A stretch of DNA of 64,000 bases. It comes from Bacteroidales bacterium. GTDB lineage: Bacteria > Bacteroidota > Bacteroidia > Bacteroidales > Muribaculaceae. Below are positions 1 through 64,000 of the stretch, one piece after another. Each line of letters starts with the position of its first letter. The stretch's first letter is position 1. The stretch lies in contig DXYS01000006.1 in the NCBI GenBank assembly GCA_019415705.1, positions 30,618 to 94,617 on the forward strand. Reading direction: 5' to 3'. The notes under the pieces are model-generated. The model worked only from the letters and a program-made list of their open reading frames with translations. It was not told the origin of the DNA and searched no databases. Position numbers and translations under genes: made by a program.

Positions 1-843
1 AACCCCGACTTCGACGTCGTGGCCCGCGCAGCCGTGCAGATTAAAAACGCCATGGACGCCACTATCGCCCTCGGCGGCACAAACTATGTATTCTGGGGCG
101 GCCGCGAAGGCTACATGAGCCTTCTCAACACCGACCAGAAACGCGAGAAAGAGCACTTGGCAACAATGCTCACCATCGCCCGCGACTATGCACGCGCCAA
201 CGGTTTCAAAGGCACATTCCTCATCGAGCCCAAACCCATGGAGCCCTCTAAGCACCAGTATGACGTCGACACCGAGACCGTAATCGGCTTCCTCAAAGCA
301 CACGGTCTTGACAAAGACTTCAAAGTCAACATCGAGGTCAACCACGCCACTCTCGCCGGCCACACATTCGAGCATGAGCTCGCAGTAGCTGTCGACAACG
401 GCATGCTCGGCTCTATCGACGCCAACCGCGGTGACTACCAGAACGGCTGGGACACCGACCAGTTCCCCATGGACAACTGCGAGCTCACTCAGGCCATGAT
501 GCAGATCATCCGCAACGGCGGTCTCGGCAACGGCGGCACAAACTTCGACGCCAAAACCCGCCGCAACTCGACCGACCTCGAGGACATCTTCATCGCCCAC
601 ATCGCCGGTATGGACGCCATGGCACGCGCTCTGCTCTGCGCCGCCGAGCTCCTCGAGAAATCGCCCTACAAGAAGATGCTCGCCGACCGCTACGCATCAT
701 TCGACGGCGGCGAAGGCAAGAAGTTTGAGGAAGGCAAACTCACTCTCGAGCAGGTTGTCGCCTACGCCAAGACACAGCCCGAGCCCACTCAGACCTCCGG
801 CAAACAGGAGCTCTATGAGGCTATCGTCAACATGTACTGCTAA
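1..843 (+). CDS. xylA: Xylose isomerase, C-terminal ~280 aa (5' end lies outside the window)
   Basis: Frame 1 is open from nt 1 (NPDFDVV...). It carries class II xylose isomerase motifs [33 protein letters not shown] and GWDTDQFP. Stop at 841-843. Confidence 0.95.
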
Positions 844-883
844 TTACTTTCAGTAGAGCAGTTTAGCTCTTAAGCAAACTTAC

Positions 884-931
884 AAGGCCCTAAAGGCTAC
901 ATTTTCTCAAGCCTTTAGGGCCTTATTCCTA
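884..931 (+). terminator. Hairpin terminator after xylA
   Basis: 14-bp perfect stem: aaggccctaaaggc (884-897) pairs with gcctttagggcctt (911-924). The T tract is weak. Confidence 0.6.
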
Positions 932-954
932 AATACTTAATACCATCTCATCAC

Positions 955-2430
955 ATGCAACAAAAAAACGGTAGCAAACTCTACCTATTTTCAATCGTAT
1001 TGGTAGCCGTCTTCGGCGGTCTGCTATTCGGCTATGACACGGCCGTTATCTCCGGCGCCGAAAAAGGCCTGCAAGCCTACTTCCTTGGAGCTAAAGACTT
1101 TGTCTACACCGATGTCATCCACGGCATCACCTCGTCAAGCGCCCTGCTCGGCTGTATCATCGGCGCAGCCGTCTCGGGTTTCTGCGCCTCACGTCTCGGA
1201 CGTAAAAAGAGCCTCTTCGTGGCCGGCATCCTCTTCCTCGTCTCGGCTCTCGGATCATACTGGCCCGAGTTCGTCATTTATGAAAAAGGCGTTCCCCACT
1301 TCGGCCTCCTCATCGTCTTCAATATCTACCGCATCATCGGCGGTATCGGCGTAGGCCTCGCTTCGGCCGTCTGCCCGATGTATATCGCCGAGGTTTCGCC
1401 CTCTGAGATCCGCGGCACACTCGTGTCATGGAACCAGTTTGCCATCATCTTCGGCCAGCTCGTCGTCTACTTCGTCAACTTCCTGATTCTCGGCGAACAC
1501 ACCAACCCCGTCATCGAGAAGACAGCCGAAGGCCTCTACGCCGTGCTCCCGACCTCTGACATCTGGACCATCAGCACAGGCTGGCGCTACATGTTCGGCT
1601 CCGAAGCCTTTGTGGCCGCACTGTTCACTGTGCTCGTGCTTTTCGTGCCCGAGTCACCGCGCTACTTGGTGCTCATCGGCAAAGACAAAGCCGCTTTCAA
1701 TGTGCTCGAGCGCATCAACGGCACATCAAAGGCCGAGGCTATCCTCAACGAAATCAAAGCTACCGCTACCGAGAAGACCGAGCGTCTGTTCTCATTCGGC
1801 GTACTCGTCATCTTCATAGGCATCATGCTCTCGGTCTTCCAGCAAGCAGTCGGCATCAACGCCGTTCTCTACTATGCTCCTCGCATCTTTGACTCGATGA
1901 ACATGGGCAACCCGATGGTACAGACCGTCATCATGGGCGTTGTCAACATCATCTTCACCCTCGTGGCCATCTTCACCGTCGAGAAATGGGGCCGCAAACC
2001 GCTGTTAATCTACGGCTCTATCGGCATGGCAGTCGGCGCATTCGGCGTGATGCTTTCCAACATCGTCGAAGTCGCTCCCATCGTGCCCGTAGTCAGCATC
2101 ATGGTATACTCGGCATCATTCATGTTCTCTTGGGGTCCCATCTGCTGGGTGCTCATCTCGGAGATCTTCCCCAACACCATCCGTTCGGCCGCAGTCGCTA
2201 TCGCCGTCGCTTTCCAGTGGATTTTCAACTTCATCGTTTCGTCGACCTTCGTGCCCATGTATAACATGAGCCTCGGCTCGATGGGGGACAAGTTCGGCCA
2301 CATGTTTGCCTACGGTCTCTACGGCATCATCTGCGTCATCGCAGCCATCTTCGTCTATAAACTTGTGCCCGAGACCAAGGGCAAGTCACTCGAAGACATG
2401 TCGAAGCTCTGGCTCAACCGCAAGAAATAA
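955..2430 (+). CDS. xylE: MFS sugar-porter family transporter, D-xylose:H+ symporter-like
   Basis: 491 aa and multi-TM. Sugar porter signatures GRKKSL, PESPRYL and PETKGKSLE are present. It lies immediately downstream of xylA. Confidence 0.85.
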   Translation: MQQKNGSKLYLFSIVLVAVFGGLLFGYDTAVISGAEKGLQAYFLGAKDFVYTDVIHGITSSSALLGCIIGAAVSGFCASRLGRKKSLFVAGILFLVSALGSYWPEFVIYEKGVPHFGLLIVFNIYRIIGGIGVGLASAVCPMYIAEVSPSEIRGTLVSWNQFAIIFGQLVVYFVNFLILGEHTNPVIEKTAEGLYAVLPTSDIWTISTGWRYMFGSEAFVAALFTVLVLFVPESPRYLVLIGKDKAAFNVLERINGTSKAEAILNEIKATATEKTERLFSFGVLVIFIGIMLSVFQQAVGINAVLYYAPRIFDSMNMGNPMVQTVIMGVVNIIFTLVAIFTVEKWGRKPLLIYGSIGMAVGAFGVMLSNIVEVAPIVPVVSIMVYSASFMFSWGPICWVLISEIFPNTIRSAAVAIAVAFQWIFNFIVSSTFVPMYNMSLGSMGDKFGHMFAYGLYGIICVIAAIFVYKLVPETKGKSLEDMSKLWLNRKK

Positions 2431-2456
2431 GCATTAAGACCATATCTCCCATTACG

Positions 2457-2502
2457 CTCAGCGGCTCTGCCCCACACAGGGTCAGAGCCGCTGAGTGTTT
2501 TT
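2457..2502 (+). terminator. Rho-independent terminator after xylE
   Basis: 13-bp perfect stem: ctcagcggctctg (2457-2469) pairs with cagagccgctgag (2483-2495), followed by tgttttt. Confidence 0.8.
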
Positions 2503-2586
2503 ACAGCAGTCACAGATAATATCAATTAATCGCCGCTAAACACTTTTTATGATAAAAATTACCCCGTAAAGGGATGGTGGTAAAAT

Positions 2587-2594
2587 TAATTTTG
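2587..2594 (+). promoter_or_regulatory. Bacteroidetes-type -7 box TAATTTTG upstream of the CE8 gene
   Basis: Matches the TAnnTTTG consensus, about 58 nt upstream of ATG 2652. Confidence 0.45.
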
Positions 2595-2651
2595 TAGCAT
2601 GAAAAATATATCATTCTGATACCTAAAAACAAAACCCAACAAATTAAAATC

Positions 2652-5600
2652 ATGAAACACAGTCTACTAAACCTTTCAGCGTTGGCTGCTGCCATCGTCG
2701 GGACAGGTGTTGCATTTGCTGCATTTACAAATGTCAGCAACGACATCGACATACCCTCGCGCGCCACAGCCACACAAGACGTCAGCGCCACATGGGCGAT
2801 GGCTGTCACCCACGACCAAGTCGCCGCGAAAGTCACTCCGGCAACAGCTTTCACTAACCCTGCATTCACCATCGGTGACGGCATCACATTCAGAGATGTC
2901 TGGACTGTCGGCGGAATACCCATGTCGCGCTACACGATACAGGCATGCGAAAACGGCGGACGTCAGGACAATCAATACTTAGAGTTCTCGGTGACACCGA
3001 CTGCCGCCGTAACCCTGACATCTATGTCGTTTGACCTGATAAATGACGGCTGGGGAGGCGGCACATATGATTATGTCGTCACAACAGGCTCTCAGACAAA
3101 AGAATTACTGAATCAGACACCCATCCGCAACAATGCGGAAGATTTATCTGAAGAAGCCCGCAAAATAACATGCGACCTCTCGAATCTCACTCCGACCACA
3201 GACCCCGTTTCTGTCAGAATTTATTATTACGCAAACTCTACACAGTCTAAATCACGTTCGTTCGGCATAGCCAACGTCACATTCAAAGGCACCGCCGAAT
3301 ATGAGGATAACTGTCACTTCTCCGTACCCGGCACTCTGGCCCTCACCGCTGACAACAGCGAGATTGAAGCCAACAAACTGCGTGTCGGCAACAACGAACT
3401 CAGCTATGTCGAAAACGGCTCAACACTTACATTTAAAAATGTCCACGTACACCAGTCAGGCACATATAAAGTCTTGATGCCCACCGACTACTCTTATGGT
3501 GACGGAACACTCAAAATCGAAGTCAAAGACCTGACAAGCGGCAAAATCGAAGCCGAATACGACGGCACACTTCCCAAGAACAACTCGTCATACGAAGCCA
3601 TAGAGTACACACTCGGCGGCGGCATCACAGACGGAACAAAAGATATCACTTTTACGTTCGGACGCCCCTCAGGATTTGTATGCAACGCCCGCAGTCCCGA
3701 ATTTGTACGCACAGGTGACTACAGCGGCAACGAATCCGAGATTCCCGCCGGATGGGCTTCAATCCCCGGCACTCTTGACGCTGCCAAATGGACCTACAAC
3801 AAAGAGGGTCACGGCAATTTCGGATTTGAAAGCGAAGCAAAAGGCGTAGGCTATGTCAAAAACAAAGCAGTCGCCACTTATAAATTCTACAACACCGAGG
3901 CCGGCGCATACACCATGGGATGGAAATGGAACATCTCAAACGGAGGTACCGCACGCATCACCATCACCGACAAAGAGAGCGGTGAAGTCGAAATCGACCA
4001 GAACTGGACCATCGCCGGCGGCGACAACGAAATACCGTTGGAAGGCCTCATCACAAAAGGCAAAAAAGACATCAGTCTTGCACTCAGCGCCTCACATGAC
4101 GGATGGATTGGCAATTACTTCTCTCCCGTCTTCACCCGCACGGCCGACAGCTATGCAGCCGTCAAATCAGTCACACTCGTGGCCGACGGCGCCATCGAGG
4201 CTGATGCCGCAGGCTTTGACTGGGCATTCAACCTCCCCATGTCGTTCGCGGCCGAGAGCCTGACTCTTCGCGCCAATGTCATCGGAGGCACAGTGACTGC
4301 AACAGGCGAAGGCGTGACCGCCGGCTCTGAAGCAGCAACATTCACCATTACAACTCCCGCTGTAAACGATGAGCGCATCGTAACACTCACCCTCACACCC
4401 GAGGACGGCGCCGCATATGCCAAAACCGAATATAAGGTGCGCATCTATCGCATCGGCGACGTCAAAGTATCAGCCATAGCTATCGACGGCATCAATGCCG
4501 AGGCCGACATAATCGAAGCCATCAACACATCAGAGGCCCGCACCGCCACTCTGAGCGGCAACATCTACACCGCAGCTCCGGCCGTGACAGCAACATTTAT
4601 CGACGCAACCACAGCTTCCGGCAAATTAGAGTCTGTCACAGAAGGCACCGCAAAATATACTTTTACAGGCGGTGAAGGCGAAGCAGCACGCACGTTCACA
4701 CTCAACGTCGAAGGCATACATACCTATGAGCGCACTGAAGACGACCTCGTCGGCACCATCGTCTACGACAGCTCCTGCAACAAAGCTGACAACTCATGGT
4801 CAAACGGCCTCTACACAATCGCTCCCGTCAACGACGGATGGGGCGGCTCTCAGTTTAAGTTCAGCTACAAAAACGGCTACACAATCACTCTGACCGCACC
4901 CAAAGACAAAAAACTCAAACAAATCGTCCTCGTCAAGCTCTTTGACAACTATGCCGACGGCAAATTCACCTCTGCCACATCAGAGGGCGCTCAGGTATGG
5001 TGTCCGACCAACGCCGGATTCCGCAAAGGCGGCGAAAACGCATATAACCTCATCATCAACATCGACAACCATGTCCCCGGCACACCCGTCGTACTCACTT
5101 TCGAGGGCGGTAGTCAGCCCGTCGCTTGGTTTGAATTTGTCTATGACGAAGTAAACCCCGGCACAGCTCCCACTCTGCTCAAAAAAGAGGAAATTCAAGA
5201 CCACAACCACGCACTTGTCAAACTGACATTCGACCGTGAAATGGCATCTACAACCGCTACTGTCAACAATACCGAAATAACATCCGAAGGCGGCAGCGCG
5301 ACACTCGTCTTCCCCCTCTTCGACCTGACATACGGCTCTGACATCGCACTCGAAATCGCAACCGGAGCTGCCAAAGACAAATACGGCAACGGCAACACCG
5401 AAGTAATCAGCCACACATTCACACTCAACGACAAACCCGTCTACGAACCCATCGCCGACGATAACTTCGTTGAAGTCAGCACTGTCGCCGAGCTGCGTGC
5501 AGCTGTCGCCAAAGCCAACACAACCAACACGACAGCCGATGCCAAACCGTTCATCATCTTCGTGCGCAACGGCGACTACGACCTCGGCTCTGACGTTGTC

Positions 5601-6803
5601 GACGGCAACTCCCCCTCTGAATCCGACGTATGTCTGCACATCGAAAAAGCATGGAATGTCAGCCTCATCGGCGAGAGCCGCGACGGCGTCCTCATACACG
5701 GCGAACGCACCGGCATCTCCAATCCTATCTTCTCGACACGCTACTCTCACAACACCTATATCGCCGACCTCACACTGCGCAACGACTTTGACTACAATGA
5801 TGTAGTCGCAGGAGGCAGCCGCAAAGGCGTCAGCGTAGCCCACTACGGCGGTTATAAGGACATCATGGTCAACGTGACAATGCAGGCCGTTCAGGACACT
5901 CAGGTGACCGGCGAAGACGGTTATTACTACAACTGTGACATCTACGGCGGCACAGACTTCATCTGTGGCGGCGGAGACCACTTCTATGACCGTTGCAACC
6001 TCATCATCGTGTCGGCAGGCCCCATCACAGCCCCGCAGACATCACCCTCGCTCAAACACGGATACGTGTTCCAGAACTGCGTCATCAGCGGTAAAGACGG
6101 CTACACACTCGGCCGTCCGTGGCAGAACGAGCCCCGCGCATTCTTCCTCAACACCACGATGAAAGCTAAATGCGACGACGCAGGATGGGCCAGCATGGGC
6201 AATCTTGTCACACACTTCTTCGAGTATAACTCGATGGATGCCGACGGCAACCCCATCGACCTCTCCGTACGCCAGAACTCTCCGACATCGATCAACACAT
6301 ACTCTCCGATACTCGACGCTAAATACGCCCCCTACTTCACTGTCGAAAACGTCATAGCACTCAAAGAAAGCTATCTGCCGACCGACTATGCAGTCGTTCT
6401 TGACGCTCCGGAGGTCAAATTCTCCAACGGCGCGTTCACTTGGGAAGCAGTCGAGGATGCCGTCGCCTACCTCATCTATCGTGACGGCGAGTATATCGAA
6501 AAAACCACAGCTACGACATGGACCGCTCCCTCAGAGCCCGCATCACCCGTCAGCTGCGCCTCAGAGCCCCTCTACACAGTGCGTGCAATCAGCCACCGAG
6601 GCGCTTTAGGCACACCGTCAAAAGAAATGTCTACCTCAGGCATCTCTGACATCACCGCCGGTGACGCAGCCGGTGACGTAATCTCGACCGACTACTTCAA
6701 CGCACAGGGTCAGCTCGTGACACCCGACACCAAAGGCATACGCCTGCGTGTCGAGACCCTCAGCGACGGCTCACGCCGCGTAATCAAAGAAAACGTACGT
6801 TAA
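2652..6803 (+). CDS. Multimodular secreted pectin methylesterase (CE8) with several beta-sandwich/CBM-like modules and a T9SS C-terminal sorting domain
   Basis: 1383 aa with signal peptide MKHSLLNLSALAAAIVGTGVAFA. CE8 motifs QAVQDTQV, GGTDFICGGG and YTLGRPW are present. The C-terminus YFNAQGQLVTPDTKGIRLRVETLSDGSRRVIKENVR resembles a T9SS CTD. Confidence 0.8.
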   Translation: MKHSLLNLSALAAAIVGTGVAFAAFTNVSNDIDIPSRATATQDVSATWAMAVTHDQVAAKVTPATAFTNPAFTIGDGITFRDVWTVGGIPMSRYTIQACENGGRQDNQYLEFSVTPTAAVTLTSMSFDLINDGWGGGTYDYVVTTGSQTKELLNQTPIRNNAEDLSEEARKITCDLSNLTPTTDPVSVRIYYYANSTQSKSRSFGIANVTFKGTAEYEDNCHFSVPGTLALTADNSEIEANKLRVGNNELSYVENGSTLTFKNVHVHQSGTYKVLMPTDYSYGDGTLKIEVKDLTSGKIEAEYDGTLPKNNSSYEAIEYTLGGGITDGTKDITFTFGRPSGFVCNARSPEFVRTGDYSGNESEIPAGWASIPGTLDAAKWTYNKEGHGNFGFESEAKGVGYVKNKAVATYKFYNTEAGAYTMGWKWNISNGGTARITITDKESGEVEIDQNWTIAGGDNEIPLEGLITKGKKDISLALSASHDGWIGNYFSPVFTRTADSYAAVKSVTLVADGAIEADAAGFDWAFNLPMSFAAESLTLRANVIGGTVTATGEGVTAGSEAATFTITTPAVNDERIVTLTLTPEDGAAYAKTEYKVRIYRIGDVKVSAIAIDGINAEADIIEAINTSEARTATLSGNIYTAAPAVTATFIDATTASGKLESVTEGTAKYTFTGGEGEAARTFTLNVEGIHTYERTEDDLVGTIVYDSSCNKADNSWSNGLYTIAPVNDGWGGSQFKFSYKNGYTITLTAPKDKKLKQIVLVKLFDNYADGKFTSATSEGAQVWCPTNAGFRKGGENAYNLIINIDNHVPGTPVVLTFEGGSQPVAWFEFVYDEVNPGTAPTLLKKEEIQDHNHALVKLTFDREMASTTATVNNTEITSEGGSATLVFPLFDLTYGSDIALEIATGAAKDKYGNGNTEVISHTFTLNDKPVYEPIADDNFVEVSTVAELRAAVAKANTTNTTADAKPFIIFVRNGDYDLGSDVVDGNSPSESDVCLHIEKAWNVSLIGESRDGVLIHGERTGISNPIFSTRYSHNTYIADLTLRNDFDYNDVVAGGSRKGVSVAHYGGYKDIMVNVTMQAVQDTQVTGEDGYYYNCDIYGGTDFICGGGDHFYDRCNLIIVSAGPITAPQTSPSLKHGYVFQNCVISGKDGYTLGRPWQNEPRAFFLNTTMKAKCDDAGWASMGNLVTHFFEYNSMDADGNPIDLSVRQNSPTSINTYSPILDAKYAPYFTVENVIALKESYLPTDYAVVLDAPEVKFSNGAFTWEAVEDAVAYLIYRDGEYIEKTTATTWTAPSEPASPVSCASEPLYTVRAISHRGALGTPSKEMSTSGISDITAGDAAGDVISTDYFNAQGQLVTPDTKGIRLRVETLSDGSRRVIKENVR

Positions 6804-6842
6804 TACCAACTTAGCGATTATACACATCTTACTTAGTGCCGG

Positions 6843-6880
6843 CGGGCGACAGTCTTCACAAACTGTCGCCCGTCTTGTTT
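6843..6880 (+). terminator. Terminator after the CE8 gene
   Basis: 11-bp stem: cgggcgacagt (6843-6853) pairs with actgtcgcccg (6862-6872), followed by tcttgttt. Confidence 0.7.
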
Positions 6881-6950
6881 GACGGCTCTTTAACAGCCCG
6901 GTGCATCCTTTTCCGTCAATTATTCCACCTTCGGCCTCGCGCGCATGCAA

Positions 6951-6958
6951 TATTTTTG
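6951..6958 (+). promoter_or_regulatory. -7 box TATTTTTG for the pectate lyase gene
   Basis: TAnnTTTG match 28 nt upstream of ATG 6986. It is embedded in the 24-nt motif shared with 10918-10941. Confidence 0.5.
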
Positions 6959-6985
6959 CATCAGAAACAAAATTCACTCGTAAAT

Positions 6986-9109
6986 ATGAACCTAAAATCT
7001 AACATCATCAGAACTCTCTGCCTCGGTGGCTCGATACTTATTGCTGCTGCTGCTTCGGCTGACAATCTGCCCGAGCGCGTGCCGGCCTTCCCCGGCGCCG
7101 AGGGTTTCGGTAAATACACCACCGGCGGTCGCGGCGGCCACGTCTACACCGTCACCTCGCTCGAAGACAGCGGCGTCGGCACTCTGCGCTGGGCCAACGA
7201 CCAGCCCGGACCGCGCACAATCGTTTTCGCTGTCTCAGGCACAATCCATCTGAAATCGTCACTCAAGCTTAAAGAAAACACCACTATCGCCGGCCAGACC
7301 GCGCCCGGCGACGGCATCTGCCTCGCCGACTACCCTGTCACGATAGCCTCCAACAGCATAGTCCGCTATATCCGCTTCCGCCTCGGCAACACTAACGTGA
7401 CCCAGAACGGCGCTGACGGATGGGACGGTCTCTCGGTCATGGACTCACACGACGTCATCGTCGACCACTGCTCGGTCAGCTGGTCTATCGACGAGTGCTG
7501 CTCGATACTCGGCAACAAAAACACCTCCCTGCAGTGGAGCATCGTCGCCCAGAGTCTCGTCAACGCCGGACACAGCAAAGGCGCTCACGGCTACGGCGGC
7601 AACTGGGGCGGCTCGGGTGCATCGTTCCACCACAATTTGGTCGTGCACCACGGCTCGCGCACTCCGCGCCTCGGCCCGCGTCCGACCACACAGCTTGACG
7701 AGCGTATGGATATGCGCAACAACGTCATCTACAACTTCGGCGGCAACGGCTGCTACGGCGGTGAAGGCATGAACGTCAACATCGTCAACAACTATTACAA
7801 ACCCGGCCCCGGCTCGCCCACAAACACCCGAGGCAAACGCATCGCCGGCATTGGTGTACGCACCAACTCTTACTGCACCACCTATCCTGACTATGCTCCG
7901 GCCCTTCACCTCTGGGGCTCATACTTTGTCGAGGGCAACATCAACTCAAAATACAGCGACGTCACCGCCGACAACTGGGCCAATGGCATGTATAACCAGA
8001 TTGACACAAGCAACTCGGCCACAGACGGCACATGGAACGACGAAGTCAAGAAGAATATCCGCCGCTCGGAGCCCGTGCCCTACTACGCCACCACGACCCA
8101 CTCGGCCGACGACGCCTACAAACGCGTGCTTGACTATGCCGGCTGCTCGCTAAGCCGTGACAACTTCGACGACCAGATGGTCGGCGACTGCCGCGTTGGC
8201 ACTGCCACAGCCACCGGCTCGAAACTATCCAAGGGTTTCGTAAACTCACAGGACGACAACACCGCCCTCGTTAAAGCCAACGGCGGCTCTGCATGGCCCA
8301 TCCTCAACTCGACCGAGGCTCCCGTCGACACTGACGGCGACGGCATACCCGACGAATGGGAAAAAGCCAACGGCCTCGACCCCGAGAAGAAAGGCGACGC
8401 CAACCTCTATAACGACGAAGGCTACACCATGCTCGAGGTCTACCTCGCATCTTTGGTCGAAGACATCACCGAAGGGCAGAACGCCGGCGGTGACATCGAG
8501 GGCGACATCCTCGCCGTCGACCCCGTCAAAGACAGCTACACCATCTCGTTAGAGACCAGCACCGGCGGCACATCGTCGTGGACCGGCGAATTTGCAGGGG
8601 GCATCCGTCTGTTCAACATCGACGACAAAGCCATCTCAATTTACCGCAAGACGCACATCGGCGTAGGCCGCGGCGTAAAACACTACATCCTGCTCCCGGC
8701 CGGCTCAGAGGTGACAGCCATCGACTTTGCAGGCAAAGGCAACACCTACCCCAACCGCACCACCGAGCCTTCGCTCGTCGAGCTTAACGGCGAGACATTC
8801 GACTCAGGCACATACAAACTGCCCACAAACCAGTCGACAGCCGACGGCAAATTCACCGTCGAACTTACCAAACCGGCCAAAGGCATGCTGACATTCACTT
8901 TTGCCGACTGCGACCCTATAATTTCCGGCATCACGCTCCACACACGCACGGCATCGACCTCAGGCATCGACGACATAGTCATCTCTGACGAAGACCCGCG
9001 CTCACAAGACCCCAACTGGTACACGCTCTCCGGTCTCAACCTCGGCACGGAGCGCCCCACAGCCGCCGGCATCTATATCAACCGCGGCCGCAAAATCGCC
9101 GTCAGATAA
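6986..9109 (+). CDS. Pectate lyase (PL1-like) with T9SS C-terminal sorting domain
   Basis: I chose ATG 6986 (signal peptide MNLKSNIIRTLCLGGSILIAAAASA). The longer ORF from 6836 starts at GTG and covers the upstream terminator and promoter. Motifs AFPGAEGFGKYTTGGRGGHVYTVTSLEDSGVGTLRWA and WDGLSVMDSHDVIVDHCSVSWSIDE are present, plus a DTDGDGIPDEWE repeat. The C-terminus is NWYTLSGLNLGTERPTAAGIYINRGRKIAVR. Confidence 0.85.
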   Translation: MNLKSNIIRTLCLGGSILIAAAASADNLPERVPAFPGAEGFGKYTTGGRGGHVYTVTSLEDSGVGTLRWANDQPGPRTIVFAVSGTIHLKSSLKLKENTTIAGQTAPGDGICLADYPVTIASNSIVRYIRFRLGNTNVTQNGADGWDGLSVMDSHDVIVDHCSVSWSIDECCSILGNKNTSLQWSIVAQSLVNAGHSKGAHGYGGNWGGSGASFHHNLVVHHGSRTPRLGPRPTTQLDERMDMRNNVIYNFGGNGCYGGEGMNVNIVNNYYKPGPGSPTNTRGKRIAGIGVRTNSYCTTYPDYAPALHLWGSYFVEGNINSKYSDVTADNWANGMYNQIDTSNSATDGTWNDEVKKNIRRSEPVPYYATTTHSADDAYKRVLDYAGCSLSRDNFDDQMVGDCRVGTATATGSKLSKGFVNSQDDNTALVKANGGSAWPILNSTEAPVDTDGDGIPDEWEKANGLDPEKKGDANLYNDEGYTMLEVYLASLVEDITEGQNAGGDIEGDILAVDPVKDSYTISLETSTGGTSSWTGEFAGGIRLFNIDDKAISIYRKTHIGVGRGVKHYILLPAGSEVTAIDFAGKGNTYPNRTTEPSLVELNGETFDSGTYKLPTNQSTADGKFTVELTKPAKGMLTFTFADCDPIISGITLHTRTASTSGIDDIVISDEDPRSQDPNWYTLSGLNLGTERPTAAGIYINRGRKIAVR

Positions 9110-9124
9110 CCGATACGCTTTTGT

Positions 9125-9168
9125 GGCGCCAAGCAGTGAGACAATTAACGCCGATACTGCTTGGCGCC
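9125..9168 (+). terminator. Hairpin after the pectate lyase gene
   Basis: 13-bp perfect stem: ggcgccaagcagt (9125-9137) pairs with actgcttggcgcc (9156-9168). There is no clear T tract. Confidence 0.45.
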
Positions 9169-9226
9169 GACACTGTCGTCACCTTTTTGCGACAAAAAAT
9201 CCACCTTTTCGGGTCAATGCAGACCT

Positions 9227-9234
9227 TAAATTTG
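9227..9234 (+). promoter_or_regulatory. -7 box TAAATTTG
   Basis: TAnnTTTG match 52 nt upstream of ATG 9286. Confidence 0.5.
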
Positions 9235-9285
9235 CGACATAGAAAAATCAACCTTTTTTACTTATAACTAATTCTTAATTTCTCC

Positions 9286-10761
9286 ATGAAGAAAACTTTA
9301 CTTCTTATGGCCGCCCTCTTCGCAGGTGCGTTCACAGTTTCGGCTCAAGAGCCCGTAGAGCCTGTAGAGCCCACTCCTTTCGTACAGCGTGACGAGGTCA
9401 AACCTCAGGCCATCCCCGGCGACCTCACACTCGGCGACTGCAAAATCACAGTAATGCAGGGCGAGACTCCCGCCAAGACTGTCTATGCAGCTCCCGGCGA
9501 AGACTCAAAATGGGAAGGCGCCACACTCGGCAATACAAACAACGGCTACACAATCGAGTATAACGTTACTTCGACCGAGGCCTCTTACTACATCATCACA
9601 TTCATGACCGGCTCGAAGAACAACGGCAGCTCGCTCGACCTCGAGATTCTCAACGGCACAACTTCTGTCTGGAAAGGCACAATGAACGTCCCCAACAACG
9701 GTCAGTGGTCAGGACGCAACTGGGCTAACCCCTATTGCATCGTCGACACAGAGATTCCCGCAGGCTCTTATAACTTCGTCATCACCTGCAAACAGGAAGA
9801 CCCTGCAGCTAACGTGGTCAACATCGCCGGCATCAACTTCGCAGCACGCTCTGAAGTCCCCGAAACCAGCGAGCTCTACACCGCCTGCACTCTTATGACT
9901 GCCTCAGGTGAAGAAGACGGCACCGAAGCCGGCTCTATAGTCGTAGCTCCTGCAATGGACAGCTACATCTCAGGTACAGAAATCACTCTGACCGCACGCG
10001 CCAACACAGGCTACAAATTCCTCTACTTCGTCAACAACTCAGTGCCCGACACTCATATCGAGGAAAACCCCTACAAGTTCAACATCGGCTCTGACGCCAA
10101 CGACTTCACTGCTTACTTCGAGGAGTTAGACATGATGAATCCTATCCCCGGCACAATGTCGCTCGACAAAGCTTATGACGTTGTAGGCTTTGGTAAAGGC
10201 AAAGAGTGGAACGTGACTGCAAATGGCAAAATCGCCGAAGTAGGTAGCTCGGAGTTCATTGCTACTGATAATATTCAGTATTTCAGCGACATGCGCCAGC
10301 CCTCATCAGCTTGCTTCAAAGTTGATGTAAAACAGGCCGGTTCTTATACCGTAACATTCGGTGCTGCGACAAAGAATGAGGGCTCATCAATAGCTTTCAC
10401 TCTTACAGATGCTGATAATGAAGCTAATGTTGTAAACGTAGGGCCCTTCACCTCTAAAACAGACTTCGCAATTTCAGGCCAGTGGAAAAACTTCCAAATG
10501 GTTAAGAGCCAGCCCTTCACCCTCACAGCCGGTAAGAAAGTCCTTAAACTCGACTTCAAAGGTGCAACTGCAGGTAAAGAGACTCTCAATCTCTGCAACA
10601 TCAGCTTCGCTCTCGAAGGCAGCAGCGGCATCGATGATATCGTAGTCGGCGAAGGCGAAATCAACGGTGAGGTCAAGGCTTACAACCTGCAGGGCATCGA
10701 GGTCGCTCCCGACACCAAAGGTCTCATCATCATCAACGGCAAAAAAGTTTACAACAAATAA
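9286..10761 (+). CDS. Secreted non-catalytic carbohydrate-binding protein (two CBM-like beta-sandwich modules) with T9SS C-terminal domain
   Basis: 491 aa with signal peptide MKKTLLLMAALFAGAFTVSAQ. Two CBM-like modules are separated by the InlB-B-repeat-like segment GSIVVAPAMDSYISGTEITLTARANTGYKFLYF. The C-terminus is KAYNLQGIEVAPDTKGLIIINGKKVYNK. I recognised no catalytic motif. Confidence 0.6.
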   Translation: MKKTLLLMAALFAGAFTVSAQEPVEPVEPTPFVQRDEVKPQAIPGDLTLGDCKITVMQGETPAKTVYAAPGEDSKWEGATLGNTNNGYTIEYNVTSTEASYYIITFMTGSKNNGSSLDLEILNGTTSVWKGTMNVPNNGQWSGRNWANPYCIVDTEIPAGSYNFVITCKQEDPAANVVNIAGINFAARSEVPETSELYTACTLMTASGEEDGTEAGSIVVAPAMDSYISGTEITLTARANTGYKFLYFVNNSVPDTHIEENPYKFNIGSDANDFTAYFEELDMMNPIPGTMSLDKAYDVVGFGKGKEWNVTANGKIAEVGSSEFIATDNIQYFSDMRQPSSACFKVDVKQAGSYTVTFGAATKNEGSSIAFTLTDADNEANVVNVGPFTSKTDFAISGQWKNFQMVKSQPFTLTAGKKVLKLDFKGATAGKETLNLCNISFALEGSSGIDDIVVGEGEINGEVKAYNLQGIEVAPDTKGLIIINGKKVYNK

Positions 10762-10784
10762 TAAACTCACGCCATAAACCCACT

Positions 10785-10821
10785 GACGCGCCGACTCTTA
10801 CGAGCCGGCGCGTCTTCGTTT
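10785..10821 (+). terminator. Terminator after the CBM protein gene
   Basis: Stem gacgcgccg (10785-10793) pairs with cggcgcgtc (10806-10814), followed by ttcgttt. Confidence 0.7.
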
Positions 10822-10923
10822 AAACCCCGGCAGAGATGGGCAGATATTTTGCTTAATTCTAAAAATAATCGTAAATAAGTCATTTTGTAACAAAAAATAC
10901 ACCCATACGTGCAATTAATGCAT

Positions 10924-10931
10924 TATCTTTG
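10924..10931 (+). promoter_or_regulatory. -7 box TATCTTTG with no CDS behind it
   Basis: TAnnTTTG match. The next CDS (11208) has its own -7 box at 11163-11170, and a terminator lies in between. Confidence 0.5.
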
Positions 10932-10937
10932 CATCAG

Positions 10938-11117
10938 AAAATCAAAGATAGAAATTGGTTTAAAAATTAGGTTTAAACAAGACAGACTGATAATACAACA
11001 AATTTGGTTTAGGTTAATAGGAAGAAAAACAGTCTCCAAAGAAGGTACTGTGATGAAGAAAAGTTCTTAAACAAGGCCGGGTCGACCGCAGTTGATTGCG
11101 TTCGGCCCGTTTTTTTA
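10938..11117 (+). ncRNA. Candidate ~180-nt small RNA (or attenuating leader) upstream of the GH3 gene
   Basis: Bounded by the -7 box at 10924-10931 and a terminator: stem gggtcgaccgc (11079-11089) pairs with gcgttcggccc (11098-11108), followed by gttttttt. It contains four GGTT(T/A)A motifs and no ORF above 6 codons. Confidence 0.35.
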
Positions 11118-11162
11118 TCCCTTTGTGTCAACTAATACTCCCTAATAACGACTAATCGTCAA

Positions 11163-11170
11163 TAACTTTG
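11163..11170 (+). promoter_or_regulatory. -7 box TAACTTTG for the GH3 gene
   Basis: TAnnTTTG match 38 nt upstream of ATG 11208. Confidence 0.5.
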
Positions 11171-11207
11171 AATATCCAAACCATGATAATAATCACAATC
11201 CGACCCA

Positions 11208-13787
11208 ATGAATCCGATACTGAAAAAACTGACAATCGCCGTCGCAATTGCCGCTATGGCATCAATGACTTCGCGAGCGGACACCGCTTTGCCCTATCAG
11301 AATCCGCAGCTGAGCGCCGACGAGCGTGCCGCTGACCTCTGCTCGCGTCTGACGACCGACGAGAAGGTCAAACTGATGATGAACTCATCGCCGGCCATAG
11401 AACGTCTCGGCATCCCCGCCTTCGACTGGTGGAGCGAGGCCCTGCACGGCGTCGGTCGCAACGGACTCGCTACTGTCTTCCCGTCGTGCATCGGCATGGC
11501 CGCCTCATTCAACGACTCGCTGATTTATGACGTATTCACCGCCGTCAGCGACGAGGCCAGAGCCAAAAACACGATAGCACGCCGTAACGGCCGTGTCGGC
11601 AAATACCGCTGTCTGTCATTCTGGACGCCGACCGTCAACATCTTCCGTGACCCTCGCTGGGGGCGCGGGCAGGAAACATACGGCGAAGACCCGTATATGA
11701 ACGGCCGCATGGGCTCTGTCGTCATCAAAGCCTTACAGGGTCCGTCAGACACAAGCTATCGCAAACTGCTTGCATGCGCCAAGCATTTTGCCGTGCACAG
11801 CGGCCCCGAGAAAACCCGACACAGCCTCAACATCGAGAATCTGCCGGCGCGTGACCTTTGGGAGAGTTATCTGCCGGCCTTCAAAGACCTCATCGACGCC
11901 GACGCGCGCGAGGTTATGTGCGCCTATCAGCGTTTCGAGGGCGATCCGTGCTGCGGCTCAGACCGCCTGCTCCAGCAGATTCTGCGCGAGGAGTGGGGCT
12001 TTGACGGTCTGGTGGTAACCGACTGCGGCGCCATTACCGACTTCCACGGCAAAAACAAACACGGCGTCTCGCCTGATGCCGCCGCTGCCTCGGCAAAAGC
12101 CGTCCGCTCCGGCTCTGACGTCGAGTGCGGCCAGAATTACCGCGCTCTCCCCGTCGCACTTGAGCGTGGCGAAATCACAATCGACGAAATCGACCGCAGC
12201 GTGCGTCGTCTGCTCAAGGCGCGCTTTGAACTCGGCGACTTCGACCCAGACTCGCTCGTCAGCTGGACGCAGATACCCGAGTCGGTGATCAACTGCAAGG
12301 CTCATCAGGACCTCGCTCTCGAGATGGCACGTCAGCAGACCGTACTGCTCACAAACAAAGGTATTCTGCCGCTTGACCGCAAAGACGGCAAACGCATCAT
12401 GGTCATGGGACCCAACGCCGCCGACTCGACAATGCAGTGGGGCATCTACTACGGCCAGCCCGGTCACACGGTGACAATCCTTGACGGCATCCGGGAGAAA
12501 ATCGGCGACGTAGACTACACCCCCGCCTGCGGCATAACCTCTATGACCGAGAGCGTCAGCATCTTCGACCGCATCGGTCAGCCCGACGGCACGAAAGGTC
12601 TGGCAGCCTCTTACTGGAACAACACCGCTCTCGACGGCGCCCCTGACGTCAAGACCGTATACACCGCTCCCATCCATTTGGACAACGGCGGCAACACGGC
12701 CTTCGCGCCCGGCGTCAACCTCGAGAACTTCAGCACACGCATGCGCGGACGCTTCACGGCCGAAAAGACTGAGGAGCTGACCATCAAATTCGCCAACGAC
12801 GACGGCATGCGCATCATAGTCAACGGCGATACCATCCACAACCGCTGGAAGGTCGACCAGATGAATCTGCGCACACTCGCCCTCAACGTCGAGCAGGGCA
12901 AGACCTACGACATCGAAATCAACTACATGCAACTCACTGACGACGCTACGCTCAACTTTGATATCACCCGTGAGCGCGAGGTGACTCCCGCCGAAATCGT
13001 CAAGCGCGCCGACGGCCACGACATTATCATATTTGTCGGCGGCATCTCGCCGGCCTTGGAGCGCGAGCAGGCACGTGTGACCAATCCGGGTTTTGACAAT
13101 GGCGACCGCACGTCGATCGAGCTGCCTCAGGCCCAGCGCGACATCATCGACGCACTCGTCAAAGCAGGCAAAAAAGTGGTGCTCGTCAACTGCAGCGGCA
13201 GCGCCGTGGCCCTCGCACCCGAGGCCGCGCTCTGCGACGCCATTGTCGAGGCATGGTATCCCGGCGAGCAGGGCGGCTCAGCCATCGCCGATATACTTTT
13301 CGGCGACTGTAACCCCTCGGGCAAGCTCCCCGTGACATTCTACACCTCTGACGCACAGCTGCCCGCCGACTTCGAAGATTACCGCATGACCGGACGCACC
13401 TACAGATATCTGCGCGAGAAGCCGCTCTTTGAGTTCGGACACGGACTGAGCTATACCACCTTTGAGTACGGCAAACAGTCATACAAAGACGGTCGTGTCA
13501 CCGTCAAAATCAAAAATACGGGACGCCGCACCGGCACAGAGACAGTTCAGCTCTATCTGCGCCGCCCGGCCGACACCGAGGGGCCTGCGAAAACCCTCAG
13601 AGGCTATGAGCGCGTGACACTCGAGCCGGGCGAAAGCCGCGCTGTCACAATCGATATGCCGCGTGAGCGCTTTGAGACATGGGACGAAACTGCAGGCCGC
13701 ATGCGTGTCATCGGCGGCGACTATCAGCTGATGGTCGGCTCGTCGAGCGCCGACAAAAACCTCAAGACAATCAATGTAAAGATATAA
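11208..13787 (+). CDS. GH3 beta-glucosidase/beta-xylosidase with PA14-like insert
   Basis: 859 aa. GH3 motifs SEALHGV, FRDPRWGRGQETYGEDP, KHFAVHS and GLVVTDCGA are present. A PA14-like segment lies at about 12598-12975 (AASYWNNTALDG...IKFANDDGMRIIVNGD). A C-terminal Fn3-like domain follows. Confidence 0.9.
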   Translation: MNPILKKLTIAVAIAAMASMTSRADTALPYQNPQLSADERAADLCSRLTTDEKVKLMMNSSPAIERLGIPAFDWWSEALHGVGRNGLATVFPSCIGMAASFNDSLIYDVFTAVSDEARAKNTIARRNGRVGKYRCLSFWTPTVNIFRDPRWGRGQETYGEDPYMNGRMGSVVIKALQGPSDTSYRKLLACAKHFAVHSGPEKTRHSLNIENLPARDLWESYLPAFKDLIDADAREVMCAYQRFEGDPCCGSDRLLQQILREEWGFDGLVVTDCGAITDFHGKNKHGVSPDAAAASAKAVRSGSDVECGQNYRALPVALERGEITIDEIDRSVRRLLKARFELGDFDPDSLVSWTQIPESVINCKAHQDLALEMARQQTVLLTNKGILPLDRKDGKRIMVMGPNAADSTMQWGIYYGQPGHTVTILDGIREKIGDVDYTPACGITSMTESVSIFDRIGQPDGTKGLAASYWNNTALDGAPDVKTVYTAPIHLDNGGNTAFAPGVNLENFSTRMRGRFTAEKTEELTIKFANDDGMRIIVNGDTIHNRWKVDQMNLRTLALNVEQGKTYDIEINYMQLTDDATLNFDITREREVTPAEIVKRADGHDIIIFVGGISPALEREQARVTNPGFDNGDRTSIELPQAQRDIIDALVKAGKKVVLVNCSGSAVALAPEAALCDAIVEAWYPGEQGGSAIADILFGDCNPSGKLPVTFYTSDAQLPADFEDYRMTGRTYRYLREKPLFEFGHGLSYTTFEYGKQSYKDGRVTVKIKNTGRRTGTETVQLYLRRPADTEGPAKTLRGYERVTLEPGESRAVTIDMPRERFETWDETAGRMRVIGGDYQLMVGSSSADKNLKTINVKI

Positions 13788-13814
13788 CTGTCAGCTGCGA
13801 GGTCTTTCTAAGGT

Positions 13815-13854
13815 AAAAAAGCGCGAAGCGCCCGACCATACGGTCTGGCGCTTC
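13815..13854 (-). terminator. Terminator, best read on the minus strand (end of the HTCS transcript), possibly bidirectional
   Basis: Stem gaagcgcc (13825-13832) pairs with ggcgcttc (13847-13854), with an inner gacc/ggtc pair. The A6 run at 13815-13820 reads as a T tract on the minus strand. Confidence 0.55.
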
Positions 13855-13884
13855 CCTTATTTCAATCTTGAAATGTTAATATCA

Positions 13885-14030
13885 AATGAGACGTCCGCTT
13901 TAGCGGTCGGAGCTGCAGAGCAGCGTAGCAAGTTAGCAGCCCCCAAAAAGATACCTATGACTGCGCGTAGCTACGCCACGCTTGTCATAGGCTCACATGC
14001 TATCGCCGCTAAACGCGGCTCTGACGCACC
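13885..14030. repeat. Densely palindromic, structured intergenic element (REP/MITE-like or structured 3'UTR)
   Basis: It contains five hairpins or palindromes: 13895-13906 (ccgctttagcgg), 13912-13924 (gctgc aga gcagc), 13954-13961 pairing with 13984-13991 (cctatgac/gtcatagg), the 12-nt palindrome gcgtagctacgc at 13965-13976, and 14005-14019 (gccgc taaac gcggc). Confidence 0.4.
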
Positions 14031-14055
14031 TAACGGTGCTGTATTTATAACTTAC

Positions 14056-17000
14056 TTACATTGACTCGGAGGCGTCATTCTTACGTTTGGCATGGGCACG
14101 GTACTCCGACGGAGTCATGCCGGTCTCTTTCTTAAAACACTTGGTAAAATACTTCGGATCAGAGAAACCGACATTGAAGGCAATCTGCGAAAAATTGAGT
14201 TTACTGCCCGCAATGAGGTCGGCGGCACGCTGCATGCGTATGTGTCGCAGGAAATCGCTCGGCGACATGCCTACGAGTGACTTAACCTTACCGTAGAAGA
14301 CAGTGCGTCCGAGATTGACCGCCTCGGCAAGTTCCTCAATCTTGAGATTCTCATCATCTATGCGCGCCTCAAGAAATTTGAGCAACCTACTCATCATCTC
14401 CTGATCGGCGTCGGCTATCACGGGCGTGTCAAGACGCCATTTAGATACATCCTGCTCGGGAGCCTGAGCCGGCAGATTCTCTTCAGTCAGACCGACCGGG
14501 GACTCATCAGGCTGACCTGTCGGACTCGTCTCCTCGGATGCCTCAGGCTGCTGAGGACGTTTCTGAATCATCTCCAAGTAAGTATGCTGCAGCATGCGCC
14601 GTTGTAAGATTATATTGGCTATGCGTTGCTTGAGATAGCTCGGCGAGAACGGCTTGGTGATATAATCGTCGATGCCCTCGCGCAGACCCTGCACTCGGTC
14701 GCTGACCGACGCCTTGGCCGAGAGGACGATAATCGGGATATGGCTCAACGACTTATTCTGCTTGATATTATGCACCATTGTCAGGCCGTCCATCTCGGGC
14801 ATCATGACATCAGTAATAATAAAGTCAGGCTGAATATCCTCGGCCATTTTGAGGCCCTGCTTGCCGTTCTCGGCCACATAGACCGTGTAATTCGGAGCAA
14901 GAATATCACGCAGGAAATTGCGCAAATCGTCATTGTCCTCTACAATGAGCAGTCTGACATTCTTGGCCCCGGGGACGGTCTGCAAATCAGGCTCAATGAT
15001 ATGGTCCTGAGGATATTTGCGTATGTCGTTTATACCGACGGTCTCGATGCGGTTCTCGTCTGAGATATATACACCGTTATCCTGACTCCAGCGGAGCATC
15101 TTGTTGACAAGCTCGAGCATATTGTCAGAATTTCTGACAACTTTTTCGAGATGCTTACGGCTCTCTGGCTTAAGCTCGGGCTCCTTGAGGACCTCGCGAA
15201 CGGGAGCCGAGATAAGAGTCAGAGGGGTGCGCAGCTTGTGGCTGACATCAGCGAAAAAGCGTGTCTTCATGCGGTCTAACTCACTATGCAACGCATTTTT
15301 GCGTCGCAGCATATAAATATGGAGCACACCGTAGACAAGGAGCAGACCGAACAATATATACAGAATCTTGGCAATCGAAGTTTCCCAGAATGTCGGCTTG
15401 GCATATATTTCGAGCACCGTGACATTGTCACACCACACTCCGTCGGCATTGGTACTCTTTACCTCGAGATAGTGACGACCCGGACTCATATGCGACAAAT
15501 AGGCTGTGTTGGAGTTCCCTATATATGTCCACTCGCCGTTGTCACGAAGACGATAGGCATACTGCACTGATGCGTCAGCCGAGTAATCGACGGCGGCAAA
15601 CTGCACAGCCACGTTGCGGCGGTCTGAAGGCAAATCTATGCGGTCATGATGAAGGAGTGACAGTCCGTCAGACTCGCCCTGATATGTAAGTTTGGTGAAA
15701 ACGATGTTAGGGCTGAAATCACTGCGGATTATCTCGGACGGAAGGACGGAAATCATGCCGCCCACAGCCCCGAGCCAGATGCGTCCGTCGGCCGGAGCGA
15801 CAGCCGGAAGCGCCTCGGTAAACTCTAAATATTCACCTAATTCGTTAGGCCCGAGAGATATAATCTCGTCGGTTTCAGGCGAATAGACTGACATACTGCC
15901 GTCGCGGACAATATAAATATTACCCGCTTTGTCATCAATCATCGACAGCACGTTGCCGTCACGGAAAACTGAACGCTTGCCCGCACCGCCGGGGCCTAAC
16001 TTGCTGTCTGACTCAAACGGCAGCTGGGGCTGCAACAGATCAGGTGTCTTTATGCGCTGCAGCTCGCCGCCCATGGTAGAGACAAATATGTCGCCCGAGC
16101 GTGTGGCAAGTGCCTGCATGACATTGCTCGTGCGCAGAGATGTCTCGTCACCGGTGCGTCCGGTAGTCGGGAAGTAGGCTATCGACGATGGGTCGTTAAA
16201 ACGGTTTGAGAATGTCAGCAGACCTGTTGTTGTCGACACTATCACGACACCTTTGCCGTCATGGGTGATACGGCGGATATTCTCAAAGCGGTCGAGAGGA
16301 TATGTCGACAGACCGTTACGCTTGTTGAGGAACTTATATGTCCCGTCAGCCTGTCTGACTGCAAGATTCAGGCCTCCGCCATAGGTGCCAATCCAGATAT
16401 TTCCCTTCTCGTCCTCGTCGACCGAGTAAACTGCGTCGCAGCTGATTGCCGACCGGTCTGACGCATCAGGCATATAGTGGTTTAGACGATCACCGCTGAT
16501 GGTGAAGAGGCCGGCGCCCTTCGTTCCGACCCATATTGTGCCGCGCGAATCCTCAAACATGGAGTAAATCTTGTCGGCGAATTTGCGCGGCTCCGTGCTC
16601 TCGGCTATGCGGTCGCCGTTAGCCACTATATAATGCAGCAAACGTCCGTCAGAGTCAAACACCCCGATATAACCCGAGGCCGTACCGGCCCATATGTTAC
16701 CGTTCTCGAGCGCAAGCAGTGAGCGCGTCTCCTGATTTTTGACGAAGGGGACACGGCGCACATCGTGATACTTGAAATTTACGAGCACAAGGTCATGGAA
16801 GGAGCTGAGCCACAGATTATTGTTGGCATCTATAAAGAAACGCTCGATTTCGGGCACATCGGCAAAACCGAAATGTGGCGACTGCAACGCACACGAGACA
16901 ATGCGGTGGTCGAGCTCGTCAAAATATGAGAATACACCTCCGCGAGGCACAAACCATATTGTCCCCGAATTATCCTCAAGCCATATAGGTAAACGCGAGC

Positions 17001-18045
17001 CGGGAGTGCCTTTCGAATCGGGAAGCGACGCAAATCGCTCGACTTTCTTGCCGGAGGCATCTGTAAGCACGATGCCGTCGGCGCTCGTAAACGCCCATAT
17101 ACGCTTTTTAGAGTCTACAAATATGTCTGTGACATTTGCCGCTTGTGTCATAGGCTCACCCACCTCAATAAGCAGCGACGATGTCTTTTTCTTGTCGCGG
17201 ACATAGATGCCGCGGTTGGTGCCGATGAGCAGAGTATTGTCATCAAGGGCCTGCAGGGTGTTGATGCGCGTGCGGTCGGCAGGACTGTTGACCGGATTGA
17301 GTTCCTTGGCACCGGGACGCATTACATAGATGGCACCGTCACCTGTGGCAAGGAATGTGTCGTCACCGACCGACGCTATATGTTCGAAAGCCCCTTCGGC
17401 GGCAATTTTTGTACCATAGAGAGACACGCAGTTGTCATAAAACACCCATTCGCGGCCGGCGGCGTCAGTCTCGACCTTACGTACGTAGCTGTTGGCCTTG
17501 TTGCTCACCGGAGCAGTGCCAAGACCATACACCTCCATGCTGTCGGCTACTGTGGGGGCGTTGTCATTGATTCGCACAGCTGTGCGCCGGCCGTGACCGA
17601 CGACCCATGTATGGCCGTCGGGGGTCGAATATATGTTGCGGGCCTCGAAATCCGTCCCGAGACGCGTCTTGAGAGTAGAGTTAATATTGATGAATTTTGA
17701 CTCTGAAGTGTCAAATAGATATAACTGACGGTCATAAGTTATCAACCAGATATCGCCGTTCGAATTGGGCTTAATCATCAATATGCGGTTAGTCGGCAGC
17801 CAGCCGTTCTCGGGGCTGGAGCGGAAGGTCTCGAAGTTGTAACCGTCATAGTAACAGAGGCCGTTCCATGTCGAAGCCCATATCAGGCCGTCTTTGCTTT
17901 GGGCGATTGTCGACACATTATTGGCCGGGAGACCGTCACGGATATTGAAGGTACGCACACTGCAATAGGGCTGTGCCACGACAGACATAGCCGACATGAT
18001 GGCCACGGCCACACTCACAATAAATTTAGTCATTCTCACGTTCAT
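14056..18045 (-). CDS. Hybrid two-component system regulator (beta-propeller sensor, Y_Y_Y, TM, HisKA, REC, AraC HTH) apparently lacking the HATPase_c domain
   Basis: 1329 aa. It has about 13 propeller-blade motifs (e.g. GDIWLITYD, GTIWVGTKGAGL, GNIWIGTYGGGL), a Y_Y_Y-like YAYRLRDNGEWTYIG, the TM segment IAKILYILFGLLLVYGVLHIYML and the HisKA motif FFADVSHKLRTPLT. The REC domain reads VRLLIVEDNDD...ITDVMMPEMDG. The AraC HTH reads FSDPKYFTKCFKKETGMTPSEYR. Confidence 0.9.
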   Translation of the reverse strand: MNVRMTKFIVSVAVAIMSAMSVVAQPYCSVRTFNIRDGLPANNVSTIAQSKDGLIWASTWNGLCYYDGYNFETFRSSPENGWLPTNRILMIKPNSNGDIWLITYDRQLYLFDTSESKFININSTLKTRLGTDFEARNIYSTPDGHTWVVGHGRRTAVRINDNAPTVADSMEVYGLGTAPVSNKANSYVRKVETDAAGREWVFYDNCVSLYGTKIAAEGAFEHIASVGDDTFLATGDGAIYVMRPGAKELNPVNSPADRTRINTLQALDDNTLLIGTNRGIYVRDKKKTSSLLIEVGEPMTQAANVTDIFVDSKKRIWAFTSADGIVLTDASGKKVERFASLPDSKGTPGSRLPIWLEDNSGTIWFVPRGGVFSYFDELDHRIVSCALQSPHFGFADVPEIERFFIDANNNLWLSSFHDLVLVNFKYHDVRRVPFVKNQETRSLLALENGNIWAGTASGYIGVFDSDGRLLHYIVANGDRIAESTEPRKFADKIYSMFEDSRGTIWVGTKGAGLFTISGDRLNHYMPDASDRSAISCDAVYSVDEDEKGNIWIGTYGGGLNLAVRQADGTYKFLNKRNGLSTYPLDRFENIRRITHDGKGVVIVSTTTGLLTFSNRFNDPSSIAYFPTTGRTGDETSLRTSNVMQALATRSGDIFVSTMGGELQRIKTPDLLQPQLPFESDSKLGPGGAGKRSVFRDGNVLSMIDDKAGNIYIVRDGSMSVYSPETDEIISLGPNELGEYLEFTEALPAVAPADGRIWLGAVGGMISVLPSEIIRSDFSPNIVFTKLTYQGESDGLSLLHHDRIDLPSDRRNVAVQFAAVDYSADASVQYAYRLRDNGEWTYIGNSNTAYLSHMSPGRHYLEVKSTNADGVWCDNVTVLEIYAKPTFWETSIAKILYILFGLLLVYGVLHIYMLRRKNALHSELDRMKTRFFADVSHKLRTPLTLISAPVREVLKEPELKPESRKHLEKVVRNSDNMLELVNKMLRWSQDNGVYISDENRIETVGINDIRKYPQDHIIEPDLQTVPGAKNVRLLIVEDNDDLRNFLRDILAPNYTVYVAENGKQGLKMAEDIQPDFIITDVMMPEMDGLTMVHNIKQNKSLSHIPIIVLSAKASVSDRVQGLREGIDDYITKPFSPSYLKQRIANIILQRRMLQHTYLEMIQKRPQQPEASEETSPTGQPDESPVGLTEENLPAQAPEQDVSKWRLDTPVIADADQEMMSRLLKFLEARIDDENLKIEELAEAVNLGRTVFYGKVKSLVGMSPSDFLRHIRMQRAADLIAGSKLNFSQIAFNVGFSDPKYFTKCFKKETGMTPSEYRAHAKRKNDASESM

Positions 18046-18182
18046 TACGTGTTTTTGGGGTCATTAAGGTTATACATGCAAAGATATTGAAAATGTAAAA
18101 CCTACAACCGAAAAGACGGTAAAAAAAATGCTTTTACCCATTTAACGCTAATTTTTCCACCTGTCGCGCGTATAGAATTTTT

Positions 18183-18190
18183 GATATTTG
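18183..18190 (+). promoter_or_regulatory. Possible -7 box GATATTTG for the susC/susD operon
   Basis: nAnnTTTG match 83 nt upstream of ATG 18273. Confidence 0.35.
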
Positions 18191-18272
18191 CACTACGAAA
18201 AACATAACCGCGAGATTCAAAAGTTTATAATAAACCTACATACACTATCACAAATAACCTAAAAATAATATC

Positions 18273-19172
18273 ATGTTAAAAGGAGTTTCAAAAGTTCTTT
18301 TTGTGATGCTTTTAGCCATGACTTCATGCTCCGGGCACGACGATGCCATCGACGGCGGCGGTCTCAACAAACCCGAGACCGAACAGCAGACCGTGACGAT
18401 GACGATTTCGCGTGCGAGCGCATCGGAGTTTGTGGAAGCAGGCATCACGCAGCTATCAGTCTACACATATAAAGTAGACCGTAAAGTCACAACCCTCTTC
18501 GACGAGCAGACAGTCGATGTCAGCAGCAGCGAGTTTAACGGCGCTGTGCTTACACACAGTTTTCCCCTCGGCGAGATATTTCAGACAGTCATCGCGGCCA
18601 ATGTAGGCTCTGTCACCGGCAAGGAGAGCCTGTCGACACTGACATTCCATTTTGACCCGCTCGGCGACAAGGAGGTATGGGCAAGCCCCGTCATCCGTTT
18701 CATGTCTGACAAATCGGTCAGCGAACTCAATTTCGAGTTAGACCGCATCATCGCACGCATCAAATTCGAGCCCGCAGAAACACAGGCCGAACTCGGCGCG
18801 TTCGACAGTTTTGACAAAATCAAAGTCACATTCACCAACCTTGCGTCAAGCTACATGCCTCTGACTAAAGAAGTCGAGCTCTCTGACCTCACCGTCGAGA
18901 CAGACGCGTCGGCCGGCTACCGCACACAGGTCTACACATTCGCCACCACAAGCACCCAGACCAATGGCGGTGTGAATATCGAGTACTTCAAAGCAGGTAA
19001 CTCCGTCAACACATCAGCATCGCTCTTAGAGACCGGTATCACATATGCAGCCTCGGGCGACTACACTCTGCGCGTTCCTCTCACATCACCCGATTTCGTG
19101 ACTGTCCCGTGGACTACCGGCGCACGCTCAGCCTCGCAGGCTAAGTTTGAGGTCATCACGTCGACTCTTTAA
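18273..19172 (+). CDS. Lipoprotein, fimbrillin/Mfa2-like fold suspected (possible surface glycan-binding protein)
   Basis: 299 aa with lipobox LLAMTSC. The pattern QLSVYTYKV...TVIAANVG...LDRIIARIKFEP resembles FimB/Mfa2-family proteins. This is pattern recall only. Confidence 0.45.
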   Translation: MLKGVSKVLFVMLLAMTSCSGHDDAIDGGGLNKPETEQQTVTMTISRASASEFVEAGITQLSVYTYKVDRKVTTLFDEQTVDVSSSEFNGAVLTHSFPLGEIFQTVIAANVGSVTGKESLSTLTFHFDPLGDKEVWASPVIRFMSDKSVSELNFELDRIIARIKFEPAETQAELGAFDSFDKIKVTFTNLASSYMPLTKEVELSDLTVETDASAGYRTQVYTFATTSTQTNGGVNIEYFKAGNSVNTSASLLETGITYAASGDYTLRVPLTSPDFVTVPWTTGARSASQAKFEVITSTL

Positions 19173-19190
19173 CCTTTGAAAAGTATACTC

Positions 19191-20912
19191 ATGAATATCA
19201 ACTTTAAATACGGCCTCATCGCGGCAGGTCTCGCAGTCAGCTTTGCCGCCTGTGACAAAGAAGAGGTCTATGACTCGCCTGTGACCCGCGAGATCAACAT
19301 GACTCTTGACGGTGAAAAGTGGGACATATACTACGGCACCGACGAGAACAATCACCCCTTATTTATATATAACGCCGACGGCAAGTATTTCGCCAACTAC
19401 GGCACATCCTATCACATCACCCTGCCGGCAGGCGGTTACAAAATCATCTGCACCAATCAGGCTAAACTGATGACTCCGCCCATCAGCCTCGGTGAGCAGA
19501 TTATCGAACAGGACCCTGAGACCAAGCAGACATTCGGCATCTCTGACCCCGTCGATTATACTCCCGGCACCCCGATGGTGCTCCCGATGAAGACACGCAC
19601 CGGCATGCTGCGTCTGCGCGCCACCGACTCAAAGGCCGACCGCACTTACAGCACCATCCGCGCCGTCTTCACGACTCCCGTGACAGCTTACTCAGTCGGC
19701 GAGGCAAAACCAATCGTCGGTGAGCCTCTCGAGCTGACTCGCGACAAAGCTACAACCGGCGGCGGTGTCGGCTATACTGACGACGCCATCCTGATCGAGA
19801 CAGGCTCTGTCGACCGCAAGGTAGGCATCCGCATCGACTATCTCGACGACGACATGAACTTAGTGCGTTCAAAGAGCTTTGCAGATGATTTCGCCGTGCT
19901 CGCCAACGACACCGTCGAGGTATCGTTCGCGCTCAACAACGCCGACGAGCCTGTCATCATCAACTATAACATCGCTCTCGCATCCGAAGGCTGGCAGCCC
20001 CAGACCGTCTACCCGTCGGTCAAGGTCGATGTGCCTGACGGATACACCTACGTAACACCCGACGACGACTTCAACGCTATCTTCACACAACTCAAAAACG
20101 ACCCGAGCGTAGATCAGATTAAGATTTTCCTCAAAGCCAACGGCTCATACACACTGCCCGACGCATCTGTCAAGGGTCTCAACAAAGGCGTGTCGCTCGT
20201 GGCTCAGAAGCCCGGCTACGGACAGCGTCAGGCTACACTCAGTGTCAAGAATATTTCTCTGGCAGGCAACCTCAAACCCATACATTTCGAGAATCTGTCA
20301 ATCGCACAGGCCGGCCGTATGTTCAACATCGCCCGCACCGACGAGTTCACTCTCGACGCACTTGAGTTTGTCAACTGTCGCTTCGACAACTGGACAGGCC
20401 AGATCTGGAAACAGGCAACAAACACGACGCGTACACAACGCATTAACTCTGTCGTGATGGACGAGTGTGTTGTCGCCAACTACTCTCCCGCCGGCCCGAT
20501 GTTTGACGCCGCCACGACAGCCACATCGTCGATGCCCTCTTGGACATTCAGCAATACAGTCTTCCACGGCCGCAATTACAGCACACGCACAGTCGTGCTC
20601 AACGGCCTCAACAAGATGACCGATGCACTCGACATCACTGTCGACGGCTGCACATTCCTCGACGCACGCGGCACAGCATTCACCTACTTCAACATCGACG
20701 CCGCTGCCGCACAGTCATCGACGCTCACTGTCACCGGCAACCGTCTCGGTGGTGTGCAGGCTGCCGCAACATGGTTTAATCTCGGCAAGGTCGACAACGT
20801 AACCGCAAGTGGCAACACACGCTGCGCAGGCTACAACATCACATGGGGTGTGACCGAGCCCGCCGAAACAGACCAGACATTTGAAGAGCTCCTCAACTCA
20901 CTCAATTTATAA
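19191..20912 (+). CDS. Lipoprotein with C-terminal right-handed beta-helix-like repeats (DUF4957/DUF5123-like, pectin-PUL surface protein type)
   Basis: I preferred ATG 19191 (MNINFKYGLIAAGLAVSFAAC lipobox) because the track start 19176 is TTG. Periodic repeats are present: LEFVNCRFDN, VVMDECVVAN, FSNTVFHGRN, ITVDGCTFLD, LTVTGNRLGG. Confidence 0.55.
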   Translation: MNINFKYGLIAAGLAVSFAACDKEEVYDSPVTREINMTLDGEKWDIYYGTDENNHPLFIYNADGKYFANYGTSYHITLPAGGYKIICTNQAKLMTPPISLGEQIIEQDPETKQTFGISDPVDYTPGTPMVLPMKTRTGMLRLRATDSKADRTYSTIRAVFTTPVTAYSVGEAKPIVGEPLELTRDKATTGGGVGYTDDAILIETGSVDRKVGIRIDYLDDDMNLVRSKSFADDFAVLANDTVEVSFALNNADEPVIINYNIALASEGWQPQTVYPSVKVDVPDGYTYVTPDDDFNAIFTQLKNDPSVDQIKIFLKANGSYTLPDASVKGLNKGVSLVAQKPGYGQRQATLSVKNISLAGNLKPIHFENLSIAQAGRMFNIARTDEFTLDALEFVNCRFDNWTGQIWKQATNTTRTQRINSVVMDECVVANYSPAGPMFDAATTATSSMPSWTFSNTVFHGRNYSTRTVVLNGLNKMTDALDITVDGCTFLDARGTAFTYFNIDAAAAQSSTLTVTGNRLGGVQAAATWFNLGKVDNVTASGNTRCAGYNITWGVTEPAETDQTFEELLNSLNL

Positions 20913-20934
20913 CCTTAGCTAATACCATCACAAT

Positions 20935-23900
20935 ATGAACAAAATATTATTGACGATATGTCTTGTTCTGGCAAGCGCGCTCGGCGCGCTTGCACAGACA
21001 AGCACCGTGACGGGCACTGTGACAGACGGCGAAGAGCCGCTCATCGGTGCGAGCGTCAAAGTCGAAGGCACCCAGATAGCAGCCGTCACCGACATCGACG
21101 GCAACTTCGAGCTCAAAGGCGTCAATGCCGCCAAAGCAGTCCTTTTGGTCAGCTACGTCGGCATGGACACCCAGAAATTCCCCCTCAAGGGCCAGACAAC
21201 CGGCGTGGAGATTGTTCTCAAAGCCAACGTCGAGGCAATGGACGAACTTGTGGTCATCGGCTACGGCACGCAGAAACGCGGCAACCTCACCGGCTCTATG
21301 GCCCGTGTCGAGGCCAAGGTCATCGAACGTGTCCCCGTGGCTAACGTCGGCGAAGCTATCGTCGGCCGTATGCCCGGTGTGCAGGTCACTACCGCCGACG
21401 GCTCGCCTGACGCCGAAATCACCGTCCGCGTACGTGGCGGCGGCTCTATCACACAGGACAACCAGCCGCTCGTGCTTATCGACGGTTTCGAAGGCTCGAT
21501 GAACGACGTGCCTCCCACCGATGTCGAGAGCATCGAAGTGCTCAAGGATGCCGCTTCGACAGCCATCTACGGTGCGCGCGGCGCCAACGGTGTTGTGCTC
21601 ATCACGACCAAACGCCCCAACGAAGGCCGCGTACAGATCAGCGTCAACGCCTACATGCAGACAAAAGAGCTCTCCAACAAGCTCGACGTACTCGACCCCT
21701 ATAACTTCATCCGCGCCAACTATCAGCGCATCCGTCCCAAAGGCGCAAGCGCCGGCAACGGTTTCGCCAACAACTTCGGCCAGCCTTACGAATGGTATAT
21801 CTATCAGGGCTACGAAGGCTATGACTGGCAGGATATCATCTTCGGCAAAAACCCCATCTCGTCATCGGTCGACGCTAACATCACCGGCGGCAACGAGACA
21901 TTCAAGTTCAAGGTAAGCTTCATGCATCAGGACCAGCCGAGCGTTATGCCTGACAACGGTCTCGTGCAGAACAACCTCAACCTCAACCTCAATCTCAAAC
22001 TCTTCCCCTTCCTGAGCGTCGAATACCGCAGCCGCTACTTAGACAAGACACTCAACGGCCGCGGCACCGAGGGTATCGACCTTCTCACCGCCCTGCAGGA
22101 GCGTCCGACAAACGGTCTTCAGGACTTCACATCAGTTCCTGACGACAACGATATCTTCGACGACGGCACATTCGAAGAGTACTATCACTACGATCCTCTC
22201 GAGACAAACTCCCGCTACTACCGCAAACGCAACTCAAAACTCCTCAACATGGGCGGCGCCCTCACATGGAACATCATGAAAGGCATGACCCTGCGCAACG
22301 AGTTTGTATATGAGGACTACCGCGAGAACGACCGTCAGTTCAACGCCGCCAACTCCAACAGCGCGTCACGCACTTACGGCCCCAACCTCACCGAACAGGA
22401 CAAAAACCGCACGAAATGGCAGATAAGCAACGTGCTTAACTACAACTTCGACATCGCCGAAGTCAACAACGTCCAGCTCATGCTCGGTCAGGAGATGAAA
22501 AGCGAGGACACACGCACCAAACGTGTCTACATCGGCTACTTCCCCGACAACATCGACGCTGAGAAGGCATTTGACAACTTTGCCCTCGGCACCGTTATCT
22601 CAAATACCTCGAGCCACCCCTCGCAAAACCGCATCTCATCGTTCTTCGGACGTATCAACTACAGCTATGACGACCGTTATCTCGCCACAGTCACACTGCG
22701 TACTGACGGCAGCTCTAAATTTGCCCGCGGCAACCGCTGGGGCTGGTTCCCCGCTGTCGCTCTCGCATGGCGTATGTCTAACGAGGCCTTCCTCCGCGAC
22801 GTCACATGGCTGAGCAACCTCAAACTCCGTCTCTCTTACGGTGAGTCGGGTAACGACCGTATCGCATCAGACCTCTATCTCAAGCTCTACAAGCTCGGCG
22901 ACATCAGCAAGGCACCGGGTTGGGGCGAGACCGGCAACTACTGGTATGAATTCCAGAATGCCTACCCCATCAACCCCGACGTAAAATGGGAGAAAACAAT
23001 CACCCGCAACATCGGTCTTGACTTCTCGTTCCTCAACAGCCGCTTTGACGGTACACTCGACCTCTATTGGAATACTACAAAAGACCTCCTTCTCGAGACC
23101 CAGATTCCCGGTGACACCGGTTTCACCAAGATGATGACCAACGTCGGCCAGACATCAAACAAAGGTGTCGAACTTAACCTCAACGCCTATATCATCGAGC
23201 GTAAGGACTTCACTCTCGGAGCCAACTTCAACATCGGCTTCAATAAAGGCAAGATCGACAAGCTCTCGGGCGACGAGAAATCGTTCTATACATCGGCTCC
23301 CAAAGGCGTAGATGTCAACGAAGACATTTTCTGGTATAACGTCGGCGAGACGATGGGCAACATCTACGGCTATGTCAACGATGGTTTCTACCGTGTCGAG
23401 GACTTCAACTATGACGAAGTGGCCCGCACATATACTCTTAAAGACGGCATCGTCGACTGCTCGCTGCTCGCCGGCAACCTGCAGCCCGGCTCGCCCAAGT
23501 TCAAGAAACTGAGCAATGACCCCAATGACCCCAACCGTTATATCCTGACCGCCGACGACCGCGCTGTCATCGGCAACACAACCCCGAAAGTATCGGGCGG
23601 TTTCGGCATCAACGCCACATACAAAGGTTTCGACCTCAACGCCTTCTTTAACTTCATGTGCGGATTTGACGTAATCAACCTAAACAAAATCCACATGGGC
23701 ACAGTCCCCGGCAACTCGAGCGACTACCGCAACCTCTCGTCTGAGTTCGCCAACATGTTCTGGCGTTACGACGAAATGGGCAACGATATGTGGCGCACAC
23801 CCGAAATCTGGGCCGAATACAACAAGAACGCCACGATGTGGAATCCGTCTAACATGTCCAAGACATTCATCTCGACCTATGGCGTCGAAGACGGCTCGTT

Positions 23901-24132
23901 CCTGCGTCTCAACAACCTGACCGTCGGCTATTCGCTGCCGACAAAGGCTCTCAGATTCGTAGGCATGTCAAAATGCCGTTTCTATGTCACCGGCTACAAT
24001 CTCTTCACCGTCACCAAGTACAGCGGCTATGACCCCGAGGTCAATATCGCACAGGGCACATCGCCCAACATCGACTACAAGATGTATCCCCGCAGCCGCA
24101 CATACACATTTGGCGTACAACTCTCATTCTAA
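20935..24132 (+). CDS. SusC/RagA-family TonB-dependent outer-membrane transporter
   Basis: 1065 aa. It has an N-terminal carboxypeptidase-regulatory-like domain (TVTGTVTDGEEPLIGASVKVEG), the plug motif ELVVIGYGTQKRGNLTGS, and the C-terminal barrel end YPRSRTYTFGVQLSF. Confidence 0.95.
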   Translation: MNKILLTICLVLASALGALAQTSTVTGTVTDGEEPLIGASVKVEGTQIAAVTDIDGNFELKGVNAAKAVLLVSYVGMDTQKFPLKGQTTGVEIVLKANVEAMDELVVIGYGTQKRGNLTGSMARVEAKVIERVPVANVGEAIVGRMPGVQVTTADGSPDAEITVRVRGGGSITQDNQPLVLIDGFEGSMNDVPPTDVESIEVLKDAASTAIYGARGANGVVLITTKRPNEGRVQISVNAYMQTKELSNKLDVLDPYNFIRANYQRIRPKGASAGNGFANNFGQPYEWYIYQGYEGYDWQDIIFGKNPISSSVDANITGGNETFKFKVSFMHQDQPSVMPDNGLVQNNLNLNLNLKLFPFLSVEYRSRYLDKTLNGRGTEGIDLLTALQERPTNGLQDFTSVPDDNDIFDDGTFEEYYHYDPLETNSRYYRKRNSKLLNMGGALTWNIMKGMTLRNEFVYEDYRENDRQFNAANSNSASRTYGPNLTEQDKNRTKWQISNVLNYNFDIAEVNNVQLMLGQEMKSEDTRTKRVYIGYFPDNIDAEKAFDNFALGTVISNTSSHPSQNRISSFFGRINYSYDDRYLATVTLRTDGSSKFARGNRWGWFPAVALAWRMSNEAFLRDVTWLSNLKLRLSYGESGNDRIASDLYLKLYKLGDISKAPGWGETGNYWYEFQNAYPINPDVKWEKTITRNIGLDFSFLNSRFDGTLDLYWNTTKDLLLETQIPGDTGFTKMMTNVGQTSNKGVELNLNAYIIERKDFTLGANFNIGFNKGKIDKLSGDEKSFYTSAPKGVDVNEDIFWYNVGETMGNIYGYVNDGFYRVEDFNYDEVARTYTLKDGIVDCSLLAGNLQPGSPKFKKLSNDPNDPNRYILTADDRAVIGNTTPKVSGGFGINATYKGFDLNAFFNFMCGFDVINLNKIHMGTVPGNSSDYRNLSSEFANMFWRYDEMGNDMWRTPEIWAEYNKNATMWNPSNMSKTFISTYGVEDGSFLRLNNLTVGYSLPTKALRFVGMSKCRFYVTGYNLFTVTKYSGYDPEVNIAQGTSPNIDYKMYPRSRTYTFGVQLSF

Positions 24133-24153
24133 CCTCAAATCATATCATATAAA

Positions 24154-26091
24154 ATGAAGCTCACAATAAAAGCATATATCGGCGCAGCCGCCATCGCTCT
24201 CGCAGGCGCAGCGCTCACCTCATGCGACGATTTCCTCGACGTGTCGCCCGAGTCATCTTTCCCCGCCGATGAAATCTTCGGCTCGGAGACAGAGACAAAG
24301 GCCATGATGGGCACCATCTACTCAAAGCTCACCGACGGAAATCTCTACGGCATCGCATGGCCCCACACATTCAACACCAACACCGACGTCGAGATGCGCA
24401 CATCGAGCACTCAGACATCGACCTCAGGCAACGGCGACGATGTCCACTGTTTTGACATGCGATCGCTATGGACATCGCTCGAGCGTACATGGAACACCGC
24501 TTACGAGGCCATCAACTACGCTAACGACTTCCTCGAGAACATGGAGGCTTCACCCCTGTTCAGCAAAGAAGTCAACGCTGAAAAAGGCCCCTCGGCCATG
24601 CAGCAGATGTACGGCGAGGTCAAATGTCTGCGCGCCATGATTTATCTCGACCTTATCCGCACATGGGGCGACGTGGTCTTCCGCACCGCTTCATCAAAGG
24701 CCGGCGACGACTTCTATAACGAGACAACTACAGACCGTAACACCATACTCGAGTACCTCATCAACGACCTGCAGGAAGTAGAGGATATGATGCTCTACGC
24801 CTCTCAGCTCACAGAGGGTGTCGAGCGTGCCGGCAAAGAATACTGCCAGGCCCTCATCGGTCAGCTTGCCCTCTACCGCGGCGGCTGGCAGCTTCGTCCC
24901 GGCGGCACAACCGGTGTCATGGAGCGCTCGGCCGACTATCTCGACTGGTATGAAGTGGCCCGCAAGTCACTCTACAAAGTCATCAGCGAGGGCCGTCACT
25001 CTCTCGACAAAGAGAGCTTCGCACAGATGTGGTACAACGAATGTAACTGGTCAGTTCTCAATGACGGCGACGTCATCTTCGAGATACCTATGCTCAAAGA
25101 GTCGTCGGGCGGCTACGGCTACAACATCGGCGTAAGCATCGGCTACAACGAAGACAAACCGGCTCACGCATATGGCAAAGCCAGCAACCGCATAACCCTC
25201 TGCGGCCTCTACCCCTTCACATTCGACCAGCGCGACCTCCGTCTCGACGTGACCTGTGTGCCCGTCAGCTATGACGAGGAACTCAACCAGACAGTCGCAC
25301 TCGGCAAAAGCTGTGTGGCAGGATGGAACATCGGCAAATGGAACAAGCTCAACATGGGCACCCCGATGGCAAGCAACGCCGGCAACACCGGTATCAACGC
25401 CATCCGCATGCGCTATGCCGACGTGCTCCTGATGTATGCCGAGGTGGTCAACGAGCTCAGCGGACCTGTCGCTGCTGCCAAAGACGCTCTCAAGACAGTG
25501 CGCCGCCGTGCGTTCGAGCCTGCCCTCCACGCCGAGATGGTCGACGGTTATGTCGACGCCCTCAGCTCTCGTGACGACTTCTTCGAGGCCATCGTAAACG
25601 AGCGTGCATGGGAGTTCGGCGGCGAAGGCATCCGCAAGTATGACCTCGCACGCTGGAACCGTTACGGCTCGACTATTGTAGGTCTCTATGACAAGCTCAT
25701 CGACTGGGGCAAACGTGCCAACGGCAACGGCGAGGCCGGCGACGTCCGCTCGACCGTCTACTATCGCGAACTGCCCGACGCAGCCAACCCCACACGCACA
25801 GTCCTCGAGTTCAAAGGCCTCAAGGAGTATGGTGACAACATCGGTGACCACCCCGTCAGCGAAGGCTGGCGTTTCAGACAGGAATATGCAACGAACTGGT
25901 GGACACGTAACGCCGAGACAGACGAATGGGAACCCCACGATGATGTGAAATGGAGTTTCCGCGGTTACTGCAACGTCAATGACAACGGCTTTGATCCCAA
26001 TGTCAAGACTCTGCGTTTCCTCTGTCCCTATCCCCAGCGTATAATAACCAGCCACCGCGGATCGATCCAGCAGCAGTATGGCTACAATTGA
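24154..26091 (+). CDS. SusD/RagB-family outer-membrane lipoprotein
   Basis: 645 aa with lipobox ALTSCDDFLDVSPES. SusD-like segments include RAMIYLDLIRTWGDVVF and YADVLLMYAEVVNEL. It immediately follows the SusC-like gene. Confidence 0.95.
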   Translation: MKLTIKAYIGAAAIALAGAALTSCDDFLDVSPESSFPADEIFGSETETKAMMGTIYSKLTDGNLYGIAWPHTFNTNTDVEMRTSSTQTSTSGNGDDVHCFDMRSLWTSLERTWNTAYEAINYANDFLENMEASPLFSKEVNAEKGPSAMQQMYGEVKCLRAMIYLDLIRTWGDVVFRTASSKAGDDFYNETTTDRNTILEYLINDLQEVEDMMLYASQLTEGVERAGKEYCQALIGQLALYRGGWQLRPGGTTGVMERSADYLDWYEVARKSLYKVISEGRHSLDKESFAQMWYNECNWSVLNDGDVIFEIPMLKESSGGYGYNIGVSIGYNEDKPAHAYGKASNRITLCGLYPFTFDQRDLRLDVTCVPVSYDEELNQTVALGKSCVAGWNIGKWNKLNMGTPMASNAGNTGINAIRMRYADVLLMYAEVVNELSGPVAAAKDALKTVRRRAFEPALHAEMVDGYVDALSSRDDFFEAIVNERAWEFGGEGIRKYDLARWNRYGSTIVGLYDKLIDWGKRANGNGEAGDVRSTVYYRELPDAANPTRTVLEFKGLKEYGDNIGDHPVSEGWRFRQEYATNWWTRNAETDEWEPHDDVKWSFRGYCNVNDNGFDPNVKTLRFLCPYPQRIITSHRGSIQQQYGYN

Positions 26092-26136
26092 TAAAGCACC
26101 AATTATATTTATCATCAACAAGGAAAATCATATAGC

Positions 26137-27798
26137 ATGAAACTCAATATATTTCATCGCAGCTCACGGATTGCCGCAGCGGTCTGCGTCGCAGCAGCCA
26201 CCGTCTTCGCAGGCTGCTCCGAGGATGAATACACCTCGCGCGGCGACCTCTTCCAGCCTCGTTTCGCGACTGATCCGGCTGTAAAAGTAACCAACTGCAA
26301 CGACATGTCGTTGGTGTGGTATAAAGTCAACGATGCTGTCAGCTACACCGTCCAGCTCTTTGAGGACGGTTATTATCAGCGTCTGTTCATGGAAATCGAG
26401 ACCACTGACCCTTACGTAGTCATCGAGGACATCCCCTACGCAACTCGTTATTATGTCAGAGTGCGCTCCAATGCCGCCGAGGCTGTCCACAACTCACAGT
26501 GGGCACGCACAGACTTCACCACCGAGGCTCGCCCAGCCTACTCACACATCCTGCAGGGCGTCTCACGTTCTGAGATTGAGGATAACTCGGCTACAATCCG
26601 CTGGACTGTCGACGAAGCCAATCCTGTAGACTCGTTCAGTGTCGTGGCTACGATGAATCCCGAGCTTGCACCCATCGGCGGCTATCTTACCGCCGAGCAG
26701 AAAGCTGCCGGCGAGATGATTCTCGACAAACTCAATCCGTCGACCCTCTATGTTGTCAATCTTTATGACACATCCAAGCCCCGCCGTTACGACAAGCCCT
26801 ATAATGCCGTGACATTCCGCACGACAGGCCCGGCTCCCGCCGTTATCGAGGTCGGCCTCCTCGACGACCTGTCGACCATGCTCCGCGAGAACAATGATGA
26901 CCCTGACATCCCCGAGGGTACAGAGTACAGTCTGCCCGGAGGCTCGACCTACACCATCTCGCCCTTTGCCATGCGTAAAGGCTTCCGCATCATCGGCCCG
27001 ACTGACGACGCCAAACCCGTCATTGTCATGAACGGCACATGGAGTGTTGCTTCAGGCGCTTATCTGTCGACATTCTCATTCGAAAACGTCGAGATACAGA
27101 ATCAGGCCATCAATCAGTACTTCTTCAACTGCGGCAATCCCTTCACAATCGAGTCGGCAGCCATGGTAAATGTCGATTTCCGCCACATCAACCGCGGTTT
27201 CTGGCGTCATCAGGCTTCAAACGTCAAGCACATCATCGAGCTCATCCTCGACAATTGCACGTTTGACGAGTGCGGCTGGCAGACCGGTACTTACGGCACA
27301 TTCAACTTCGGCTCGGCCGGCAAGAATGAAATCGCTTCTTATGACGAAATCGATGCGCTGACAATACGCAACTGCACATTCAGCCGCGGAGGCTCGAAAC
27401 AGGATCCCGGATTCGGCTGGGGCAACCTCGTGGCTCACAACACGACATCGCTGCCCATCGACCTTACTGTCGAAAACGTAACATTCTATGACTTCTGCGT
27501 CAACCAGCGACTAATTGACATCTCAAACACCGAGGGCTCGACAGTCACGATACGCAATGTCATCGTAGCATCTCCGATGGGCGAGTTGCTCGCACGCGGC
27601 TCGGGCACGACAGCAACGTTCGACAACAACTACACCACCACCGACTACAAGCTCGGAGGCTCGCAGATCAACGCAACCCAGCTCTCACAGGATGCTGCCG
27701 CAATCTTCGCCAACCCCGAGGCCGGTGACTACACTATCAAAGACAAATCGTCACTCATCTATCTGACCAATGCCGGCGATACACGCTGGCTGAAGTAA
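26137..27798 (+). CDS. Lipoprotein with Fn3-like N-terminal modules plus beta-helix-like repeats (DUF4957/DUF5123-like), paralogous in architecture to 19191-20912
   Basis: 553 aa with lipobox VFAGCSEDE. Fn3-like strands include YTVQLFEDGYY and RYYVRVRSNA. Repeats are FENVEIQNQ, MVNVDFRHIN, LILDNCTFDEC, LTIRNCTFSRG, LTVENVTFYDF and VTIRNVIVASP. Confidence 0.6.
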   Translation: MKLNIFHRSSRIAAAVCVAAATVFAGCSEDEYTSRGDLFQPRFATDPAVKVTNCNDMSLVWYKVNDAVSYTVQLFEDGYYQRLFMEIETTDPYVVIEDIPYATRYYVRVRSNAAEAVHNSQWARTDFTTEARPAYSHILQGVSRSEIEDNSATIRWTVDEANPVDSFSVVATMNPELAPIGGYLTAEQKAAGEMILDKLNPSTLYVVNLYDTSKPRRYDKPYNAVTFRTTGPAPAVIEVGLLDDLSTMLRENNDDPDIPEGTEYSLPGGSTYTISPFAMRKGFRIIGPTDDAKPVIVMNGTWSVASGAYLSTFSFENVEIQNQAINQYFFNCGNPFTIESAAMVNVDFRHINRGFWRHQASNVKHIIELILDNCTFDECGWQTGTYGTFNFGSAGKNEIASYDEIDALTIRNCTFSRGGSKQDPGFGWGNLVAHNTTSLPIDLTVENVTFYDFCVNQRLIDISNTEGSTVTIRNVIVASPMGELLARGSGTTATFDNNYTTTDYKLGGSQINATQLSQDAAAIFANPEAGDYTIKDKSSLIYLTNAGDTRWLK

Positions 27799-27920
27799 AC
27801 GGATGAAAGCCACAAGATAAACACTCCTTTTAATCAGCACGAGGACGCTGCGGCCACAACATTGGTCTGCGGCGTCCCCGTCGCCTTATCAGAGAAAAGC
27901 TCTTAAATCCGATATCCGAC

Positions 27921-29594
27921 ATGTCAAAACTAACAATACTCTGCACCGCTTTCGCGGCCATTGCTACGCTGAACGTCTCAGCAGCCGACGACTCGGCGTA
28001 TCTGTCGAAAGTATGGCAACCCGACCGCGGTGACGGCACCTACCGCAACCCGATCATCAATGCCGACTACAGCGACCCCGACGTAGTGGCCGTAGGCGAC
28101 GACTATTACATGACCGCCTCAAGTTTCTGCAACGTTCCCGGTCTGCCCATTCTTCATTCAAAAGACCTCGTCAACTGGGAGATTATCAACTACGCCGTCA
28201 AGCGTCTTCTTCCGGCCGACTACTATGACGCTGCGCGCCACGGCGATGGCATCTGGGCTCCCGCCATACGCTTTCACGACGGCCACTTCTATATCTACTG
28301 GGGCGACCCCGACTTCGGCATCTTCATGGTGCGGTCTAAAACTGATGACCCGCGTGGCGAATGGGACGAGCCTTACCTTGTGACCGAGGCAAAGGGCGTC
28401 ATCGACACATGCCCTCTGTGGGACGAAGACGGCAAAGCCTACCTCGTCAACGGCTGGGCCAAGAGCCGCTCGGGTCTGAACGCCGCCCTGACCGTAACCG
28501 AGATGTCGCCCGACGGCAAGAGCCTCATCGGCGACCCTATCATGGTCTATGACGGACTGCCCGACGGCAACCACACCATAGAGGGTCCTAAGTTCTACAA
28601 ACACAACGGCTTATACTATATCTTCGCTCCCGCCGGCTCTGTAGCTGCCGGATGGCAGGTCGTGCTGCGTTCGCGCTCTCCCTACGGCCCATATGAGCAG
28701 CGCATCGTCATGGCTCAGGGCGACACCGACATCAACGGTCCCCATCAGGGCGGCTGGGTCACCACACCCGCGGGTGAGGACTGGTTTATCCACTTTCAGG
28801 ACAAAGGCATCATCGGCCGCGTCGTTCACCTCAACCCCATGACATGGCGTGAGGACGGCTGGCCCGTAATCGGAGTCGACAAAGACGGCGACGGCTGTGG
28901 CGACCCTGTCACAACCTACCGCAAGCCCCGCGTCTCAGCCAAAGTCAAACCCCACACACCGGTCGAGAGCGACGAGTTTGATTCGCTCACACTCGGCCGT
29001 CAGTGGCAGTGGTTTGCCAACTATCAGCCTACATTCGGTTTCACCACTCCCTATGGTTACTATCGTCTATACGGCCACACACTCACTCCTGAGTTTGTCA
29101 ATTTCCGCGAAGTCCCCAACCTGCTGACGCAGAAATTCCCCAACGAATCATTTACGGCCACAGCCAAAGTGACCGTGTCGGCCACCGTCGACGGCCAGCA
29201 ATCGGGACTAATCGTAATGGGTCGAGACTATGCACGTCTCTCTGTCGAGAAAGTCGGCAACGAGTTTGCCATCAAGCTCATCGAGTGCAAGAATGCCGAT
29301 AAGAAAAAGCCCGAAACGTCAACTGACATCATCACCTTGCCCGCCACACGCATCAACGGTGAAGGTGGCCGCGCCTCACAGGACATTGACCTGTGGCTGC
29401 GTGTCAAAGTCGACAAAAACGAACTCTGCACATTCTCTTACTCTACAGACGGCAAGAAGTTTATCAACTGCGGCAAACCCTTCCAAGCCCGTCAGGGACA
29501 CTGGATTGGCGCCCGCGTAGGCCTATTCAGCGTCCAGCCCAAAGGCCCCAACCGCGGCTGGATGGACATTGACCGGTTCCGCATCGACAAATAA
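27921..29594 (+). CDS. GH43 beta-xylosidase/alpha-L-arabinofuranosidase with C-terminal beta-sandwich domain
   Basis: 557 aa with a signal peptide. GH43 motifs YRNPIINADYSDPDVV, WAPAIRFHDGHFYIYW and IEGPKFYKHNGLYYIFAPAG are present. Confidence 0.9.
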   Translation: MSKLTILCTAFAAIATLNVSAADDSAYLSKVWQPDRGDGTYRNPIINADYSDPDVVAVGDDYYMTASSFCNVPGLPILHSKDLVNWEIINYAVKRLLPADYYDAARHGDGIWAPAIRFHDGHFYIYWGDPDFGIFMVRSKTDDPRGEWDEPYLVTEAKGVIDTCPLWDEDGKAYLVNGWAKSRSGLNAALTVTEMSPDGKSLIGDPIMVYDGLPDGNHTIEGPKFYKHNGLYYIFAPAGSVAAGWQVVLRSRSPYGPYEQRIVMAQGDTDINGPHQGGWVTTPAGEDWFIHFQDKGIIGRVVHLNPMTWREDGWPVIGVDKDGDGCGDPVTTYRKPRVSAKVKPHTPVESDEFDSLTLGRQWQWFANYQPTFGFTTPYGYYRLYGHTLTPEFVNFREVPNLLTQKFPNESFTATAKVTVSATVDGQQSGLIVMGRDYARLSVEKVGNEFAIKLIECKNADKKKPETSTDIITLPATRINGEGGRASQDIDLWLRVKVDKNELCTFSYSTDGKKFINCGKPFQARQGHWIGARVGLFSVQPKGPNRGWMDIDRFRIDK

Positions 29595-29626
29595 TACTCC
29601 CCTCCCCATTCTCATATTATCTCCCG

Positions 29627-29665
29627 CAACGGCGACCTCATGAGAGGTCGCCGTTGTTGTATTAT
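29627..29665 (+). terminator. Terminator after the GH43 gene
   Basis: 13-bp perfect stem: caacggcgacctc (29627-29639) pairs with gaggtcgccgttg (29644-29656), followed by ttgtattat. Confidence 0.8.
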
Positions 29666-29675
29666 GTACGACTAA

Positions 29676-29704
29676 CAAAAAAAGCGCTCCCGTCTCGGAA
29701 GCGC
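29676..29704 (-). terminator. Terminator of the minus-strand AT-rich gene
   Basis: Stem gcgctccc (29684-29691) pairs with ggaagcgc (29697-29704) with one G:U wobble. The A8 run at 29676-29683 reads as a T tract on the minus strand. Confidence 0.7.
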
Positions 29705-29728
29705 TCAAATGAACGAGAGAATTATGTC

Positions 29729-31000
29729 TTATTTCACGAGAACTTTGGTGACTTTGTTGCCCTGACGGCGGATGTAGAGACCCGAGTCGGGATTGGCAAC
29801 GCGGACACCCTGCAGATTGAAGTACTCAACAGGTGCATTTACATCTTCTGTAACAATGTTATTGATACCTGTATTAACCTCCTCAACAGGAACAATCTTC
29901 TGCACCATGATGCGCGGATTGCTCATTGTCGCCTTGAAAGGAGTATCAATTTGATTGAAGTACATATATAAAGCTCCGTATGCAATTTGACTGTAATCAA
30001 ACGGTTGTGCCGAATTATTGAGATTAAACGAGCTGAGCGCAAGACGGTAAGTATTCTCTCCGGCCTTGAAACCGATATTCATTGGATTGAAATTAAGCTC
30101 ATATTGATCTCTGCTTGAGGAGTTAAGCAATTCCAACTGACCGTGTTTGAAATGTCCCTGCACAAAATCTTTCAGCTCGGCATCCTCAGTCTCGATATTG
30201 AAATCAAACTCAAGGTATATTTCGTTCGGTTCATATTCCGCCGCGTCAACAGCCGGGTCAAATCTAAAGCCCATGAAGAAACCGGTATCTTTTCCCTCTT
30301 CATTAAATGCATCTTTTTGAATAGAGTATGACGTATTAGTCAAACTGTTATCGGCTGTATTAGGACCTACAAACGAATTACCCGAAATCTGCTCGAAAAC
30401 GAGTCTCTTGCTGCGGTCTGAAATTTTGAAGTTGTTTGATTTGATAATAAAATCAGTGTTAAGCACACGCGCAAAGTTCATTGTAACCTTCTTAAATGTA
30501 GAAGTCTCGAGGTCTGTCCCGTCGCTAAGTTGGCCGTCACTGAAATCAATTTCCATATGATTCCATCCTTCCTTTACATTCTTGAGATATGTTTCAGCAT
30601 ACTTGGCGGCTTTGCCGTGGTCAGAGAAAGCGATTTTAGCACCACCGTCTCCGTCTATGCTCAGAAAAGGAGAATAAATAGGGTCACTATTCTTAATCGT
30701 ACCCCAAGGCAGACCGGCAAAGGTAACATCCGGCTCCGAGCCTGTGTACTCGACATATAGGTCAAATTCAAGTTTCAGATTCTCGATATCGCGGCCGGCC
30801 AACGAAAAAACATCATCAGGAGTCGTACCAAGATTATCAAAACTGTACCACCGCGGAGGCGTTTGTCCATCCTTGCCTTGTGTTGCAGTACGTTCATTCG
30901 GATTAAATGCTTTGACTGTCTCATAAACTGTTCCATCTGCTGCACTGACAGCAAACGTAACGCCTGCAAACGCTATTGCAGTGAGTAAAATTTTTTTCAT
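29729..31000 (-). CDS. Secreted protein of unknown function, two beta-sandwich-like halves plus a T9SS C-terminal domain; AT-rich
   Basis: I preferred ATG 31000 (MKKILLTAIAFAGVTFAVSA) because the track start 31006 is TTG. The two halves share NLKLEFDLYVE and EIYLEFDFNIE. The C-terminus is EYFNLQGVRVANPDSGLYIRRQGNKVTKVLVK. I recognised no catalytic motif. Confidence 0.6.
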   Translation of the reverse strand: MKKILLTAIAFAGVTFAVSAADGTVYETVKAFNPNERTATQGKDGQTPPRWYSFDNLGTTPDDVFSLAGRDIENLKLEFDLYVEYTGSEPDVTFAGLPWGTIKNSDPIYSPFLSIDGDGGAKIAFSDHGKAAKYAETYLKNVKEGWNHMEIDFSDGQLSDGTDLETSTFKKVTMNFARVLNTDFIIKSNNFKISDRSKRLVFEQISGNSFVGPNTADNSLTNTSYSIQKDAFNEEGKDTGFFMGFRFDPAVDAAEYEPNEIYLEFDFNIETEDAELKDFVQGHFKHGQLELLNSSSRDQYELNFNPMNIGFKAGENTYRLALSSFNLNNSAQPFDYSQIAYGALYMYFNQIDTPFKATMSNPRIMVQKIVPVEEVNTGINNIVTEDVNAPVEYFNLQGVRVANPDSGLYIRRQGNKVTKVLVK

Positions 31001-31037
31001 AAACAAATTGATTTGGTATTATTTAATAAGGATTTTA

Positions 31038-31225
31038 TATCTTCTGACAAGAGATACATTTGTGATACTGTTGGTAATTAGATGTATAAGGCGAAAAGCT
31101 CTATAAACAACAAATATTTTTCATTGCTGCATCGCAAATATAATGTTTTTTATAACTCTATACAAATCAATTAAAAAAATAGTCTTTAAATGCTTATTAA
31201 TTTTTGTATCTCTTGTCAGTAGATA
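31038..31225. repeat. Pair of inverted ~21-nt palindromic motifs in the AT-rich divergent promoter region
   Basis: ctgacaagagataca (31044-31058) is the exact reverse complement of tgtatctcttgtcag (31205-31219). Each copy is itself a TATCT-N9-AGATA-type palindrome. Confidence 0.6.
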
Positions 31226-31248
31226 CAAAATGTTTCAGAAAAAATAAT

Positions 31249-31256
31249 TAATTTTG
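31249..31256 (+). promoter_or_regulatory. -7 box TAATTTTG for the GH3-CBM6 gene
   Basis: Exact TAnnTTTG match 33 nt upstream of ATG 31289. Confidence 0.5.
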
Positions 31257-31288
31257 AAACATACAGGAATCTAATACCTAATCAAAGT

Positions 31289-34200
31289 ATGAAAACTAAA
31301 ATGTTGGCCGTTGCAGCGGCTATGCTTGTCGGAGCTGCAGCCGCCTCAGCCCAAAATTTCAAGGATGACAAAACGCTCTCCTTTCACGAGCGCGCCAAGC
31401 TGCTCGTCTCGCAGATGACTCTTCAAGAAAAAATAAGCCAGATAGGCAACAACTGCGGCCCCGTCAACCGCTTAGGCATCAAACGCTACAACTACTGGAA
31501 CGAAGGCATACACGGCGTGGCCCGCTCGGGCATCGCCACACAGTTTCCCGTCTCAAAGGCTCTGTCGAGCACATGGGACACCGACCTGATGCTGCGCGTC
31601 GGCACGGCCATCTCCGACGAGGCACGCGTCTATAACAATCGCGATGGCAAAGGCCTGACCTACTGGTGTCCGACCATCAACATGAGCCGTGACCCGCGCT
31701 GGGGCCGCGACGAGGAAAATTACGGCGAGGACCCATACCTGACCGGCACGCTCGCCGTGGCATATATCAAAGGTATGCAGGGCGACCATCCAAAATATCT
31801 CAAGACCGTGGCAACAGCCAAACACTTCGCCGCCAACAACTACGAGCGCGAACGCCACAGCCACTCGTCGGAGCTTGATGACCGCAACCTGCGCGAATAC
31901 TATCTCCCGGCGTTCGAAATGAGCGTCAAAGACGCAAAGGTTGCATCAGTGATGAGCGCCTACAACGCCGTCAACGGCGTGCCCTGCTGCGCCTCGCCCG
32001 AGCTGCTGACTGACATACTGCGCAAAGAATGGGGCTTCAAAGGCTTTGTCACCTCTGACTGCGGCGCCATTCAGGACATCTACGACCCGCATCACTACAC
32101 CTCGTCATTAGAGGAGGCCGCAGCCAAGGCCATACGCGCCGGCGAAGACATGAACTGCGGCGGCGTCTTCCAGAATAACACCATGGGCGCCATCTCGCAG
32201 GGTCTGCTGACCGAGGCCGACGTCGACTCGGCGCTCGTGCGCATCTTCGAGGCACGTTTCGCGCTCGGCGAGTTCGACACAGACAACCCGTGGAGCGGCA
32301 TCAGCCCCTCTATAATCGGCAGCGAGGCTCACAACGCCCTCGCCAAAGAGGCCGCTCTCAAGTCTATCGTACTGCTCAAAAACGCCGCTCCGAGCACCGG
32401 TCAGAAGCCGCTGCTGCCCTTGGACAAGAACAAGAAAGTAGCGCTCATCGGCCCGATGACTAACCTCGTGTCATTAGGCGGTTACTCAGGCTCATGCCCC
32501 GTGTCGACGACTTTGCTGCAGGCCTTTGCTGCGCGTCACGGCGTGACACTCTACGACCCCAACAACCAGTTTGAATATTACGACGAAAAACACGGCAACT
32601 GCAACGCCGAAGCCAACGGCTGCGACGGCAATCTCGGCAACGTGCGTGCCGGCGACTGGGTAATGTATAAAAATGTCGACCTCGGCGAAGGCTGCGACGT
32701 GCTCACCGTGCGCTCGGCCACAGCCAACGGCGCCGACAAGCCGACCGTAATGAAAATCTATATCGACACCAAAGGCGCTGTGCCTGACGCCACGCTGACA
32801 CTGCCCGTCACCGGCTCGTGGGGCAAGTATGTCGAGACCGTTTTTGACGTCGACGCTACACGTTTCAAAGGCGTGCACAACCTCTACTTCGAGTTTACGG
32901 GCGGCAACAGCTACTGCTCGAATATGGACTGGTATCGTTTCGAGAAATATCAGGAACCGACCGAGGCCACGGTCAACTGCGGCGCCTTCACCAAGTCTAA
33001 CGATGGCAGCAAGATGAAGATGGAGAGCGGCGGCAATCTCGGTTATGTCGCTGACGGCGACTGGGCAATGTATGAGGGCATCAACCTCGGCAACGGCTGT
33101 GACCGCCTGACCATCACCTCGGCCTCAGGCAACAAACTCGAGCGCACGACGGTCGAAATCTACCTTGACAAAATCGAGGGCACTCCCCTCGCCCGCATAG
33201 AGTTGCCGGCCACCGACGGCTGGCAAGCATACAAGGACGTGACTCACAATATCGACGAGGCAACCTTCGCCGGACGTCATGACCTCTACCTGAAGTTCTC
33301 GGGCGGTTATATCTACTGCGACAACCTGCTGCGCATGCGCTTCTTCAATTCCAAAACTCCCGCTGAGCCCGTCGAGGACGAGAGCGGCAAGACGCTCTTC
33401 ACCGAGCGCGGCTGCAACATCGTCGACGTGACGGCCACTGACATCGACGCCGTCAAAGCTACAGCCGCCAAAACCGATGTGGTCATCTTCACTGCCGGCA
33501 CTGACCTCAGCGTGATGAACGAGGGGCACGACCGCTCGACCATCGACCTGCCGGGCGACCAGCTCAAGGTGCTCAAAGCCATCGCCGAAGTAAACCCCAA
33601 CATCATCCTGCTGCTGCAGAGCGCATCGTCGCTCAACGTCAGCTGGGCCGAAGCAAATGTGCCCGCCATCCTCGAGGCTTGGTACGGCGGACAGGCTCAG
33701 GGCGAAGCCATAGCCGATGTCATTTACGGCGACTTCAATCCCTCGGGCAAGGTGACTTCGACGTGGTATAATTCAGACTCAGAGCTGCCTGACATCAAAA
33801 ATTACGATATCCGCGCCGGCCACCGCACATATATGTATTACAACAAGACGCCACTCTACGCCTTCGGCCACGGTCTGAGCTACACGACCTTTGATTACGG
33901 CAATCTCTCGCTGAGCGCCAAGACCTTAGGCAAGGACGAGACTATCACTATCAGCTTTGACGTAACCAACAGCGGCGAGCGCGACGGCGCCGAGATAGTC
34001 CAGCTCTACACTCACGCTAACTCGGCCGTCGAGCGTCCCCTCAAAGAGCTCAAGGGATTTGCCCGTGTCGAGCTCAAAGCCGGCGAGACCAAAACGGTGA
34101 ACATGGAGCTGCGCCACAGCGACCTGCGCTGGTACAATCCCGCGACCCACTATTATGAGGTCGAGGACGGCACGGTCGACATAATGATTGGCTCGTCATC

Positions 34201-34417
34201 GTCAGACATCCGCCTGACCGACACTATCACAACCCGCGCCGCTCAGGTGCTCGCCACTTATAAATCAGGTCTGAGCGGTATCGGCTCCGTCGCAGCCGAC
34301 ACCGTCAATGGTAACAAATGCGTCTACCGCATCGACGGTGTCAAGGTCGACTCCGAGCCAGACTCACTCACATCGGGCATCTACATCGTCGACGGCAAAA
34401 AGATACTCAAAAAGTAA
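31289..34417 (+). CDS. GH3 beta-glucosidase/beta-xylosidase with two inserted CBM6-like modules and a T9SS C-terminal domain
   Basis: 1042 aa. GH3 motifs NEGIHGV, SRDPRWGRDEENYGEDP, KHFAANN and GFVTSDCGA are present. Two CBM6-like modules lie at about 32590-33345 (GNVRAGDWVMYKNVDLGEGCD and GYVADGDWAMYEGINLGNGCD). The C-terminus is CVYRIDGVKVDSEPDSLTSGIYIVDGKKILKK. Confidence 0.9.
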   Translation: MKTKMLAVAAAMLVGAAAASAQNFKDDKTLSFHERAKLLVSQMTLQEKISQIGNNCGPVNRLGIKRYNYWNEGIHGVARSGIATQFPVSKALSSTWDTDLMLRVGTAISDEARVYNNRDGKGLTYWCPTINMSRDPRWGRDEENYGEDPYLTGTLAVAYIKGMQGDHPKYLKTVATAKHFAANNYERERHSHSSELDDRNLREYYLPAFEMSVKDAKVASVMSAYNAVNGVPCCASPELLTDILRKEWGFKGFVTSDCGAIQDIYDPHHYTSSLEEAAAKAIRAGEDMNCGGVFQNNTMGAISQGLLTEADVDSALVRIFEARFALGEFDTDNPWSGISPSIIGSEAHNALAKEAALKSIVLLKNAAPSTGQKPLLPLDKNKKVALIGPMTNLVSLGGYSGSCPVSTTLLQAFAARHGVTLYDPNNQFEYYDEKHGNCNAEANGCDGNLGNVRAGDWVMYKNVDLGEGCDVLTVRSATANGADKPTVMKIYIDTKGAVPDATLTLPVTGSWGKYVETVFDVDATRFKGVHNLYFEFTGGNSYCSNMDWYRFEKYQEPTEATVNCGAFTKSNDGSKMKMESGGNLGYVADGDWAMYEGINLGNGCDRLTITSASGNKLERTTVEIYLDKIEGTPLARIELPATDGWQAYKDVTHNIDEATFAGRHDLYLKFSGGYIYCDNLLRMRFFNSKTPAEPVEDESGKTLFTERGCNIVDVTATDIDAVKATAAKTDVVIFTAGTDLSVMNEGHDRSTIDLPGDQLKVLKAIAEVNPNIILLLQSASSLNVSWAEANVPAILEAWYGGQAQGEAIADVIYGDFNPSGKVTSTWYNSDSELPDIKNYDIRAGHRTYMYYNKTPLYAFGHGLSYTTFDYGNLSLSAKTLGKDETITISFDVTNSGERDGAEIVQLYTHANSAVERPLKELKGFARVELKAGETKTVNMELRHSDLRWYNPATHYYEVEDGTVDIMIGSSSSDIRLTDTITTRAAQVLATYKSGLSGIGSVAADTVNGNKCVYRIDGVKVDSEPDSLTSGIYIVDGKKILKK

Positions 34418-34423
34418 ATAATC

Positions 34424-34485
34424 AGGGCCTTAAGATAGCTATCATAGCTAATTTAGCTACCATAGCTACTTTAAGGCCCTTTTTG
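34424..34485 (+). terminator. Terminator whose loop holds 4 tandem 9-nt ATAGCTAnn units
   Basis: Stem agggccttaa (34424-34433) pairs with ttaaggccct (34471-34480), followed by ttttg. The loop at 34435-34470 reads atagctatc atagctaat ttagctacc atagctact. Confidence 0.7.
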
Positions 34486-34518
34486 TACTGTCAGAGGTCT
34501 GATGCACCCGCGGGGGTG

Positions 34519-35751
34519 TCAGGCCTTTTCTGCGTCAAATCCGGCGCTGCGGACGGCTGTGATGACGGCCTCGGGGTCGTGCTCGCCCTCGACGACGGCT
34601 TTGCCGGTCGAGAGATTGACGTCAACCTGCTTGACGCCGTCGACAGCGGCTATGCTTTTGGTGACAGTGGCCTGGCAGTGGGGGCAGTTCATGCCCTTGA
34701 TGTTATATTCTTTTGTCATGGCTGAAACGATGTTAAGTTTATGATGTTTATGTCGTTTTACAAATGTTATAATCAGCAACGTCACAAGGATGACCGAACA
34801 GACTGTCGAAAATATGCTCAGACCGCCGGGTGCGTGGCAGGCGCCGTGTGCCATGCCGGCGGGGCGAAACCACTCGGCGGGCAGCAGATAGTCAATCATA
34901 AGTCCGAAAGCTATCGAGCCGATGACTATCGACGCAAGATAAATCGCAGCCGGACGTCGTCCCATCTCCTTGGAGATGAGGGTAAACGAGGCGAAATTGG
35001 CGGCCGGACCGGCCATCAGAAGCACCAGTCCCGTGCCGGGCGAGAGGCCCTTGAGCATCAGCGACAGCGCGATGGGTATCGAGCCTGTGGCGCATACATA
35101 CATCGGTATGGCCACAATCAGCACCATCAGCATGGTCAGCAGCGGCTTGTCGCCGATGACCGCGAAAAAGTCGGCAGGGACGTAGACCGTAATAAGCGCC
35201 GCTATTAGCAGTCCGGTCACAAGCCAGCCGCCGATGCTCTCGACGAGGTCGATATAGCCGTAACGCAGAGCATCGACACACTTTGTCCAAAAGCTTTTAT
35301 GGCTGACGTCAGCCTGACACTCGTCCTGACATGCCTCGACCTGCGGCATATTTCGCTCCGAGCGGCCGACAGCCACGCCGCCGAAGACGGCAGTGACAAG
35401 CGCCGCGATCGGACGCACAACCGCAAACGCCGGGCCGAGCAGCGACCATGTGGCAGCAATACTGTCGACACCGGTCTGAGGAGTGGCGACAAGAAATGAC
35501 GTGGCCGAGGCACGCGACGCACCGTTACGCCGCATGGCGATGGCCGCGGGCAGTACGCCGCACGAACACAGCGGGAGCGGCACTCCGATGGCCGCTGACT
35601 TGACGACCGAGCGCCAGCCCGTACCCGACAGATGCCGCGCGAAGGTCTGCTGCGGCACAAAGGCATGCATGACACCTGCTATAAGAAAACCCAACAGGAT
35701 GTATGGCGACATCTCGTTGAGCATGAAAAGTAATGAGTCTAAGAGTTCCAT
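34519..35751 (-). CDS. Permease (DUF318/ArsP-type, SO_0444-like Cu/Zn efflux family) fused to a C-terminal heavy-metal-associated (HMA) domain
   Basis: 410 aa and multi-TM with a PLCSCGVLP motif. The C-terminal HMA domain reads YNIKGMNCPHCQATVTKSIAAVDGVKQVDVNL. Confidence 0.75.
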   Translation of the reverse strand: MELLDSLLFMLNEMSPYILLGFLIAGVMHAFVPQQTFARHLSGTGWRSVVKSAAIGVPLPLCSCGVLPAAIAMRRNGASRASATSFLVATPQTGVDSIAATWSLLGPAFAVVRPIAALVTAVFGGVAVGRSERNMPQVEACQDECQADVSHKSFWTKCVDALRYGYIDLVESIGGWLVTGLLIAALITVYVPADFFAVIGDKPLLTMLMVLIVAIPMYVCATGSIPIALSLMLKGLSPGTGLVLLMAGPAANFASFTLISKEMGRRPAAIYLASIVIGSIAFGLMIDYLLPAEWFRPAGMAHGACHAPGGLSIFSTVCSVILVTLLIITFVKRHKHHKLNIVSAMTKEYNIKGMNCPHCQATVTKSIAAVDGVKQVDVNLSTGKAVVEGEHDPEAVITAVRSAGFDAEKA

Positions 35752-35848
35752 ATCTGTTTATAGTATAACCGGCATATTTGCCGCGTATTTCTTTCTCAGT
35801 GCAAAATTATACTATACTTTTTGCAACCCGTTTGCAATTTTTATGTGT

Positions 35849-35856
35849 TACTTTTG
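35849..35856 (+). promoter_or_regulatory. -7 box TACTTTTG for the Fur-family gene
   Basis: TAnnTTTG match 16 nt upstream of ATG 35872, implying a very short leader. Confidence 0.4.
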
Positions 35857-35871
35857 TAGAAAAGAAATGAC

Positions 35872-36306
35872 ATGAATACCGCCGATATCGAAATCATCCT
35901 TACCAACAAGGGCGTGAAGCCTACGGCCAACCGCATCCTTGTCCTTCGCGAGCTGATGAACACGTCACACCCTGTCAGCCTCGCTGATTTGGAGAGCGCC
36001 TTGGGCTTCACCATCGACAAAGCGAGCATCTTCAGAGTGCTTGAGCTCTTCGCTGAAAAAGACGTGGTGCATGTGATTGAGGATGGAAGCCGTTCGCTCA
36101 AATACGAATTATGCCACAGCGGTGACCAACACAGCATCGCCGACCAGCACGTCCACTTTTATTGTGAAAAGTGCCGGGAGACATATTGCTTTGAGACTGT
36201 CACCGTTCCGCTGATTGATATGCCCGAGGGATTTACGGCGCATACCGTCAACTACATGATTAAAGGCATTTGCCCCAAATGCGCTGCAGCATCGTCTGAC
36301 GAATAG
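35872..36306 (+). CDS. Fur-family metalloregulator (Zur/Fur-like)
   Basis: 144 aa. It has the winged-helix N-terminus KPTANRILVLRELM and two CxxC pairs (HFYCEKCRETYC and CPKC). It is divergent from the metal permease. Confidence 0.85.
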   Translation: MNTADIEIILTNKGVKPTANRILVLRELMNTSHPVSLADLESALGFTIDKASIFRVLELFAEKDVVHVIEDGSRSLKYELCHSGDQHSIADQHVHFYCEKCRETYCFETVTVPLIDMPEGFTAHTVNYMIKGICPKCAAASSDE

Positions 36307-36321
36307 ACGCCCGCCCCCGGC

Positions 36322-36810
36322 TCAGTCGCCGCATGAGTCAAGCCCGAGCTGCTCGAAGTCATCGCCATCGGAGCGCTCGGCACATTTGCTTTCGTTTTGC
36401 TTGCGGCGCTCGCGGATGATACGGGCAAAAGATTCGGGCAGACGCACATTATACAAATCATAAGCGCGGTCAAAGAGCGGCGCTATCTCCTCGTCGGTGA
36501 AACCGGCTATGCCACAGCCTATGCGTGTGACGTAAAACGTAGTCTGGTCCCACTCATATGCGAGGTCGATAAACCGGTCGACGTAAGGCTTGATTGTCTC
36601 GACACCACCCTGCATCGTCGGGATGGCGTACGACTGTCCCTGCATGCCTTCGCCCTGACCCATCTTGGCGCCAAAACGCAAAAGGGCGGTGCGGGCGGCT
36701 CCTCCGGCATGATTACCGGCAAGATTGCTGCCGAACACAAACACCTCATCTTTATCAAGATGGGTGATATTCTCCGGAGTATATTTCAGTCCTTCAAAAT
36801 CGTTATCCAT
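36322..36810 (-). CDS. Small conserved protein of unknown function, Rossmann/macro-like motif pattern
   Basis: I preferred ATG 36810 because the track start 36849 is TTG and overlaps the upstream gene. Motifs are VFVFGSNLAGNHAGGAA, GQSYAIPT and TRIGCGIAGF. I recall NCBI naming similar proteins the 'A1S_2505 family phage non-structural protein'. This is recollection only. Confidence 0.4.
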   Translation of the reverse strand: MDNDFEGLKYTPENITHLDKDEVFVFGSNLAGNHAGGAARTALLRFGAKMGQGEGMQGQSYAIPTMQGGVETIKPYVDRFIDLAYEWDQTTFYVTRIGCGIAGFTDEEIAPLFDRAYDLYNVRLPESFARIIRERRKQNESKCAERSDGDDFEQLGLDSCGD

Positions 36811-36811
36811 A

Positions 36812-37387
36812 TCACTTAAGTTTTTTGCCGTCAGCAAAGGCGTTGCCAACCCTCGTACCTAACTCGATATAGCCGTTATGGACGGGGTCGAAAGTAATCA
36901 GGCGCATCTTCTCGACATCGGGCTTGCCGTCAGCCGCGAGATAACGCTCATCGCAAACTATATTGATGATTTCGGCGATGATGTAGCAGCCTGTCTCCGA
37001 CTCATCAAGCTTGGTCTTGATGCGGCACTCCATCGTCATGGGGAAACAGCTGTAAACCGGCGCGTTGACGTGCTCGCCCTTGGTAGGCGTCCAGCCCGTG
37101 GCGTCCATTTTGTGAGGAGTGTTGCGTGCGCTGACTATGCCGACGTAATCGGCTGCAGGGAGAGTGTCGACCGTAGCGAAAGCCACAGTGAACTCATCGC
37201 AACGCTTGAGATTTTCGGTCGTGGCGTGAGCGCCCATCGAGATAAAAATCTCCTTATAGTCCCATTGTCCGCCCCACGCGGCGTTCATCGCGTTAGGCGT
37301 GCCGTCAGCGTTATATGTACCGATAATCAAAACCGGCTGCGGAAGCATCCACGCCTTTGATTCAAAATTTTTCATATCAGAGATCAT
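36812..37387 (-). CDS. Flavin reductase family protein (flavoredoxin-like)
   Basis: 191 aa. PQPVLIIGTYNADGTPNAMNAAWGG is typical of flavin reductase-like FMN-binding domains. Its stop lies 1 nt from the next ATG. Confidence 0.85.
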   Translation of the reverse strand: MISDMKNFESKAWMLPQPVLIIGTYNADGTPNAMNAAWGGQWDYKEIFISMGAHATTENLKRCDEFTVAFATVDTLPAADYVGIVSARNTPHKMDATGWTPTKGEHVNAPVYSCFPMTMECRIKTKLDESETGCYIIAEIINIVCDERYLAADGKPDVEKMRLITFDPVHNGYIELGTRVGNAFADGKKLK

Positions 37388-37462
37388 AAGTTGGATTAAT
37401 CAGTACAAATATAACACTCCGCGTACGCAAAAACAAACACCGGCAATACCTTTTGACAATTA

Positions 37463-38242
37463 TTACGACTTGCCATGAGTCATTCGTTTATAAAATCGAT
37501 TGACAACGTCCTGCATTTCGACCGGGAGGTAGGTGATGGCAGTGGCGGCAATGTCGTCGGGGATGCCGAAACGCGACTCGGCGAGTGAGCCGACGATTGC
37601 GCCGACGGTGTCGGTGTCGCCGCCATATACCACAGCGAGGCGCACGGCGTCTTCAAAACTCTCGGCAATTGACGCGATATAAAGCGCTAATGGCACACAG
37701 CCCTGACAGGTAACATCGAAAAAGCCCCGCTCAGGCAGCCTGTCAAATGCCCCGTCGCCATAAAATTCGCGGGCAACGTCATCAAATATTGCGGCGTCCT
37801 TGACTCCGGCCATACGCATGCGGAATATAGCCACAGCTATGGCGACAGCACCTTTTATCCCCTCGGGGTGATTGTGTGTGATGGCCGCCGACAGCTCGGC
37901 CTGCTCGCGGACATCGGCCTCCGTGTCAAAGAGCCATGCCACAGGACTGACTCGCATGGCCGAGCCGTTGCCGAAGCTGTTGTACGGATAGGGGTCAGGG
38001 CGCATTACCCAATTGAAGAAGTAGCTGCCGTATTCGCCCATGGGATGAGGGTACTTGTGACACCATGCTCGCATCGAAGTCATGTAGTCAACGTCTTTCA
38101 GTAACGCATCGGCTACGGCGACGGTACAGATGGTGTCGTCTGTAAAACCGTTTTCGGCGCCAAACATCTCAAAATCATAGTCAGACGTGTTGTCAAATTC
38201 ATATCGGCTCCCGGCGATATCGCCTATAATCGCTCCTAACAT
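37463..38242 (-). CDS. ADP-ribosylglycohydrolase family protein
   Basis: 259 aa. The N-terminus MLGAIIGDIAGSRYEF, plus FTDDT, GNGSAMR and GGDTDTVGAIVGSLAE, are ARH/DraG-family signatures. Confidence 0.9.
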   Translation of the reverse strand: MLGAIIGDIAGSRYEFDNTSDYDFEMFGAENGFTDDTICTVAVADALLKDVDYMTSMRAWCHKYPHPMGEYGSYFFNWVMRPDPYPYNSFGNGSAMRVSPVAWLFDTEADVREQAELSAAITHNHPEGIKGAVAIAVAIFRMRMAGVKDAAIFDDVAREFYGDGAFDRLPERGFFDVTCQGCVPLALYIASIAESFEDAVRLAVVYGGDTDTVGAIVGSLAESRFGIPDDIAATAITYLPVEMQDVVNRFYKRMTHGKS

Positions 38243-38365
38243 ATTCGGTTGTTTTTATAAAATTGATACATTCCAAAATATAGTCAATCACTCTGTGCAA
38301 CTGACTGATTATATTGACTTATCGTATTGAATTTCGTCACACTTTATATTATAACAGTCCGCTAA

Positions 38366-39388
38366 TTATTTGTGATAACGGCCGGCGGCACGGCTGACGC
38401 TTTCGGCTACCTTGGCGCGGAACTCGGGCGGAGCGATGACTTCGGCGTGGCCGCCGTAGCCGAGAATAAGCCGCTCAAGCTCGTTGTTGATGACAACTTT
38501 CAGCGACAGCTGTATGCTGCCGTCACTGAATCGCTGCTCTACTTTCTGAGATTTATGAAAAGGCTTTGACTCGACATACGGAGCTTGGTCACGGTCAATC
38601 TTAATAACTATGCGCCGTGCTTTGTCCCTGATTTGTTTCGTCACCCCTATCGTATCGTCAAAAAAGTGCTCCGGGTCAAAATCTACACATTTTCTGAACG
38701 GATGCGTTTTATCAGGCACAACCGAGTGTATGCGGTCAAGAGCGAAGATATTGACCTGCGGCGTGCGGTTTGTCACCTTTTCGCAAATCAGAAACCAGCG
38801 GTTGCGATACTCCTTTAATAAATAAGGATAGACCGTCAGCGCCTCGGGATGTCGGGCCTTAAACGACTGATACTCTATCACGATGGTTTGTTGCTTTCTT
38901 ACCGCGTCATATATTGCACCTATAAACTGCGCGCCGCGATAGCCCGCGACAGTCTCCATATCAATGGCCGGCACAGATGAGCCGGTCTGCCGCGAGATAT
39001 GCTCGTTGAGCTTGCTGATGATGTCGATTGACGACGACAGCTGCGGGAACATCTGCAACTGACGCAGGATATCGAGCGCCGAGTTGAGCGCCTCCAGCCC
39101 CTCGTCATTGAGCGGAAGATGCGTTATGCTGTAGTCCGGATCATCATATTCATAATACTTGTTGTCACGCACCACAATCGGCGCGTTATAGCCAAGTCTG
39201 TCACTGCGCATCAACGCCAGATCATTCTGAAACGTGCGACGGCTGACGGGATTACTGCGGCCTTCGTACTCGGCAAGCGCATCGGTGCACGCATCGATAA
39301 GGTCGTTGATTGTCCAGCGGCGATAATGATTCTGCAGGCAGCGGTCGATGGTCGAGATGCGTATCAGTGTGGCACGGTTGAGAGGCAT
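38366..39388 (-). CDS. WYL-domain transcriptional regulator (N-terminal HTH, central WYL, C-terminal WCX-like)
   Basis: 340 aa. It has an HTH-like N-terminus, and the WYL domain core reads LTVYPYLLKEYRNRWFLI. It is divergently transcribed from rtcB. Confidence 0.8.
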   Translation of the reverse strand: MPLNRATLIRISTIDRCLQNHYRRWTINDLIDACTDALAEYEGRSNPVSRRTFQNDLALMRSDRLGYNAPIVVRDNKYYEYDDPDYSITHLPLNDEGLEALNSALDILRQLQMFPQLSSSIDIISKLNEHISRQTGSSVPAIDMETVAGYRGAQFIGAIYDAVRKQQTIVIEYQSFKARHPEALTVYPYLLKEYRNRWFLICEKVTNRTPQVNIFALDRIHSVVPDKTHPFRKCVDFDPEHFFDDTIGVTKQIRDKARRIVIKIDRDQAPYVESKPFHKSQKVEQRFSDGSIQLSLKVVINNELERLILGYGGHAEVIAPPEFRAKVAESVSRAAGRYHK

Positions 39389-39428
39389 AATGGAATTTTT
39401 TTTGCTAAAATAATCATTTTTATTTCAC

Positions 39429-39447
39429 TGCGCAAATATATTGCGCA
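39429..39447. promoter_or_regulatory. Candidate operator palindrome TGCGCAA-N5-TTGCGCA in the WYL/rtcB divergent promoter
   Basis: 7-bp perfect inverted arms at 39429-39435 and 39441-39447, ending 10 nt upstream of the rtcB -7 box. Confidence 0.4.
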
Positions 39448-39456
39448 CTATCCTCC

Positions 39457-39464
39457 CAACTTTG
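39457..39464 (+). promoter_or_regulatory. -7 box CAACTTTG for rtcB
   Basis: nAnnTTTG match 19 nt upstream of ATG 39483. It lies inside the TTG-started ORF extension, which argues for 39483 as the true start. Confidence 0.45.
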
Positions 39465-39482
39465 CAGCATAAATTCAAGAAT

Positions 39483-41273
39483 ATGATAATCAAAGGGAAA
39501 ACCACCACCGCTGAAATATTTACAGCGAATATCGAGGAGTCTGCGCTCGAATGGGCCAAAGAGCTTTGCGACCATCCGTGCATGCAGGGCGTCCCCGTCG
39601 TCCAGATGCCTGACGTGCACGCAGGACGTGGCTGCAATGTCGGCACGGCCTATCCGGTCAGACAGTTTGTCAATCCCGACCATGTCGGTGTCGACATAGG
39701 CTGCACGATTTCGATGCATAAACTTTCGGCGCCCGTCTGTCCTGACGACTATGCACTACTTGACCACCGTATTCGTGAGACTGTGCCAACCGGTAACAGA
39801 GTCTGCGACAAGAACTCATTAAACGAAAAGGAGTTCATGGCGTTTATAAATTCACGCTATCAGAGTGCACGCTCGGTCGCACCCGATCTCATCAACGAAG
39901 AGCGCATCGACGGGCGCTTTATCAGTGATTTCTGCCGGCGTGTCAAAATTCAGGAGGGTGTATTCTATAAAAGTCTCGGCACACTCGGCGGAGGGAACCA
40001 TTTCATCGAATACGGAGTAGCCGAAAAGTCAGACGAGGCTTGGCTGACAATACACTGCGGCTCTCGGAACCTCGGAGTCAAAGTCGCCTCTTACTGGCAC
40101 AATATCGCCGCTAATCCGCGCCATGGCGCATATGCCGGATATCTGTGTGACGACGCCTTACGCGGTTATATCTCGGATATGGTCATCGCTCAGGCCTACG
40201 CCATGTATAACCATTATGTCATCCGCGACCGCATATTTGTCATCCTCAAGAAATTGTGCAACGCCAAATGCTCCGAGTCGATATTCACCACTCACAATTA
40301 CATCTCTTTCGACGGAGTGCAGCCCATGCTTCGCAAAGGTGCTGTCGATGCCTCCGAAGGACGAAAGTTAGTCATCCCATTCAATATGCGCGACGGCATC
40401 GCCATATGTGTCGGACGCGGCAACCGGGAGTGGCTCAACACCGCTCCCCACGGCGCAGGCCGAGTCATGAGCCGTGCGCAGGCACGCAAACAGATTGACA
40501 TGCAGGACTTCGAGCAGACGATGTCGGGCATTTTCTCTACATCAGTCTGTGAAGGCACGATTGACGAAGCGCCTATGGCTTATAAACCGACCGATGAAAT
40601 CCTCGAAATGATAAGACCGACCGTCGATGTCGTGGCTATGGTCAGACCGAGAATAAACATTAAAGACAATGGAAGATTACGGCCAGATAACAGCCGGTCG
40701 CGGCCCCGTGGAATGTGCGCGTGCCGTGACACTCGTCGCCCGCAAATTACTCAAAGAAATCCCGGACTCAAACTCGTTGAAAGCGAGCCTCACAATCAGG
40801 CTGCCGACTGCTATATGTCGCTGACATTCGCTGCCGACGAGGCCATTGACAACAGCTTTAAAGATAACTGGCAGGGCACGGTGCTCTGGCGTTCGACCAA
40901 TAATCCGTATCGCCCGGACTACAAACGCAGCAACTGGTTTGTCGGAGTAAACTTCATCGATGAAGTCGAGCTGCCCCAGATCAATGAGGCCGATATAGTC
41001 TATGAGACCTGTCGCTCAGGCGGCAATGGCGGACAGAATGTCAATAAGGTCGAGAGTTCGGTCAGAGCCATCCACACACCGACCGGTATCACGGTCAGAT
41101 GCTCTGACGAACGCTCGCAAGCTCAGAACAAGGCCCGTGCACGCGAGCGTCTGATGCTTAAACTTCGCGCCATCAATGATTCAGCCATAGCCGATGCCCG
41201 CGTCAGACAGTGGAGCAACCATGACTCGCTCGTAAGAGGCGCGCCGGTAAAAAAATTCAGCGGACCGCTATAA
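39483..41273 (+). CDS. rtcB: RtcB-family RNA 3'-phosphate ligase (about aa 1-395) that, as sequenced, has no stop and continues in frame into the GGQ domain of PrfH
   Basis: RtcB motifs MPDVHAGRG, GGGNHFIEYG, HCGSRNLG and TAPHGAGR are present. RtcB homology ends at ...VRPRINIKD (40667). The same frame then runs to the stop at 41271-41273. Confidence 0.85.
   Translation: MIIKGKTTTAEIFTANIEESALEWAKELCDHPCMQGVPVVQMPDVHAGRGCNVGTAYPVRQFVNPDHVGVDIGCTISMHKLSAPVCPDDYALLDHRIRETVPTGNRVCDKNSLNEKEFMAFINSRYQSARSVAPDLINEERIDGRFISDFCRRVKIQEGVFYKSLGTLGGGNHFIEYGVAEKSDEAWLTIHCGSRNLGVKVASYWHNIAANPRHGAYAGYLCDDALRGYISDMVIAQAYAMYNHYVIRDRIFVILKKLCNAKCSESIFTTHNYISFDGVQPMLRKGAVDASEGRKLVIPFNMRDGIAICVGRGNREWLNTAPHGAGRVMSRAQARKQIDMQDFEQTMSGIFSTSVCEGTIDEAPMAYKPTDEILEMIRPTVDVVAMVRPRINIKDNGRLRPDNSRSRPRGMCACRDTRRPQITQRNPGLKLVESEPHNQAADCYMSLTFAADEAIDNSFKDNWQGTVLWRSTNNPYRPDYKRSNWFVGVNFIDEVELPQINEADIVYETCRSGGNGGQNVNKVESSVRAIHTPTGITVRCSDERSQAQNKARARERLMLKLRAINDSAIADARVRQWSNHDSLVRGAPVKKFSGPL
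40669..41273 (+). pseudogene. prfH: Peptide chain release factor H-like gene split over two frames (frameshifted, mis-sequenced or recoded)
   Basis: ATG 40669 in the +1 frame gives MEDYGQITAGRGPVECARAVTLVARKLLKEIPD, and that frame stops at 40822-40824. From about 40764 the PrfH homology is in the rtcB frame: WQGTVLWRSTNNPYRPDYKRSNWFVGV and SGGNGGQNVNKVESSVRAIHTPTGITVRCSDERSQAQNKA. Confidence 0.75.
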
Positions 41274-41312
41274 CTTCCCAAACATGTACCTGTAAACGGT
41301 ACACCTTACACA

Positions 41313-41320
41313 TAACTTTG
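41313..41320 (+). promoter_or_regulatory. -7 box TAACTTTG for the AAA+ gene
   Basis: Exact TAnnTTTG match 29 nt upstream of ATG 41349. Confidence 0.45.
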
Positions 41321-41348
41321 CCATCGCAAGCTAAAAAACACATCAACT

Positions 41349-43055
41349 ATGAGAGGATTTGAATTTCTTAAAGCAGAAAAGCCCGACTCGGCAGACAAAA
41401 CAAAGCAGAAAGACGCGGCCCGCAACGCCCGGCCGAAGAGTATTCTCGAATCTTTTGAATATATAGTCGAATTGGCCGAGAAATCAAATTTAGACAAGGA
41501 CTTCTTCGATAAGGCGGCCACGCACATCAGATATGCCGGGCGCAAACTTAAGCTCACTCCCATGCAGGTCGTATTGCTCTCGATGTTTGTCGACCGTAGC
41601 GAGGACAGCCGCATCATGATTTCGGAAATTGCCGCTTACACCGGTTGCCGCACGACCAAGCTGCTGCGTCTGTCAGATGACATCGACGTACTCGAGGCCA
41701 AGCATTATATCCGTGCGGCCCGCGGGCGCAAGTCACTGAGCTATCGTGTGCCTTCAGATGTACTGAAAGCCCTTCGCAAAGGGGAGCCATACGTCTACAC
41801 CGAGGAGCCCGTTGCCGACACAGAGACTTTCTTCGACAGATTTGACTGTCTGATGGACGAGATGGATGACGACGAATTGACACATGACATCCTGATGCAT
41901 CGCACAAACGAGATGCTCGAAGAAATTCGTCATACGGCATTTGCCACCGGTTTGCGACGCTACAACCTTGACTCTGAACATAAGCTGATTTTTATCTATA
42001 TGGCCCATCTGTTCGTCGAGAACGATGACAACAATATCGTATTCAGCGACATCGAAAATATCTATGACGATGACGAGATACCCGGCTGGCAAAAGCGCAG
42101 TCTGCGAAATCACGAGTCTGAACTATTTACAAAAGAGCTTATCGAAAATGTCAACGAAGACGGCATGGCGCGCTCTGATGCGTTCAAACTCACCAATAAA
42201 GCAAAGGACGAACTCCTCGGCGAGCTCAAACTCAATTCTCTCGGCAAGTCAGACCGCGGACTGATTAAGGCGTCGTCACTTGCCGCCAAAAAGCTGATTT
42301 ACAACTCTGCCGAGGAGAAAGAGATTGGCGAGCTTGCATCAATTCTTTCGGCCAAGCGTTTTGACGAAGTGCAGACCCGTTTGCGTGCAGCCGGCATGCG
42401 CCCCGGATTCTGCTGCATATTTTATGGAGCGCCCGGCACCGGCAAGACCGAAACTGTCTATCAGCTCGCACGTCAGACCGGCCGCGATATAATGCGTGTT
42501 GACGTCGATAAAATCAAAAGCTGCTGGGTCGGCGAAAGCGAGAAAAACATCAAGGCGCTTTTTGACCGCTACCGCAGCATCTGCAAAAACTCGACGCTTG
42601 CGCCGATTCTGCTCTTCAACGAGGCCGATGCCGTGCTCGGTGTCAGAATGGAAGGCGCATCAAGCGCTGTCGACAAAATGGAGAACTCTATCCAGAACAT
42701 CATCCTGCAGGAGATGGAGTCACTCGAGGGCATAATGATTGCGACGACTAACCTCACGACAAATCTCGACAAAGCCTTCGAACGCCGTTTCATTTACAAA
42801 ATCCGTTTTGACAAGCCGACCGTCGGGCCGCGTGCCAAAATCTGGCAGAGCATGCTCAACGGGCTGTCAGACAAAGATGCCGAGACGCTTGCCTCGCAGT
42901 TTGACCTCTCGGGCGGCGAGATTGAGAACATCGCACGCAAACACTCTGTCAACGCCATTCTTTCAGGAAATGAGGATATAAACCTCGACGAGATTATCGC
43001 ATCGTGCCGCCATGAACGCCTTGACAATTCACCTCGCGCCAAAATCGGATTCTGA
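41349..43055 (+). CDS. AAA+ ATPase (classical CDC48/FtsH-type AAA module) with N-terminal winged-helix-like region
   Basis: 568 aa. It has Walker A GAPGTGKT, Walker B ILLFNEADA and the SRH region ATTNLTTNLDKAFERRF. The N-terminal part ISEIAAYTGCRTTKLLRLSDDIDVLEAKHYI looks wHTH-like. Confidence 0.85.
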   Translation: MRGFEFLKAEKPDSADKTKQKDAARNARPKSILESFEYIVELAEKSNLDKDFFDKAATHIRYAGRKLKLTPMQVVLLSMFVDRSEDSRIMISEIAAYTGCRTTKLLRLSDDIDVLEAKHYIRAARGRKSLSYRVPSDVLKALRKGEPYVYTEEPVADTETFFDRFDCLMDEMDDDELTHDILMHRTNEMLEEIRHTAFATGLRRYNLDSEHKLIFIYMAHLFVENDDNNIVFSDIENIYDDDEIPGWQKRSLRNHESELFTKELIENVNEDGMARSDAFKLTNKAKDELLGELKLNSLGKSDRGLIKASSLAAKKLIYNSAEEKEIGELASILSAKRFDEVQTRLRAAGMRPGFCCIFYGAPGTGKTETVYQLARQTGRDIMRVDVDKIKSCWVGESEKNIKALFDRYRSICKNSTLAPILLFNEADAVLGVRMEGASSAVDKMENSIQNIILQEMESLEGIMIATTNLTTNLDKAFERRFIYKIRFDKPTVGPRAKIWQSMLNGLSDKDAETLASQFDLSGGEIENIARKHSVNAILSGNEDINLDEIIASCRHERLDNSPRAKIGF

Positions 43056-43090
43056 GCGCCGGCGGCAGACAGTTAATCTATTATAAAACT

Positions 43091-43143
43091 GCGTTCACTA
43101 TTAAATATGCGCCCTCGTCGGGCGTTATTTTAATAGTAAACGC
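43091..43143 (+). terminator. Nested hairpin after the AAA+ gene
   Basis: Outer 15-bp stem with one mismatch: gcgttcactattaaa (43091-43105) pairs with tttaatagtaaacgc (43129-43143). Inner stem cgccc/gggcg at 43110-43124. Confidence 0.45.
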
Positions 43144-43172
43144 ATAATTATATTTAAAACACACGTAAACCT

Positions 43173-43688
43173 ATGATTAGAAAGCTTATAGTAATTATTG
43201 CATTGTTTTTTGGTGTAATTTCGGCCTCAGCAGCCCTTCCCATCGACAAATACAGCATCAACCGCAAGGATTTACCCGAGGAGGCACAGCAGATGCTCGA
43301 CGAGCACTTCCCCAAAGCAAAAGTCAGCATGGTGAAAGTAGACCGCCATCTCCTCAAAAAAACAGACTACGACGTCAAACTCACCAACGGCACCAAAATC
43401 GAATTCAGCAACAAAGGCCGCTGGACCAGCGTAGACTGCAAGAAAAAGTCCGTGCCGGAATCGCTTGTGCCGAAAGCCATTCGCAATAACGTCGCAAAAA
43501 AATACTCCGATGATAAAATCGTAAAGATAAGCCGTTCGTCACTCTACTACATCATCGGACTCGCAAACGGCAAGGAACTGAAATATGACCGCCTCGGCAT
43601 ATTCCAAGGCGAAGTGACCAAAAAAGAAGCCGAAGATTTCGAGGCCGAAGCCCTCTCCGAAGCCGACAGCACCGACAGCGAGCAGTAA
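43173..43688 (+). CDS. Secreted PepSY-like (DUF2874-type) small protein
   Basis: 171 aa with a signal peptide. The repeated beta-hairpin pattern YDVKLTNGTKIEFSNKGRW and YIIGLANGKELKYDRLG is present. It is paralogous to 49600-50043. Confidence 0.65.
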   Translation: MIRKLIVIIALFFGVISASAALPIDKYSINRKDLPEEAQQMLDEHFPKAKVSMVKVDRHLLKKTDYDVKLTNGTKIEFSNKGRWTSVDCKKKSVPESLVPKAIRNNVAKKYSDDKIVKISRSSLYYIIGLANGKELKYDRLGIFQGEVTKKEAEDFEAEALSEADSTDSEQ

Positions 43689-43712
43689 ATAGCTTTTACA
43701 TCTAACGGTGAT

Positions 43713-43760
43713 AAAAAGGAGGATGTTGTAAGACGTTGCTCGCAACATCCTCCTTTTTAC
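43713..43760. terminator. Bidirectional terminator between convergent genes
   Basis: Stem aaaaggaggatgttg pairs with caacatcctcctttt, with A/T tracts on both sides. Confidence 0.8.
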
Positions 43761-43781
43761 GGCGTTTTCATAGTTTAGCAA

Positions 43782-44603
43782 TCAATACGCATCGCGTACA
43801 TCTTTATAAGAGGCATATACTTCTGACATCTCGGGGTCATCACACTCGTCACACAGTTTGTCAAACATAGCGCGGCAAGCATGCGAACTGCGCGCGAAGA
43901 CAGAAGCTTTTACAAGTTGGCTTGTTTTACGGCCCGTGTGGAACGGCACGCAAACGCCATCGGTAATTGCCGACAATTCGACAAACCACGGATCACCGGT
44001 TATCGTAACCGTGTCGATTGCGATTTCCATCTCAGCGGCTTTAAGAGCCTCGGCACGCCAGTCTATCCGGTTATTGATCACATAGTCCTTGTAATTATAA
44101 CCCAATTCGTGAGGCACGGCATCGGCAATAAGCAGTATTGACCGCGTCGAGCCTTCGCGCCAAGGCGTTTCTTCAACAATCTTCTTGATTACAAGCTCAT
44201 AAAACTCCGGTCCGTCACCGCCTGAGGTGTCGTGTGAGTTGAGTACGAATTTTATAAGTTCATTCTCATTGTCAGTCGGCGCGATACACTGGTAGGCATC
44301 TCCGAACTCCTGAGCATTATTCATGTCACAGTAGTCGCCGAAAGCGACTATGCCGAGGCGTAAATCATCATTGTCTTTAAAAAGCTGAGGAATAAGTTCT
44401 GACACCTCTTTGCGCACCGTTCCGATATATCGCGCCATTGAGCCGGTGGTATCAAAAGCAATCACCATGTCGAGTTTGCCTATGTTTTTAGGGGCTTTAT
44501 AAGAGCAAAACTCACTGTCGTCGACAACCGGTGAATCAAATCCGTCAGGAATAACCGTTTTCTCAAGGTCTGCTTTTTCTTTCTTTTTTGTTAAAAATCC
44601 CAT
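43782..44603 (-). CDS. Cytoplasmic von Willebrand factor A (vWA/MIDAS) domain protein
   Basis: 273 aa with no signal peptide. The MIDAS-like motif is VIAFDTTGSM, followed by GIVAFGDY and TSGGDGPE. Confidence 0.8.
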   Translation of the reverse strand: MGFLTKKKEKADLEKTVIPDGFDSPVVDDSEFCSYKAPKNIGKLDMVIAFDTTGSMARYIGTVRKEVSELIPQLFKDNDDLRLGIVAFGDYCDMNNAQEFGDAYQCIAPTDNENELIKFVLNSHDTSGGDGPEFYELVIKKIVEETPWREGSTRSILLIADAVPHELGYNYKDYVINNRIDWRAEALKAAEMEIAIDTVTITGDPWFVELSAITDGVCVPFHTGRKTSQLVKASVFARSSHACRAMFDKLCDECDDPEMSEVYASYKDVRDAY

Positions 44604-44841
44604 TGTGGTTTTGAATTAGTGATATTAATCGAAAAACTATGTCTGTCAATGTGACAAGGACAACTCTATATACCAGAATCGACTTCGATGTAAACAATGG
44701 ACTTGTGTTTTTTTCGCAAAAATACGTCTCACTAATCCATTATATGCCAATAATTACTCCCCGATGTACCAACCTGTCTTAAAAATGTATGAATTATAAT
44801 AACGGCACGAGAAAACGAACTGAATATATAGCAATTAAAGA

Positions 44842-44892
44842 TTACCCGAGCATCTCGTTTGTGACAATTCATCAAACGGGGTGCTCGGGTAA
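44842..44892. terminator. Long hairpin downstream of the hydrolase remnant
   Basis: ttacccgagca (44842-44852) pairs with tgctcgggtaa (44882-44892), with an inner cgtttg/caaacg pair. Confidence 0.5.
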
Positions 44893-44953
44893 AATTTGTT
44901 TTCTTATATATTTGTTGTTTCGGTCTACTTTCAGGAGATGGCCTTACCATCTG

Positions 44954-45715
44954 TCAAATGCCGAAAAGGAACGCAAGCGGCTCGGAAACCTGCATCTTGT
45001 CAGCTGCATCGCCGGCATAGATTTCGCCTCCGGTCAGCGTGAGTTTTCTGACCTTTTCGCCGGCATTAAAATCAAGCTTTTTTAAATCTATCCAGAAAAT
45101 ATCAGGACTCAATGTCGACTCAAAATAATATACCCGATGTTTCTGATCTGCCACAGTACGCCATCGTGTAGAGGCTATGTTGGGCTGTGACGGGATTGAA
45201 ATACCGAGCGGCACTGATACATTACGCATCACACTGAACACTCCGGCCACAGCCTGACGATAATCAGATGTCTTAGGGAGCGCTTTAATGTAAAATGATG
45301 CTCTCACGAAGCGGTCTGACGCACGGTTTGTACCCGGCAGCATGACAAGACCACCTATCTGGTCCCAATAATCATCTAACGTCTGCTGCTTGTCGTAGGA
45401 TGGAGAATTTGTCATCACCTGACAGTCTCGGCCATGATGAATCACGAGACTGCCGTTTATATACTCAAATATCGCACTGTTGCCAGTCGGATCGGAAATT
45501 GAAAGATGAAGGGTCGATTTAGCACCGTTCGGCAAATCGGGGTCATCGATACGGAATAATTCCTTACCGAGTTCCTCCACGGCTTCATCTACAGTGGCAA
45601 AATTGTCAAGCACATATTGGGTCCAGATGCTCAGACCCATTACAGGACGTTTATCATCAGGTCTGTGATAATCTGATTCGGCCAGAAAAAGCAGATTGGC
45701 AACGAGACCTTGTTT
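44954..45715 (-). pseudogene. 5'-truncated choloylglycine hydrolase / linear amide C-N hydrolase (Ntn) family gene remnant
   Basis: Homology starts at ..KQGLVANLLFLAESDY and runs to the C-terminus (TLHLSISDPTGNSAIFEYI, VMTNSPSYDKQ, DRFVRASFYI, TRWRTVAD). About 100 N-terminal residues, including the catalytic Cys, are absent. The apparent N-terminus MFCLYFF lies inside the ssrA terminator. Confidence 0.7.
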
Positions 45716-45732
45716 ATCGGAATCCGCGGACG

Positions 45733-45775
45733 CAAAAAAATAAAGGCAAAACATTCGAAAAAATGTTCTGCCTTT
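45733..45775 (-). terminator. Rho-independent terminator of ssrA
   Basis: On the minus strand: AAAGGCAGAACATT, loop TTTTCG, AATGTTTTGCCTTT, then ATTTTTTTG. Confidence 0.7.
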
Positions 45776-45836
45776 ATGCTCTTGTGCGTTTATTTGTGCA
45801 CAATTTACACAAATGCTTGATTCTCAAGCGCAATTG

Positions 45837-46234
45837 TGGAGTTGGGGGGACTTGAACCCCCGTCCAAACGCGGAACTAATGAGCTTTCTACGTGCGTAGT
45901 CGCTACTTGGTTTTCGTGCTCCGGCAGGCGAACGACGACCAACCGGGGCCTTATCCTCTAAAATTTCGGAGTCTTCGCGAGGCTCTCTGACTCCTATTCC
46001 CGATTTACCAGCACCGCCGTATCGATCCGTCTCGGAAAAAGGACAATCGGGCGATGTCTTGTCTCTGCAACTGTTGCGGAGATTAAGCTTAATTTACTGT
46101 ACTTCGATTAAGCAGCAAGAGCGTAGTTATTTTCGCCAATTAAAATTGCTGATGTCTCTGATTAAAGAGCGTAGCCATCATTGCTCTGCACGCTTACACA
46201 CCACCTCTACACGCTGTCAAAACCGGTCAACCCC
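45837..46234 (-). ncRNA. ssrA: tmRNA (transfer-messenger RNA)
   Basis: Minus-strand 5' end is GGGGTTGACCGGTTTTGACAG. The 3' end is GGACGGGGGTTCAAGTCCCCCCAACTCCA, and the acceptor stem has a G3:U pair. The tag ORF GGC GAA AAT AAC TAC GCT CTT GCT GCT TAA (46137-46108) encodes GENNYALAA. Confidence 0.95.
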
Positions 46235-46271
46235 GGAGACAACGGCTCGCGTAGCTGCAAACCGTAGGTTA

Positions 46272-46279
46272 CAAAGTTA
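46272..46279 (-). promoter_or_regulatory. -7 box TAACTTTG (minus strand) for ssrA
   Basis: The reverse complement of caaagtta, about 37 nt upstream of the mature 5' end. Confidence 0.45.
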
Positions 46280-46426
46280 CTATAATAACAACGAAGCATA
46301 CTAATTGCCCTATAATTTTTATATCTATTTAACACATTTAAGCATAATTGCTCGTGCTCTTTCACAAAAATGCCCAATTAAGACTCACTGACATACATCA
46401 ACATCTTATCCAAAGTGAATATTTTG

Positions 46427-46434
46427 TAAATTTG
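46427..46434 (+). promoter_or_regulatory. -7 box TAAATTTG for nhaC
   Basis: Exact TAnnTTTG match about 90 nt upstream of the GTG start. Confidence 0.45.
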
Positions 46435-46523
46435 CAGTCTCTTATTGAGTCACAGACTTAAGGCTCATCCGAAATTACACATACGCCAAGTTTCCATAAT
46501 TAACAAGATTTCTTCAATCTATT

Positions 46524-48032
46524 GTGAATATACCCAAGCTTAAAGCATCATCAGACGGTCATCCGTCAGTCTGGCTGTCAGCCATCCCGGTCGTGTTCCT
46601 ACTCGCTGTGCTCATTATGATAATGGTTTTAATGGGGAATGACGCCATCTCTGATTACAGCCACATCAGCCTGTTGATTTCGGCTATGCTCGCTGTCTCT
46701 TTAGCATTGGTCAGCGGGTGTCTGCAGTCGGCAAAACTAATCAGCGGATTCAGGCGCAGCGCCAAGCAGATTCTGCCGGCAGTGCCTCTGTTGCTGCTGA
46801 TTGCTCTTATCTCGACCACGTGGATGCTGTCGGGCGTTGTGCCAACGCTTATTGACTACGGCCTGCAGTTGCTCAATCCCCGCTTTTTCCTCGTCACAAC
46901 CTGTGCGGTCTGCGCCTTGGTGTCTGTTCTCACCGGCAGCTCATGGACGACCATCGCCACCATCGGCGTGGCGTTCATCGGCATCGGCTCACTGATGGGA
47001 TATAACGAGGCATGGATTGCAGGCGCCATCATCTCGGGCGCATATTTCGGCGACAAGGTGTCACCTCTGAGCGACACGACCGTCATCGCCTCATCGTCGT
47101 GCGGAGTCGACCTGTTCGACCATATCCGCTATCTGATGCTGACAGCCGTGCCGGCCATGGCCATCGCTCTGCTCAGCTTCCTTTTAATGGGCTTTTACCT
47201 TGACCCGGAGAGCAGCGCAAACTCGACAGGCGAAATTATTTCAGCTCTGCGCGCCAATTTCGACATCTCGCTGCTGACACTGATTATTCCGCTTGTAACC
47301 GGTATTTTAATCGCACTAAAGGTCAAGACACTCTACACACTGCTGGTCGGCTCGGCCATGGGTATCGCGGGCATATTCATCTTCCAGCCGTCGATTGCAG
47401 CCGAACTCACAGGCGGCCCTTCGGCCGGCATCGGCGAGCGCATCGCCTCTACCCTGTCGATACTATGGTCTGAGACAAACCTCCATACCGGCAACGAGAC
47501 CCTCGACGCTTTTGTATCGACAGGCGGCATCACCGGGATGCTGCCGACCGTGATGCTCGTCATCTGCGCCATGCTTTTCGGCGGAGCCATGATAGGCACC
47601 GGCATGCTGCGTGTGATAGCCCGTGCTGTCACAGCCCGCTTAAGACGCCGCACATCGATTGTCGCATCGACCGTCACGGGCGGCTTGTTTCTCAACTCGT
47701 GCACCGCTGACCAGTATCTGTCACTCATAATCGGCGGCAACATGTTCGGCGATGTCTATGCGCGCAACAATCTCGAGCCGCGACTGCTCAGCCGCACGCT
47801 CGAGGACTCAGTCTCGGTGACGTCCGTGCTGATACCGTGGAACTCGTGCGGCGTCACCCAAGCCACAGTGCTCGGTGTCGCAACTCTCTCCTACCTGCCG
47901 TTCTGCATCTTCAACGTTCTTTCGCCGCTAATGTCGTTGTTTATGGCGTGGATAGGATTTAAAATAAAAGATGTTTCTTTATCCACTCAAGATGCCCCCG
48001 CTCAGTCCGGTCTGAAGTCCAGTGCTCGTTGA
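46524..48032 (+). CDS. nhaC: Na+/H+ antiporter NhaC family protein
   Basis: 502 aa, multi-TM with NhaC-like organisation. The start is GTG and no suitable ATG is available. The 3' end overlaps the convergent esterase gene by 74 nt. Confidence 0.8.
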   Translation: MNIPKLKASSDGHPSVWLSAIPVVFLLAVLIMIMVLMGNDAISDYSHISLLISAMLAVSLALVSGCLQSAKLISGFRRSAKQILPAVPLLLLIALISTTWMLSGVVPTLIDYGLQLLNPRFFLVTTCAVCALVSVLTGSSWTTIATIGVAFIGIGSLMGYNEAWIAGAIISGAYFGDKVSPLSDTTVIASSSCGVDLFDHIRYLMLTAVPAMAIALLSFLLMGFYLDPESSANSTGEIISALRANFDISLLTLIIPLVTGILIALKVKTLYTLLVGSAMGIAGIFIFQPSIAAELTGGPSAGIGERIASTLSILWSETNLHTGNETLDAFVSTGGITGMLPTVMLVICAMLFGGAMIGTGMLRVIARAVTARLRRRTSIVASTVTGGLFLNSCTADQYLSLIIGGNMFGDVYARNNLEPRLLSRTLEDSVSVTSVLIPWNSCGVTQATVLGVATLSYLPFCIFNVLSPLMSLFMAWIGFKIKDVSLSTQDAPAQSGLKSSAR

Positions 48033-49263
48033 CGGGCGTGATAAGCGCCTCACGCGGAGCGGTGATAGAGTTATAGACCGCATAGCTCGTCGTAGGCGTA
48101 CAAGTATTATCGTTAAAACCCCACGTCATATAGACCGGCACTTTCAGACTACGTGCAAAATTGACCACATCATAATATTTTAAAGTCTCTAAAACACGTT
48201 CGTCGACCGGCTCACCGCGGCTGAAGAAATGAGGATAGCCGCCCGTACCGCCGGCCGCGTAACCGCACATGTCGCTAAGAGCCGGATGATTGGCCACACA
48301 CGCCGTCACACGGTCGTCAAGCGCTGCGGCGACAATGGCGAGCGCTCCGCCCTGACTGCCTCCCTGCGTGATTACGTTGCGGCCGTCCCACTCTGGCAGC
48401 GTCGTGAGGAAATCAATGGCACGTATGAGTCCCAAGTAGACTCCTTTCATATAATAATTGTCGCGGTTTTCGAGGCCAAAGCTAAGATACTGCCCGAAAG
48501 CAGCCGACACCTCGTTGAATAGTTTCTCGTCCATGGTCGGATTGAGACCGTGGATCTCCATGTCGAAACGTATGCAACCGTTCTCGGCATAGAATCTGTG
48601 TGCCAACGGGTTGCGTATCGGCTTGACGCCGGCCCCGGGAGGCGACATGACTATGGGGCACGAGCCGGGCTCGGCATCGCGGGGCACATACATATAACCG
48701 TACATCGACCGTCCTCGGCGACCGGTCTCCAATTTGACAAGATATGCGCGCACTTTGTCGGTCGAGTACTCAGGCACGTCGCTAATGGTATATCGCAAAG
48801 GCAGCTTCTTAAACTCGGCGAGATTTGCCGACCAGAACTCATCAAAATCGCCGGGCATCTCCACGTAGGGTTTTATACTATCAGGGTCAAAACCGAGCTT
48901 AATGTGATGCGACGTTGTCTGCCCGTCGACATTTGCCTTAAGCCGCAAGTCACGGAATCCCGGCCGACCCGGCGCAGGCATGATTACACAGCCACGGCCG
49001 AGGCTGTCAAGCATGATGCTGCCGTTCTGAAACCCGTCGCGATGGTCATCACCGATTTCATAATTGACACGACCGCCGGCTACGGGCACACCGTAGCGAT
49101 AGAGTGATATCTCGACGGTCGGATTCTCGTTGCGGCCATAAATCCAGTCGGCATGGTCAGGGACAGTAACCCACAACATATCGTCACGATAGGGATAATT
49201 CTCGGCCTTCACGGTAAAAGCCGCTGTCAATAAGGCAACAATAGTGACAATCAGGTTTTTCAT
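47959..49263 (-). CDS. Acetylxylan esterase / cephalosporin-C deacetylase-like (AXE1, CE7-like) with N-terminal Ig-like domain
   Basis: 434 aa with a signal peptide. The nucleophile elbow is GGSQGGALA. The DFDEFW and GYMYVP segments are typical of the AXE1 family. Confidence 0.85.
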   Translation of the reverse strand: MKNLIVTIVALLTAAFTVKAENYPYRDDMLWVTVPDHADWIYGRNENPTVEISLYRYGVPVAGGRVNYEIGDDHRDGFQNGSIMLDSLGRGCVIMPAPGRPGFRDLRLKANVDGQTTSHHIKLGFDPDSIKPYVEMPGDFDEFWSANLAEFKKLPLRYTISDVPEYSTDKVRAYLVKLETGRRGRSMYGYMYVPRDAEPGSCPIVMSPPGAGVKPIRNPLAHRFYAENGCIRFDMEIHGLNPTMDEKLFNEVSAAFGQYLSFGLENRDNYYMKGVYLGLIRAIDFLTTLPEWDGRNVITQGGSQGGALAIVAAALDDRVTACVANHPALSDMCGYAAGGTGGYPHFFSRGEPVDERVLETLKYYDVVNFARSLKVPVYMTWGFNDNTCTPTTSYAVYNSITAPREALITPVNEHWTSDRTERGHLEWIKKHLLF

Positions 49264-49322
49264 GGTTTTGTAGTTTAGTGAGCCGAGCCGGCGGCAGAGG
49301 CTTTACAAAAGGATAAAAATAA

Positions 49323-49363
49323 AGACCGCATCGTCAAGTTTGCGACTTAAACTGAGGCGGTCT
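49323..49363 (-). terminator. Hairpin plus T tract downstream of tRNA-Arg
   Basis: On the minus strand AGACCGC pairs with GCGGTCT, followed by TTTATTTTTATCC. The loop is large (27 nt). Confidence 0.5.
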
Positions 49364-49367
49364 GTGA

Positions 49368-49444
49368 TGGTGACTCATACAGGATTCAAACCTGTAACCT
49401 TCTGATCCGTAGTCAGATGCTCTATTCAGTTGAGCTAATGAGCC
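49368..49444 (-). tRNA. tRNA-Arg (anticodon ACG), CCA encoded
   Basis: The reverse complement folds as a cloverleaf: acceptor GGCTCAT/ATGAGTC, anticodon arm TCTGA-CTACGGA-TCAGA, T arm ACAGG-TTTGAAT-CCTGT, then ACCA. Confidence 0.95.
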
Positions 49445-49469
49445 AATTGCTATCTTGCGATTGCGAGTG

Positions 49470-49477
49470 CAAAGTTA
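49470..49477 (-). promoter_or_regulatory. -7 box TAACTTTG (minus strand) for tRNA-Arg
   Basis: The reverse complement of caaagtta, about 25 nt upstream of the tRNA 5' end. Confidence 0.45.
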
Positions 49478-49543
49478 ATGCAATTCGTCGAATTGTCAAA
49501 CATTTTCGCCCGATTTTTTGAAATAATTTCGTCGGGAACAACA

Positions 49544-49578
49544 ACGGCCGCGGAGTAGATAGTGCTCACCGCGGCCGT
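49544..49578 (-). terminator. Terminator of the PepSY-like gene
   Basis: 10-bp perfect GC-rich stem: acggccgcgg (49544-49553) pairs with ccgcggccgt (49569-49578). Confidence 0.7.
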
Positions 49579-49599
49579 AATTACATGTATAACAATTAT

Positions 49600-50043
49600 T
49601 TAATCATCATATTTGATAAACTTGCCGTTCAAGTCAAACTTGAGGTCAATACCGTTGGCCAACTCCACCTCAAAGCCGTTACGCTCTTTCTCGATGCCGA
49701 CCACATTTTGTCCCGAATGATTTTTCTTAACAAAATTTCTGATGCCTTCGAGCACAAATGCGCGCGGGACTGCGGTTTTTGCATTAGTCTCGACCTGATG
49801 CCAGTTGCCTTTGCTGTCAAACGAGATTTCTGAGCCGTCAGTGAGAATGACCTCATACTCGCTGATTCGCCCGAAATCCTTGTCAATCTTTATCAAAGAG
49901 ACTTTGGCTTTGAAATTATTGGAGATTGTCGTACGTGCAGCCTCAGGCAAAACCGATGCATCACGGCTATAATCATCACGTGCTATGGCGACAGTCGCGA
50001 GTCCGAAAACAAGCAAAACGCTCAGTAATATTTTCTTAATCAT
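49600..50043 (-). CDS. Secreted PepSY-like (DUF2874-type) small protein
   Basis: 147 aa with a signal peptide. YEVILTDGSEISFDSKGNW and FEVELANGIDLKFDLNGKF are present. It is paralogous to 43173-43688. Confidence 0.65.
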   Translation of the reverse strand: MIKKILLSVLLVFGLATVAIARDDYSRDASVLPEAARTTISNNFKAKVSLIKIDKDFGRISEYEVILTDGSEISFDSKGNWHQVETNAKTAVPRAFVLEGIRNFVKKNHSGQNVVGIEKERNGFEVELANGIDLKFDLNGKFIKYDD

Positions 50044-50087
50044 ACTTTTTAGTTTTAAGTTATTATTAATGTAACAAATTTCGCTAT

Positions 50088-51134
50088 CTATAGTTTCACA
50101 GGTGCTTCAAAAACAGCTTTCCAAAGCCTCAGACGAGCATCTTCCGACGACGCCGGAGGCTCTTCGCCCGGACGCATGGTCGAGAAGATACACCTGTCAT
50201 CCACCGGACCTTCGACACATCCTCCGAAGGCATAGGCCGGCACATCCAATTGAGCCGCGCGCTCAAAAACCGCCGCCACAACCTTACCCCCGCTCGTTTG
50301 CGCGTCGATACGGCCCTCGCCGGTAATAAAGCACTCTATCTCGGCAGAATCAACCGGCAACCGGCTGAGTATCATACGCGCACCGTCGTGTGCCTCACAT
50401 CCCAAGATATTGGTTAAGGCGAAACCCGTTCCTCCACCCGAGCCGTCGTAAAGCCCGTCTCCACATCCCACAGCACGTTTAAAGCACCTTGCGCCCTCAC
50501 GCAGCACCGGCATATGTTCGTCATCCACCCCTTTCTGACGGGCAAACGACAGCATCGACAGTTCCTCGCCGTCAGGCAACAGCGACGCACGGACATCACA
50601 GAGCATCACGACCCGACGGCGCAGCATATCGATATCGACGCCGCTAAAATCGACAGACACAATGTCGGCGAAATCATAAACCGAGGGCACATCCGGGCAG
50701 ACTCCGCAGGCATTGACAAAACGTGCTCCGAGCGCATAAAGCAAGCCGGCGCCGCAGTCGACCGTCGCAGTGCCGCCGATGCCGACATAAATGCGGCTGT
50801 CAGAGCGGTCTTCGTTCAGAATATCAGCTATCGCGCGCCCGAGCGCCGCAGACGAGCGCCGCAATGGGTCAGAATCGTTCGCAAAGCTGCCGTGACCGAT
50901 AACGTCAGCCGAAGTCACCACATAATCACCCGTCGTCAAACGTCTTATTCCTGTCGAGATTTCAGCTACATCGTCGCCCGCCAGAGCCTCACCCGTTCCC
51001 TCACCACCGTCAGCCATAGGATACAGAAATATCGGTGACTTCACACCGCGCCGGCGCAAAGCATCGGCTATCGTCACAGCCGCCTGACGCGCCGTGAGCG
51101 TACCTCTGAATTTATCCGGAGCAATTACTATCAT
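50088..51134 (-). CDS. Glycerate kinase
   Basis: 348 aa. The N-terminus MIVIAPDKFRGTLTARQAA, plus PMADGGEGT and ITGEGRIDAQTSGGK, are typical of the glycerate kinase family. Confidence 0.85.
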   Translation of the reverse strand: MIVIAPDKFRGTLTARQAAVTIADALRRRGVKSPIFLYPMADGGEGTGEALAGDDVAEISTGIRRLTTGDYVVTSADVIGHGSFANDSDPLRRSSAALGRAIADILNEDRSDSRIYVGIGGTATVDCGAGLLYALGARFVNACGVCPDVPSVYDFADIVSVDFSGVDIDMLRRRVVMLCDVRASLLPDGEELSMLSFARQKGVDDEHMPVLREGARCFKRAVGCGDGLYDGSGGGTGFALTNILGCEAHDGARMILSRLPVDSAEIECFITGEGRIDAQTSGGKVVAAVFERAAQLDVPAYAFGGCVEGPVDDRCIFSTMRPGEEPPASSEDARLRLWKAVFEAPVKL

Positions 51135-51325
51135 CTTTAATCATGCGGACATTAAGGCCGGTGCTTTCTGCAAATTTGGTCATAATTTTTGGCAATGTCA
51201 TCCGACGCACTCCTATTTTTTTCAGTTTTAACTAAAAAACAAGGGAAACTGTCAGTCTTATTTGTTAACTTCGCATACATATAAACAGGGTGTCCGCGCC
51301 GGGCATCCGTCCTTAATTTTCTGAC

Positions 51326-52846
51326 ATGAAACCCTACCTCCATATCCTTGTTGCCGCGGCCATGGCCGTGATGTCATTCTCGCCGGCCGCTGCTGAAAAG
51401 CTCGTGATACTCCACACCAACGACACCCACTCGCAGATTGACCCCGACGAGCGCGACGGTCTCGGTGGCATAGCGCGCCGCAAGGTCATCATCGACAGCG
51501 TCCGCGCCGCCGATAAAAACGTCATGCTCATCGACGCGGGCGATTTCGTGCAGGGCACGCTATACTTCAACCTCTACCGCGGTAAAGTCGAGCAGGAGAT
51601 GATGAACGCCCTCGGCTACGACCTGCGTATCCTCGGCAACCACGAGTTTGACAACGGCATAGACGAACTCGCCGACGTCCTTGCCGACAGTGAGAGCGAA
51701 CTTTTGGCGACCAACTACGACCTTTCGGCAACGCCGCTCGCCCGCGAATTCAAACCGTTTACCATCCGCGAATTCGGTGACAAGACCGTCGGTTTCATCG
51801 CTATAAATCTTGATCCTAAGGGCATGATAAGCGACGGCAATTATAACGGACTGGTCTATAATGACGCAGTCAAGGCCGCCAACGCCGCTGCATGGTGGCT
51901 CAAGCACATCGACAAAGTCGACGCCGTCATCGCTGTCACTCATATCGGCTATGACCCGGCGATGCCTCCCGGCGACAAGATGCTCGCCGGTCTGTCAGAA
52001 GACATCGACGTCATCATCGGAGGACACTCGCATGACCTCATCAAGCCAGACGACAGTAACAATGGACTCAATCCCGAAGTTCCCAACGCCGACGGACGGG
52101 ACATGCTCGTCACTCAGGCCGGCAAACAGGGCAAATATGTGGCCCGCATTGAGATTGATCTTGATTCGCTGACCACAGACTACAGTCTCATCCGCGTTGA
52201 CAGCCGCTTAGACAACCGATTGGATAAGTCGCTGCTTGACAAAATCAAGCCTTACCGCGCAGGCGTAGACTCGCTCATGGCTCTCCCGGTCGGCCGCAGC
52301 GCCATCGACCTGCCTAAAGAGAGTCAGGAGTTGCTCAACTTTGCCTCTGACTTCGTACTCGCCGAGGGACGTCAGCTCGCCGACAGCGTCGACTTCGCCA
52401 TCGTCAACAAGGGCGGCCTGCGCCGCGGCCTCAGCAAAGGCAACATCACCGAGGGTGAACTTATCTGCATGCTTCCTTTCTACAATTATGTCAATGTTCT
52501 GGACGTCAAAGGCAAAGATCTCTTGGAAGTCTTTGACGTCATGGCACGCACCGACGGCAACGGCGTCAGCGAAAGTGTCGACGCTGTCTATGACCCTGCT
52601 ACCGGCAAATGCTTGTCTGTCACTGTCGACGGGCGCCCGCTCGACCCTGACCGCACATACAGAATCGCCACAATAGACTATCTGGCAAAAGGCGGCGACT
52701 ACATGACGGCCCTGACACGCGGCAAGACGATTGCCAAGAGCCACAAGGTACTATATCAGGCTATGATTGACGCCTTCCGCAAGGGCTATCTCAAAGGCAA
52801 GACAGTCAGGCCGTCGTCAACAGTGCGCATGCACCCCGCCGGCTGA
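51326..52846 (+). CDS. Bifunctional metallophosphatase / 5'-nucleotidase (UshA-like)
   Basis: 506 aa with a signal peptide. Motifs HTNDTHS, DAGDFVQGT, GNHEFDNG and GGHSH are present, followed by a C-terminal 5'-nucleotidase domain. Confidence 0.85.
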   Translation: MKPYLHILVAAAMAVMSFSPAAAEKLVILHTNDTHSQIDPDERDGLGGIARRKVIIDSVRAADKNVMLIDAGDFVQGTLYFNLYRGKVEQEMMNALGYDLRILGNHEFDNGIDELADVLADSESELLATNYDLSATPLAREFKPFTIREFGDKTVGFIAINLDPKGMISDGNYNGLVYNDAVKAANAAAWWLKHIDKVDAVIAVTHIGYDPAMPPGDKMLAGLSEDIDVIIGGHSHDLIKPDDSNNGLNPEVPNADGRDMLVTQAGKQGKYVARIEIDLDSLTTDYSLIRVDSRLDNRLDKSLLDKIKPYRAGVDSLMALPVGRSAIDLPKESQELLNFASDFVLAEGRQLADSVDFAIVNKGGLRRGLSKGNITEGELICMLPFYNYVNVLDVKGKDLLEVFDVMARTDGNGVSESVDAVYDPATGKCLSVTVDGRPLDPDRTYRIATIDYLAKGGDYMTALTRGKTIAKSHKVLYQAMIDAFRKGYLKGKTVRPSSTVRMHPAG

Positions 52847-52900
52847 CGACGATATCATGACTTAGACTTAAAATCAAACCATCATATCTATAAAGCACAA

Positions 52901-55891
52901 ATGAACCTTAAACGCCATCTGATCCTCTCACTCATCGGACTTGCTGCAGCCGCCGCAGGCTGCATGTCGGCCGACGCCACATCGACAGCAGCCGCTCAGA
53001 CAAAACCCGAAGCTGAAAACCCCGCTTGCGACCGTTGGGTCGACTCTGTCTACAACTCTCTGACCGAGCGGCAGCGTGTGGCTCAGCTGATATCTCCTAA
53101 AATAGCTGTCGACAAAGGTGCTGACAGCCGTGCGGCCATCAGACGCTATGTAAGCGTCAATAAAGTAGGCTCGCTGCTTTTTGCCTCAGGCACCATCGAC
53201 CAGTATATCGAGCTTACCAACTACGCACAGTCGCTGGCTGATGTGCCGCTGCTTATGACATTCGACGGCGAGTGGGGACTCTCGATGCGCATCAAAGATA
53301 CTCCACGTTTTCCAAAAAACATGGCACTCGGAGCCATCCGCAATCCGGCTTTGCTTTATGATTATGGCCGCGAGATGGCACGCGAATGTCGCCTCGCAGG
53401 CATCACTGTCAACTATGCGCCTGTTTTAGACGTCAACTCCAATCCCGATAATCCCGTAATCGGCGAACGCTCATTCGGTGAAAATCCCGTGCGCGTGGGA
53501 CGTCTCGCTACTGCTTATGCCCGCGGGCTCGAGAGCGGAGGAGTTATGGCCGTAGCCAAACATTTCCCGGGCCATGGCAACACAAGCACCGACAGCCACA
53601 AGGAACGCACGACTGACCCCCACAATGCCGCCGATGTAGAGCGCATCGACCTGCATCCTTTCAAGACATATATCGATTCGGGGTGCTCGGGCATAATGAC
53701 CGGTCACATCATCGTGCCGTCAATCGACCCGTCAGGGCTGCCTGCGTCACTCTCTCAGACCATATCGACCGAGCTGCTGCGCGAGCGTCTTGGCTTCGAC
53801 GGTCTCGTCTTCACTGACGCACTCGAAATGAAAGGCGCTAAAATCGCCGGACGCAACAATGCCGTTATGGCCCTCAAAGCCGGAGCCGACATCCTTGAGT
53901 CATCAGGCCATCCGGTGACCGACATCGACTCGATAATGGCAGCCGTAAAACGCGGCGAAATTTCAAAAAGTGACATCGAGCGCCACTGCAAGCGTGTGCT
54001 CAGATACAAATATCTGCTCGGCCTGCCCGAGCTCAAGCCGGCCGACGCTAAAACCGTCAAACAGCTGCTTGACTCACCCGAGGCCGACCTTGTCAACCGT
54101 CGCCTCGCCGCTGCGCTTATGACTGTAGTCTACAACCGAGGCGACATACTGCCTATCAGCGGTCTTGAGAAGAATAAAATCGCCGTGGTCAACATCGGCG
54201 CTCCGGCCGATAATGAGTTCAGCCGCACCTGCCGACGCTATGCCGACGCCGAGGTCTTCCACACAGCCGGCGCTGTCTTCAGCCATGCAAACCTCGAGCG
54301 CATCAAGGCCCATGACATCGTAATCGCCGCCGTCTATAACGGCAACGCCGGTGCACGCGCCGTCCTCGATCAGCTGAAAGACTGTCGCGGTCTCGTCGCC
54401 GTAATGTTTGTCAACCCGTATAAGATGAGCAAGTTCGCTTCGTCGCTTCCATCTGCCGCAGCCCTTGTAGCAGCTTACGAGGACACACCTTACACCCAAG
54501 AATATGCCGCACAGGCCGTCTTCGGCGGCATCGACGTCGACGGGCAGCTGCCGGTCGGCATTGCCGGAGTCGCACCGGTCGGTACAGGCGTGACGCTAAA
54601 GAAAAATCGTCTCGGCTACTCCTCGCCGCTCGCCGAGAATATGCGGGCATCGCTCACTGACTCCATCGACTCTATATGCACAAAGCTGATTGCCGACGGC
54701 GGTATGCCAGGCTGTCAGGTGCTTGTCGCCAAAAACGGCAACGTCGTCTATGACAAATGTTTCGGTCTGATTACGCGCGGCGGTGCACGCGTCACCCCAA
54801 CGACGGTCTATGACCTCGCATCTGTCTCAAAAGCCACCGGCACACTCCCCGGTGTGATGAAAGCCTACGATATGGGTCTCTTCGGACTCGACGAGCCGTT
54901 GGCAAAGTATATCCCCGGCCTGCGAGGCACCGGCAAGGACTCCCTTATGATTAAAGAATTTCTCTATCACGAGACCGGAATGCCTGCCGCGCTCAATATG
55001 TTTGAGGTTATGGTCGACAGCAACAGCTACACGGGCAAGATGATTACACGCCGTCCTGACCGCAGTCACAGCATCAAAATTCAGAAAGGCGCCTACGGCC
55101 ACAACACAGCCCGTCTGCGCCGCGACATCACATCGCGCACCGCCTCCGGCCGTTTCCCCGTCGAGGCCGCACGGGGGGTATATGTCGGACGCGAGACTTA
55201 TGACACCATCATGAGCCGCATCTACAACATCCCGTTGCGCAACAATAAGAACTATAATTACTCCTGTCTCAACTTCTGTCTGATGATGGATTTCGTGCAG
55301 CGTGTCACCGGTCAGGGCCACGACAAGTTCATGGCCGACAGCATCTACGGCCCGCTCGGCGCATATACGACATGCTACCGGCCCACCATCAAACATCCGT
55401 TGACCAAGATTGCGCCGACCGAAAACGACACCTTCCTGCGTCGTCAGACCGTCCACGGCTATGTCCACGACGAACTCGCCAATTTCTCGGGCGGCGTGCA
55501 GGGCAATGCCGGTCTGTTCTCCAATGCCGACGACCTCGCAAAACTATGTCAGATGTGGCTCAACGGAGGCACATACGGCGGCCGCCGCTTCCTCTCCGAC
55601 GAGACTGTAAAACTGTTCACGACCTCAAAGAGCCCGACATGCCGCCGCGGTCTCGGTTTCGACAAGCCCGACACCGAGAATCCCGAATGGTCGCCCACCT
55701 GCGACGAAGCCGACCCGTCGGTCTTCGGTCATCTCGGATTTACAGGCACCGTCTTCTGGGTCGATCCTAAGAATGATATGATTTTCATATTCCTGACCAA
55801 TCGTGTCAACCCGACACGCGACAGCCCAGTCTTCAACAATTCGGGCATCCGTCCCGAGCTGTTCCGTCAGGTTTATAAATCGCTCAACTGA
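52901..55891 (+). CDS. GH3 beta-N-acetylhexosaminidase (NagZ-like) fused to a serine hydrolase / beta-lactamase-like domain
   Basis: 996 aa. The GH3 N-terminal domain has KHFPGHG and FTDALEM. The C-terminal domain has the SxxK motif ASVSKATG. Confidence 0.85.
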   Translation: MNLKRHLILSLIGLAAAAAGCMSADATSTAAAQTKPEAENPACDRWVDSVYNSLTERQRVAQLISPKIAVDKGADSRAAIRRYVSVNKVGSLLFASGTIDQYIELTNYAQSLADVPLLMTFDGEWGLSMRIKDTPRFPKNMALGAIRNPALLYDYGREMARECRLAGITVNYAPVLDVNSNPDNPVIGERSFGENPVRVGRLATAYARGLESGGVMAVAKHFPGHGNTSTDSHKERTTDPHNAADVERIDLHPFKTYIDSGCSGIMTGHIIVPSIDPSGLPASLSQTISTELLRERLGFDGLVFTDALEMKGAKIAGRNNAVMALKAGADILESSGHPVTDIDSIMAAVKRGEISKSDIERHCKRVLRYKYLLGLPELKPADAKTVKQLLDSPEADLVNRRLAAALMTVVYNRGDILPISGLEKNKIAVVNIGAPADNEFSRTCRRYADAEVFHTAGAVFSHANLERIKAHDIVIAAVYNGNAGARAVLDQLKDCRGLVAVMFVNPYKMSKFASSLPSAAALVAAYEDTPYTQEYAAQAVFGGIDVDGQLPVGIAGVAPVGTGVTLKKNRLGYSSPLAENMRASLTDSIDSICTKLIADGGMPGCQVLVAKNGNVVYDKCFGLITRGGARVTPTTVYDLASVSKATGTLPGVMKAYDMGLFGLDEPLAKYIPGLRGTGKDSLMIKEFLYHETGMPAALNMFEVMVDSNSYTGKMITRRPDRSHSIKIQKGAYGHNTARLRRDITSRTASGRFPVEAARGVYVGRETYDTIMSRIYNIPLRNNKNYNYSCLNFCLMMDFVQRVTGQGHDKFMADSIYGPLGAYTTCYRPTIKHPLTKIAPTENDTFLRRQTVHGYVHDELANFSGGVQGNAGLFSNADDLAKLCQMWLNGGTYGGRRFLSDETVKLFTTSKSPTCRRGLGFDKPDTENPEWSPTCDEADPSVFGHLGFTGTVFWVDPKNDMIFIFLTNRVNPTRDSPVFNNSGIRPELFRQVYKSLN

Positions 55892-55893
55892 TA

Positions 55894-56856
55894 ATGACAC
55901 TGCGCCCCATACCGGCACTTATAACCGCACTCAGCCTGCTCGCCGCGCCCCCATTGACGGCCGGCGAGCAGACTGACTCCGCCGTCGTCGTCCCCCGCCG
56001 CGTCATCGTATGGCACGACGTCACCGGTGCTGCCATCGGTGCGGGACTGACAGTCGGTATCACCGAGGCACTCAAACACGGAGTCACCGAGTGGCGCCCC
56101 GACCGCAGCGACGACCGCTCGTTCCCCTCCCGCCACGCCTCGTGGGCCTATGCAGGCGCAGCAATTCTTTCGGTTGAACTTAGTGACCGATTCGCCTATA
56201 CACCTCTGCTGGCTCAGACAGCCGCCAACGCAGTCGGCATGCAGCGCGTCATCTCGCGACGCCATTACCCGTCTGACGTTCTGGCCGGTGCTGCTGTCGG
56301 GCTACTCTCTATCAGAGCCGGTTACTGGCTCTCGGACCTCATTTTTAATATATCCCGCCGTCAGACCTTCAACTTTTCAGGCGAACGACGCAGCTCGCTC
56401 TACGCCTCGACCGTCGCTATCATTCCCTTAAAAAGCAAAAACGGTGATTTTGCCCTTGGCACCGGTATAGAATCAGCCATTGGCATAATCGCACCTATAG
56501 CCGAGCGTTTTGACATCGGAGCAGCCGCCGGTCTCCGCTCCGCGCCCGTCTACAGCCACCGTCAGTTCGTCGACCCGCTCAGCAGCCTCGCTCTGCGGGC
56601 TACAGCCGGCTGCAGCATCATTGATAGCCGACGCTGGACTATCGAAGTTGGAGCGTCAGCCTCTCTGCTACATAATTTTCATCATAACACGCTCGGTGTA
56701 AAACAATTCGGCGCAGCCGCCGACCTCTCAGCCGACGCTATTCACCGCCTCACCGACCGTATAAGCACCGGCCTGTCAGCCGCTATCGAGGGCGCCGCCA
56801 TAAAAGGCTTCCGTCCTTCCCTCCGCATCGCGCTCTCCACTCGCGTCTCATTATAG
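55894..56856 (+). CDS. PAP2-family phosphatase domain protein with C-terminal beta-rich extension
   Basis: 320 aa. PAP2 motifs SFPSRHAS and RHYPSDVLAGAAVG are present. The start lies 2 nt after the upstream stop. Confidence 0.75.
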   Translation: MTLRPIPALITALSLLAAPPLTAGEQTDSAVVVPRRVIVWHDVTGAAIGAGLTVGITEALKHGVTEWRPDRSDDRSFPSRHASWAYAGAAILSVELSDRFAYTPLLAQTAANAVGMQRVISRRHYPSDVLAGAAVGLLSIRAGYWLSDLIFNISRRQTFNFSGERRSSLYASTVAIIPLKSKNGDFALGTGIESAIGIIAPIAERFDIGAAAGLRSAPVYSHRQFVDPLSSLALRATAGCSIIDSRRWTIEVGASASLLHNFHHNTLGVKQFGAAADLSADAIHRLTDRISTGLSAAIEGAAIKGFRPSLRIALSTRVSL

Positions 56857-56928
56857 CAGTGTGTATACCGCTCCCGCCTTGCTTGTCCGACCGTTCAGAC
56901 TATCCCCAAGTATCAAAAAATAACTTTT

Positions 56929-56968
56929 ACAGAAACAGCAGCCCATGTTCAGAGACTGCTGTTTCTGT
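56929..56968. terminator. Bidirectional terminator between convergent genes
   Basis: 13-bp perfect stem: acagaaacagcag (56929-56941) pairs with ctgctgtttctgt (56956-56968). Confidence 0.8.
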
Positions 56969-56985
56969 TATTATATTATTGTACA

Positions 56986-57840
56986 TTATTTGCCGGTGGT
57001 AGTGTCGGCTGTATCGGGCGCTTTGTCGATTAGGTCCATAAACTGGTCAAGATTGGGAGTGATGATAATCTCCGTACGACGGTTGAGCTGACGTCCGGCA
57101 GCCGTGTCATTGTCGCCGATCGGATTATACTCGCCACGTCCGCCGGCTGTCATGCGGGACGGATTGACCCCGAAATCATTCTGCAAAGCCTGCACAACCG
57201 ACGATGCGCGCAGACAGCTCAGATCCCAGTTGTTGCGGATATTGGGACGCGAGATGGGCACATTGTCAGTGTTGCCCTCGACCAGCACGTCATAGTCCTT
57301 ATAATCTGTTATAATTTTGGCAATCTTGCCGAGTATGCCCATGGCGCGGTCACTGATCTGATAGCTGCCCGATTTATAGAGCATATTGTCGGCCAACGAA
57401 ATATAGACCACCCCTTTGAGCACCTTTATGTCGACATCGCGGAGATCGTCGCGGCTGAGCGAACGTGTCAGATTGTTGGTGAGCACCATGCTGAGCGAGT
57501 CAGAGCGGTCTTTGGCTGCGACAAGCTGCTTGATATAGGCATTTGAGGCATTGATTTCGTCGACAAGCTTAGAGATATTGACATTGCCTTGCGAGTTATT
57601 CTTGATACTTGCAGCGAGGGCGGCCTGTATGTCGGCATAATTCTGTTTAAGCTCCTCGTTGCGGGCGCGTGCGTCCTTGAGCAGCTGCTCGAGCGTTGTC
57701 ACATTTCCGCGAGTCTCGGTCAGAGCCTTCTGCGAGGCCTCATAGTCGGCCTGCAGTCTGTTGTATTTCTTTGAGCTCACACATCCGGTGAGGCAAAGCG
57801 CCGCTGCGACAGCGACGGCTAACATTGATTTTGTTTTCAT
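56986..57840 (-). CDS. OmpA-family lipoprotein (coiled-coil N-terminal half, OmpA C-terminal peptidoglycan-binding domain)
   Basis: I preferred ATG 57840 (MKTKSMLAVAVAAALCLTGC lipobox) because the track start is GTG. OmpA_C motifs are VEGNTDNVP, NWDLSCLRA and NRRTEIII. Confidence 0.85.
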   Translation of the reverse strand: MKTKSMLAVAVAAALCLTGCVSSKKYNRLQADYEASQKALTETRGNVTTLEQLLKDARARNEELKQNYADIQAALAASIKNNSQGNVNISKLVDEINASNAYIKQLVAAKDRSDSLSMVLTNNLTRSLSRDDLRDVDIKVLKGVVYISLADNMLYKSGSYQISDRAMGILGKIAKIITDYKDYDVLVEGNTDNVPISRPNIRNNWDLSCLRASSVVQALQNDFGVNPSRMTAGGRGEYNPIGDNDTAAGRQLNRRTEIIITPNLDQFMDLIDKAPDTADTTTGK

Positions 57841-57936
57841 AATCACGACAGTTTTAAAGATATAACAAGCAAGCCGGATTATTGGTTGACCCCGCGGGCC
57901 GGTGACAATTTATTTGGCAATCAGATGATAATGACT

Positions 57937-57944
57937 TATTTTTG
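57937..57944 (+). promoter_or_regulatory. -7 box TATTTTTG for the esterase gene
   Basis: TAnnTTTG match 35 nt upstream of ATG 57979, inside the TTG-started ORF extension. Confidence 0.45.
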
Positions 57945-57978
57945 CATATCATCAATTTATGCTCGACAAAACGACGCC

Positions 57979-59313
57979 ATGAAAAAGCTCACACTCACCA
58001 TCCTCTCACTGATTGCGACAGCCGCAGCGGCGACCGGCGCAAATACATTTATAAAAGGTGAACTCTCAGACTCACGAATCTACCCCGGCACTACGCACAG
58101 CTACGAAGTCGCCGTCCCCGACGCTTACGACGGCCACACTCCCGCCTGCCTTTACATAGGTTTGGACGGTCAGCTCTGCGACGCGGCCAACGTGATGGAG
58201 AGTCTTTACAAGTCGGGCGAAATGCCGCTGACCATCGGAGTGTTTCTGCAACCGGGCGTCATCCGTGCGGCCGACGGCGAAGTGTTGCGCTATAACCGCA
58301 GCAATGAGTTTGACTCGACCGACCCGCGCTTCGCCGAATTCATAGAGACCGAGCTGCTGCCGGCAGTCAGGGCGCTCCGCACCGACGACGGCCGCGAAAT
58401 AGTGCTCTCAGAGCGCGCCGCCGACCGGATGATATTCGGACTCAGCAGCGGCGGCATAGCAGCTTTTACGGCCGCATGGCACCGCCCCGACCTGTTCTCT
58501 AAAGTCTTCAGCGGCTGCGGTACGTTTGTGCCGATGCGCGGCGGCAACGACCTGCAGGCCATCGTGCGCAAAAGCGAGCCTAAACCGCTGCGCATCTGTC
58601 TGCAGGACGGTTATGACGACGCTTGGAATCCGCTGTTCGGCTCATGGTTTGAGGCCAACGCCATGCTCGGCACAGCGCTGGAGTTTGCGGGCTATGACGT
58701 GATGCTCGACTGGGGCGAAGGGGTGCACAGCGTCAAACGTGCCGCCGAAATTTTCCCCGACGTGATGCGTTGGATGTGGCGCGACCATCCGGCCGAAATC
58801 AGCATACGCCCTACGTCAAACAATTATCTCAAGCCTTTGCTTGTCGACGGAGCCGTGTGGCAGGCGGTCGGGACACCGTCTGATGCCGCCGATATGACAC
58901 TGCGCTCGGCTGTCTATCCCGACGGCGCCCATGCCGTAAGCGTCGCAGAAGGCAGCAACAGCCTCACTCAAAGCATCATCCCGGCTGACGGCGACGTCGT
59001 TTACGCCCAGCCGTTCTATTGGCTGCATAATTTCGACAATTGTCTGCTCGCTATAGGAGGCATGGCATTTGACAGCGACGGCAATCTTTGGACAGTCACC
59101 GATGCCGGCATACAGATTTGCGACCAGAACGGCCGCGTCAGAGGCATCATAGAGCTGCCGCGAGGCATAACGGCCGGACGGACAGCCATACGCATCGACG
59201 ACGGACGCGTGACGGTGGTCGAACTCGGCAAAGAGCCGCGCGCCTACAGCCGACACTTCAATGTCAAGGCCGCACAGCCCGGCGTCAGACCGCCGTCTCA
59301 GGGACAGGCATGA
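57979..59313 (+). CDS. Alpha/beta-hydrolase esterase (enterochelin-esterase-like) with C-terminal beta-propeller-like region
   Basis: I chose ATG 57979 (MKKLTLTILSLIATAAAATGA signal peptide). The GxSxG motif is FGLSSGGIAAF. Confidence 0.7.
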   Translation: MKKLTLTILSLIATAAAATGANTFIKGELSDSRIYPGTTHSYEVAVPDAYDGHTPACLYIGLDGQLCDAANVMESLYKSGEMPLTIGVFLQPGVIRAADGEVLRYNRSNEFDSTDPRFAEFIETELLPAVRALRTDDGREIVLSERAADRMIFGLSSGGIAAFTAAWHRPDLFSKVFSGCGTFVPMRGGNDLQAIVRKSEPKPLRICLQDGYDDAWNPLFGSWFEANAMLGTALEFAGYDVMLDWGEGVHSVKRAAEIFPDVMRWMWRDHPAEISIRPTSNNYLKPLLVDGAVWQAVGTPSDAADMTLRSAVYPDGAHAVSVAEGSNSLTQSIIPADGDVVYAQPFYWLHNFDNCLLAIGGMAFDSDGNLWTVTDAGIQICDQNGRVRGIIELPRGITAGRTAIRIDDGRVTVVELGKEPRAYSRHFNVKAAQPGVRPPSQGQA

Positions 59314-59316
59314 ATA

Positions 59317-60270
59317 TCAGGGCGCACATTGCCCGTCATGATATATCTTTTCGCCGCGATACGGCTCGATATGAGTGGTGATGATAGTCTTGTCACCGGT
59401 AAAAAGCTTTGTCAGGCGGTTTTCGACATCAGTCGAGATGTCGTGTGCGGCCTCAATGCTTATGGATGGCTTGACTTTGATATGCACCTCGATGATAATC
59501 GCACGTCCATTACGCCGCGTGCGCAGATGATGAAAAGTTATCACGCCCGGCGTCTCGGAGACAGTCTTGCAGATACTGTCCTCGACCTTTTCGGGCAGTG
59601 ACGCCTCAAGCAGCTCGCGTATCGCAGGCATGGCCATGCGCACACCCACTATCACGATAAACACCGCCACTATCATCTGCGCCACAGGGTCAAGCACACG
59701 GCCGCGCTCGCCCAAAAACATCGCTCCGCCGACACCGAGGAGTGTCGCGACAGACGAGAACGCGTCCGAGCGGTGATGCCACGCGTTGGCAACAACAGCT
59801 CCCGAGCCGATGCGGACTCCGACTGCACGCGTATATCTGAACAGCCACTCCTTGACCACAATCGACGCGCCGCAGATGACGAGCGCTATCCATCCGGGAC
59901 GTGCGGGCAAAACGCCCTCGACGGCCATAAGGACATTGCGCAAACCCTCGCCGAAGATGCCGATGCCCACGATTACAAGGGCTATGGCAATCAGCATAGT
60001 CGCAAAAGTCTCATACTTGCCGCGTCCGTACTGATAGCGTCCGTCAGGTTTGCGACGGGAGATACCGACCATCACAAGGACTATGACGTCAGTAATGAAA
60101 TCAGAGAAGGAGTGGACGCCGTCTGCGACCAAAGCTCCCGAACGGCCGGCTATACCGGCAATCACCTTTACGATGGCCAGCACCGCGTTGCAGCCGAATC
60201 CGACCCATGTGACACGCCGGGCTGCGGACACCGCTTCTTTGTCGCTTATTTCATTTTCATCCATATTCAT
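59317..60270 (-). CDS. Cation diffusion facilitator (CDF) family metal efflux transporter
   Basis: I preferred ATG 60270 because the track start 60312 is GTG. CDF motifs HSFSDFITD and HHRSDAFSS are present, followed by a C-terminal cytoplasmic domain. Confidence 0.9.
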   Translation of the reverse strand: MNMDENEISDKEAVSAARRVTWVGFGCNAVLAIVKVIAGIAGRSGALVADGVHSFSDFITDVIVLVMVGISRRKPDGRYQYGRGKYETFATMLIAIALVIVGIGIFGEGLRNVLMAVEGVLPARPGWIALVICGASIVVKEWLFRYTRAVGVRIGSGAVVANAWHHRSDAFSSVATLLGVGGAMFLGERGRVLDPVAQMIVAVFIVIVGVRMAMPAIRELLEASLPEKVEDSICKTVSETPGVITFHHLRTRRNGRAIIIEVHIKVKPSISIEAAHDISTDVENRLTKLFTGDKTIITTHIEPYRGEKIYHDGQCAP

Positions 60271-60406
60271 ATCAATATATGTCCGGCAAAAATAATCATT
60301 ATAATCATACACCCGACAGTTTATACAAGGAGTGTGCTAATCTATGTTTTTATAAAAAACGGAAACTCGACATCATTATCTAAAACTGCGCCAAATTGGT
60401 GGATCT

Positions 60407-60622
60407 TTATAACAATCTGATTAGCTTTTGCTTGCAATTCTCCACCAAGTTGGTGTAGTTTTTCTCAAGTTCCCTTGGCTGAAAAATACAAACAGATGCT
60501 TTAATCTGGGCAGACAAATAGCGTTGTCTGATTTCTGAAAACCAAGCTAAATAATCAGAGTCAATTCTAAAATCATCAACTCTGATAATCTGAGGATTAT
60601 TATCGGCTGCAATATTTTCCAT
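60407..60622 (-). pseudogene. Possible N-terminal remnant of a DUF1016/YhcG-type (PDDEXK nuclease-associated) gene
   Basis: A 71-aa ORF in an AT-rich patch. FSEIRQRYLSAQIKASV...ELEKNY resembles the N-terminal helix of DUF1016 proteins, which are normally over 300 aa. This is weak recall only. Confidence 0.3.
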
Positions 60623-60765
60623 AACAATGCAAAGATAGCACAAAAGATATACAGGCACAAGTTAATCCGAGAGTTAAAAGGCGTATAATCAAACAATTCA
60701 AATAAACAGTGTGTCTTATGGTGAATAATTCCGACCTTTTATTTGGCAATAAGACTGCCTTACGT

Positions 60766-60773
60766 TAAATTTG
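60766..60773 (+). promoter_or_regulatory. -7 box TAAATTTG
   Basis: Exact TAnnTTTG match 48 nt upstream of ATG 60821. Confidence 0.45.
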
Positions 60774-60820
60774 CGCATCAGTAATAAAATGCATCGGAAA
60801 CAATCTTATACATATATAAA

Positions 60821-61312
60821 ATGAAAAGTCGTGTCGAACTAAGTTCTTACTGTTTTATCATATCGTCAATCGGCATCGCAATAATGTGCGGCGCGTTTCT
60901 CTTCGGGCTCAAGCGCCACGCCGCAGACTGGACCGTCTGGCTGCTCGCCGCAATGATACTTACGCTTTGCCTCTCCGCTTTGATATACATGCCTCTGTCT
61001 GTATCGGTCGACGACAAGGCACTGACAGTCAGGCGTCCGTTATGGCACAAGTCTATACCGCTTGCCGAGATAGCTTCGGTCAGACTTTTTCAACCGACGA
61101 TGGGCGAGCGCCGCATCATAGGCAGCGGCGGCTGGTTCGGCTACTACGGCCGATTCACCGACCGCGAAATCGGCAAATACTTTGCCTACTACGGCAAAGC
61201 GTCAGACTGTTTTTTGGTGGCTCTCAACGACGGCCGGCAGTATGTGCTCGGCTGCAAGAATCCGGGCGCGATGGTCGAAGCCATCTGCAGCCGCCTGCAT
61301 AAAGACCGCTGA
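60821..61312 (+). CDS. Small membrane protein with bacterial PH-like domain (hypothetical)
   Basis: 163 aa with two N-terminal TM helices. A following beta-rich domain (LTVRRPLWHKSIPLAEIASVRLF) resembles bPH-type domains. Confidence 0.45.
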   Translation: MKSRVELSSYCFIISSIGIAIMCGAFLFGLKRHAADWTVWLLAAMILTLCLSALIYMPLSVSVDDKALTVRRPLWHKSIPLAEIASVRLFQPTMGERRIIGSGGWFGYYGRFTDREIGKYFAYYGKASDCFLVALNDGRQYVLGCKNPGAMVEAICSRLHKDR

Positions 61313-61448
61313 AAAAACAGCGCTCCGACGAAACATTCGACGGGCTAACAGTGTTATTATTTCAATGCATCAACTATTTATCATCACCGGAGCTTAAAAC
61401 CTGTCACATAAACAGTGACCCGGACTAATCGCAAAACTATCAGTTACA

Positions 61449-63773
61449 ATGACGAGGTGCTGCCGATTGATCATTTTTCTCTCTCTCATCACCATCGCGA
61501 TGGGCATCAGCCCCGCGCCCGCACAGGCGCGGGGCGAAAATCATTCGGTGGGACTGGTGCTCAGCGGCGGCGGCGCAAAAGGCATAGCCCATATCGGAGT
61601 CATCAAAGCCCTGACCGACAACAATATCCCGATTGACTATATCACCGGCACATCAATGGGCGCCATTGTCGGCGGCCTATACAGCATCGGCTACACTCCC
61701 GAGGAGATGATAGAGCTGATACTATCGGAGGACTTCTCCTACTGGTCGACCGGCACTATAAATCCGCGGTTGCGCTATTTCTTTACAGGCTCAGAGCGCA
61801 AACCGCTTGCCCTGTCCGTACCGATAGGTCGCCGCGACAGCTCCGACGCCGTGCCGCAGAGTCTGATATCGCCGTTGCCGATGAACTTTGCCTTCATGGA
61901 GCTCTTCGCGCCATACACCGCTCAGTCGGCCGGAAATTTCGACCGCCTGATGCTGCCCTTCCGTTGCGTGGCCTCCGACGTCGAGGCCAAACGCAAAGTC
62001 GTCTTCTCACACGGCTCCCTCGGCGATGCCATCCGCGCGTCGATGAGCTTCCCGGCGGTTTTTGCCCCGACCGAAATAGACGGCAACCTGCTATATGACG
62101 GCGGCATCTACGACAACTTCCCGGTCGATGTGATGCGCCGCGACTTCGCGCCGGGCATCATGATAGGCGTCGATGTCTCGCAGTCGTCAAACGGCCCCCA
62201 GACCTCAATTGTCGACCAGCTCAGCAACATGGTCATACAGAACAACGACTACAATCTGCCGCCGGACGAAGGCATAAAGATGCGCATCAATCTCGACCGT
62301 TTCTCGCTCCTTGATTTTGCAAAAGCACGCGAAATATATCAGATAGGCTATGACCACACCATGTCTATGATGGATTCCATCAAAAGCCGCGTTACGGCAC
62401 GGTCAGATTCGACCGAACGCGCCCTGCGCCGCGCTGTCTTCAAATCGCATACGCCCTATATGAGATTTGCCTCCGACGGAGTCACTGTCACGGGCGGCAC
62501 GTGGCATCAGAACGAATTCATACGCTATCTATTCGAGCACCAACGCAAAAACAAGGCTGACACATTCGGCATAAACGACGCTCGCCGGGCCTACTACATG
62601 GCCTTGTCGACCGGTAAGCTCAACAATCTGACCGTTCAGGCTGATTACAACGACTCGACCGACCTGTTCGACCTCAGCCTGCGCGCCTCGGTCAAACGCG
62701 ACATCAGTGTCGGTTTCGGCGGCTATATAACATCGTCGAGCAACAGCTATCTGTTCTTCAACGCCGCATATTCGACACTGAGTTTCCACTCAGTCGGCGC
62801 CGATGTCAACGCGTGGGTCGGCCAGAGCTATATGGCTGCAAGCGCCTCCGGGCGCCTCTTTCTGCCTACTGCCGTGCCCTCGATGGTGGGTCTCGAGGCC
62901 GTGGCCGTCCGCCGCAAATTCTACGAAAACGACTATCTATTCTATGAAGACCGCGTGCCGACATTCATAATAGCACGCGACTATTTCGGACGTCTTAAAT
63001 GGAGCCTTGCGACCGGCTATCTCGGCAAAATCGAGGTAGGCGCCGGCTACGGCCATCTGATACGCTCGTTCTACAGCAACAACGCCCATGAGACATATCG
63101 CCTAGGCCGCGACAAAGCACGTTACAATCTCTATCAGGCATACGCGGCCTTCAGTTCCAACACGCTCGACGACATCAACTTCCCGACACGCGGCGCGTCA
63201 TACACACTGAGAGCCATGGGATTCACCGGACGCTATAACTTCGAGTCCGCGTCAGCCGCGGTCACGGCCGAACGCTCGACACCGCGATGGGTACAGGCCG
63301 AAATCGCCACTCGCAACTATCTTACGCTCGGGCGTCACTGGAGCCTCGGCTTGGAGAGCGACATAATGCTATCCACACGCAAATTGCACGGCAACTATGA
63401 CGCGTCGATAATCACCGCCCCGGATTATACCCCGACTCCCGCGTCAAACAACACATTCAATCCCGCCTTCCGCGCAAACAGCTTTATCGCCGCCGCCATC
63501 GTGCCCGTCTACCGTTTTAATGACAATCTGTCGGCCCGTGTGTTCGGCTCGGGATTCCTGCCGGTGCGTAAAATACTCGAAGACAGCAATGGCCGTGCAT
63601 TTTACGGGCGCCACTTCGCGTCGTCAGAGTTTTACGGCGAATTTGACGTGACCTACCGTTTCCCCTTCGCCGCGCTGTCAGGCTATGTCAACTACTCGAC
63701 CTATCCGGCCCGAAACTGGAACGCCGGCATCTCGTTGGGCATCTACCTGACCGCTCCCAAATTTTTAAGGTGA
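61449..63773 (+). CDS. Patatin-like phospholipase with C-terminal outer-membrane beta-barrel-like region
   Basis: 774 aa. Motifs are GLVLSGGGAKGIAHIGV (oxyanion), GTSMGAIVG (GxSxG) and YDGGIYDNFP (catalytic Asp). Confidence 0.85.
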   Translation: MTRCCRLIIFLSLITIAMGISPAPAQARGENHSVGLVLSGGGAKGIAHIGVIKALTDNNIPIDYITGTSMGAIVGGLYSIGYTPEEMIELILSEDFSYWSTGTINPRLRYFFTGSERKPLALSVPIGRRDSSDAVPQSLISPLPMNFAFMELFAPYTAQSAGNFDRLMLPFRCVASDVEAKRKVVFSHGSLGDAIRASMSFPAVFAPTEIDGNLLYDGGIYDNFPVDVMRRDFAPGIMIGVDVSQSSNGPQTSIVDQLSNMVIQNNDYNLPPDEGIKMRINLDRFSLLDFAKAREIYQIGYDHTMSMMDSIKSRVTARSDSTERALRRAVFKSHTPYMRFASDGVTVTGGTWHQNEFIRYLFEHQRKNKADTFGINDARRAYYMALSTGKLNNLTVQADYNDSTDLFDLSLRASVKRDISVGFGGYITSSSNSYLFFNAAYSTLSFHSVGADVNAWVGQSYMAASASGRLFLPTAVPSMVGLEAVAVRRKFYENDYLFYEDRVPTFIIARDYFGRLKWSLATGYLGKIEVGAGYGHLIRSFYSNNAHETYRLGRDKARYNLYQAYAAFSSNTLDDINFPTRGASYTLRAMGFTGRYNFESASAAVTAERSTPRWVQAEIATRNYLTLGRHWSLGLESDIMLSTRKLHGNYDASIITAPDYTPTPASNNTFNPAFRANSFIAAAIVPVYRFNDNLSARVFGSGFLPVRKILEDSNGRAFYGRHFASSEFYGEFDVTYRFPFAALSGYVNYSTYPARNWNAGISLGIYLTAPKFLR

Positions 63774-63802
63774 AAAAGTTTGCATAATCAGATGTAAATC
63801 AC

Positions 63803-63810
63803 TACCTTTG
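63803..63810 (+). promoter_or_regulatory. -7 box TACCTTTG for rplU
   Basis: TAnnTTTG match about 98 nt upstream of ATG 63908. The leader contains a gcgcgac/gtcgcgc hairpin. Confidence 0.4.
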
Positions 63811-63907
63811 TGCGCTAAATTTTTCGCAATAGGCAGTGACTAAGCGCGCGACAGCCTTTTAAGTCGCGCCGCCTCAGCGGGTTAACTTTCAATACATACA
63901 ACATCAA

Positions 63908-64000
63908 ATGTACGTTATCGTAGAAATTCAGGGACAGCAGTTCAAAGCTGAAAAAGACAAATTCCTGTATGTTCATTATCTCGGCGAGCAAGTAAAAGAA
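63908..64000 (+). CDS. rplU: 50S ribosomal protein L21, N-terminal 31 codons (3' end lies outside the window)
   Basis: MYVIVEIQGQQFKAEKDKFLYVHYLGEQVKE matches the conserved L21 N-terminus. Confidence 0.9.
   Translation, partial: MYVIVEIQGQQFKAEKDKFLYVHYLGEQVKE

Follow-up and report, generated by a model that had tools for sequence, protein, structure and literature searches.

Hybrid two-component regulators of the HTCS type are the main switches by which gut Bacteroidota choose between dietary fibres, and they are assumed to depend on ATP-driven autophosphorylation. Canonical members such as BT4663, BT1754 and BT4124 of Bacteroides thetaiotaomicron combine a Reg_prop/Y_Y_Y sensor and a single TM helix running into HisKA with an SHxLRTPL H-box, a full receiver (REC) active site, the S/CHIP motif and an AraC domain, and they adjoin a susC/susD PUL. 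Here we describe a regulator, encoded in a 64,000-nucleotide stretch of Bacteroidales DNA (hereafter the window), that has all of these features in common with them. The difference lies in the catalytic part: canonical HTCS carry an HATPase_c (CA) domain of about 150-170 aa and Glu or Asp next to the phospho-accepting His (position H+1), whereas our regulator has no such domain and a Lys at H+1. Its connector is also four residues shorter, with 52 aa between the end of Y_Y_Y and the His compared to 56 aa in most canonical HTCS.

Other described systems share part of this design. Spo0B and ChpT are soluble and act on their own, passing phosphate from one partner protein to another, and both retain a degenerate alpha/beta domain of the CA type. 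Like them and the 'incomplete' HisKA-only proteins, the regulator has a DHp-type hairpin with a conserved His and would not undergo ATP-driven autophosphorylation. It differs from Spo0B and ChpT in that AlphaFold2 (AF2) and Foldseek place no alpha/beta domain and no CA-like fold after the DHp, and in that the DHp links a transmembrane sensor to REC and AraC domains within one polypeptide. BguR from Formosa agariphila is similar in its tandem-propeller and Y_Y_Y sensor, its one TM helix, its cytoplasmic HTH, the lack of an ATP-dependent kinase and its association with a PUL (bioRxiv 10.64898/2026.01.10.698779). However, BguR lacks HisKA and REC and uses a GerE/LuxR HTH, whereas the regulator described here has HisKA, REC, all phospho-residues and an AraC HTH, and Pfam gives no GerE match in it. 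Closer analogues of BguR are the sensor-TM-AraC proteins P0030-P0036, which we discuss below. Finally, the Deinococcus bacteriophytochrome, a light-activated phosphatase (PMC8292422), resembles the mode of action that we propose, in which the signal controls REC dephosphorylation and T/N at H+4 is kept. Phosphatase-biased HisKA sensors of this type retain the CA domain and the acidic H+1, whereas in our regulator the kinase half-reaction would be structurally impossible.

Domain layout and the missing ATPase domain

The regulator is encoded by one intact ORF and consists, in this order, of a Reg_prop/Y_Y_Y sensor, a TM helix, HisKA, a disordered linker of 40 aa, REC and AraC (Table 1). HisKA, REC and AraC domains had been assigned in the initial annotation, made from the sequence alone, and Pfam matches all three; the HisKA match spans profile positions 1-62 of 66, Y_Y_Y covers aa 820-880 (E 1.5e-5) and HTH_18 covers aa 1239-1317. 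The His936 codon (CAC, 15240-15238) lies inside FFADVSHKLRTPLT, and the codon of V1030 (GTC, 14958-14956), the first residue of VRLLIVEDNDD, is 94 codons away, so that the positions and the spacing given earlier are exact. NCBIfam returns only generic response regulator or hybrid-kinase partial matches, all far under their cut-offs. Annotation and PUL-prediction pipelines label CA-less proteins merely 'response regulator' and may mis-score HTCS counts or PUL inducibility.

Table 1. Features of the regulator gene and its surroundings (positions in the window)
Feature	Position	Strand	Evidence
Complete gene, CA-less hybrid two-component-type regulator, 1329 aa	14056..18045	-	ORF list; Pfam; 98%-identical orthologue; dN/dS
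Periplasmic sensor, aa ~25-885, Reg_prop beta-propeller repeats	15391..17973	-	Pfam Reg_prop E 7e-27
TM helix, aa ~890-912, running into DHp helix 1	15310..15378	-	AF2 helix, fragment residues 8-71
HisKA/DHp, aa 926-988	15082..15270	-	Pfam HisKA E 1.9e-12; AF2 helical hairpin
H-box SHKLRTPL, aa 935-942	15220..15243	-	Sequence
Linker in place of HATPase_c, aa 989-1029	14959..15081	-	Alignments; AF2 pLDDT <50
Receiver domain, aa 1030-1145	14611..14958	-	Pfam Response_reg 1033-1142, E 3.8e-27
AraC-type DNA-binding domain, aa ~1210-1317	14095..14418	-	HTH_18 6.8e-21; HTH_AraC 8e-19 (Pfam)
Flanking CAZymes: pectinesterase-fold 1383-aa protein, 757-aa unknown protein, CBM6 protein, GH3-PA14	2652..13787	+	Pfam
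Divergent PUL core: two lipoproteins (no Pfam match), SusC-like, SusD-like, DUF5123 protein, GH43	18273..29594	+	Pfam
SusC-like	20935-24132	+	Pfam
SusD-like	24154-26091	+	Pfam
GH3-CBM6-CBM35 enzyme, same conserved CAZyme set	31289..34417	+	Pfam

Pfam, a custom profile, AF2 and alignment all agree with the earlier claim that the protein has no room for an HATPase_c domain. Pfam matches HisKA and Response_reg but, with the threshold relaxed to E<=10, still no HATPase_c in the regulator. All six frames of the 64-kb window were also searched, with filters off, using a custom profile of the CA domains from 61 canonical HTCS relatives. Nothing was found (best E=1), so that the window contains neither a frameshifted remnant nor a split CA gene; Pfam on all large ORFs likewise rules out a split or frameshifted CA. 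In the alignment with canonical relatives the segment that carries the N-box, G1 and G2 (about 170 columns) is plainly absent. This agrees with the reported lack of these motifs anywhere in the protein and speaks for a true, lineage-wide absence of the CA domain instead of a diverged one. AF2 on aa 883-1329 predicts the TM helix and the DHp hairpin, followed by disorder at aa 991-1023 (pLDDT <50) and then REC, and Foldseek on the predicted structure retrieves receiver folds alone. Together with the Pfam, custom-profile and alignment results, this rules out a cryptic or diverged CA domain.

Spread, conservation and reduced relatives of the CA-less family

The same CA-less architecture is shared by about 40 clusters (at 50% identity), which together form a monophyletic family, have a canonical HTCS as their sister in the tree and occur in at least 110 species genomes of Prevotellaceae, Muribaculaceae and Bacteroidaceae. 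None of the 29 clusters closest to the regulator (36-98% identity) contains PF02518, the CA domain is likewise missing in 40 of the best representatives at 50% identity, and just 337-438 aa extend from the His to the C-terminus in the best 80 of 110 confirmed loci. The distance from the His to REC is 79-122 aa in the family, compared to 229-294 aa in canonical HTCS. Members reach down to 35% identity, and across them DHp, REC and AraC are far better conserved than the linkers (mean top-residue frequency 0.71 in HisKA/DHp versus 0.35 in the linker, which varies in both sequence and length). Relative to a sister strain, the regulator gene has a dN/dS of 0.054 at a dS of 0.18, with zero amino-acid changes in aa 884-1069. 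In addition, a 98%-identical gene is present on an independent metagenome contig, where it shows the same architecture and lies next to the same PUL, the core genes of which are in identical order, and an assembly artefact is thereby excluded.

Judged by these sequence comparisons, the subfamily of the regulator has lost the whole CA/HATPase_c domain and is predicted to be unable to autophosphorylate; the loss is ancient and lineage-wide, and the genes are under strong purifying selection. The regulator thus very probably belongs to a conserved, functional, kinase-less family, and a CA loss of this age and conservation suggests that phosphate is obtained or controlled in an unconventional way. 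The view that the frame is intact and not in simple decay is in line with the single ORF, the dN/dS of 0.05 and the conserved architecture. The initial annotation had also considered an in-frame deletion leaving a kinase-dead sensor. Here the absence of the CA domain stands, whereas a private or recent deletion does not agree with an ancient, monophyletic family with members down to 35% identity. More generally, the case for a defect private to the source genome, be it an in-frame deletion of recent date, gene decay or misassembly, is solely that a normally obligatory domain is missing, and we reject such a defect as having next to no probability, given the same gene in an independent assembly, the low dN/dS, the occurrence of the architecture throughout one clade and the lack of a CA remnant in any frame of the window.

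In the CC-licensed PMC and bioRxiv literature we found no earlier account of a CA-less HTCS. A conserved subfamily of this kind calls the autophosphorylation assumption into question for an entire branch of PUL regulators, carried by abundant human-gut and rumen Prevotella/Segatella and by mouse Muribaculaceae; cultured carriers such as Segatella bryantii DSM 11371 and Xylanibacter muris PMUR exist, which makes the question directly testable. Muribaculaceae MF13079 has a family member as well, and complete genomes of carriers include CP061009.1 and NZ_CP050883.1.

Proteins without DHp and REC (P0030-P0036) nest inside the CA-less clade at several points. For example, the DHp-linker-REC segment has been cleanly excised from P0030, which shares 76% identity with the CA-less P0025 and is found at a syntenic locus, adjoining the same GH3-CBM6 and pectinesterase-fold genes. 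The presence of such relatives at the same locus suggests that the sensor can drive AraC without phospho-chemistry and that phosphorylation may be dispensable. One clade, and partly one syntenic locus, provides a natural series from full HTCS through CA-less to DHp/REC-less proteins, which is well suited to the study of the collapse from two- to one-component signalling and of kinase versus phosphatase residues in the DHp. A second CA-less lineage, to which P0328 and P0348 belong, is independent of this family, which rules out a single CA loss for all HTCS; this lineage keeps H-E, indicating that the change from E to K/R/Q is not obligatory.

Conserved phospho-residues and the possible source of phosphate

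In HisKA proteins, an acidic H+1 is needed for the kinase reaction alone and T/N at H+4 for the phosphatase reaction alone (Willett and Kirby 2012, PMC3510030). The regulator has Lys937 at H+1 (codon 15235-15237) and Thr940 at H+4 (codon 15226-15228). Throughout the CA-less family the H, R, T and P of the H-box are invariant, and the H+1 residue in 40 representatives is K (18), R (11), Q (8) or E (3), so that K/R/Q is found in 37/40, as opposed to E/D in about 97/97 CA-bearing relatives. While the genome scan was biased to K at H+1 by its pattern (HKLRTPLTL), the profile search was unbiased and gave K, R, Q and rarely E, and Lys is therefore rejected as an absolute family signature. The end of DHp helix 2 also differs, reading RWSQ/xYSx versus DFRK in canonical HTCS. 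The family has lost the kinase-specific residue and kept the phosphatase-specific one, and the replacement of the acidic H+1 by K/R/Q makes it unlikely that a CA domain, whether in cis or in trans, phosphorylates the His.

This result bears on phosphorylation in trans, which had been suggested in the initial annotation. The His could be phosphorylated by the CA domain of a canonical HTCS or kinase encoded elsewhere, with which the DHp would form a heterodimer or have transient contact, or the DHp could serve in a Spo0B/ChpT-like relay from another receiver to its own REC. The invariant His and the highly conserved DHp are consistent with this, and carrier genomes do hold canonical HTCS, one of which adjoins a family member at locus L068. 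In tethered HTCS, moreover, HK-RR specificity may be relaxed, an argument that PMC11253607 attributes to Townsend et al. 2013 and that makes cross-reaction with paralogues plausible. However, the acidic residue required at H+1 (PMC3510030) is replaced in the great majority of representatives, a relay would require an additional donor receiver, the degenerate CA-like domain of Spo0B and ChpT is absent in the regulator, and a partner conserved in cis was not found. Just two CA-bearing ORFs, both incidental, occur in 1.36 Mb of flanks of 81 loci and none in the window, which rules out a conserved neighbouring kinase across the family. We consider phosphorylation of the His in trans to be unlikely, and the H+1 change narrows the earlier suggestion to REC as the phosphorylated domain, or to a phosphotransfer for which an acidic H+1 is dispensable.

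The REC active site of the regulator comprises E1036, D1037, D1079 (codon 14809-14811), S1109 and K1131, and its residues are conserved in 76/76 genome loci that were chosen without regard to REC. Together with H936 and T940, residues D1037, D1079, S1109 and K1131 are invariant in the family, and examination for a pseudo-receiver showed that no active-site Asp, Thr/Ser or Lys is lost in the regulator. The REC and DBD half matches PDB 12aw_A, an HTCS REC+DBD structure, at 1.8e-83. The regulator also has S-H-I-P at aa 1101-1104, with H, I and P invariant in the family. This corresponds to the S/CHIP motif, which in canonical HTCS mediates a REC-DBD inhibition that is relieved by phosphorylation (PMC11253607). 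Furthermore, D1214 and K1253 are conserved and lie 39 residues apart, the same spacing as D1344 and K1383 of BT4124, to which they are probably equivalent according to this spacing and the alignment to 12aw.

These observations need to be weighed against a phosphorylation-independent mode of action, in which the DHp would be a dimeric helical rod and REC a structural clamp on AraC that is released allosterically by the ligand. The absence of the CA domain and of a conserved partner kinase nearby would fit such a mode, as would the sensor-TM-AraC proteins nested in the clade, P0030 in particular. There is also precedent in BguR, an HTCS-like one-component regulator that works independently of ATP and for which activation of a PUL has been shown by genetics (bioRxiv 10.64898/2026.01.10.698779), and in B. 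thetaiotaomicron BT4236, which carries Q for the phospho-His (PMC11253607). However, the residues for Asp phosphorylation, the His and the H+4 Thr are invariant in over 100 sequences with identities as low as 35%, and the kept S/CHIP interface is one that phosphorylation relieves in canonical HTCS. Pseudo-receivers and phosphorylation-independent regulators normally drift at the positions of the phospho-residues, and we regard this mode as improbable.

We tentatively favour a reading in which the protein is a kinase-less sensor whose DHp acts on its own REC alone, as a ligand-gated phosphatase or docking site, and whose REC is phosphorylated from outside. The DHp would no longer be a kinase substrate and would survive as a ligand-controlled docking or phosphatase surface, while REC would receive phosphate from a small donor (acetyl phosphate) or through cross-talk from other kinases; in vitro, HTCS REC domains can take phosphate from a small donor by themselves (PMC11253607). 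In the absence of glycan, the DHp would keep REC dephosphorylated and REC would hold the AraC domain inactive. When the periplasmic propellers bind an oligosaccharide of the PUL, the TM/DHp helices would be re-set and the phosphatase would shut down. REC~P could then build up and lift the REC-DBD inhibition, which would activate the divergent susC/susD operon together with the flanking CAZyme genes. R939, T940 and P941 show the same invariance in canonical HTCS and may partly reflect structural constraint, and the invariant His also fits a role in phosphotransfer. In some of the kinases studied, HisKA phosphatase activity does not strictly depend on the His.

It is possible, though we think doubtful, that these glycan sensors of gut Prevotellaceae and Muribaculaceae are living intermediates between two- and one-component systems, with the DHp as a ligand-gated phosphatase, REC charged by acetyl phosphate and the DHp-REC module later discarded in several sub-lineages. 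PUL induction would in that case integrate glycan availability and fermentative state, and loss of DHp-REC would be the last step towards a one-component AraC regulator that spans the membrane.

The adjoining PUL

The regulator adjoins a susC/susD PUL, which is its putative target. With GH3-PA14, GH3-CBM6/35, GH43, GH28 or pectinesterase-fold and DUF5123 proteins, the CAZyme set points to a pectic or hemicellulosic substrate that carries xylose or arabinose decorations. A homologue of the GH3-PA14 protein is found next to the regulator in 38/80 family loci and the 757-aa protein in 26/80, and the GH3-CBM6-CBM35 type of enzyme adjoins family members in human-gut Prevotella loci. In S. copri DSM18205, a pectin-induced PUL adjoins GH133/GT4/GH57 (PMC11784079). 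The same flank is present at the family loci L082 and L087, which makes the DSM18205 PUL a candidate counterpart of these loci.

A regulator gene without an ATP-binding domain

The polysaccharide-utilisation locus (PUL) regulator is encoded by one intact open reading frame, and its landmarks lie where the initial annotation placed them: the phospho-acceptor codon CAC (His936), inside FFADVSHKLRTPLT, occupies 15240-15238, the receiver (REC) domain opens with GTC (V1030, first residue of VRLLIVEDNDD) at 14958-14956, and the reported spacing of 94 codons is exact. Pfam matched Reg_prop repeats and Y_Y_Y (aa 820-880), HisKA (the DHp domain; aa 926-988, E 1.9e-12), Response_reg (aa 1033-1142, E 3.8e-27) and HTH_18/HTH_AraC (aa 1239-1317). 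In agreement with the claim that HisKA, REC and AraC domains occur here without HATPase_c (the CA domain, PF02518), no HATPase_c match appeared even at E<=10. NCBIfam gave generic matches only, all sub-threshold. AlphaFold2 modelling of aa 883-1329 (mean pLDDT 77) predicts a single long helix comprising the membrane span and DHp helix 1, followed by a turn, DHp helix 2, 33 disordered residues, the receiver fold, a second disordered linker and the AraC domain. [quoted passage not shown]

A custom profile of the CA domain, derived from 61 canonical hybrid two-component system (HTCS) relatives and run with all filters off on all stop-to-stop segments from the six reading frames of the 64-kb window, found no CA sequence (best E=1), which rules out a diverged domain, a frameshifted relic or a split CA gene. 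When the protein is aligned to its closest CA-bearing relatives, their N-box (NLxSNAFKYT), G1 (DxGxGI) and G2 (GIGLSLVK) motifs fall in a block of ~170 columns that is gapped throughout in the regulator and its kin; the block is missing, not diverged. The regulator is thus predicted to be unable to bind ATP via a GHKL fold.

The earlier judgement that the intact frame does not look like simple decay also holds. The same PUL on an independent metagenome contig, which has also been deposited as a Bacteroidales MAG, encodes a protein of identical architecture and 98% identity. Between the two genes dS is 0.18 and dN/dS 0.054, and a recent lesion or artefact is excluded. There are no amino-acid changes across aa 884-1069, the DHp, linker and REC start being identical. 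The regulator is under strong purifying selection.

Family extent and relatives

The gap is lineage-wide and not an in-frame deletion private to this genome: a whole-protein homology search recovered 29 clusters (36-98% identity), all 29 with HisKA, REC and AraC and without PF02518, and canonical HTCS with PF02518 appeared only at <=30% identity. A scan of 185,579 species, each represented by a single genome, with the peptide HKLRTPLTL, which is biased towards K directly after the phospho-His (H+1), gave 110 confirmed loci in Prevotella, Segatella, Xylanibacter, Muribaculaceae, Duncaniella and Bacteroidaceae; among the carriers available in culture are Segatella bryantii DSM 11371, Xylanibacter muris, X. 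rodentium and Muribaculaceae MF13079. The best 80 of these 110 all have 83-122 aa from His to REC and 337-438 aa from His to the C-terminus, which leaves no space for a CA domain. In a search of 1.84 billion representatives (50% identity) with a profile covering TM-DHp-linker-REC-AraC, ~40 CA-less representatives ranked above canonical HTCS; one human-gut cluster by itself holds 667 member sequences. Public names for these proteins are 'response regulator' or 'DNA-binding response OmpR family regulator/ligand-binding sensor domain-containing protein'. At several loci (L004, L019, L054, L057-L062, L077, L081) this Bacteroidales-type regulator lies on contigs of MAGs that bear the labels Flexilinea, Lachnospiraceae, Oscillospiraceae, Sphaerochaetaceae, Waltera, Oribacterium or Clostridia, most likely through binning contamination and not horizontal transfer.

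In two neighbour-joining trees, of the sensor domain and of DHp+REC+AraC, the CA-less family forms one clade with the canonical HTCS P0033 as its sister. Two further CA-less proteins, P0328 and P0348 (~980 aa), have a different, shorter sensor and keep an acidic H+1 (GHELRTPL, RHELRTPL); they are nested among other canonical HTCS and represent a second, independent CA loss. Within or beside the clade, at several points, lie sensor-TM-AraC proteins of 880-1060 aa without DHp and REC (P0030-P0036; loci L085-L087), which are AraC counterparts of the recently described BguR one-component regulators. P0030 and the CA-less P0025 have 76% identity across 925 aa and 69% in the AraC domain, residues 925-1145 (DHp-linker-REC) having been cleanly removed from P0030, which also shares a syntenic position with a CA-less human-gut orthologue (GAPDH, IPPT, GH133, GT, GH57, regulator, GH3-CBM6, pectinesterase-fold). 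P0031 is found on 12 contigs, adjoining GH2 and Pel9A-like genes.

A further change that correlates with CA loss affects the connector between the Y_Y_Y end (P-x-F-W-E-T) and the phospho-His: it measures 52 aa in 139/141 CA-less sequences, whereas in canonical HTCS it is 56 aa in 83/101 and 63 aa in another 14. P0269, a basal CA-less protein, and P0033, the canonical sister, both have 56 aa. The four-residue difference maps to the cytoplasmic end of the TM helix; since it is not a whole heptad, it should shift the helical phase of the H-box relative to the sensor.

Conserved residues and candidate mechanism

The H-box residues H936, R939, T940 (H+4) and P941 and the S/CHIP residues H1102, I1103 and P1104 are invariant family-wide, and REC residues E1036/D1037, D1079, S1109 and K1131 are kept in 76/76 loci, which were not chosen on REC. 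Mean column conservation is 0.71 in the DHp, 0.79 in REC, 0.75 in AraC, 0.52 in the sensor and ~0.34 in both linkers. H+1, which is E or D in all CA-bearing relatives examined (~97, plus 76 from the first search), is K in 18, R in 11, Q in 8 and E in 3 CA-less representatives. In HisKA proteins an acidic H+1 is needed only for kinase activity, and T/N at H+4 is needed for phosphatase and not for kinase activity (Willett and Kirby, 2012; PMC3510030), so that the family has lost a kinase-specific residue and kept a phosphatase-specific one. By sequence, the regulator retains all residues that Asp phosphorylation and DHp-catalysed dephosphorylation require.

We tentatively propose that the DHp has no target but its own REC, for which it would serve as a docking surface and a phosphatase gated by glycan, and that REC may be charged from outside the protein, by acetyl phosphate or by cross-talk from other kinases; ligand binding would switch the phosphatase off and phosphorylated REC would release the DNA-binding domain. 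Acetyl phosphate is made by acetate-producing Bacteroidales. In vitro, HTCS REC domains undergo autophosphorylation with a small-molecule donor, and in canonical HTCS an S/CHIP-D-K interface lets unphosphorylated REC keep the AraC domain inactive (PMC11253607). An allosteric switch without any phosphorylation is an unlikely alternative given the invariant phospho-residues, although the relatives lacking DHp and REC, Formosa agariphila BguR (bioRxiv 10.64898/2026.01.10.698779) and B. thetaiotaomicron BT4236, which has Q for the phospho-His (PMC11253607), speak for it. The invariant His and the relaxed specificity argued for tethered HTCS (Townsend et al. 2013, as cited in PMC11253607) would accord with phosphorylation of the His in trans or a Spo0B-like relay, but the acidic H+1 is lost and no partner was found, making this route improbable as well: neither a histidine kinase nor any other HATPase_c protein is encoded in the 64-kb window, and the CA profile matched only two nearby ORFs (at L068 and L007) over 1.36 Mb of flanks of 81 loci.

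Canonical HTCS are closest in working and share all their features with the regulator except HATPase_c and an acidic H+1, both tested and found missing; hence we class it not with the canonical HTCS but as a member of a distinct kinase-less, HTCS-derived subfamily, whose mechanism is testable. The presence of HisKA and REC, and an AraC instead of a GerE output, rule out a BguR-type one-component regulator. A Spo0B/ChpT-type phosphotransferase is likewise ruled out: the protein lacks a CA-like domain, sits in the membrane and is joined to its own REC. No earlier description of a kinase-less HTCS subfamily was found in the literature searched, whose coverage was incomplete. The original observation of a CA-less regulator is confirmed, and its interpretation is supported and sharpened: it is a real, conserved and widespread form within a known regulator class.

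Locus context and other genes

Divergent from the regulator are a pair of lipoprotein genes, susC, susD, a DUF5123 gene and GH43; on its other side lie GH3-PA14 (beside the regulator in 38/80 family loci), a CBM6 protein, a 757-aa unknown protein and a 1383-aa pectinesterase-fold protein. A GH3-CBM6-CBM35 enzyme (31289-34417) is encoded further along. Across the family, the neighbours that recur are CAZymes and not kinases. The 757-aa protein is likely to be a CAZyme or accessory protein, so far uncharacterised, that belongs to PULs of this kind. The paired lipoprotein-like ORFs sit directly upstream of susC, an odd placement for SGBP-like genes, and are kept in 7/80 related loci.

Features of the window and their coordinates
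Feature	Position	Strand	Remarks
CA-less regulator	14056-18045	minus	single intact ORF, 1329 aa
Connector, Y_Y_Y end to phospho-His	15238-15399		aa 884-936 of the regulator
757-aa protein	6836-9109	plus	no Pfam match; adjoins CA-less regulator in 26/80 family loci
Two consecutive lipoprotein-like ORFs	18273-20912	plus	299 and 578 aa; no Pfam match
Non-PUL cluster	37463-43055		ADP-ribosylglycohydrolase (-), WYL/WCX-domain regulator (-), RtcB fusion ORF, AAA ATPase
996-aa ORF	52901-55891	plus	GH3 N-terminal domain and beta-lactamase-family domain

In human-gut Prevotella/Segatella loci L082-L084 and L087, the family member is flanked by a GH133-GT-GH57 glycogen-type cluster on one side and by GH28/GH3/GH43 genes on the other. 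The prevalent human-gut form of the locus has GH28, GH43 and GH3-CBM6 as neighbours. In a published S. copri DSM18205 transcriptome, pectin-induced GH28 and GH43_10 are directly beside GH133/GT4/GH57 (PMC11784079), which hints at a pectic inducer for PULs of this type, provided that DSM18205 is equivalent to the strains of these four loci.

The non-PUL cluster looks like an RNA-repair or ribosome-rescue module in which RtcB and a release-factor-like protein are fused; its 610-aa ORF joins an RtcB RNA ligase to an RF-1/PrfH-like domain.

Follow-up and report, generated by a model that had tools for sequence, protein, structure and literature searches.

Peptide release and rRNA religation on ribosomes with cut 16S rRNA have been described for E. 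coli RtcB2-PrfH (PMC9304027, PMC9223846), a system represented by E. coli ATCC25922 and by CgPrfH of Capnocytophaga gingivalis. A tailed PrfH subfamily occurs mainly in Flavobacteriia (PMC12829566), and the accessory genes reported by Burroughs and Aravind (2019) encode TPR, Pol-beta NTase, ZnR, and charged helical proteins, with WYL and AAA+ not among these. In Enterobacteria, the RtcB RNA-repair operon rtcBA is divergent from the gene for RtcR, a ligand-sensing one-component regulator that is a CARF-AAA+ sigma-54 activator. In 2022, Iyer, Burroughs, Anand, de Souza, and Aravind (PMC9503650) predicted WYL/Nudix-regulated ARG (ARH) systems as well as WYL control of RNA repair; their ARG-centric systems (section 3.8) were described in actinobacteria, planctomycetes, and proteobacteria. 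Further points of reference are the AAA protein IetA/IteA of IetAS (Ietis) and the WYL regulators BrxR, CapW, PafBC, and DriD. The locus compared here with these systems extends from 36322 to 44603 of the 64-kb stretch of Bacteroidales DNA that was analysed (the window).

As in RtcB2-PrfH, rtcB immediately precedes prfH, the two genes sharing an ATGA in relatives, and PrfH of the sister locus, which contains the GGQ motif and scores above the TIGR03072 cut-off, aligns over its full length with CgPrfH (9mor; E = 5e-39) and EcPrfH (7sa4). Unlike in that system, prfH of the window is frameshifted and fused to rtcB, PrfH is of the short 201-aa type despite the Bacteroidota host, RtcB scores 91 bits against the TIGR03073 cut-off of 272, and the pair is accompanied by a divergent WYL regulator and often by an AAA+ gene. 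The arrangement may be likened to RtcR-rtcBA in that a putative ligand-sensing one-component regulator is divergent from an RtcB RNA-repair operon, but here the regulator is of the HTH-WYL-WCX type, a palindromic candidate operator is located at a Bacteroidetes-type promoter, and an rtcA gene is absent. Resemblance to the ARG-centric systems lies in a stand-alone ARH that adjoins a WYL regulator but no ART, the presence of a calcineurin-like phosphoesterase instead of this cassette in a sister genome, a vWA protein nearby, and fast cassette exchange among close relatives; the differences are the Bacteroidales host, the absence of a coupled phosphatase from ARH of the window, its linkage to RtcB and A1S_2505-family genes, and a vWA gene that is not conserved with ARH. 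Among named families, IetA/IteA gave the AAA domain its highest score (110 bits with PADLOC and 99 bits with NCBIfam), and both are classical-clade AAA proteins, but the score is far under the family cut-off of 510 bits, an IetS protease gene was found next to the AAA+ gene in 0 of 80 loci, and the AAA+ protein has a family-specific N-terminal region with two wHTH units. With BrxR, CapW, PafBC, and DriD, the regulator shares the HTH-WYL-WCX architecture, a location divergent from the putatively controlled operon, and a palindrome in the shared promoter region; the operator sequences differ, as do the putative targets (rtcB-prfH, AAA+, ARH, and phosphoesterase genes). An earlier note on this DNA knew of no description of the combination, which was partly right, but WYL/Nudix-regulated ARG systems and WYL control of RNA repair had already been predicted (PMC9503650).

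The locus was compared with approximately 170 related loci (designated by L numbers), including 80 AAA+ loci and 80 ARH loci. Bacteroidetes promoters were recognised by eye using the TAnnTTTG rule, which is not a validated tool. Open reading frames and Pfam domains were found at the positions that had been listed in the earlier note. The genes rtcB and prfH, read there as two intact genes, form a single ORF of 596 codons (39483-41273, + strand), in which Pfam identified an RtcB domain at residues 38-394 (200.9 bits) and an RF-1 domain at residues 495-566 (84.7 bits). In relatives, RtcB (399 aa) and PrfH (201 aa) are encoded by separate genes. The fused ORF consists of RtcB to approximately 40677, about 29 out-of-frame codons, and PrfH residues ~33-201 with the GGQ motif. 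Alignment to L001 and L011 (95-96% DNA identity) showed that 7 nt (GAAAGAA in L001) are missing from the window after 40677 (40677..40678, + strand), at the overlap of the rtcB stop and the prfH start; this deletion removes the TGA stop of rtcB. A C4 run in relatives is C3 in the window (40761-40763, + strand; alignment to L001), and prfH is therefore frameshifted by a 1-nt deletion. The two deletions thus yielded the single ORF, with PrfH residues 1-32 out of frame. A 5' remnant of prfH is retained as a 51-codon ORF beginning MEDYGQITAGRGPVECARAV (40669-40824, + strand), which ends at a premature TGA and matches, at its N-terminus, the conserved ITAGRGPxEC segment with which PrfH begins in L001 and in CgPrfH (9mor). 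The identical 596-aa ORF was called in the independent assembly L009, and C3 was present in L009 and L010 besides the window. L010 begins with the canonical ATGAAAGAATACATCC at the rtcB/prfH junction, yet carries C3, and the contigs of L007 and L008 end at this junction (at 40677 and 40675, respectively). The junction varies among nearly identical assemblies, and 40677..40678 is a local variation hot spot; the variants could in part be population heterogeneity or an assembly artefact. The RtcB encoded by the fused ORF might still be active.

The regulator divergent from rtcB, WYL-A (38366-39388, − strand; 340 aa), has an HTH-WYL-WCX architecture (Pfam WYL, 43.5 bits; WCX, 62 bits) and is matched by PADLOC WYL profiles. 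Its orthologues (E about 1e-190 to 1e-227) are divergent from rtcB-prfH or the AAA+ gene in relatives, and divergence from rtcB(399)-prfH(201) was found in L001, L003-6, L011, L012, L014, L018, L019, L022, L230/231, and L232. The spacer, given previously as a 94-nt divergent promoter and measured as such (39389-39482), contains a candidate A-type operator, TGCGCAAATATATTGCGCA (TGCGCA-N7-TGCGCA; 39429-39447, no strand assigned), recognised by motif conservation in relatives; 41 nt separate it from the start of WYL-A, and the rtcB ATG follows 35 nt downstream. A Bacteroidetes-type -7 box, CAACTTTG, follows 9 nt after the motif (39457-39464). The A motif is kept 34-35 nt from the rtcB ATG in L001, L003, L011, L012, L014, L015, L019, L022, L230, and L232, also precedes a second RtcB paralogue (417-418 aa) by 43-46 nt, and is present within 250 nt upstream of 8 of 10 WYL-A genes. 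When the 64-kb window was scanned, a single copy was found, with none upstream of ARH or the AAA+ gene. The WYL-A gene and rtcB-prfH together make up a conserved divergent unit whose palindromic candidate operator does not vary, in agreement with the unit proposed earlier.

The AAA+ ATPase gene (41349-43055, + strand; 568 aa; Pfam AAA, 79.7 bits) starts 75 nt after prfH, as had been stated, and read-through from rtcB-prfH is possible because there is no terminator in the intervening stretch. Its N-terminus, described before as wHTH-like, comprises two tandem MarR/ArsR-like wHTH units (~residues 30-290) and is followed by a classical-clade AAA domain (~345-560). Using an AF2 model (pLDDT 85), Foldseek matched the AAA domain to Rpt, p97, Vps4, Msp1, and FtsH and the N-terminus to SarS, MarR, and ArsR; the family is large, with 1886 representatives at E<1e-30. 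A candidate B-type operator, TGTACCTGTAAACGGTACA (TGTAYC-N7-GRTACA; 41285-41303, no strand assigned), was recognised by its conservation upstream of the AAA+ gene, and the -7 box of this gene, TAACTTTG (41313-41320), follows after 9 nt. Wherever AAA+ identity is ~60% or higher (L011-L027, L029), the B motif lies 40-70 nt upstream of the AAA+ gene and is followed by TAnnTTTG, with prfH preceding or not; by this pattern the AAA+ gene has its own predicted promoter and a candidate operator distinct from the A type. A G+C-rich hairpin with a T tail, terminator-like on both strands, is located after the gene (43109-43125, + strand). The B motif also adjoins genes for WYL-B, a second WYL paralogue absent from the window, in WYL-B|Metallophos and WYL-B-ARH operons. 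It was found upstream of 10/17 WYL-B genes, the A motif upstream of 0/17, and in WYL-B-ARH-exonuclease operons it lies 38-56 nt upstream of WYL-B. A control of 540 kb of unrelated ARH loci contained no A- or B-type match at <=1 mismatch. Co-location suggests that the A motif is the WYL-A site and the B motif the WYL-B site; alternatively, the AAA+ protein could itself recognise the B motif through its tandem wHTH domains, and many AAA+ loci with this motif are without WYL-B within 8 kb.

Downstream of WYL-A are genes for an ADP-ribosylglycohydrolase (ARH/ARG; 37463-38242, − strand; 259 aa; Pfam PF03747 ADP_ribosyl_GH, 121 bits) with DraG and ARH3 as relatives in the PDB, a flavin-reductase-like protein (36812-37387, − strand; 191 aa; Pfam PF01613 Flavin_Reduct, 39.3 bits), and a protein of 162 aa from the ATG at 36810 (36322-36810, − strand), for which the listed ORF with a TTG start extends to 36849. 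This last protein, previously taken for a small Rossmann/macro-like protein, had no Pfam match and was placed in the A1S_2505 family by NCBIfam NF049995 (139 bits; cut-off, 45 bits); its gene was called as 162 aa in L007, L008, and L009. The position of ARH is occupied in L001 and L011 by WYL-B plus Metallophos, and in L011, where both flanks are collinear with the window, WYL-B and Metallophos (2.1 kb) replace ARH (0.9 kb). The flavin-reductase gene is syntenic with the A1S_2505 gene in this sister genome and was found with ARH in just 2 of 80 ARH loci; 54 of the 80 have an A1S_2505-domain gene next to ARH. Elsewhere, ARH is located beside A1S_2505-family genes or in WYL-B-ARH-exonuclease operons near a second RtcB. 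Comparison of these arrangements identifies ARH as a strain-variable, apparently swapped cassette, and, in view of ARH near WYL-B and a second RtcB, it is conceivable that the removal of ADP-ribose is functionally connected with RNA repair. On the other flank, the weak VWA match (43782-44603, − strand; 273 aa; Pfam VWA, 26.3 bits) agrees with the vWA protein listed earlier; the gene is strain-specific, a PBP gene is found there in L001 and L011, and no vWA homologue was detected at E<1e-5 in 160 related loci. The tmRNA (ssrA) gene, located beyond it as noted before (45834-46234, − strand; ARAGORN; Rfam RF00023, 143.6 bits), is a housekeeping neighbour, and no direct repeat of its 3' end was found within the window. 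Between the AAA+ and vWA genes is a PepSY-like gene that had not been mentioned (43173-43688, + strand; Pfam PF11396, 92 bits); its product has a hydrophobic, signal-peptide-like N-terminus, and it was found only in the near relatives L001, L011, and L112 and is probably unrelated to the block.

The region is probably a mosaic in which small 'counter-conflict' cassettes for stress and defence, each with its own promoter, surround the known RtcB-PrfH repair pair within a variable island of a Muribaculaceae-type gut genome. Among the rearrangements that fit such a structure, L112 has two other genes in place of the WYL-A 5' part, rtcB-prfH, and the AAA+ gene. The earlier note had instead proposed that a single WYL regulator co-controls rtcB-prfH-AAA+ and ARH-flavin reductase-A1S_2505, the two sides together counteracting RNase and ADP-ribosyltransferase toxins. 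ARH is indeed co-directional with and directly downstream of WYL-A in the window and in L112, it directly follows WYL-B in 8 loci (ARH identity 72-76%), most with a second RtcB within 1-4 kb, WYL-regulated ARG systems were predicted by Iyer et al. (PMC9503650), and in L013, L016, and L017 the WYL-A gene directly adjoins the AAA+ gene, with its promoter aimed straight at it and both motifs kept. Against a WYL transcript that continues into ARH, however, a terminator-like hairpin followed by T-rich sequence separates the WYL-A stop codon from the start of ARH (38282-38306, − strand; consensus scan), the closest relatives lack ARH beside WYL-A, all 80 AAA+ loci lack ARH, the sole A site in 64 kb is at rtcB, the AAA+ gene has a distinct candidate operator tied elsewhere to WYL-B, and rtcB-prfH exists in some loci without the AAA+ gene; joint control is thus unlikely. 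Chance adjacency of genes that, apart from the known rtcB-prfH pair, are functionally unrelated and merely share a recombination hot spot is still less likely. It would account for the differing flanks of near-identical relatives, for AAA+ neighbours that are mostly unique or generic defence genes (DUF262-like, PLD-like, PDDEXK-like, MoxR plus vWA), and for vWA and PepSY genes that are not conserved partners. Against it, WYL genes are found <=8 kb from the AAA+ gene in 33/80 loci and RtcB in 14/80, the two candidate operators are reused across cassettes and absent from control DNA, and the partner of ARH depends on the identity class, being WYL-B in one and A1S_2505 genes in another. The linkage that had been put forward thus stood in part: WYL, RtcB, PrfH, AAA+, and ARH recur together in other Bacteroidales islands well above chance, but the AAA+ linkage is partial (prfH in 7/80 AAA+ loci) and ARH is swapped.

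Two further explanations concern prfH. It is improbable that the 596-aa ORF encodes a working fusion of RtcB and PrfH in which rescue and repair have newly evolved into a single-chain enzyme: the ORF is open and present in two assemblies otherwise without differences, with both RtcB and RF-1 (GGQ) domains in frame, but the linker is prfH codons 1-32 read out of frame, the lost N-terminus holds the segment common to CgPrfH, the 120 homologues listed all stand alone, with lengths of 200-211 aa and in nearly every case 201 aa, and a sister allele of the same strain cluster appears to retain the stop codon yet has the frameshift. The paralogue prfB uses programmed +1 frameshifting, and the shift site here is in a short C-run; decoding of a functionally intact prfH in the same manner is nevertheless barely credible, as the needed shift is -1, at ATC CCG GAC, with no X XXY YYZ heptamer, and all relatives have an uninterrupted 201-codon ORF with C4.

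In the favoured mosaic of cassettes, WYL-A would bind TGCGCA-N7-TGCGCA, most likely as a dimer, directly upstream of the rtcB promoter -7 box, and would repress its own and the rtcB promoters until released by a damage-derived ligand, for which RNA fragments or cyclic-phosphate ends are candidates. RtcB and PrfH would then act on ribosomes whose 16S rRNA has been cut, releasing the peptide and religating the rRNA in the manner of E. coli RtcB2-PrfH. The AAA+ gene, encoding two wHTH units and a classical, putatively unfoldase-type AAA domain, would be a second cassette under its own promoter, with a palindrome that appears to travel with WYL-B in relatives, where WYL-B also fronts phosphoesterase and ARH-exonuclease operons. 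ARH would be a third, exchangeable cassette put behind WYL-A by recombination in this lineage, and the flavin reductase and A1S_2505 genes beyond it would be older syntenic neighbours. The system is degraded in this strain, prfH being frameshifted and fused to rtcB in this allele. The families are a recurring guild, but their arrangement here is rearranged and degraded; prfH is broken in this strain, and the locus is a decaying variant of known systems, not a new integrated machine.

The region was inventoried from an ORF list and a Pfam scan, and it is a mosaic of separately controlled cassettes that in this strain has been rearranged and carries a broken prfH. From left to right, the minus strand encodes an A1S_2505-family protein of 162-175 aa (36322-36849; 139 bits to an NCBIfam 'phage non-structural protein' family, no Pfam match), a flavin-reductase-like protein (36812-37387), an ADP-ribosylglycohydrolase (ARH; 37463-38242; PF03747, 121 bits) and WYL-A, a regulator with WYL and WCX domains (38366-39388). 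These are followed on the plus strand by a single long ORF with an RtcB domain and an RF-1 domain (39483-41273), an AAA protein (41349-43055) and a PepSY-like protein with a hydrophobic, signal-peptide-like N-terminus (43173-43688), and on the minus strand by a weakly matching vWA protein (43782-44603), a choloylglycine-hydrolase (CBAH) fragment (44954-45754) and the tmRNA gene ssrA (45834-46234). The gene positions and the spacings in the earlier note (94 nt, 75 nt, 0.7 kb and 1.2 kb) agreed with the ORF list, and its description of rtcB and prfH as two intact genes did not.

An Rfam scan of the window matched the tmRNA and one tRNA only, with no riboswitch or leader among the matches. The CBAH ORF covers only profile positions 73-313 of 316; it appears to lack the N-terminal part bearing the catalytic nucleophile and is probably a truncated gene adjoining the 3' end of ssrA. 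An island targeted to ssrA was rejected, as no direct repeat of the tmRNA 3' end was found in the window. A ~79-bp unit with tRNA-Arg(ACG), present once in the window (49370-49448), is tandemly duplicated in assembly L010 (8702-8865). A segment of ~147 bp (31058-31205, within 31032-31231), located between an ORF on the minus strand (29729-31006) and a GH3 gene on the plus strand (31289-34417), is reversed in L007, an independent assembly 100% identical to window positions 28366-40677. The segment is bounded by ~27-bp inverted repeats and looks like an invertible promoter of the Bacteroidales type (phase variation).

In WYL-A, a WYL domain is followed by a WCX domain (PF13280, 43.5 vs 21.8 bits; PF25583, 62 vs 23.9); the N-terminus had no Pfam HTH match, and the PADLOC WYL profile PDLC01457 aligned to residues 10-322. 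WYL-A is divergent from rtcB-prfH in every prfH locus examined with enough flank (L001, L003-6, L011, L012, L014, L018, L019, L022, L230/231 and L232; L numbers denote related loci, contigs or assemblies, L001 and L011 being near relatives). The spacer between them always contains the conserved palindrome TGCGCA-N7-TGCGCA, a predicted operator designated the A motif, which occupies 39429-39447 in the window. Its distance to the WYL-A start is ~41 nt (in 8 of 10 loci) and to the rtcB ATG 34-35 nt, and 9 nt past it comes CAACTTTG, a -7 box of the Bacteroidetes type. In several genomes the A motif also precedes the gene for a second RtcB paralogue of 417-418 aa, at a distance of 43-46 nt. Because the motif recurs upstream of both rtcB paralogues at set distances, there is good comparative evidence for WYL-A as a candidate dedicated rtcB regulator, functionally parallel to RtcR, and from the position of the A site it would repress by promoter occlusion. 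The proposal of a WYL regulator and rtcB-prfH as a divergent regulated unit was supported by the conserved arrangement and the motif. A sigma-70 promoter scan gave no more sites than in shuffled sequence; the model is unsuited to Bacteroidetes and was not used for promoters.

The intact form of the pair is seen in L001 (95% DNA identity to window positions 38395-43677), which encodes RtcB of 399 aa and PrfH of 201 aa with the 4-nt ATGA overlap of the two genes that is found in the relatives. Compared with L001, the window is missing 7 nt exactly at this overlap and, 85 nt beyond the gap, 1 nt from a run of C4. Through these deletions the rtcB stop codon has been lost, and the remainder of prfH, including GGQ, is read in the rtcB frame; PrfH residues 1-32 are not in frame, and the PrfH start (…ITAGRGPVEC…) survives only in a 51-codon remnant ORF (40669-40824). 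The lost N-terminus is conserved out to the solved CgPrfH structure, and prfH homologues are ~201 aa long in all 120 among the matches listed. The window ORF does not encode an intact stand-alone PrfH (~200 aa, TIGR03072 equivalog); GGQ is kept. Because the L001 copy passes TIGR03072 (177 vs 166.65 bits) and the window has no in-frame residues 1-32, the window lineage is a member of the RtcB-PrfH pair and the window allele itself is defective. The RtcB-family gene is co-oriented and directly upstream of prfH (Pfam RtcB at 200.9 bits, covering profile positions 14-425 of 426); its product scored 91 bits against TIGR03073, the PrfH-linked subfamily, for which the cut-off is 271.8, and this RtcB type is tied to prfH by gene context in at least 12 loci.

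Given that L009 and L010, both further assemblies of what is essentially the same strain, also have a C3 run, the prfH frameshift is taken as real and not a one-off error. A programmed frameshift, which would leave a functional PrfH encoded across two frames, is unlikely, because the slippery heptamer is absent and relatives have a plain C4 ORF. The junction at 40669-40685 is in itself a hot spot of local variation among otherwise identical strains. Two contigs 100% identical to the left side, including L007, stop at 40677 and 40675, L010, a contig that shares its sample with one of them, begins with canonical ATGAAAGAATACATCC, and two assemblers split contigs precisely at this point. L009 has the 7-nt deletion, and across 18 kb it is mismatched with the window at just two positions, both directly beside the deletion. 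The forms observed were intact-like (contig ends of L007 and L010), the 7-nt deletion with TACATCCAG (L009), and the 7-nt deletion with TACGGCCAG (window). Either a mixed population or instability of the DNA around the ATGGAAG/ATGAAAG quasi-repeat could account for this variation, and we read rtcB-prfH as an apparently decaying locus with co-existing alleles. For annotation, the 596-aa 'RtcB/RF-1' protein is the product of a frameshift and not a new domain fusion; since sister alleles at 95-100% identity are intact, the naturally broken prfH allele lends itself to a ready genetic comparison.

The AAA+ gene belongs to a large family, in which 1886 representatives were counted at E<1e-30 and full-length matches had 36-51% identity. 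Source names of the homologues are Muribaculaceae or Duncaniella, and GTDB gives L011, an uncultured Bacteroidales MAG, as the relative at species level. The AAA+ protein is of the classical clade, with a PF00004 match of 79.7 bits, an invariant GPPGTGKT-type P-loop and a WVGESEK pore-loop region. In the AlphaFold model (pLDDT 85), two tandem winged-helix units precede the AAA domain, so that the wHTH-like N-terminus described from the sequence is supported in modeled form. Foldseek matched the AAA domain to proteasomal Rpt, p97, Vps4, Msp1 and FtsH (probability 1.0 for the first four), and a model of the N-terminus only to SarS, MarR and ArsR proteins, with weak E-values and high probabilities. 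A phage origin of the family was rejected, as viral contigs match the AAA domain only, without the N-terminal region. The nearest named AAA+ family is IetA/IteA, for which the score was far below the cut-off (99 vs 510 bits); unlike in IetAS, no IetS-like gene and no recurrent adjacent partner were found beside the AAA+ gene in 80 Bacteroidales genome loci.

In those 80 loci, the neighbors of the AAA+ gene include a WYL gene in 33, RtcB in 14, prfH in only 7 and ARH in none; most of the others are unique genes or genes of defence type. A second predicted operator, TGTAYC-N7-GRTACA (the B motif), precedes the AAA+ start by 40-70 nt in all loci where AAA+ identity is at least ~60%, with TAAyTTTG after it (41285-41303 and 41313-41320, respectively, in the window). 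As the motif is present regardless of a preceding prfH, the AAA+ gene is, on this promoter evidence, a separate unit. Neither motif matched in 540 kb of unrelated loci. The B motif also adjoins genes for WYL-B, a second WYL paralogue of ~300 aa that begins MNQLQKYTWLI: it lies between WYL-B and a calcineurin-like phosphoesterase gene in L011, and in WYL-B-ARH-exonuclease operons it precedes WYL-B by 38-56 nt. Upstream of WYL-B genes, the B motif was found in 10/17 and the A motif in 0/17. WYL-B is not encoded in the window, and the B motif could alternatively be bound by the AAA+ protein through its own tandem wHTH domains. A small DprA/SLOG-like gene (116 aa; Pfam DNA_processg_A, YAcAr), divergent from the 418-aa RtcB in L091, L093 and L096, has a B-type operator nearby and is a further recurrent member of the guild.

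The rtcB-prfH pair is also found without the AAA+ gene, and in L013, L016 and L017 WYL-A directly adjoins the AAA+ gene with the A and B motifs in tandem; from these arrangements, rtcB-prfH appears to act as a present/absent cassette between two promoters. In L003-L006 (AAA+ 75% identity), the WYL-A|rtcB-prfH-AAA+ block is inside an element that looks like a conjugative transposon (RteC, topoisomerase, DUF3945/DUF4099, HTH_17), and from this position the block would be horizontally mobile. The same block adjoins another WYL gene, a PDDEXK_4 nuclease and an ABC-type ATPase.

The earlier note placed the ARH gene in the same module. L011, the nearest genome, is collinear with the window over 34565-37472 (A1S_2505 and flavin reductase genes) and 38395-43677 (WYL-A to PepSY), and between these blocks it has WYL-B and Metallophos (2.1 kb) where the window has ARH (0.9 kb). 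Because this slot holds another cassette in L011 and ARH is absent from all 80 AAA+ loci, the adjacency of ARH to the block is strain-level. A hairpin with a T-rich tail is located between WYL-A and ARH, and in L112 unrelated genes stand in place of the 5' part of WYL-A, rtcB-prfH and the AAA+ gene, with ARH-flavin reductase-A1S_2505 kept. In a survey of 80 metagenomic ARH loci, 8 (72-76% identity) had WYL-B immediately upstream and an RNase_T-type exonuclease downstream, most of them with a second RtcB within 1-4 kb, and 54 (55-60% identity) had an A1S_2505-domain gene upstream, with variable cassettes (Kinase-PolyVal, DUF3990, PAD_porph, small vWA) between it and ARH. ARH is not a random passenger. 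In gut metagenome contigs L103-L170, from other Bacteroidales, a hypervariable slot lies between ARH and the A1S_2505-domain protein, which often carries a fused sigma-70 region-4-like N-terminus. The slot also holds 71-aa paired genes and resembles the exchange hot spots of mobile elements. A PDB sequence search with the A1S_2505 protein gave a macrodomain as the sole match (E = 0.14, not significant).

Iyer et al. 2022 (PMC9503650) predicted ARG-centered systems (ARG being synonymous with ARH) that have regulators of the WYL or Nudix type, vWA chaperones, rapid cassette displacement and, in ~55% of systems, coupled phosphatases, calcineurin-like enzymes among them; the authors also stated that RNA-repair pathways are regulated by WYL and CARF factors. 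In the window, WYL-A is 123 nt upstream of ARH, and no ART or sirtuin domain was found in the ten proteins scanned (35872-45754). No phosphatase adjoins ARH in the window, and Metallophos occupies the equivalent slot of L001 and L011. The window vWA gene is 5.5 kb from ARH and is not conserved with it; the small vWA that recurs in distant ARH loci is another one. The function of RtcB2-PrfH is established (PMC9304027, PMC9223846, PMC12829566), the E. coli and C. gingivalis proteins releasing peptides from 16S-cut ribosomes and re-ligating the rRNA (PMC9304027, PMC12829566). The RtcB-PrfH accessory genes of Burroughs and Aravind 2019 are TPR, NTase, ZnR and charged helical proteins, with no WYL or AAA+. 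From this literature the themes are therefore already known; of the combination thought to be undescribed, WYL-ARG and WYL-RNA repair had been predicted, and what appears to be new is the occurrence in Bacteroidales, the definition of two operators and the tie to the 2xwHTH-AAA+ family.

Overall, WYL, RtcB, PrfH, AAA+ and ARH families form a recurring guild, and the interpretation of the locus is partly supported, for this guild and for the WYL-A|rtcB-prfH unit and not for a single integrated module. The conserved WYL-A and its exact predicted operator provide a testable regulator-operator pair in abundant gut Bacteroidales. The B motif is common to a large uncharacterised 2xwHTH-AAA+ family, phosphoesterase cassettes and ARH operons, which hints at a small regulon that could join RNA repair with ADP-ribose removal. 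A wider and rather improbable reading is that Muribaculaceae and related Bacteroidales possess a two-regulator response to damage of the translation apparatus, in which WYL-A would control the rtcB genes and prfH, WYL-B would control the 2xwHTH-AAA+ unfoldase, a phosphoesterase and the ARH-exonuclease operons, and the AAA+ protein, as a bacterial equivalent of Cdc48 alongside a hydrolase of the release-factor type, would have damaged ribosomes or ADP-ribosylated targets as its substrates. If true, this would constitute an SOS-like regulon for RNA and ADP-ribose damage.

Follow-up and report, generated by a model that had tools for sequence, protein, structure and literature searches.

A probable strain-restricted prfH pseudogene and a possibly artefactual RtcB-PrfH fusion reading frame in an uncultured gut Bacteroidales species

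Features of the locus

The window analyzed here is a stretch of 64,000 nt from the genome of a Bacteroidales bacterium (GCA_019415705.1, DXYS01000006.1:30618-94617), which contains an rtcB gene followed on the same strand by prfH sequence. Upstream of the pair, and divergent from it, lies a gene for a WYL/WCX-domain protein (38366..39388, - strand; Pfam), likely the regulator of the rtcB-prfH operon; the same neighbor is found in the related contigs L005-L008 and L011-L013. Downstream follows a gene for an AAA ATPase of 568 aa (41349..43055, + strand; Pfam), the synteny of which is conserved.

The rtcB and prfH sequences are covered by a single ORF of 596 aa (39483-41273, + strand), which starts with ATG 39483 and ends with the stop codon 41271-41273; if TTG 39441 is taken as the start, the ORF has 610 aa. 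Its translation confirms the first-pass annotation in that rtcB is open into prfH without any stop codon between. The product would be composed of RtcB, an Arg/Cys-rich linker of 32 aa that is read out of frame, and PrfH without its first 32 residues (i.e., residues ~33-201).

The rtcB gene proper (39483..40676, + strand) comprises 398 codons and ends with ...NIKDNGR, after which the ancestral stop codon would be expected. The homology to RtcB had earlier been described as ending at ...NIKD (40667), but it runs on through N-G-R (40668-40676). The product is recognized as a full-length RtcB RNA ligase by Pfam model PF01139, with 200.9 bits (cut-off 27); residues 38-394 align with positions 14-425 of the 426-position profile. 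The equivalog models for PrfH-associated RtcB were missed, namely TIGR03073 (89.9 vs 271.8 bits) and NF007153 (112.7 vs 407 bits; NCBIfam). RtcB of the relatives measures 398-399 aa and ends with ...NIKDNG[R/E/K], directly followed by the stop; nearly all of the best 120 RtcB homologues among 5.8 billion proteins have 399 aa, and the same C-terminus was found in the five homologues whose sequences were read. The codon changes specific to the window in rtcB are four synonymous and no nonsynonymous ones. The catalytic body of RtcB is inferred to be intact and is probably active.

The prfH sequence is split between two frames. Its 5' segment (codons 1-32; 40669..40763, + strand) is found in frame +1 with respect to rtcB; there, ATG 40669 opens an ORF of 51 aa, MEDYGQITAGRGPVECARAVTLVARKLLKEIPDSNS..., which continues to TGA 40822-40824; both the start and the stop had been reported correctly by the first-pass annotation. 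The N-terminus encoded from this ATG reads MEDYGQITAGRGPVECARAVTLVARKLLKEIP... and shares 28 of its 32 residues with the closest relatives. The 3' segment (codons 33-201 and the stop codon; 40764..41273, + strand) lies in the rtcB frame, as had also been noted, and carries the GGQ codons at 41028-41036. In place of a single prfH ORF of ~200 aa with its own start overlapping rtcB, the window thus has the ORF of 51 aa.

The fused PrfH part (residues 429-594 of the ORF) scores 149.2 bits with TIGR03072 over profile positions 36-197, which is below the curated whole-protein cut-off of 166.65. A hypothetical repaired PrfH of 201 aa, with one C added, scores 176.3 bits over positions 3-197 and is the only version to pass. 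The repaired protein also aligns from residue 5-6 onwards with both solved PrfH structures, 9mor and 7sa4. Given this gain in score and the alignment to the solved structures, the similarity of the +1-frame segment to the PrfH N-terminus is not due to chance. The RF-1 domain (PF00472, 84.7 bits) is present in the fused part, including the motif SGGNGGQNVNK with its GGQ.

Comparison with related loci

The locus was compared with ten distinct loci from outside the strain of the window for which the junction is assembled: L001 (95% aa identity), L002 (67% aa identity), L005-L008, L012/L013 (98.3-98.5% nt identity), and four JGI contigs. Every relative examined has an ATGA overlap, composed of the TGA of rtcB and the ATG of prfH, and a continuous prfH of 201 aa. 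Relative to them, the window shows two deletions, one of 7 nt at the overlap (40677/40678) and one of 1 nt in a CCCC run; they are 83 nt apart and total 8 nt. There are no other indels in the alignments to L012 (7.2 kb) and L013 (5.8 kb). This alignment of related junctions had been proposed as a check in the first-pass annotation; neither the offset nor the missing rtcB stop is conserved in the relatives, which speaks against recoding.

The missing stop of rtcB has a cause separate from the 1-nt offset, one that had previously gone undetected: rtcB lacks its stop because the 7-nt deletion took the TGA of the ATGA overlap. The ancestral frame of prfH is -1 relative to rtcB; the loss of 7 nt puts the 5' part of prfH in the +1 frame, and once 1 nt more is lost, the 3' part is in frame with rtcB. 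From this arithmetic, the Arg/Cys-rich linker is what the first 32 codons of prfH yield in the wrong frame. The rtcB/prfH overlap of about 110 nt that was earlier predicted to result from one extra C is arithmetically correct but does not represent the normal architecture, since it stems from the 7-nt deletion.

At the rtcB/prfH boundary, a change from AAC to AAT made an imperfect tandem heptamer, ATGGAAG-ATGAAAG. A scan of JGI metagenomes for junctions with the AAT allele and any spacer yielded 0 matches; a looser scan yielded only four additional relatives, which are more distant and have the normal junction.

The single-nucleotide deletion and the state of prfH

The CCC run at 40761..40763 (+ strand) contains one C fewer than the CCCC of every relative, which frameshifts prfH and bears out the position originally assigned to the offset. 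The same CCC occurs in three assemblies of the strain, i.e., the window, L011/L014 (ERZ28661103) and L009 (a MEGAHIT contig, ERZ27315959), a recurrence that is not fully independent because same-strain assemblies may share samples or related samples. Since the run is identical in all three, a homopolymer sequencing or assembly error, as considered in the first-pass annotation, is unlikely for the 1-nt deletion, and CCC is probably a real mutation. We infer that PrfH is non-functional, its own ATG being predicted to yield only the truncated peptide of 51 aa.

The rRNA-recognition domain of E. coli PrfH is formed by residues 2-98 and 180-204 (PMC9304027). Residues 1-32, which are absent from the fused reading, are predicted from the sequence to belong to this domain; they contain the motif QITAGRGPVEC, which is identical across all Bacteroidales relatives compared, and the form QITAGRGPxEC is recognizable in the PrfH proteins of E. 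coli and Capnocytophaga. In the 3' segment of prfH, the substitutions I64F, H78N, G84D and H85Y are specific to the window. Two of them, G84D and H85Y, are situated in the conserved loop NPYRP-G-H-KRSNW (NPYRPGHKRSNW); where the window has Y85, all relatives and the two solved PrfH structures have the histidine of this loop. By a manual residue count in the structure alignment, D84 is placed opposite H85 of E. coli PrfH, a residue that touches C1054 of the 16S rRNA (PMC9304027).

In the lineage of the window, prfH has accumulated 7 nonsynonymous and 3 synonymous codon changes, as compared with 3 nonsynonymous and 15 synonymous changes in rtcB and the WYL and AAA genes pooled. The nonsynonymous excess has a Fisher p of 0.011, or of 0.066 if the three changes at the junction are left out; the constraint on prfH in this lineage thus looks relaxed, on counts that are small and borderline without the junction changes. 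Some of the divergence of prfH represents recombinational mosaicism and not decay.

The rtcB/prfH junction in assemblies of the same strain

The junction of the window reads GGAAGAT/TACGGCCAG (40668..40685, + strand), and the GAAAGAA of all relatives is absent between 40677 and 40678. Besides the window, the 7-nt deletion is found in two assemblies, L011 and another contig at ENA for which the same product of 596 aa is predicted. Four nt from the deletion point, the window alone has the dinucleotide GG (40681..40682, + strand) instead of the AT seen in all relatives and in the other assemblies of the strain, and the conserved Ile5 of PrfH is thereby replaced by Gly. L014, compared over 21.8 kb, shows 3 mismatches to the window, namely these two substitutions and a SNP at 49687.

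Two further contigs are 100% identical to the window, L003 (MEGAHIT) over 8.3 kb and L004 (Logan) over 4.7 kb, and both terminate exactly at the deletion point, with ...AATGGAAGAT and ...AATGGAAG, respectively. L009, which comes from the same sample as L003, opens with ATGAAAGAATACATCCAG, the undeleted start of prfH; compared over 8.4 kb, L009 and the window mismatch at 4 positions, none of them beyond the first 14 nt of L009. Three junction sequences accordingly occur in otherwise identical DNA: the undeleted AATGGAAGATGAAAGAATACATCCAG, the deleted GGAAGATTACATCCAG and that of the window, GGAAGATTACGGCCAG. Apart from the junction, the same-strain assemblies are free of indels, and the window shows no differences in 16.7 kb from L003 plus L009.

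From these data, the odds are roughly even between a 7-nt deletion, and hence a fusion, that is physically present in the genome and one that was made when contigs were joined. Scaffolders may join contig ends through short imperfect overlaps, and a spurious join of this kind, in a genome that has the normal ATGA junction, an rtcB of 398 aa and only the CCC frameshift, is a credible account to which we assign somewhat less than an even chance. The end of L003 and the start of L009 share AT, and if they are joined there, the ancestral ATGA junction is restored. If instead the last 9 nt of L003 (ATGGAAGAT) are superimposed on the first 9 nt of L009 (ATGAAAGAA), 7 of 9 positions are identical and the exact junction of L011 results, a record that is titled 'scaffold'. 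Furthermore, 40681-40682 is the sole place within 7.8 kb where the window and L011 disagree. Against a joining artefact, the deletion is found in all three of the assemblies named above, and the SNP at 49687 in L014 implies at least two genotypes or samples with the deletion. Moreover, if the undeleted sequence alone existed, there would be no cause for three assemblers to break at this base, whereas the observed left end is where de Bruijn graphs would be expected to fail over a real, polymorphic 7-nt indel, which would by itself account for that end. An artefact is compatible with prfH being a pseudogene but abolishes the fusion ORF.

It was also considered, as an unlikely case, that the boundary, with its imperfect tandem heptamer, is truly unstable, either by a 7-nt indel that is polymorphic in the population or as a site that often breaks and is repaired imprecisely. 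Such instability would account for three assemblers halting at the same base and for the three junction sequences; the polymorphic indel would switch rtcB from standing alone to forming an RtcB-PrfH' fusion and back. A search near the junction for repeats or hairpins that might have caused the deletion or the contig break gave only short matches at chance level, and the start of prfH occurs only once within the window. As a cause of the contig ends, the insertion of a mobile element at the AT dinucleotide, or site-specific cleavage there, was set aside; it predicts contig ends that run into the element, and none were seen.

Interpretation of the fusion reading frame

The locus is probably best described as an ordinary rtcB-prfH operon in which prfH has recently become a pseudogene in one strain, with a fusion ORF that is incidental, possibly artefactual, and free of recoding. 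The operon would consist of the WYL regulator, rtcB, prfH and the AAA ATPase, the standard ribosome-repair set of Bacteroidales. Loss of one C from CCCC would have knocked out prfH in a single strain-level lineage, and the second gap, of 7 nt and seen in this assembly, would have removed the stop of rtcB together with the ATGA overlap. rtcB would then be read through the out-of-frame 5' end of prfH, which forms the linker, into the 3' part of prfH, and the fusion ORF would have arisen by accident from the two small deletions. Most likely, RtcB is active and PrfH is dead. Whether the fusion is an assembly artefact or not does not affect the pseudogene conclusion. Among the explanations offered in the first-pass annotation, a genuine frameshift yielding a prfH pseudogene has become the best supported, as CCC is reproducible; its companion, a functional fusion, has not fared as well (see below).

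That both indels are errors, and that the genome encodes two ordinary genes, an rtcB of 398 aa and a prfH of 201 aa, is quite unlikely. Loss of one base from a homopolymer is a classic type of error, and the junction is unstable between assemblies; however, the CCC run is identical in the MEGAHIT k141 contig, the second ENA scaffold and the window, and a run of four bases is short for a systematic error. The assemblies are also not prone to indels (no others in 7.2 kb vs the nearest strain; 16.7 kb clean within the strain), and the nonsynonymous excess in prfH is in keeping with a gene that has truly lost its function.

The opposite possibility is a newborn functional RtcB-PrfH(deltaN) enzyme, in which, once the 1-nt deletion had inactivated prfH, the 7-nt deletion was selected because it re-expresses the GGQ domain tethered to the ligase; this, too, has only a slim chance. 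The two deletions combined leave the frame uninterrupted, and two indels that jointly reopen a frame of 1.8 kb could represent compensation preserving expression of the GGQ domain, a counterpoint to the pseudogene; the chance that a random indel at the junction restores the frame is about 1 in 3. The sequence of the GGQ domain is preserved, and so is that of most of the recognition domain. RF1 and RF2 have an additional N-terminal domain at the position equivalent to that of the fused RtcB. PrfH and RtcB2 also work sequentially on the same damaged ribosome (PMC9304027). On the other hand, the linker is nothing but out-of-frame prfH sequence, the recognition domain loses its strand-helix with the invariant QITAGRGPxEC, the conserved His85 is replaced, and the junction is irreproducible between assemblies.

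The fusion is, moreover, confined to one strain. No RtcB-PrfH fusion was found among the best 150 of 1.84 billion representative proteins, where the PrfH part was unmatched and all long matches ended with the RtcB C-terminus, and none of the best 120 cluster representatives covered more than 70% of the fusion query. In these two sets, the two-domain architecture did not recur in independent lineages. The only other product of 596 aa found, P0130, is near-identical and occurs in just two ENA contigs of the same strain. No recorded product matched the 596-aa or the 610-aa ORF exactly, the 51-aa ORF of the window and the hypothetical repaired products were absent from the protein collection, and a look-up of the 152-aa PrfH product from an internal start returned only the already known contig.

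Programmed or usable -1 slippage of tRNA-Pro from CCG (40762-40764) to CCC (40761-40763), which would restore full-length PrfH from ATG 40669, is barely credible: it would give ...KEIPGLK..., identical to the ancestral protein, but all ten relatives have CCCC in the zero frame within one continuous frame, and the site is therefore a fresh mutation and not a conserved recoding signal. As first noted, there is no slippery X XXY YYZ heptamer (the site reads A-AUC-CCG-G), nor does the site hold a stop or a rare codon, and the stop of that frame lies 58 nt downstream; the downstream fold (40765-40860) is unremarkable (z = -1.44; 14 of 200 shuffles fold as well), and the PrfH papers that were searched by terms report no frameshifting in the expression of prfH.

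Relation to known systems

The order of the genes is that of rtcB2-prfH, the operon for ribosome rescue and repair in E. coli ATCC 25922 (PMC9304027, PMC9223846, PMC13166195), where a ligase of the RtcB family is immediately followed by a release-factor homologue of ~200 aa. PrfH of that strain and the PrfH described here have in common the GGQ motif and the lack of domain 1, and the repaired PrfH of the window was aligned with the E. coli protein (EcPrfH, 7sa4) over residues 6-199. In contrast to ATCC 25922, prfH is here broken by the loss of 1 nt and is joined to rtcB in this assembly; RtcB belongs to a divergent Bacteroidales clade below the cut-offs of TIGR03073 and NF007153, and the rtcB-prfH pair is flanked by a WYL regulator and an AAA ATPase. 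The relatives of the window share the overlap of stop and start codons that was remarked upon for prfH operons, where it indicates translational coupling (PMC1586002).

Pseudogenes of prfH that have arisen by deletions, frameshifts or nonsense mutations are common, and the copy of E. coli K-12 is among them (PMC1586002). As in such pseudogenes, the lesion described here is restricted to a lineage, the upstream rtcB-like gene is intact and close relatives are spared. It differs from theirs in affecting a single base and in being very recent, as strains of 98.3-98.5% identity are intact, and in that the deletion at the junction also creates a long fusion ORF. Among solved structures, the best match is CgPrfH from the Bacteroidota (PDB 9mor/9mq4; 136.6 bits, residues 5-199; PMC12829566), which shares the N-terminal motif QITAGRGP(L/V)EC with PrfH of the window. 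Members of the CgPrfH subfamily have 225-250 aa with a C-terminal tail (PMC12829566), whereas PrfH of the window is the short form of 201 aa.

A likeness to prfB (RF2) lies in the fact that a gene of the release-factor family changes frame part-way through its coding sequence. The +1 frameshift of prfB, conserved across bacteria, takes place at CUU UGA C, which includes the in-frame stop, and is stimulated by a Shine-Dalgarno-like sequence upstream; the shift required here would be -1, has no signals of this kind and is found in none of the relatives.

The locus adds one more case, from a single strain of a gut Bacteroidales species that is uncultured, to the decay of prfH described since 2006. 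It also illustrates that a striking fusion or recoding ORF can arise from two small strain-specific deletions, and that a deletion located exactly where independent assemblies break may be an artefact of joining. Such ORFs bridge unrelated families in protein clustering; the 201-aa PrfH and 399-aa RtcB proteins fell into one 90% cluster.

Contig boundaries and sequence comparison

The boundary between rtcB and prfH (window position 40677) coincides with the contig ends of three same-strain assemblies (L003:1, L004:1 and L009:1), all of which lie within 2 nt of a single base. The assemblies ending here are a MEGAHIT contig (L003) and a Logan contig (L004) on the left side and a further MEGAHIT contig (L009) on the right side, and the mutual overlap of left and right contigs is limited to AT. 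A polymorphic indel, a structural variant or a site of breakage may lie behind these shared ends.

Compared with the nearest strains, which carry an intact operon (L012 and L013), the window shows 82-115 mismatches per kb across prfH (40668-41273), versus 2-17 per kb in the flanks. Because of this jump, and because the same segment is closer to the relatives L001 and L005 than to L012 and L013, the comparison suggests an intraspecies recombination tract spanning prfH. At about codon 140 of rtcB (window position 39900), L012 and L013 (P0128) have the same 3-nt in-frame deletion as the window (NEERIDG, where L001 and L005 read NEVKRIDG); it is an older, harmless polymorphism without relation to the junction lesions.

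Protein family assignment

The RtcB encoded in the window (39483-40676) passed Pfam easily, but scored far under the NCBIfam models of PrfH-associated RtcB (TIGR03073, 89.9 versus 271.8; NF007153, 112.7 versus 407). From this combination, the protein belongs to a divergent, apparently unmodelled RtcB clade that is still paired with PrfH. In the 90% identity cluster of protein P0001, PrfH proteins of 201 aa and RtcB proteins of 398-399 aa are grouped together, drawn in by the 596-aa fusion product P0130, a case of a chimeric ORF acting as a contaminant of protein clustering.

Genomic neighborhood

According to Pfam, rtcB is flanked by a divergently oriented gene for a WYL/WCX-domain protein (38366-39388, minus strand), and a gene for a 568-aa AAA ATPase (41349-43055, plus strand) is located downstream of prfH. 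The synteny of these two genes around rtcB-prfH is kept in all close relatives; the relatives L006 and L008 carry an additional WYL gene and a metallophosphoesterase gene, both upstream.
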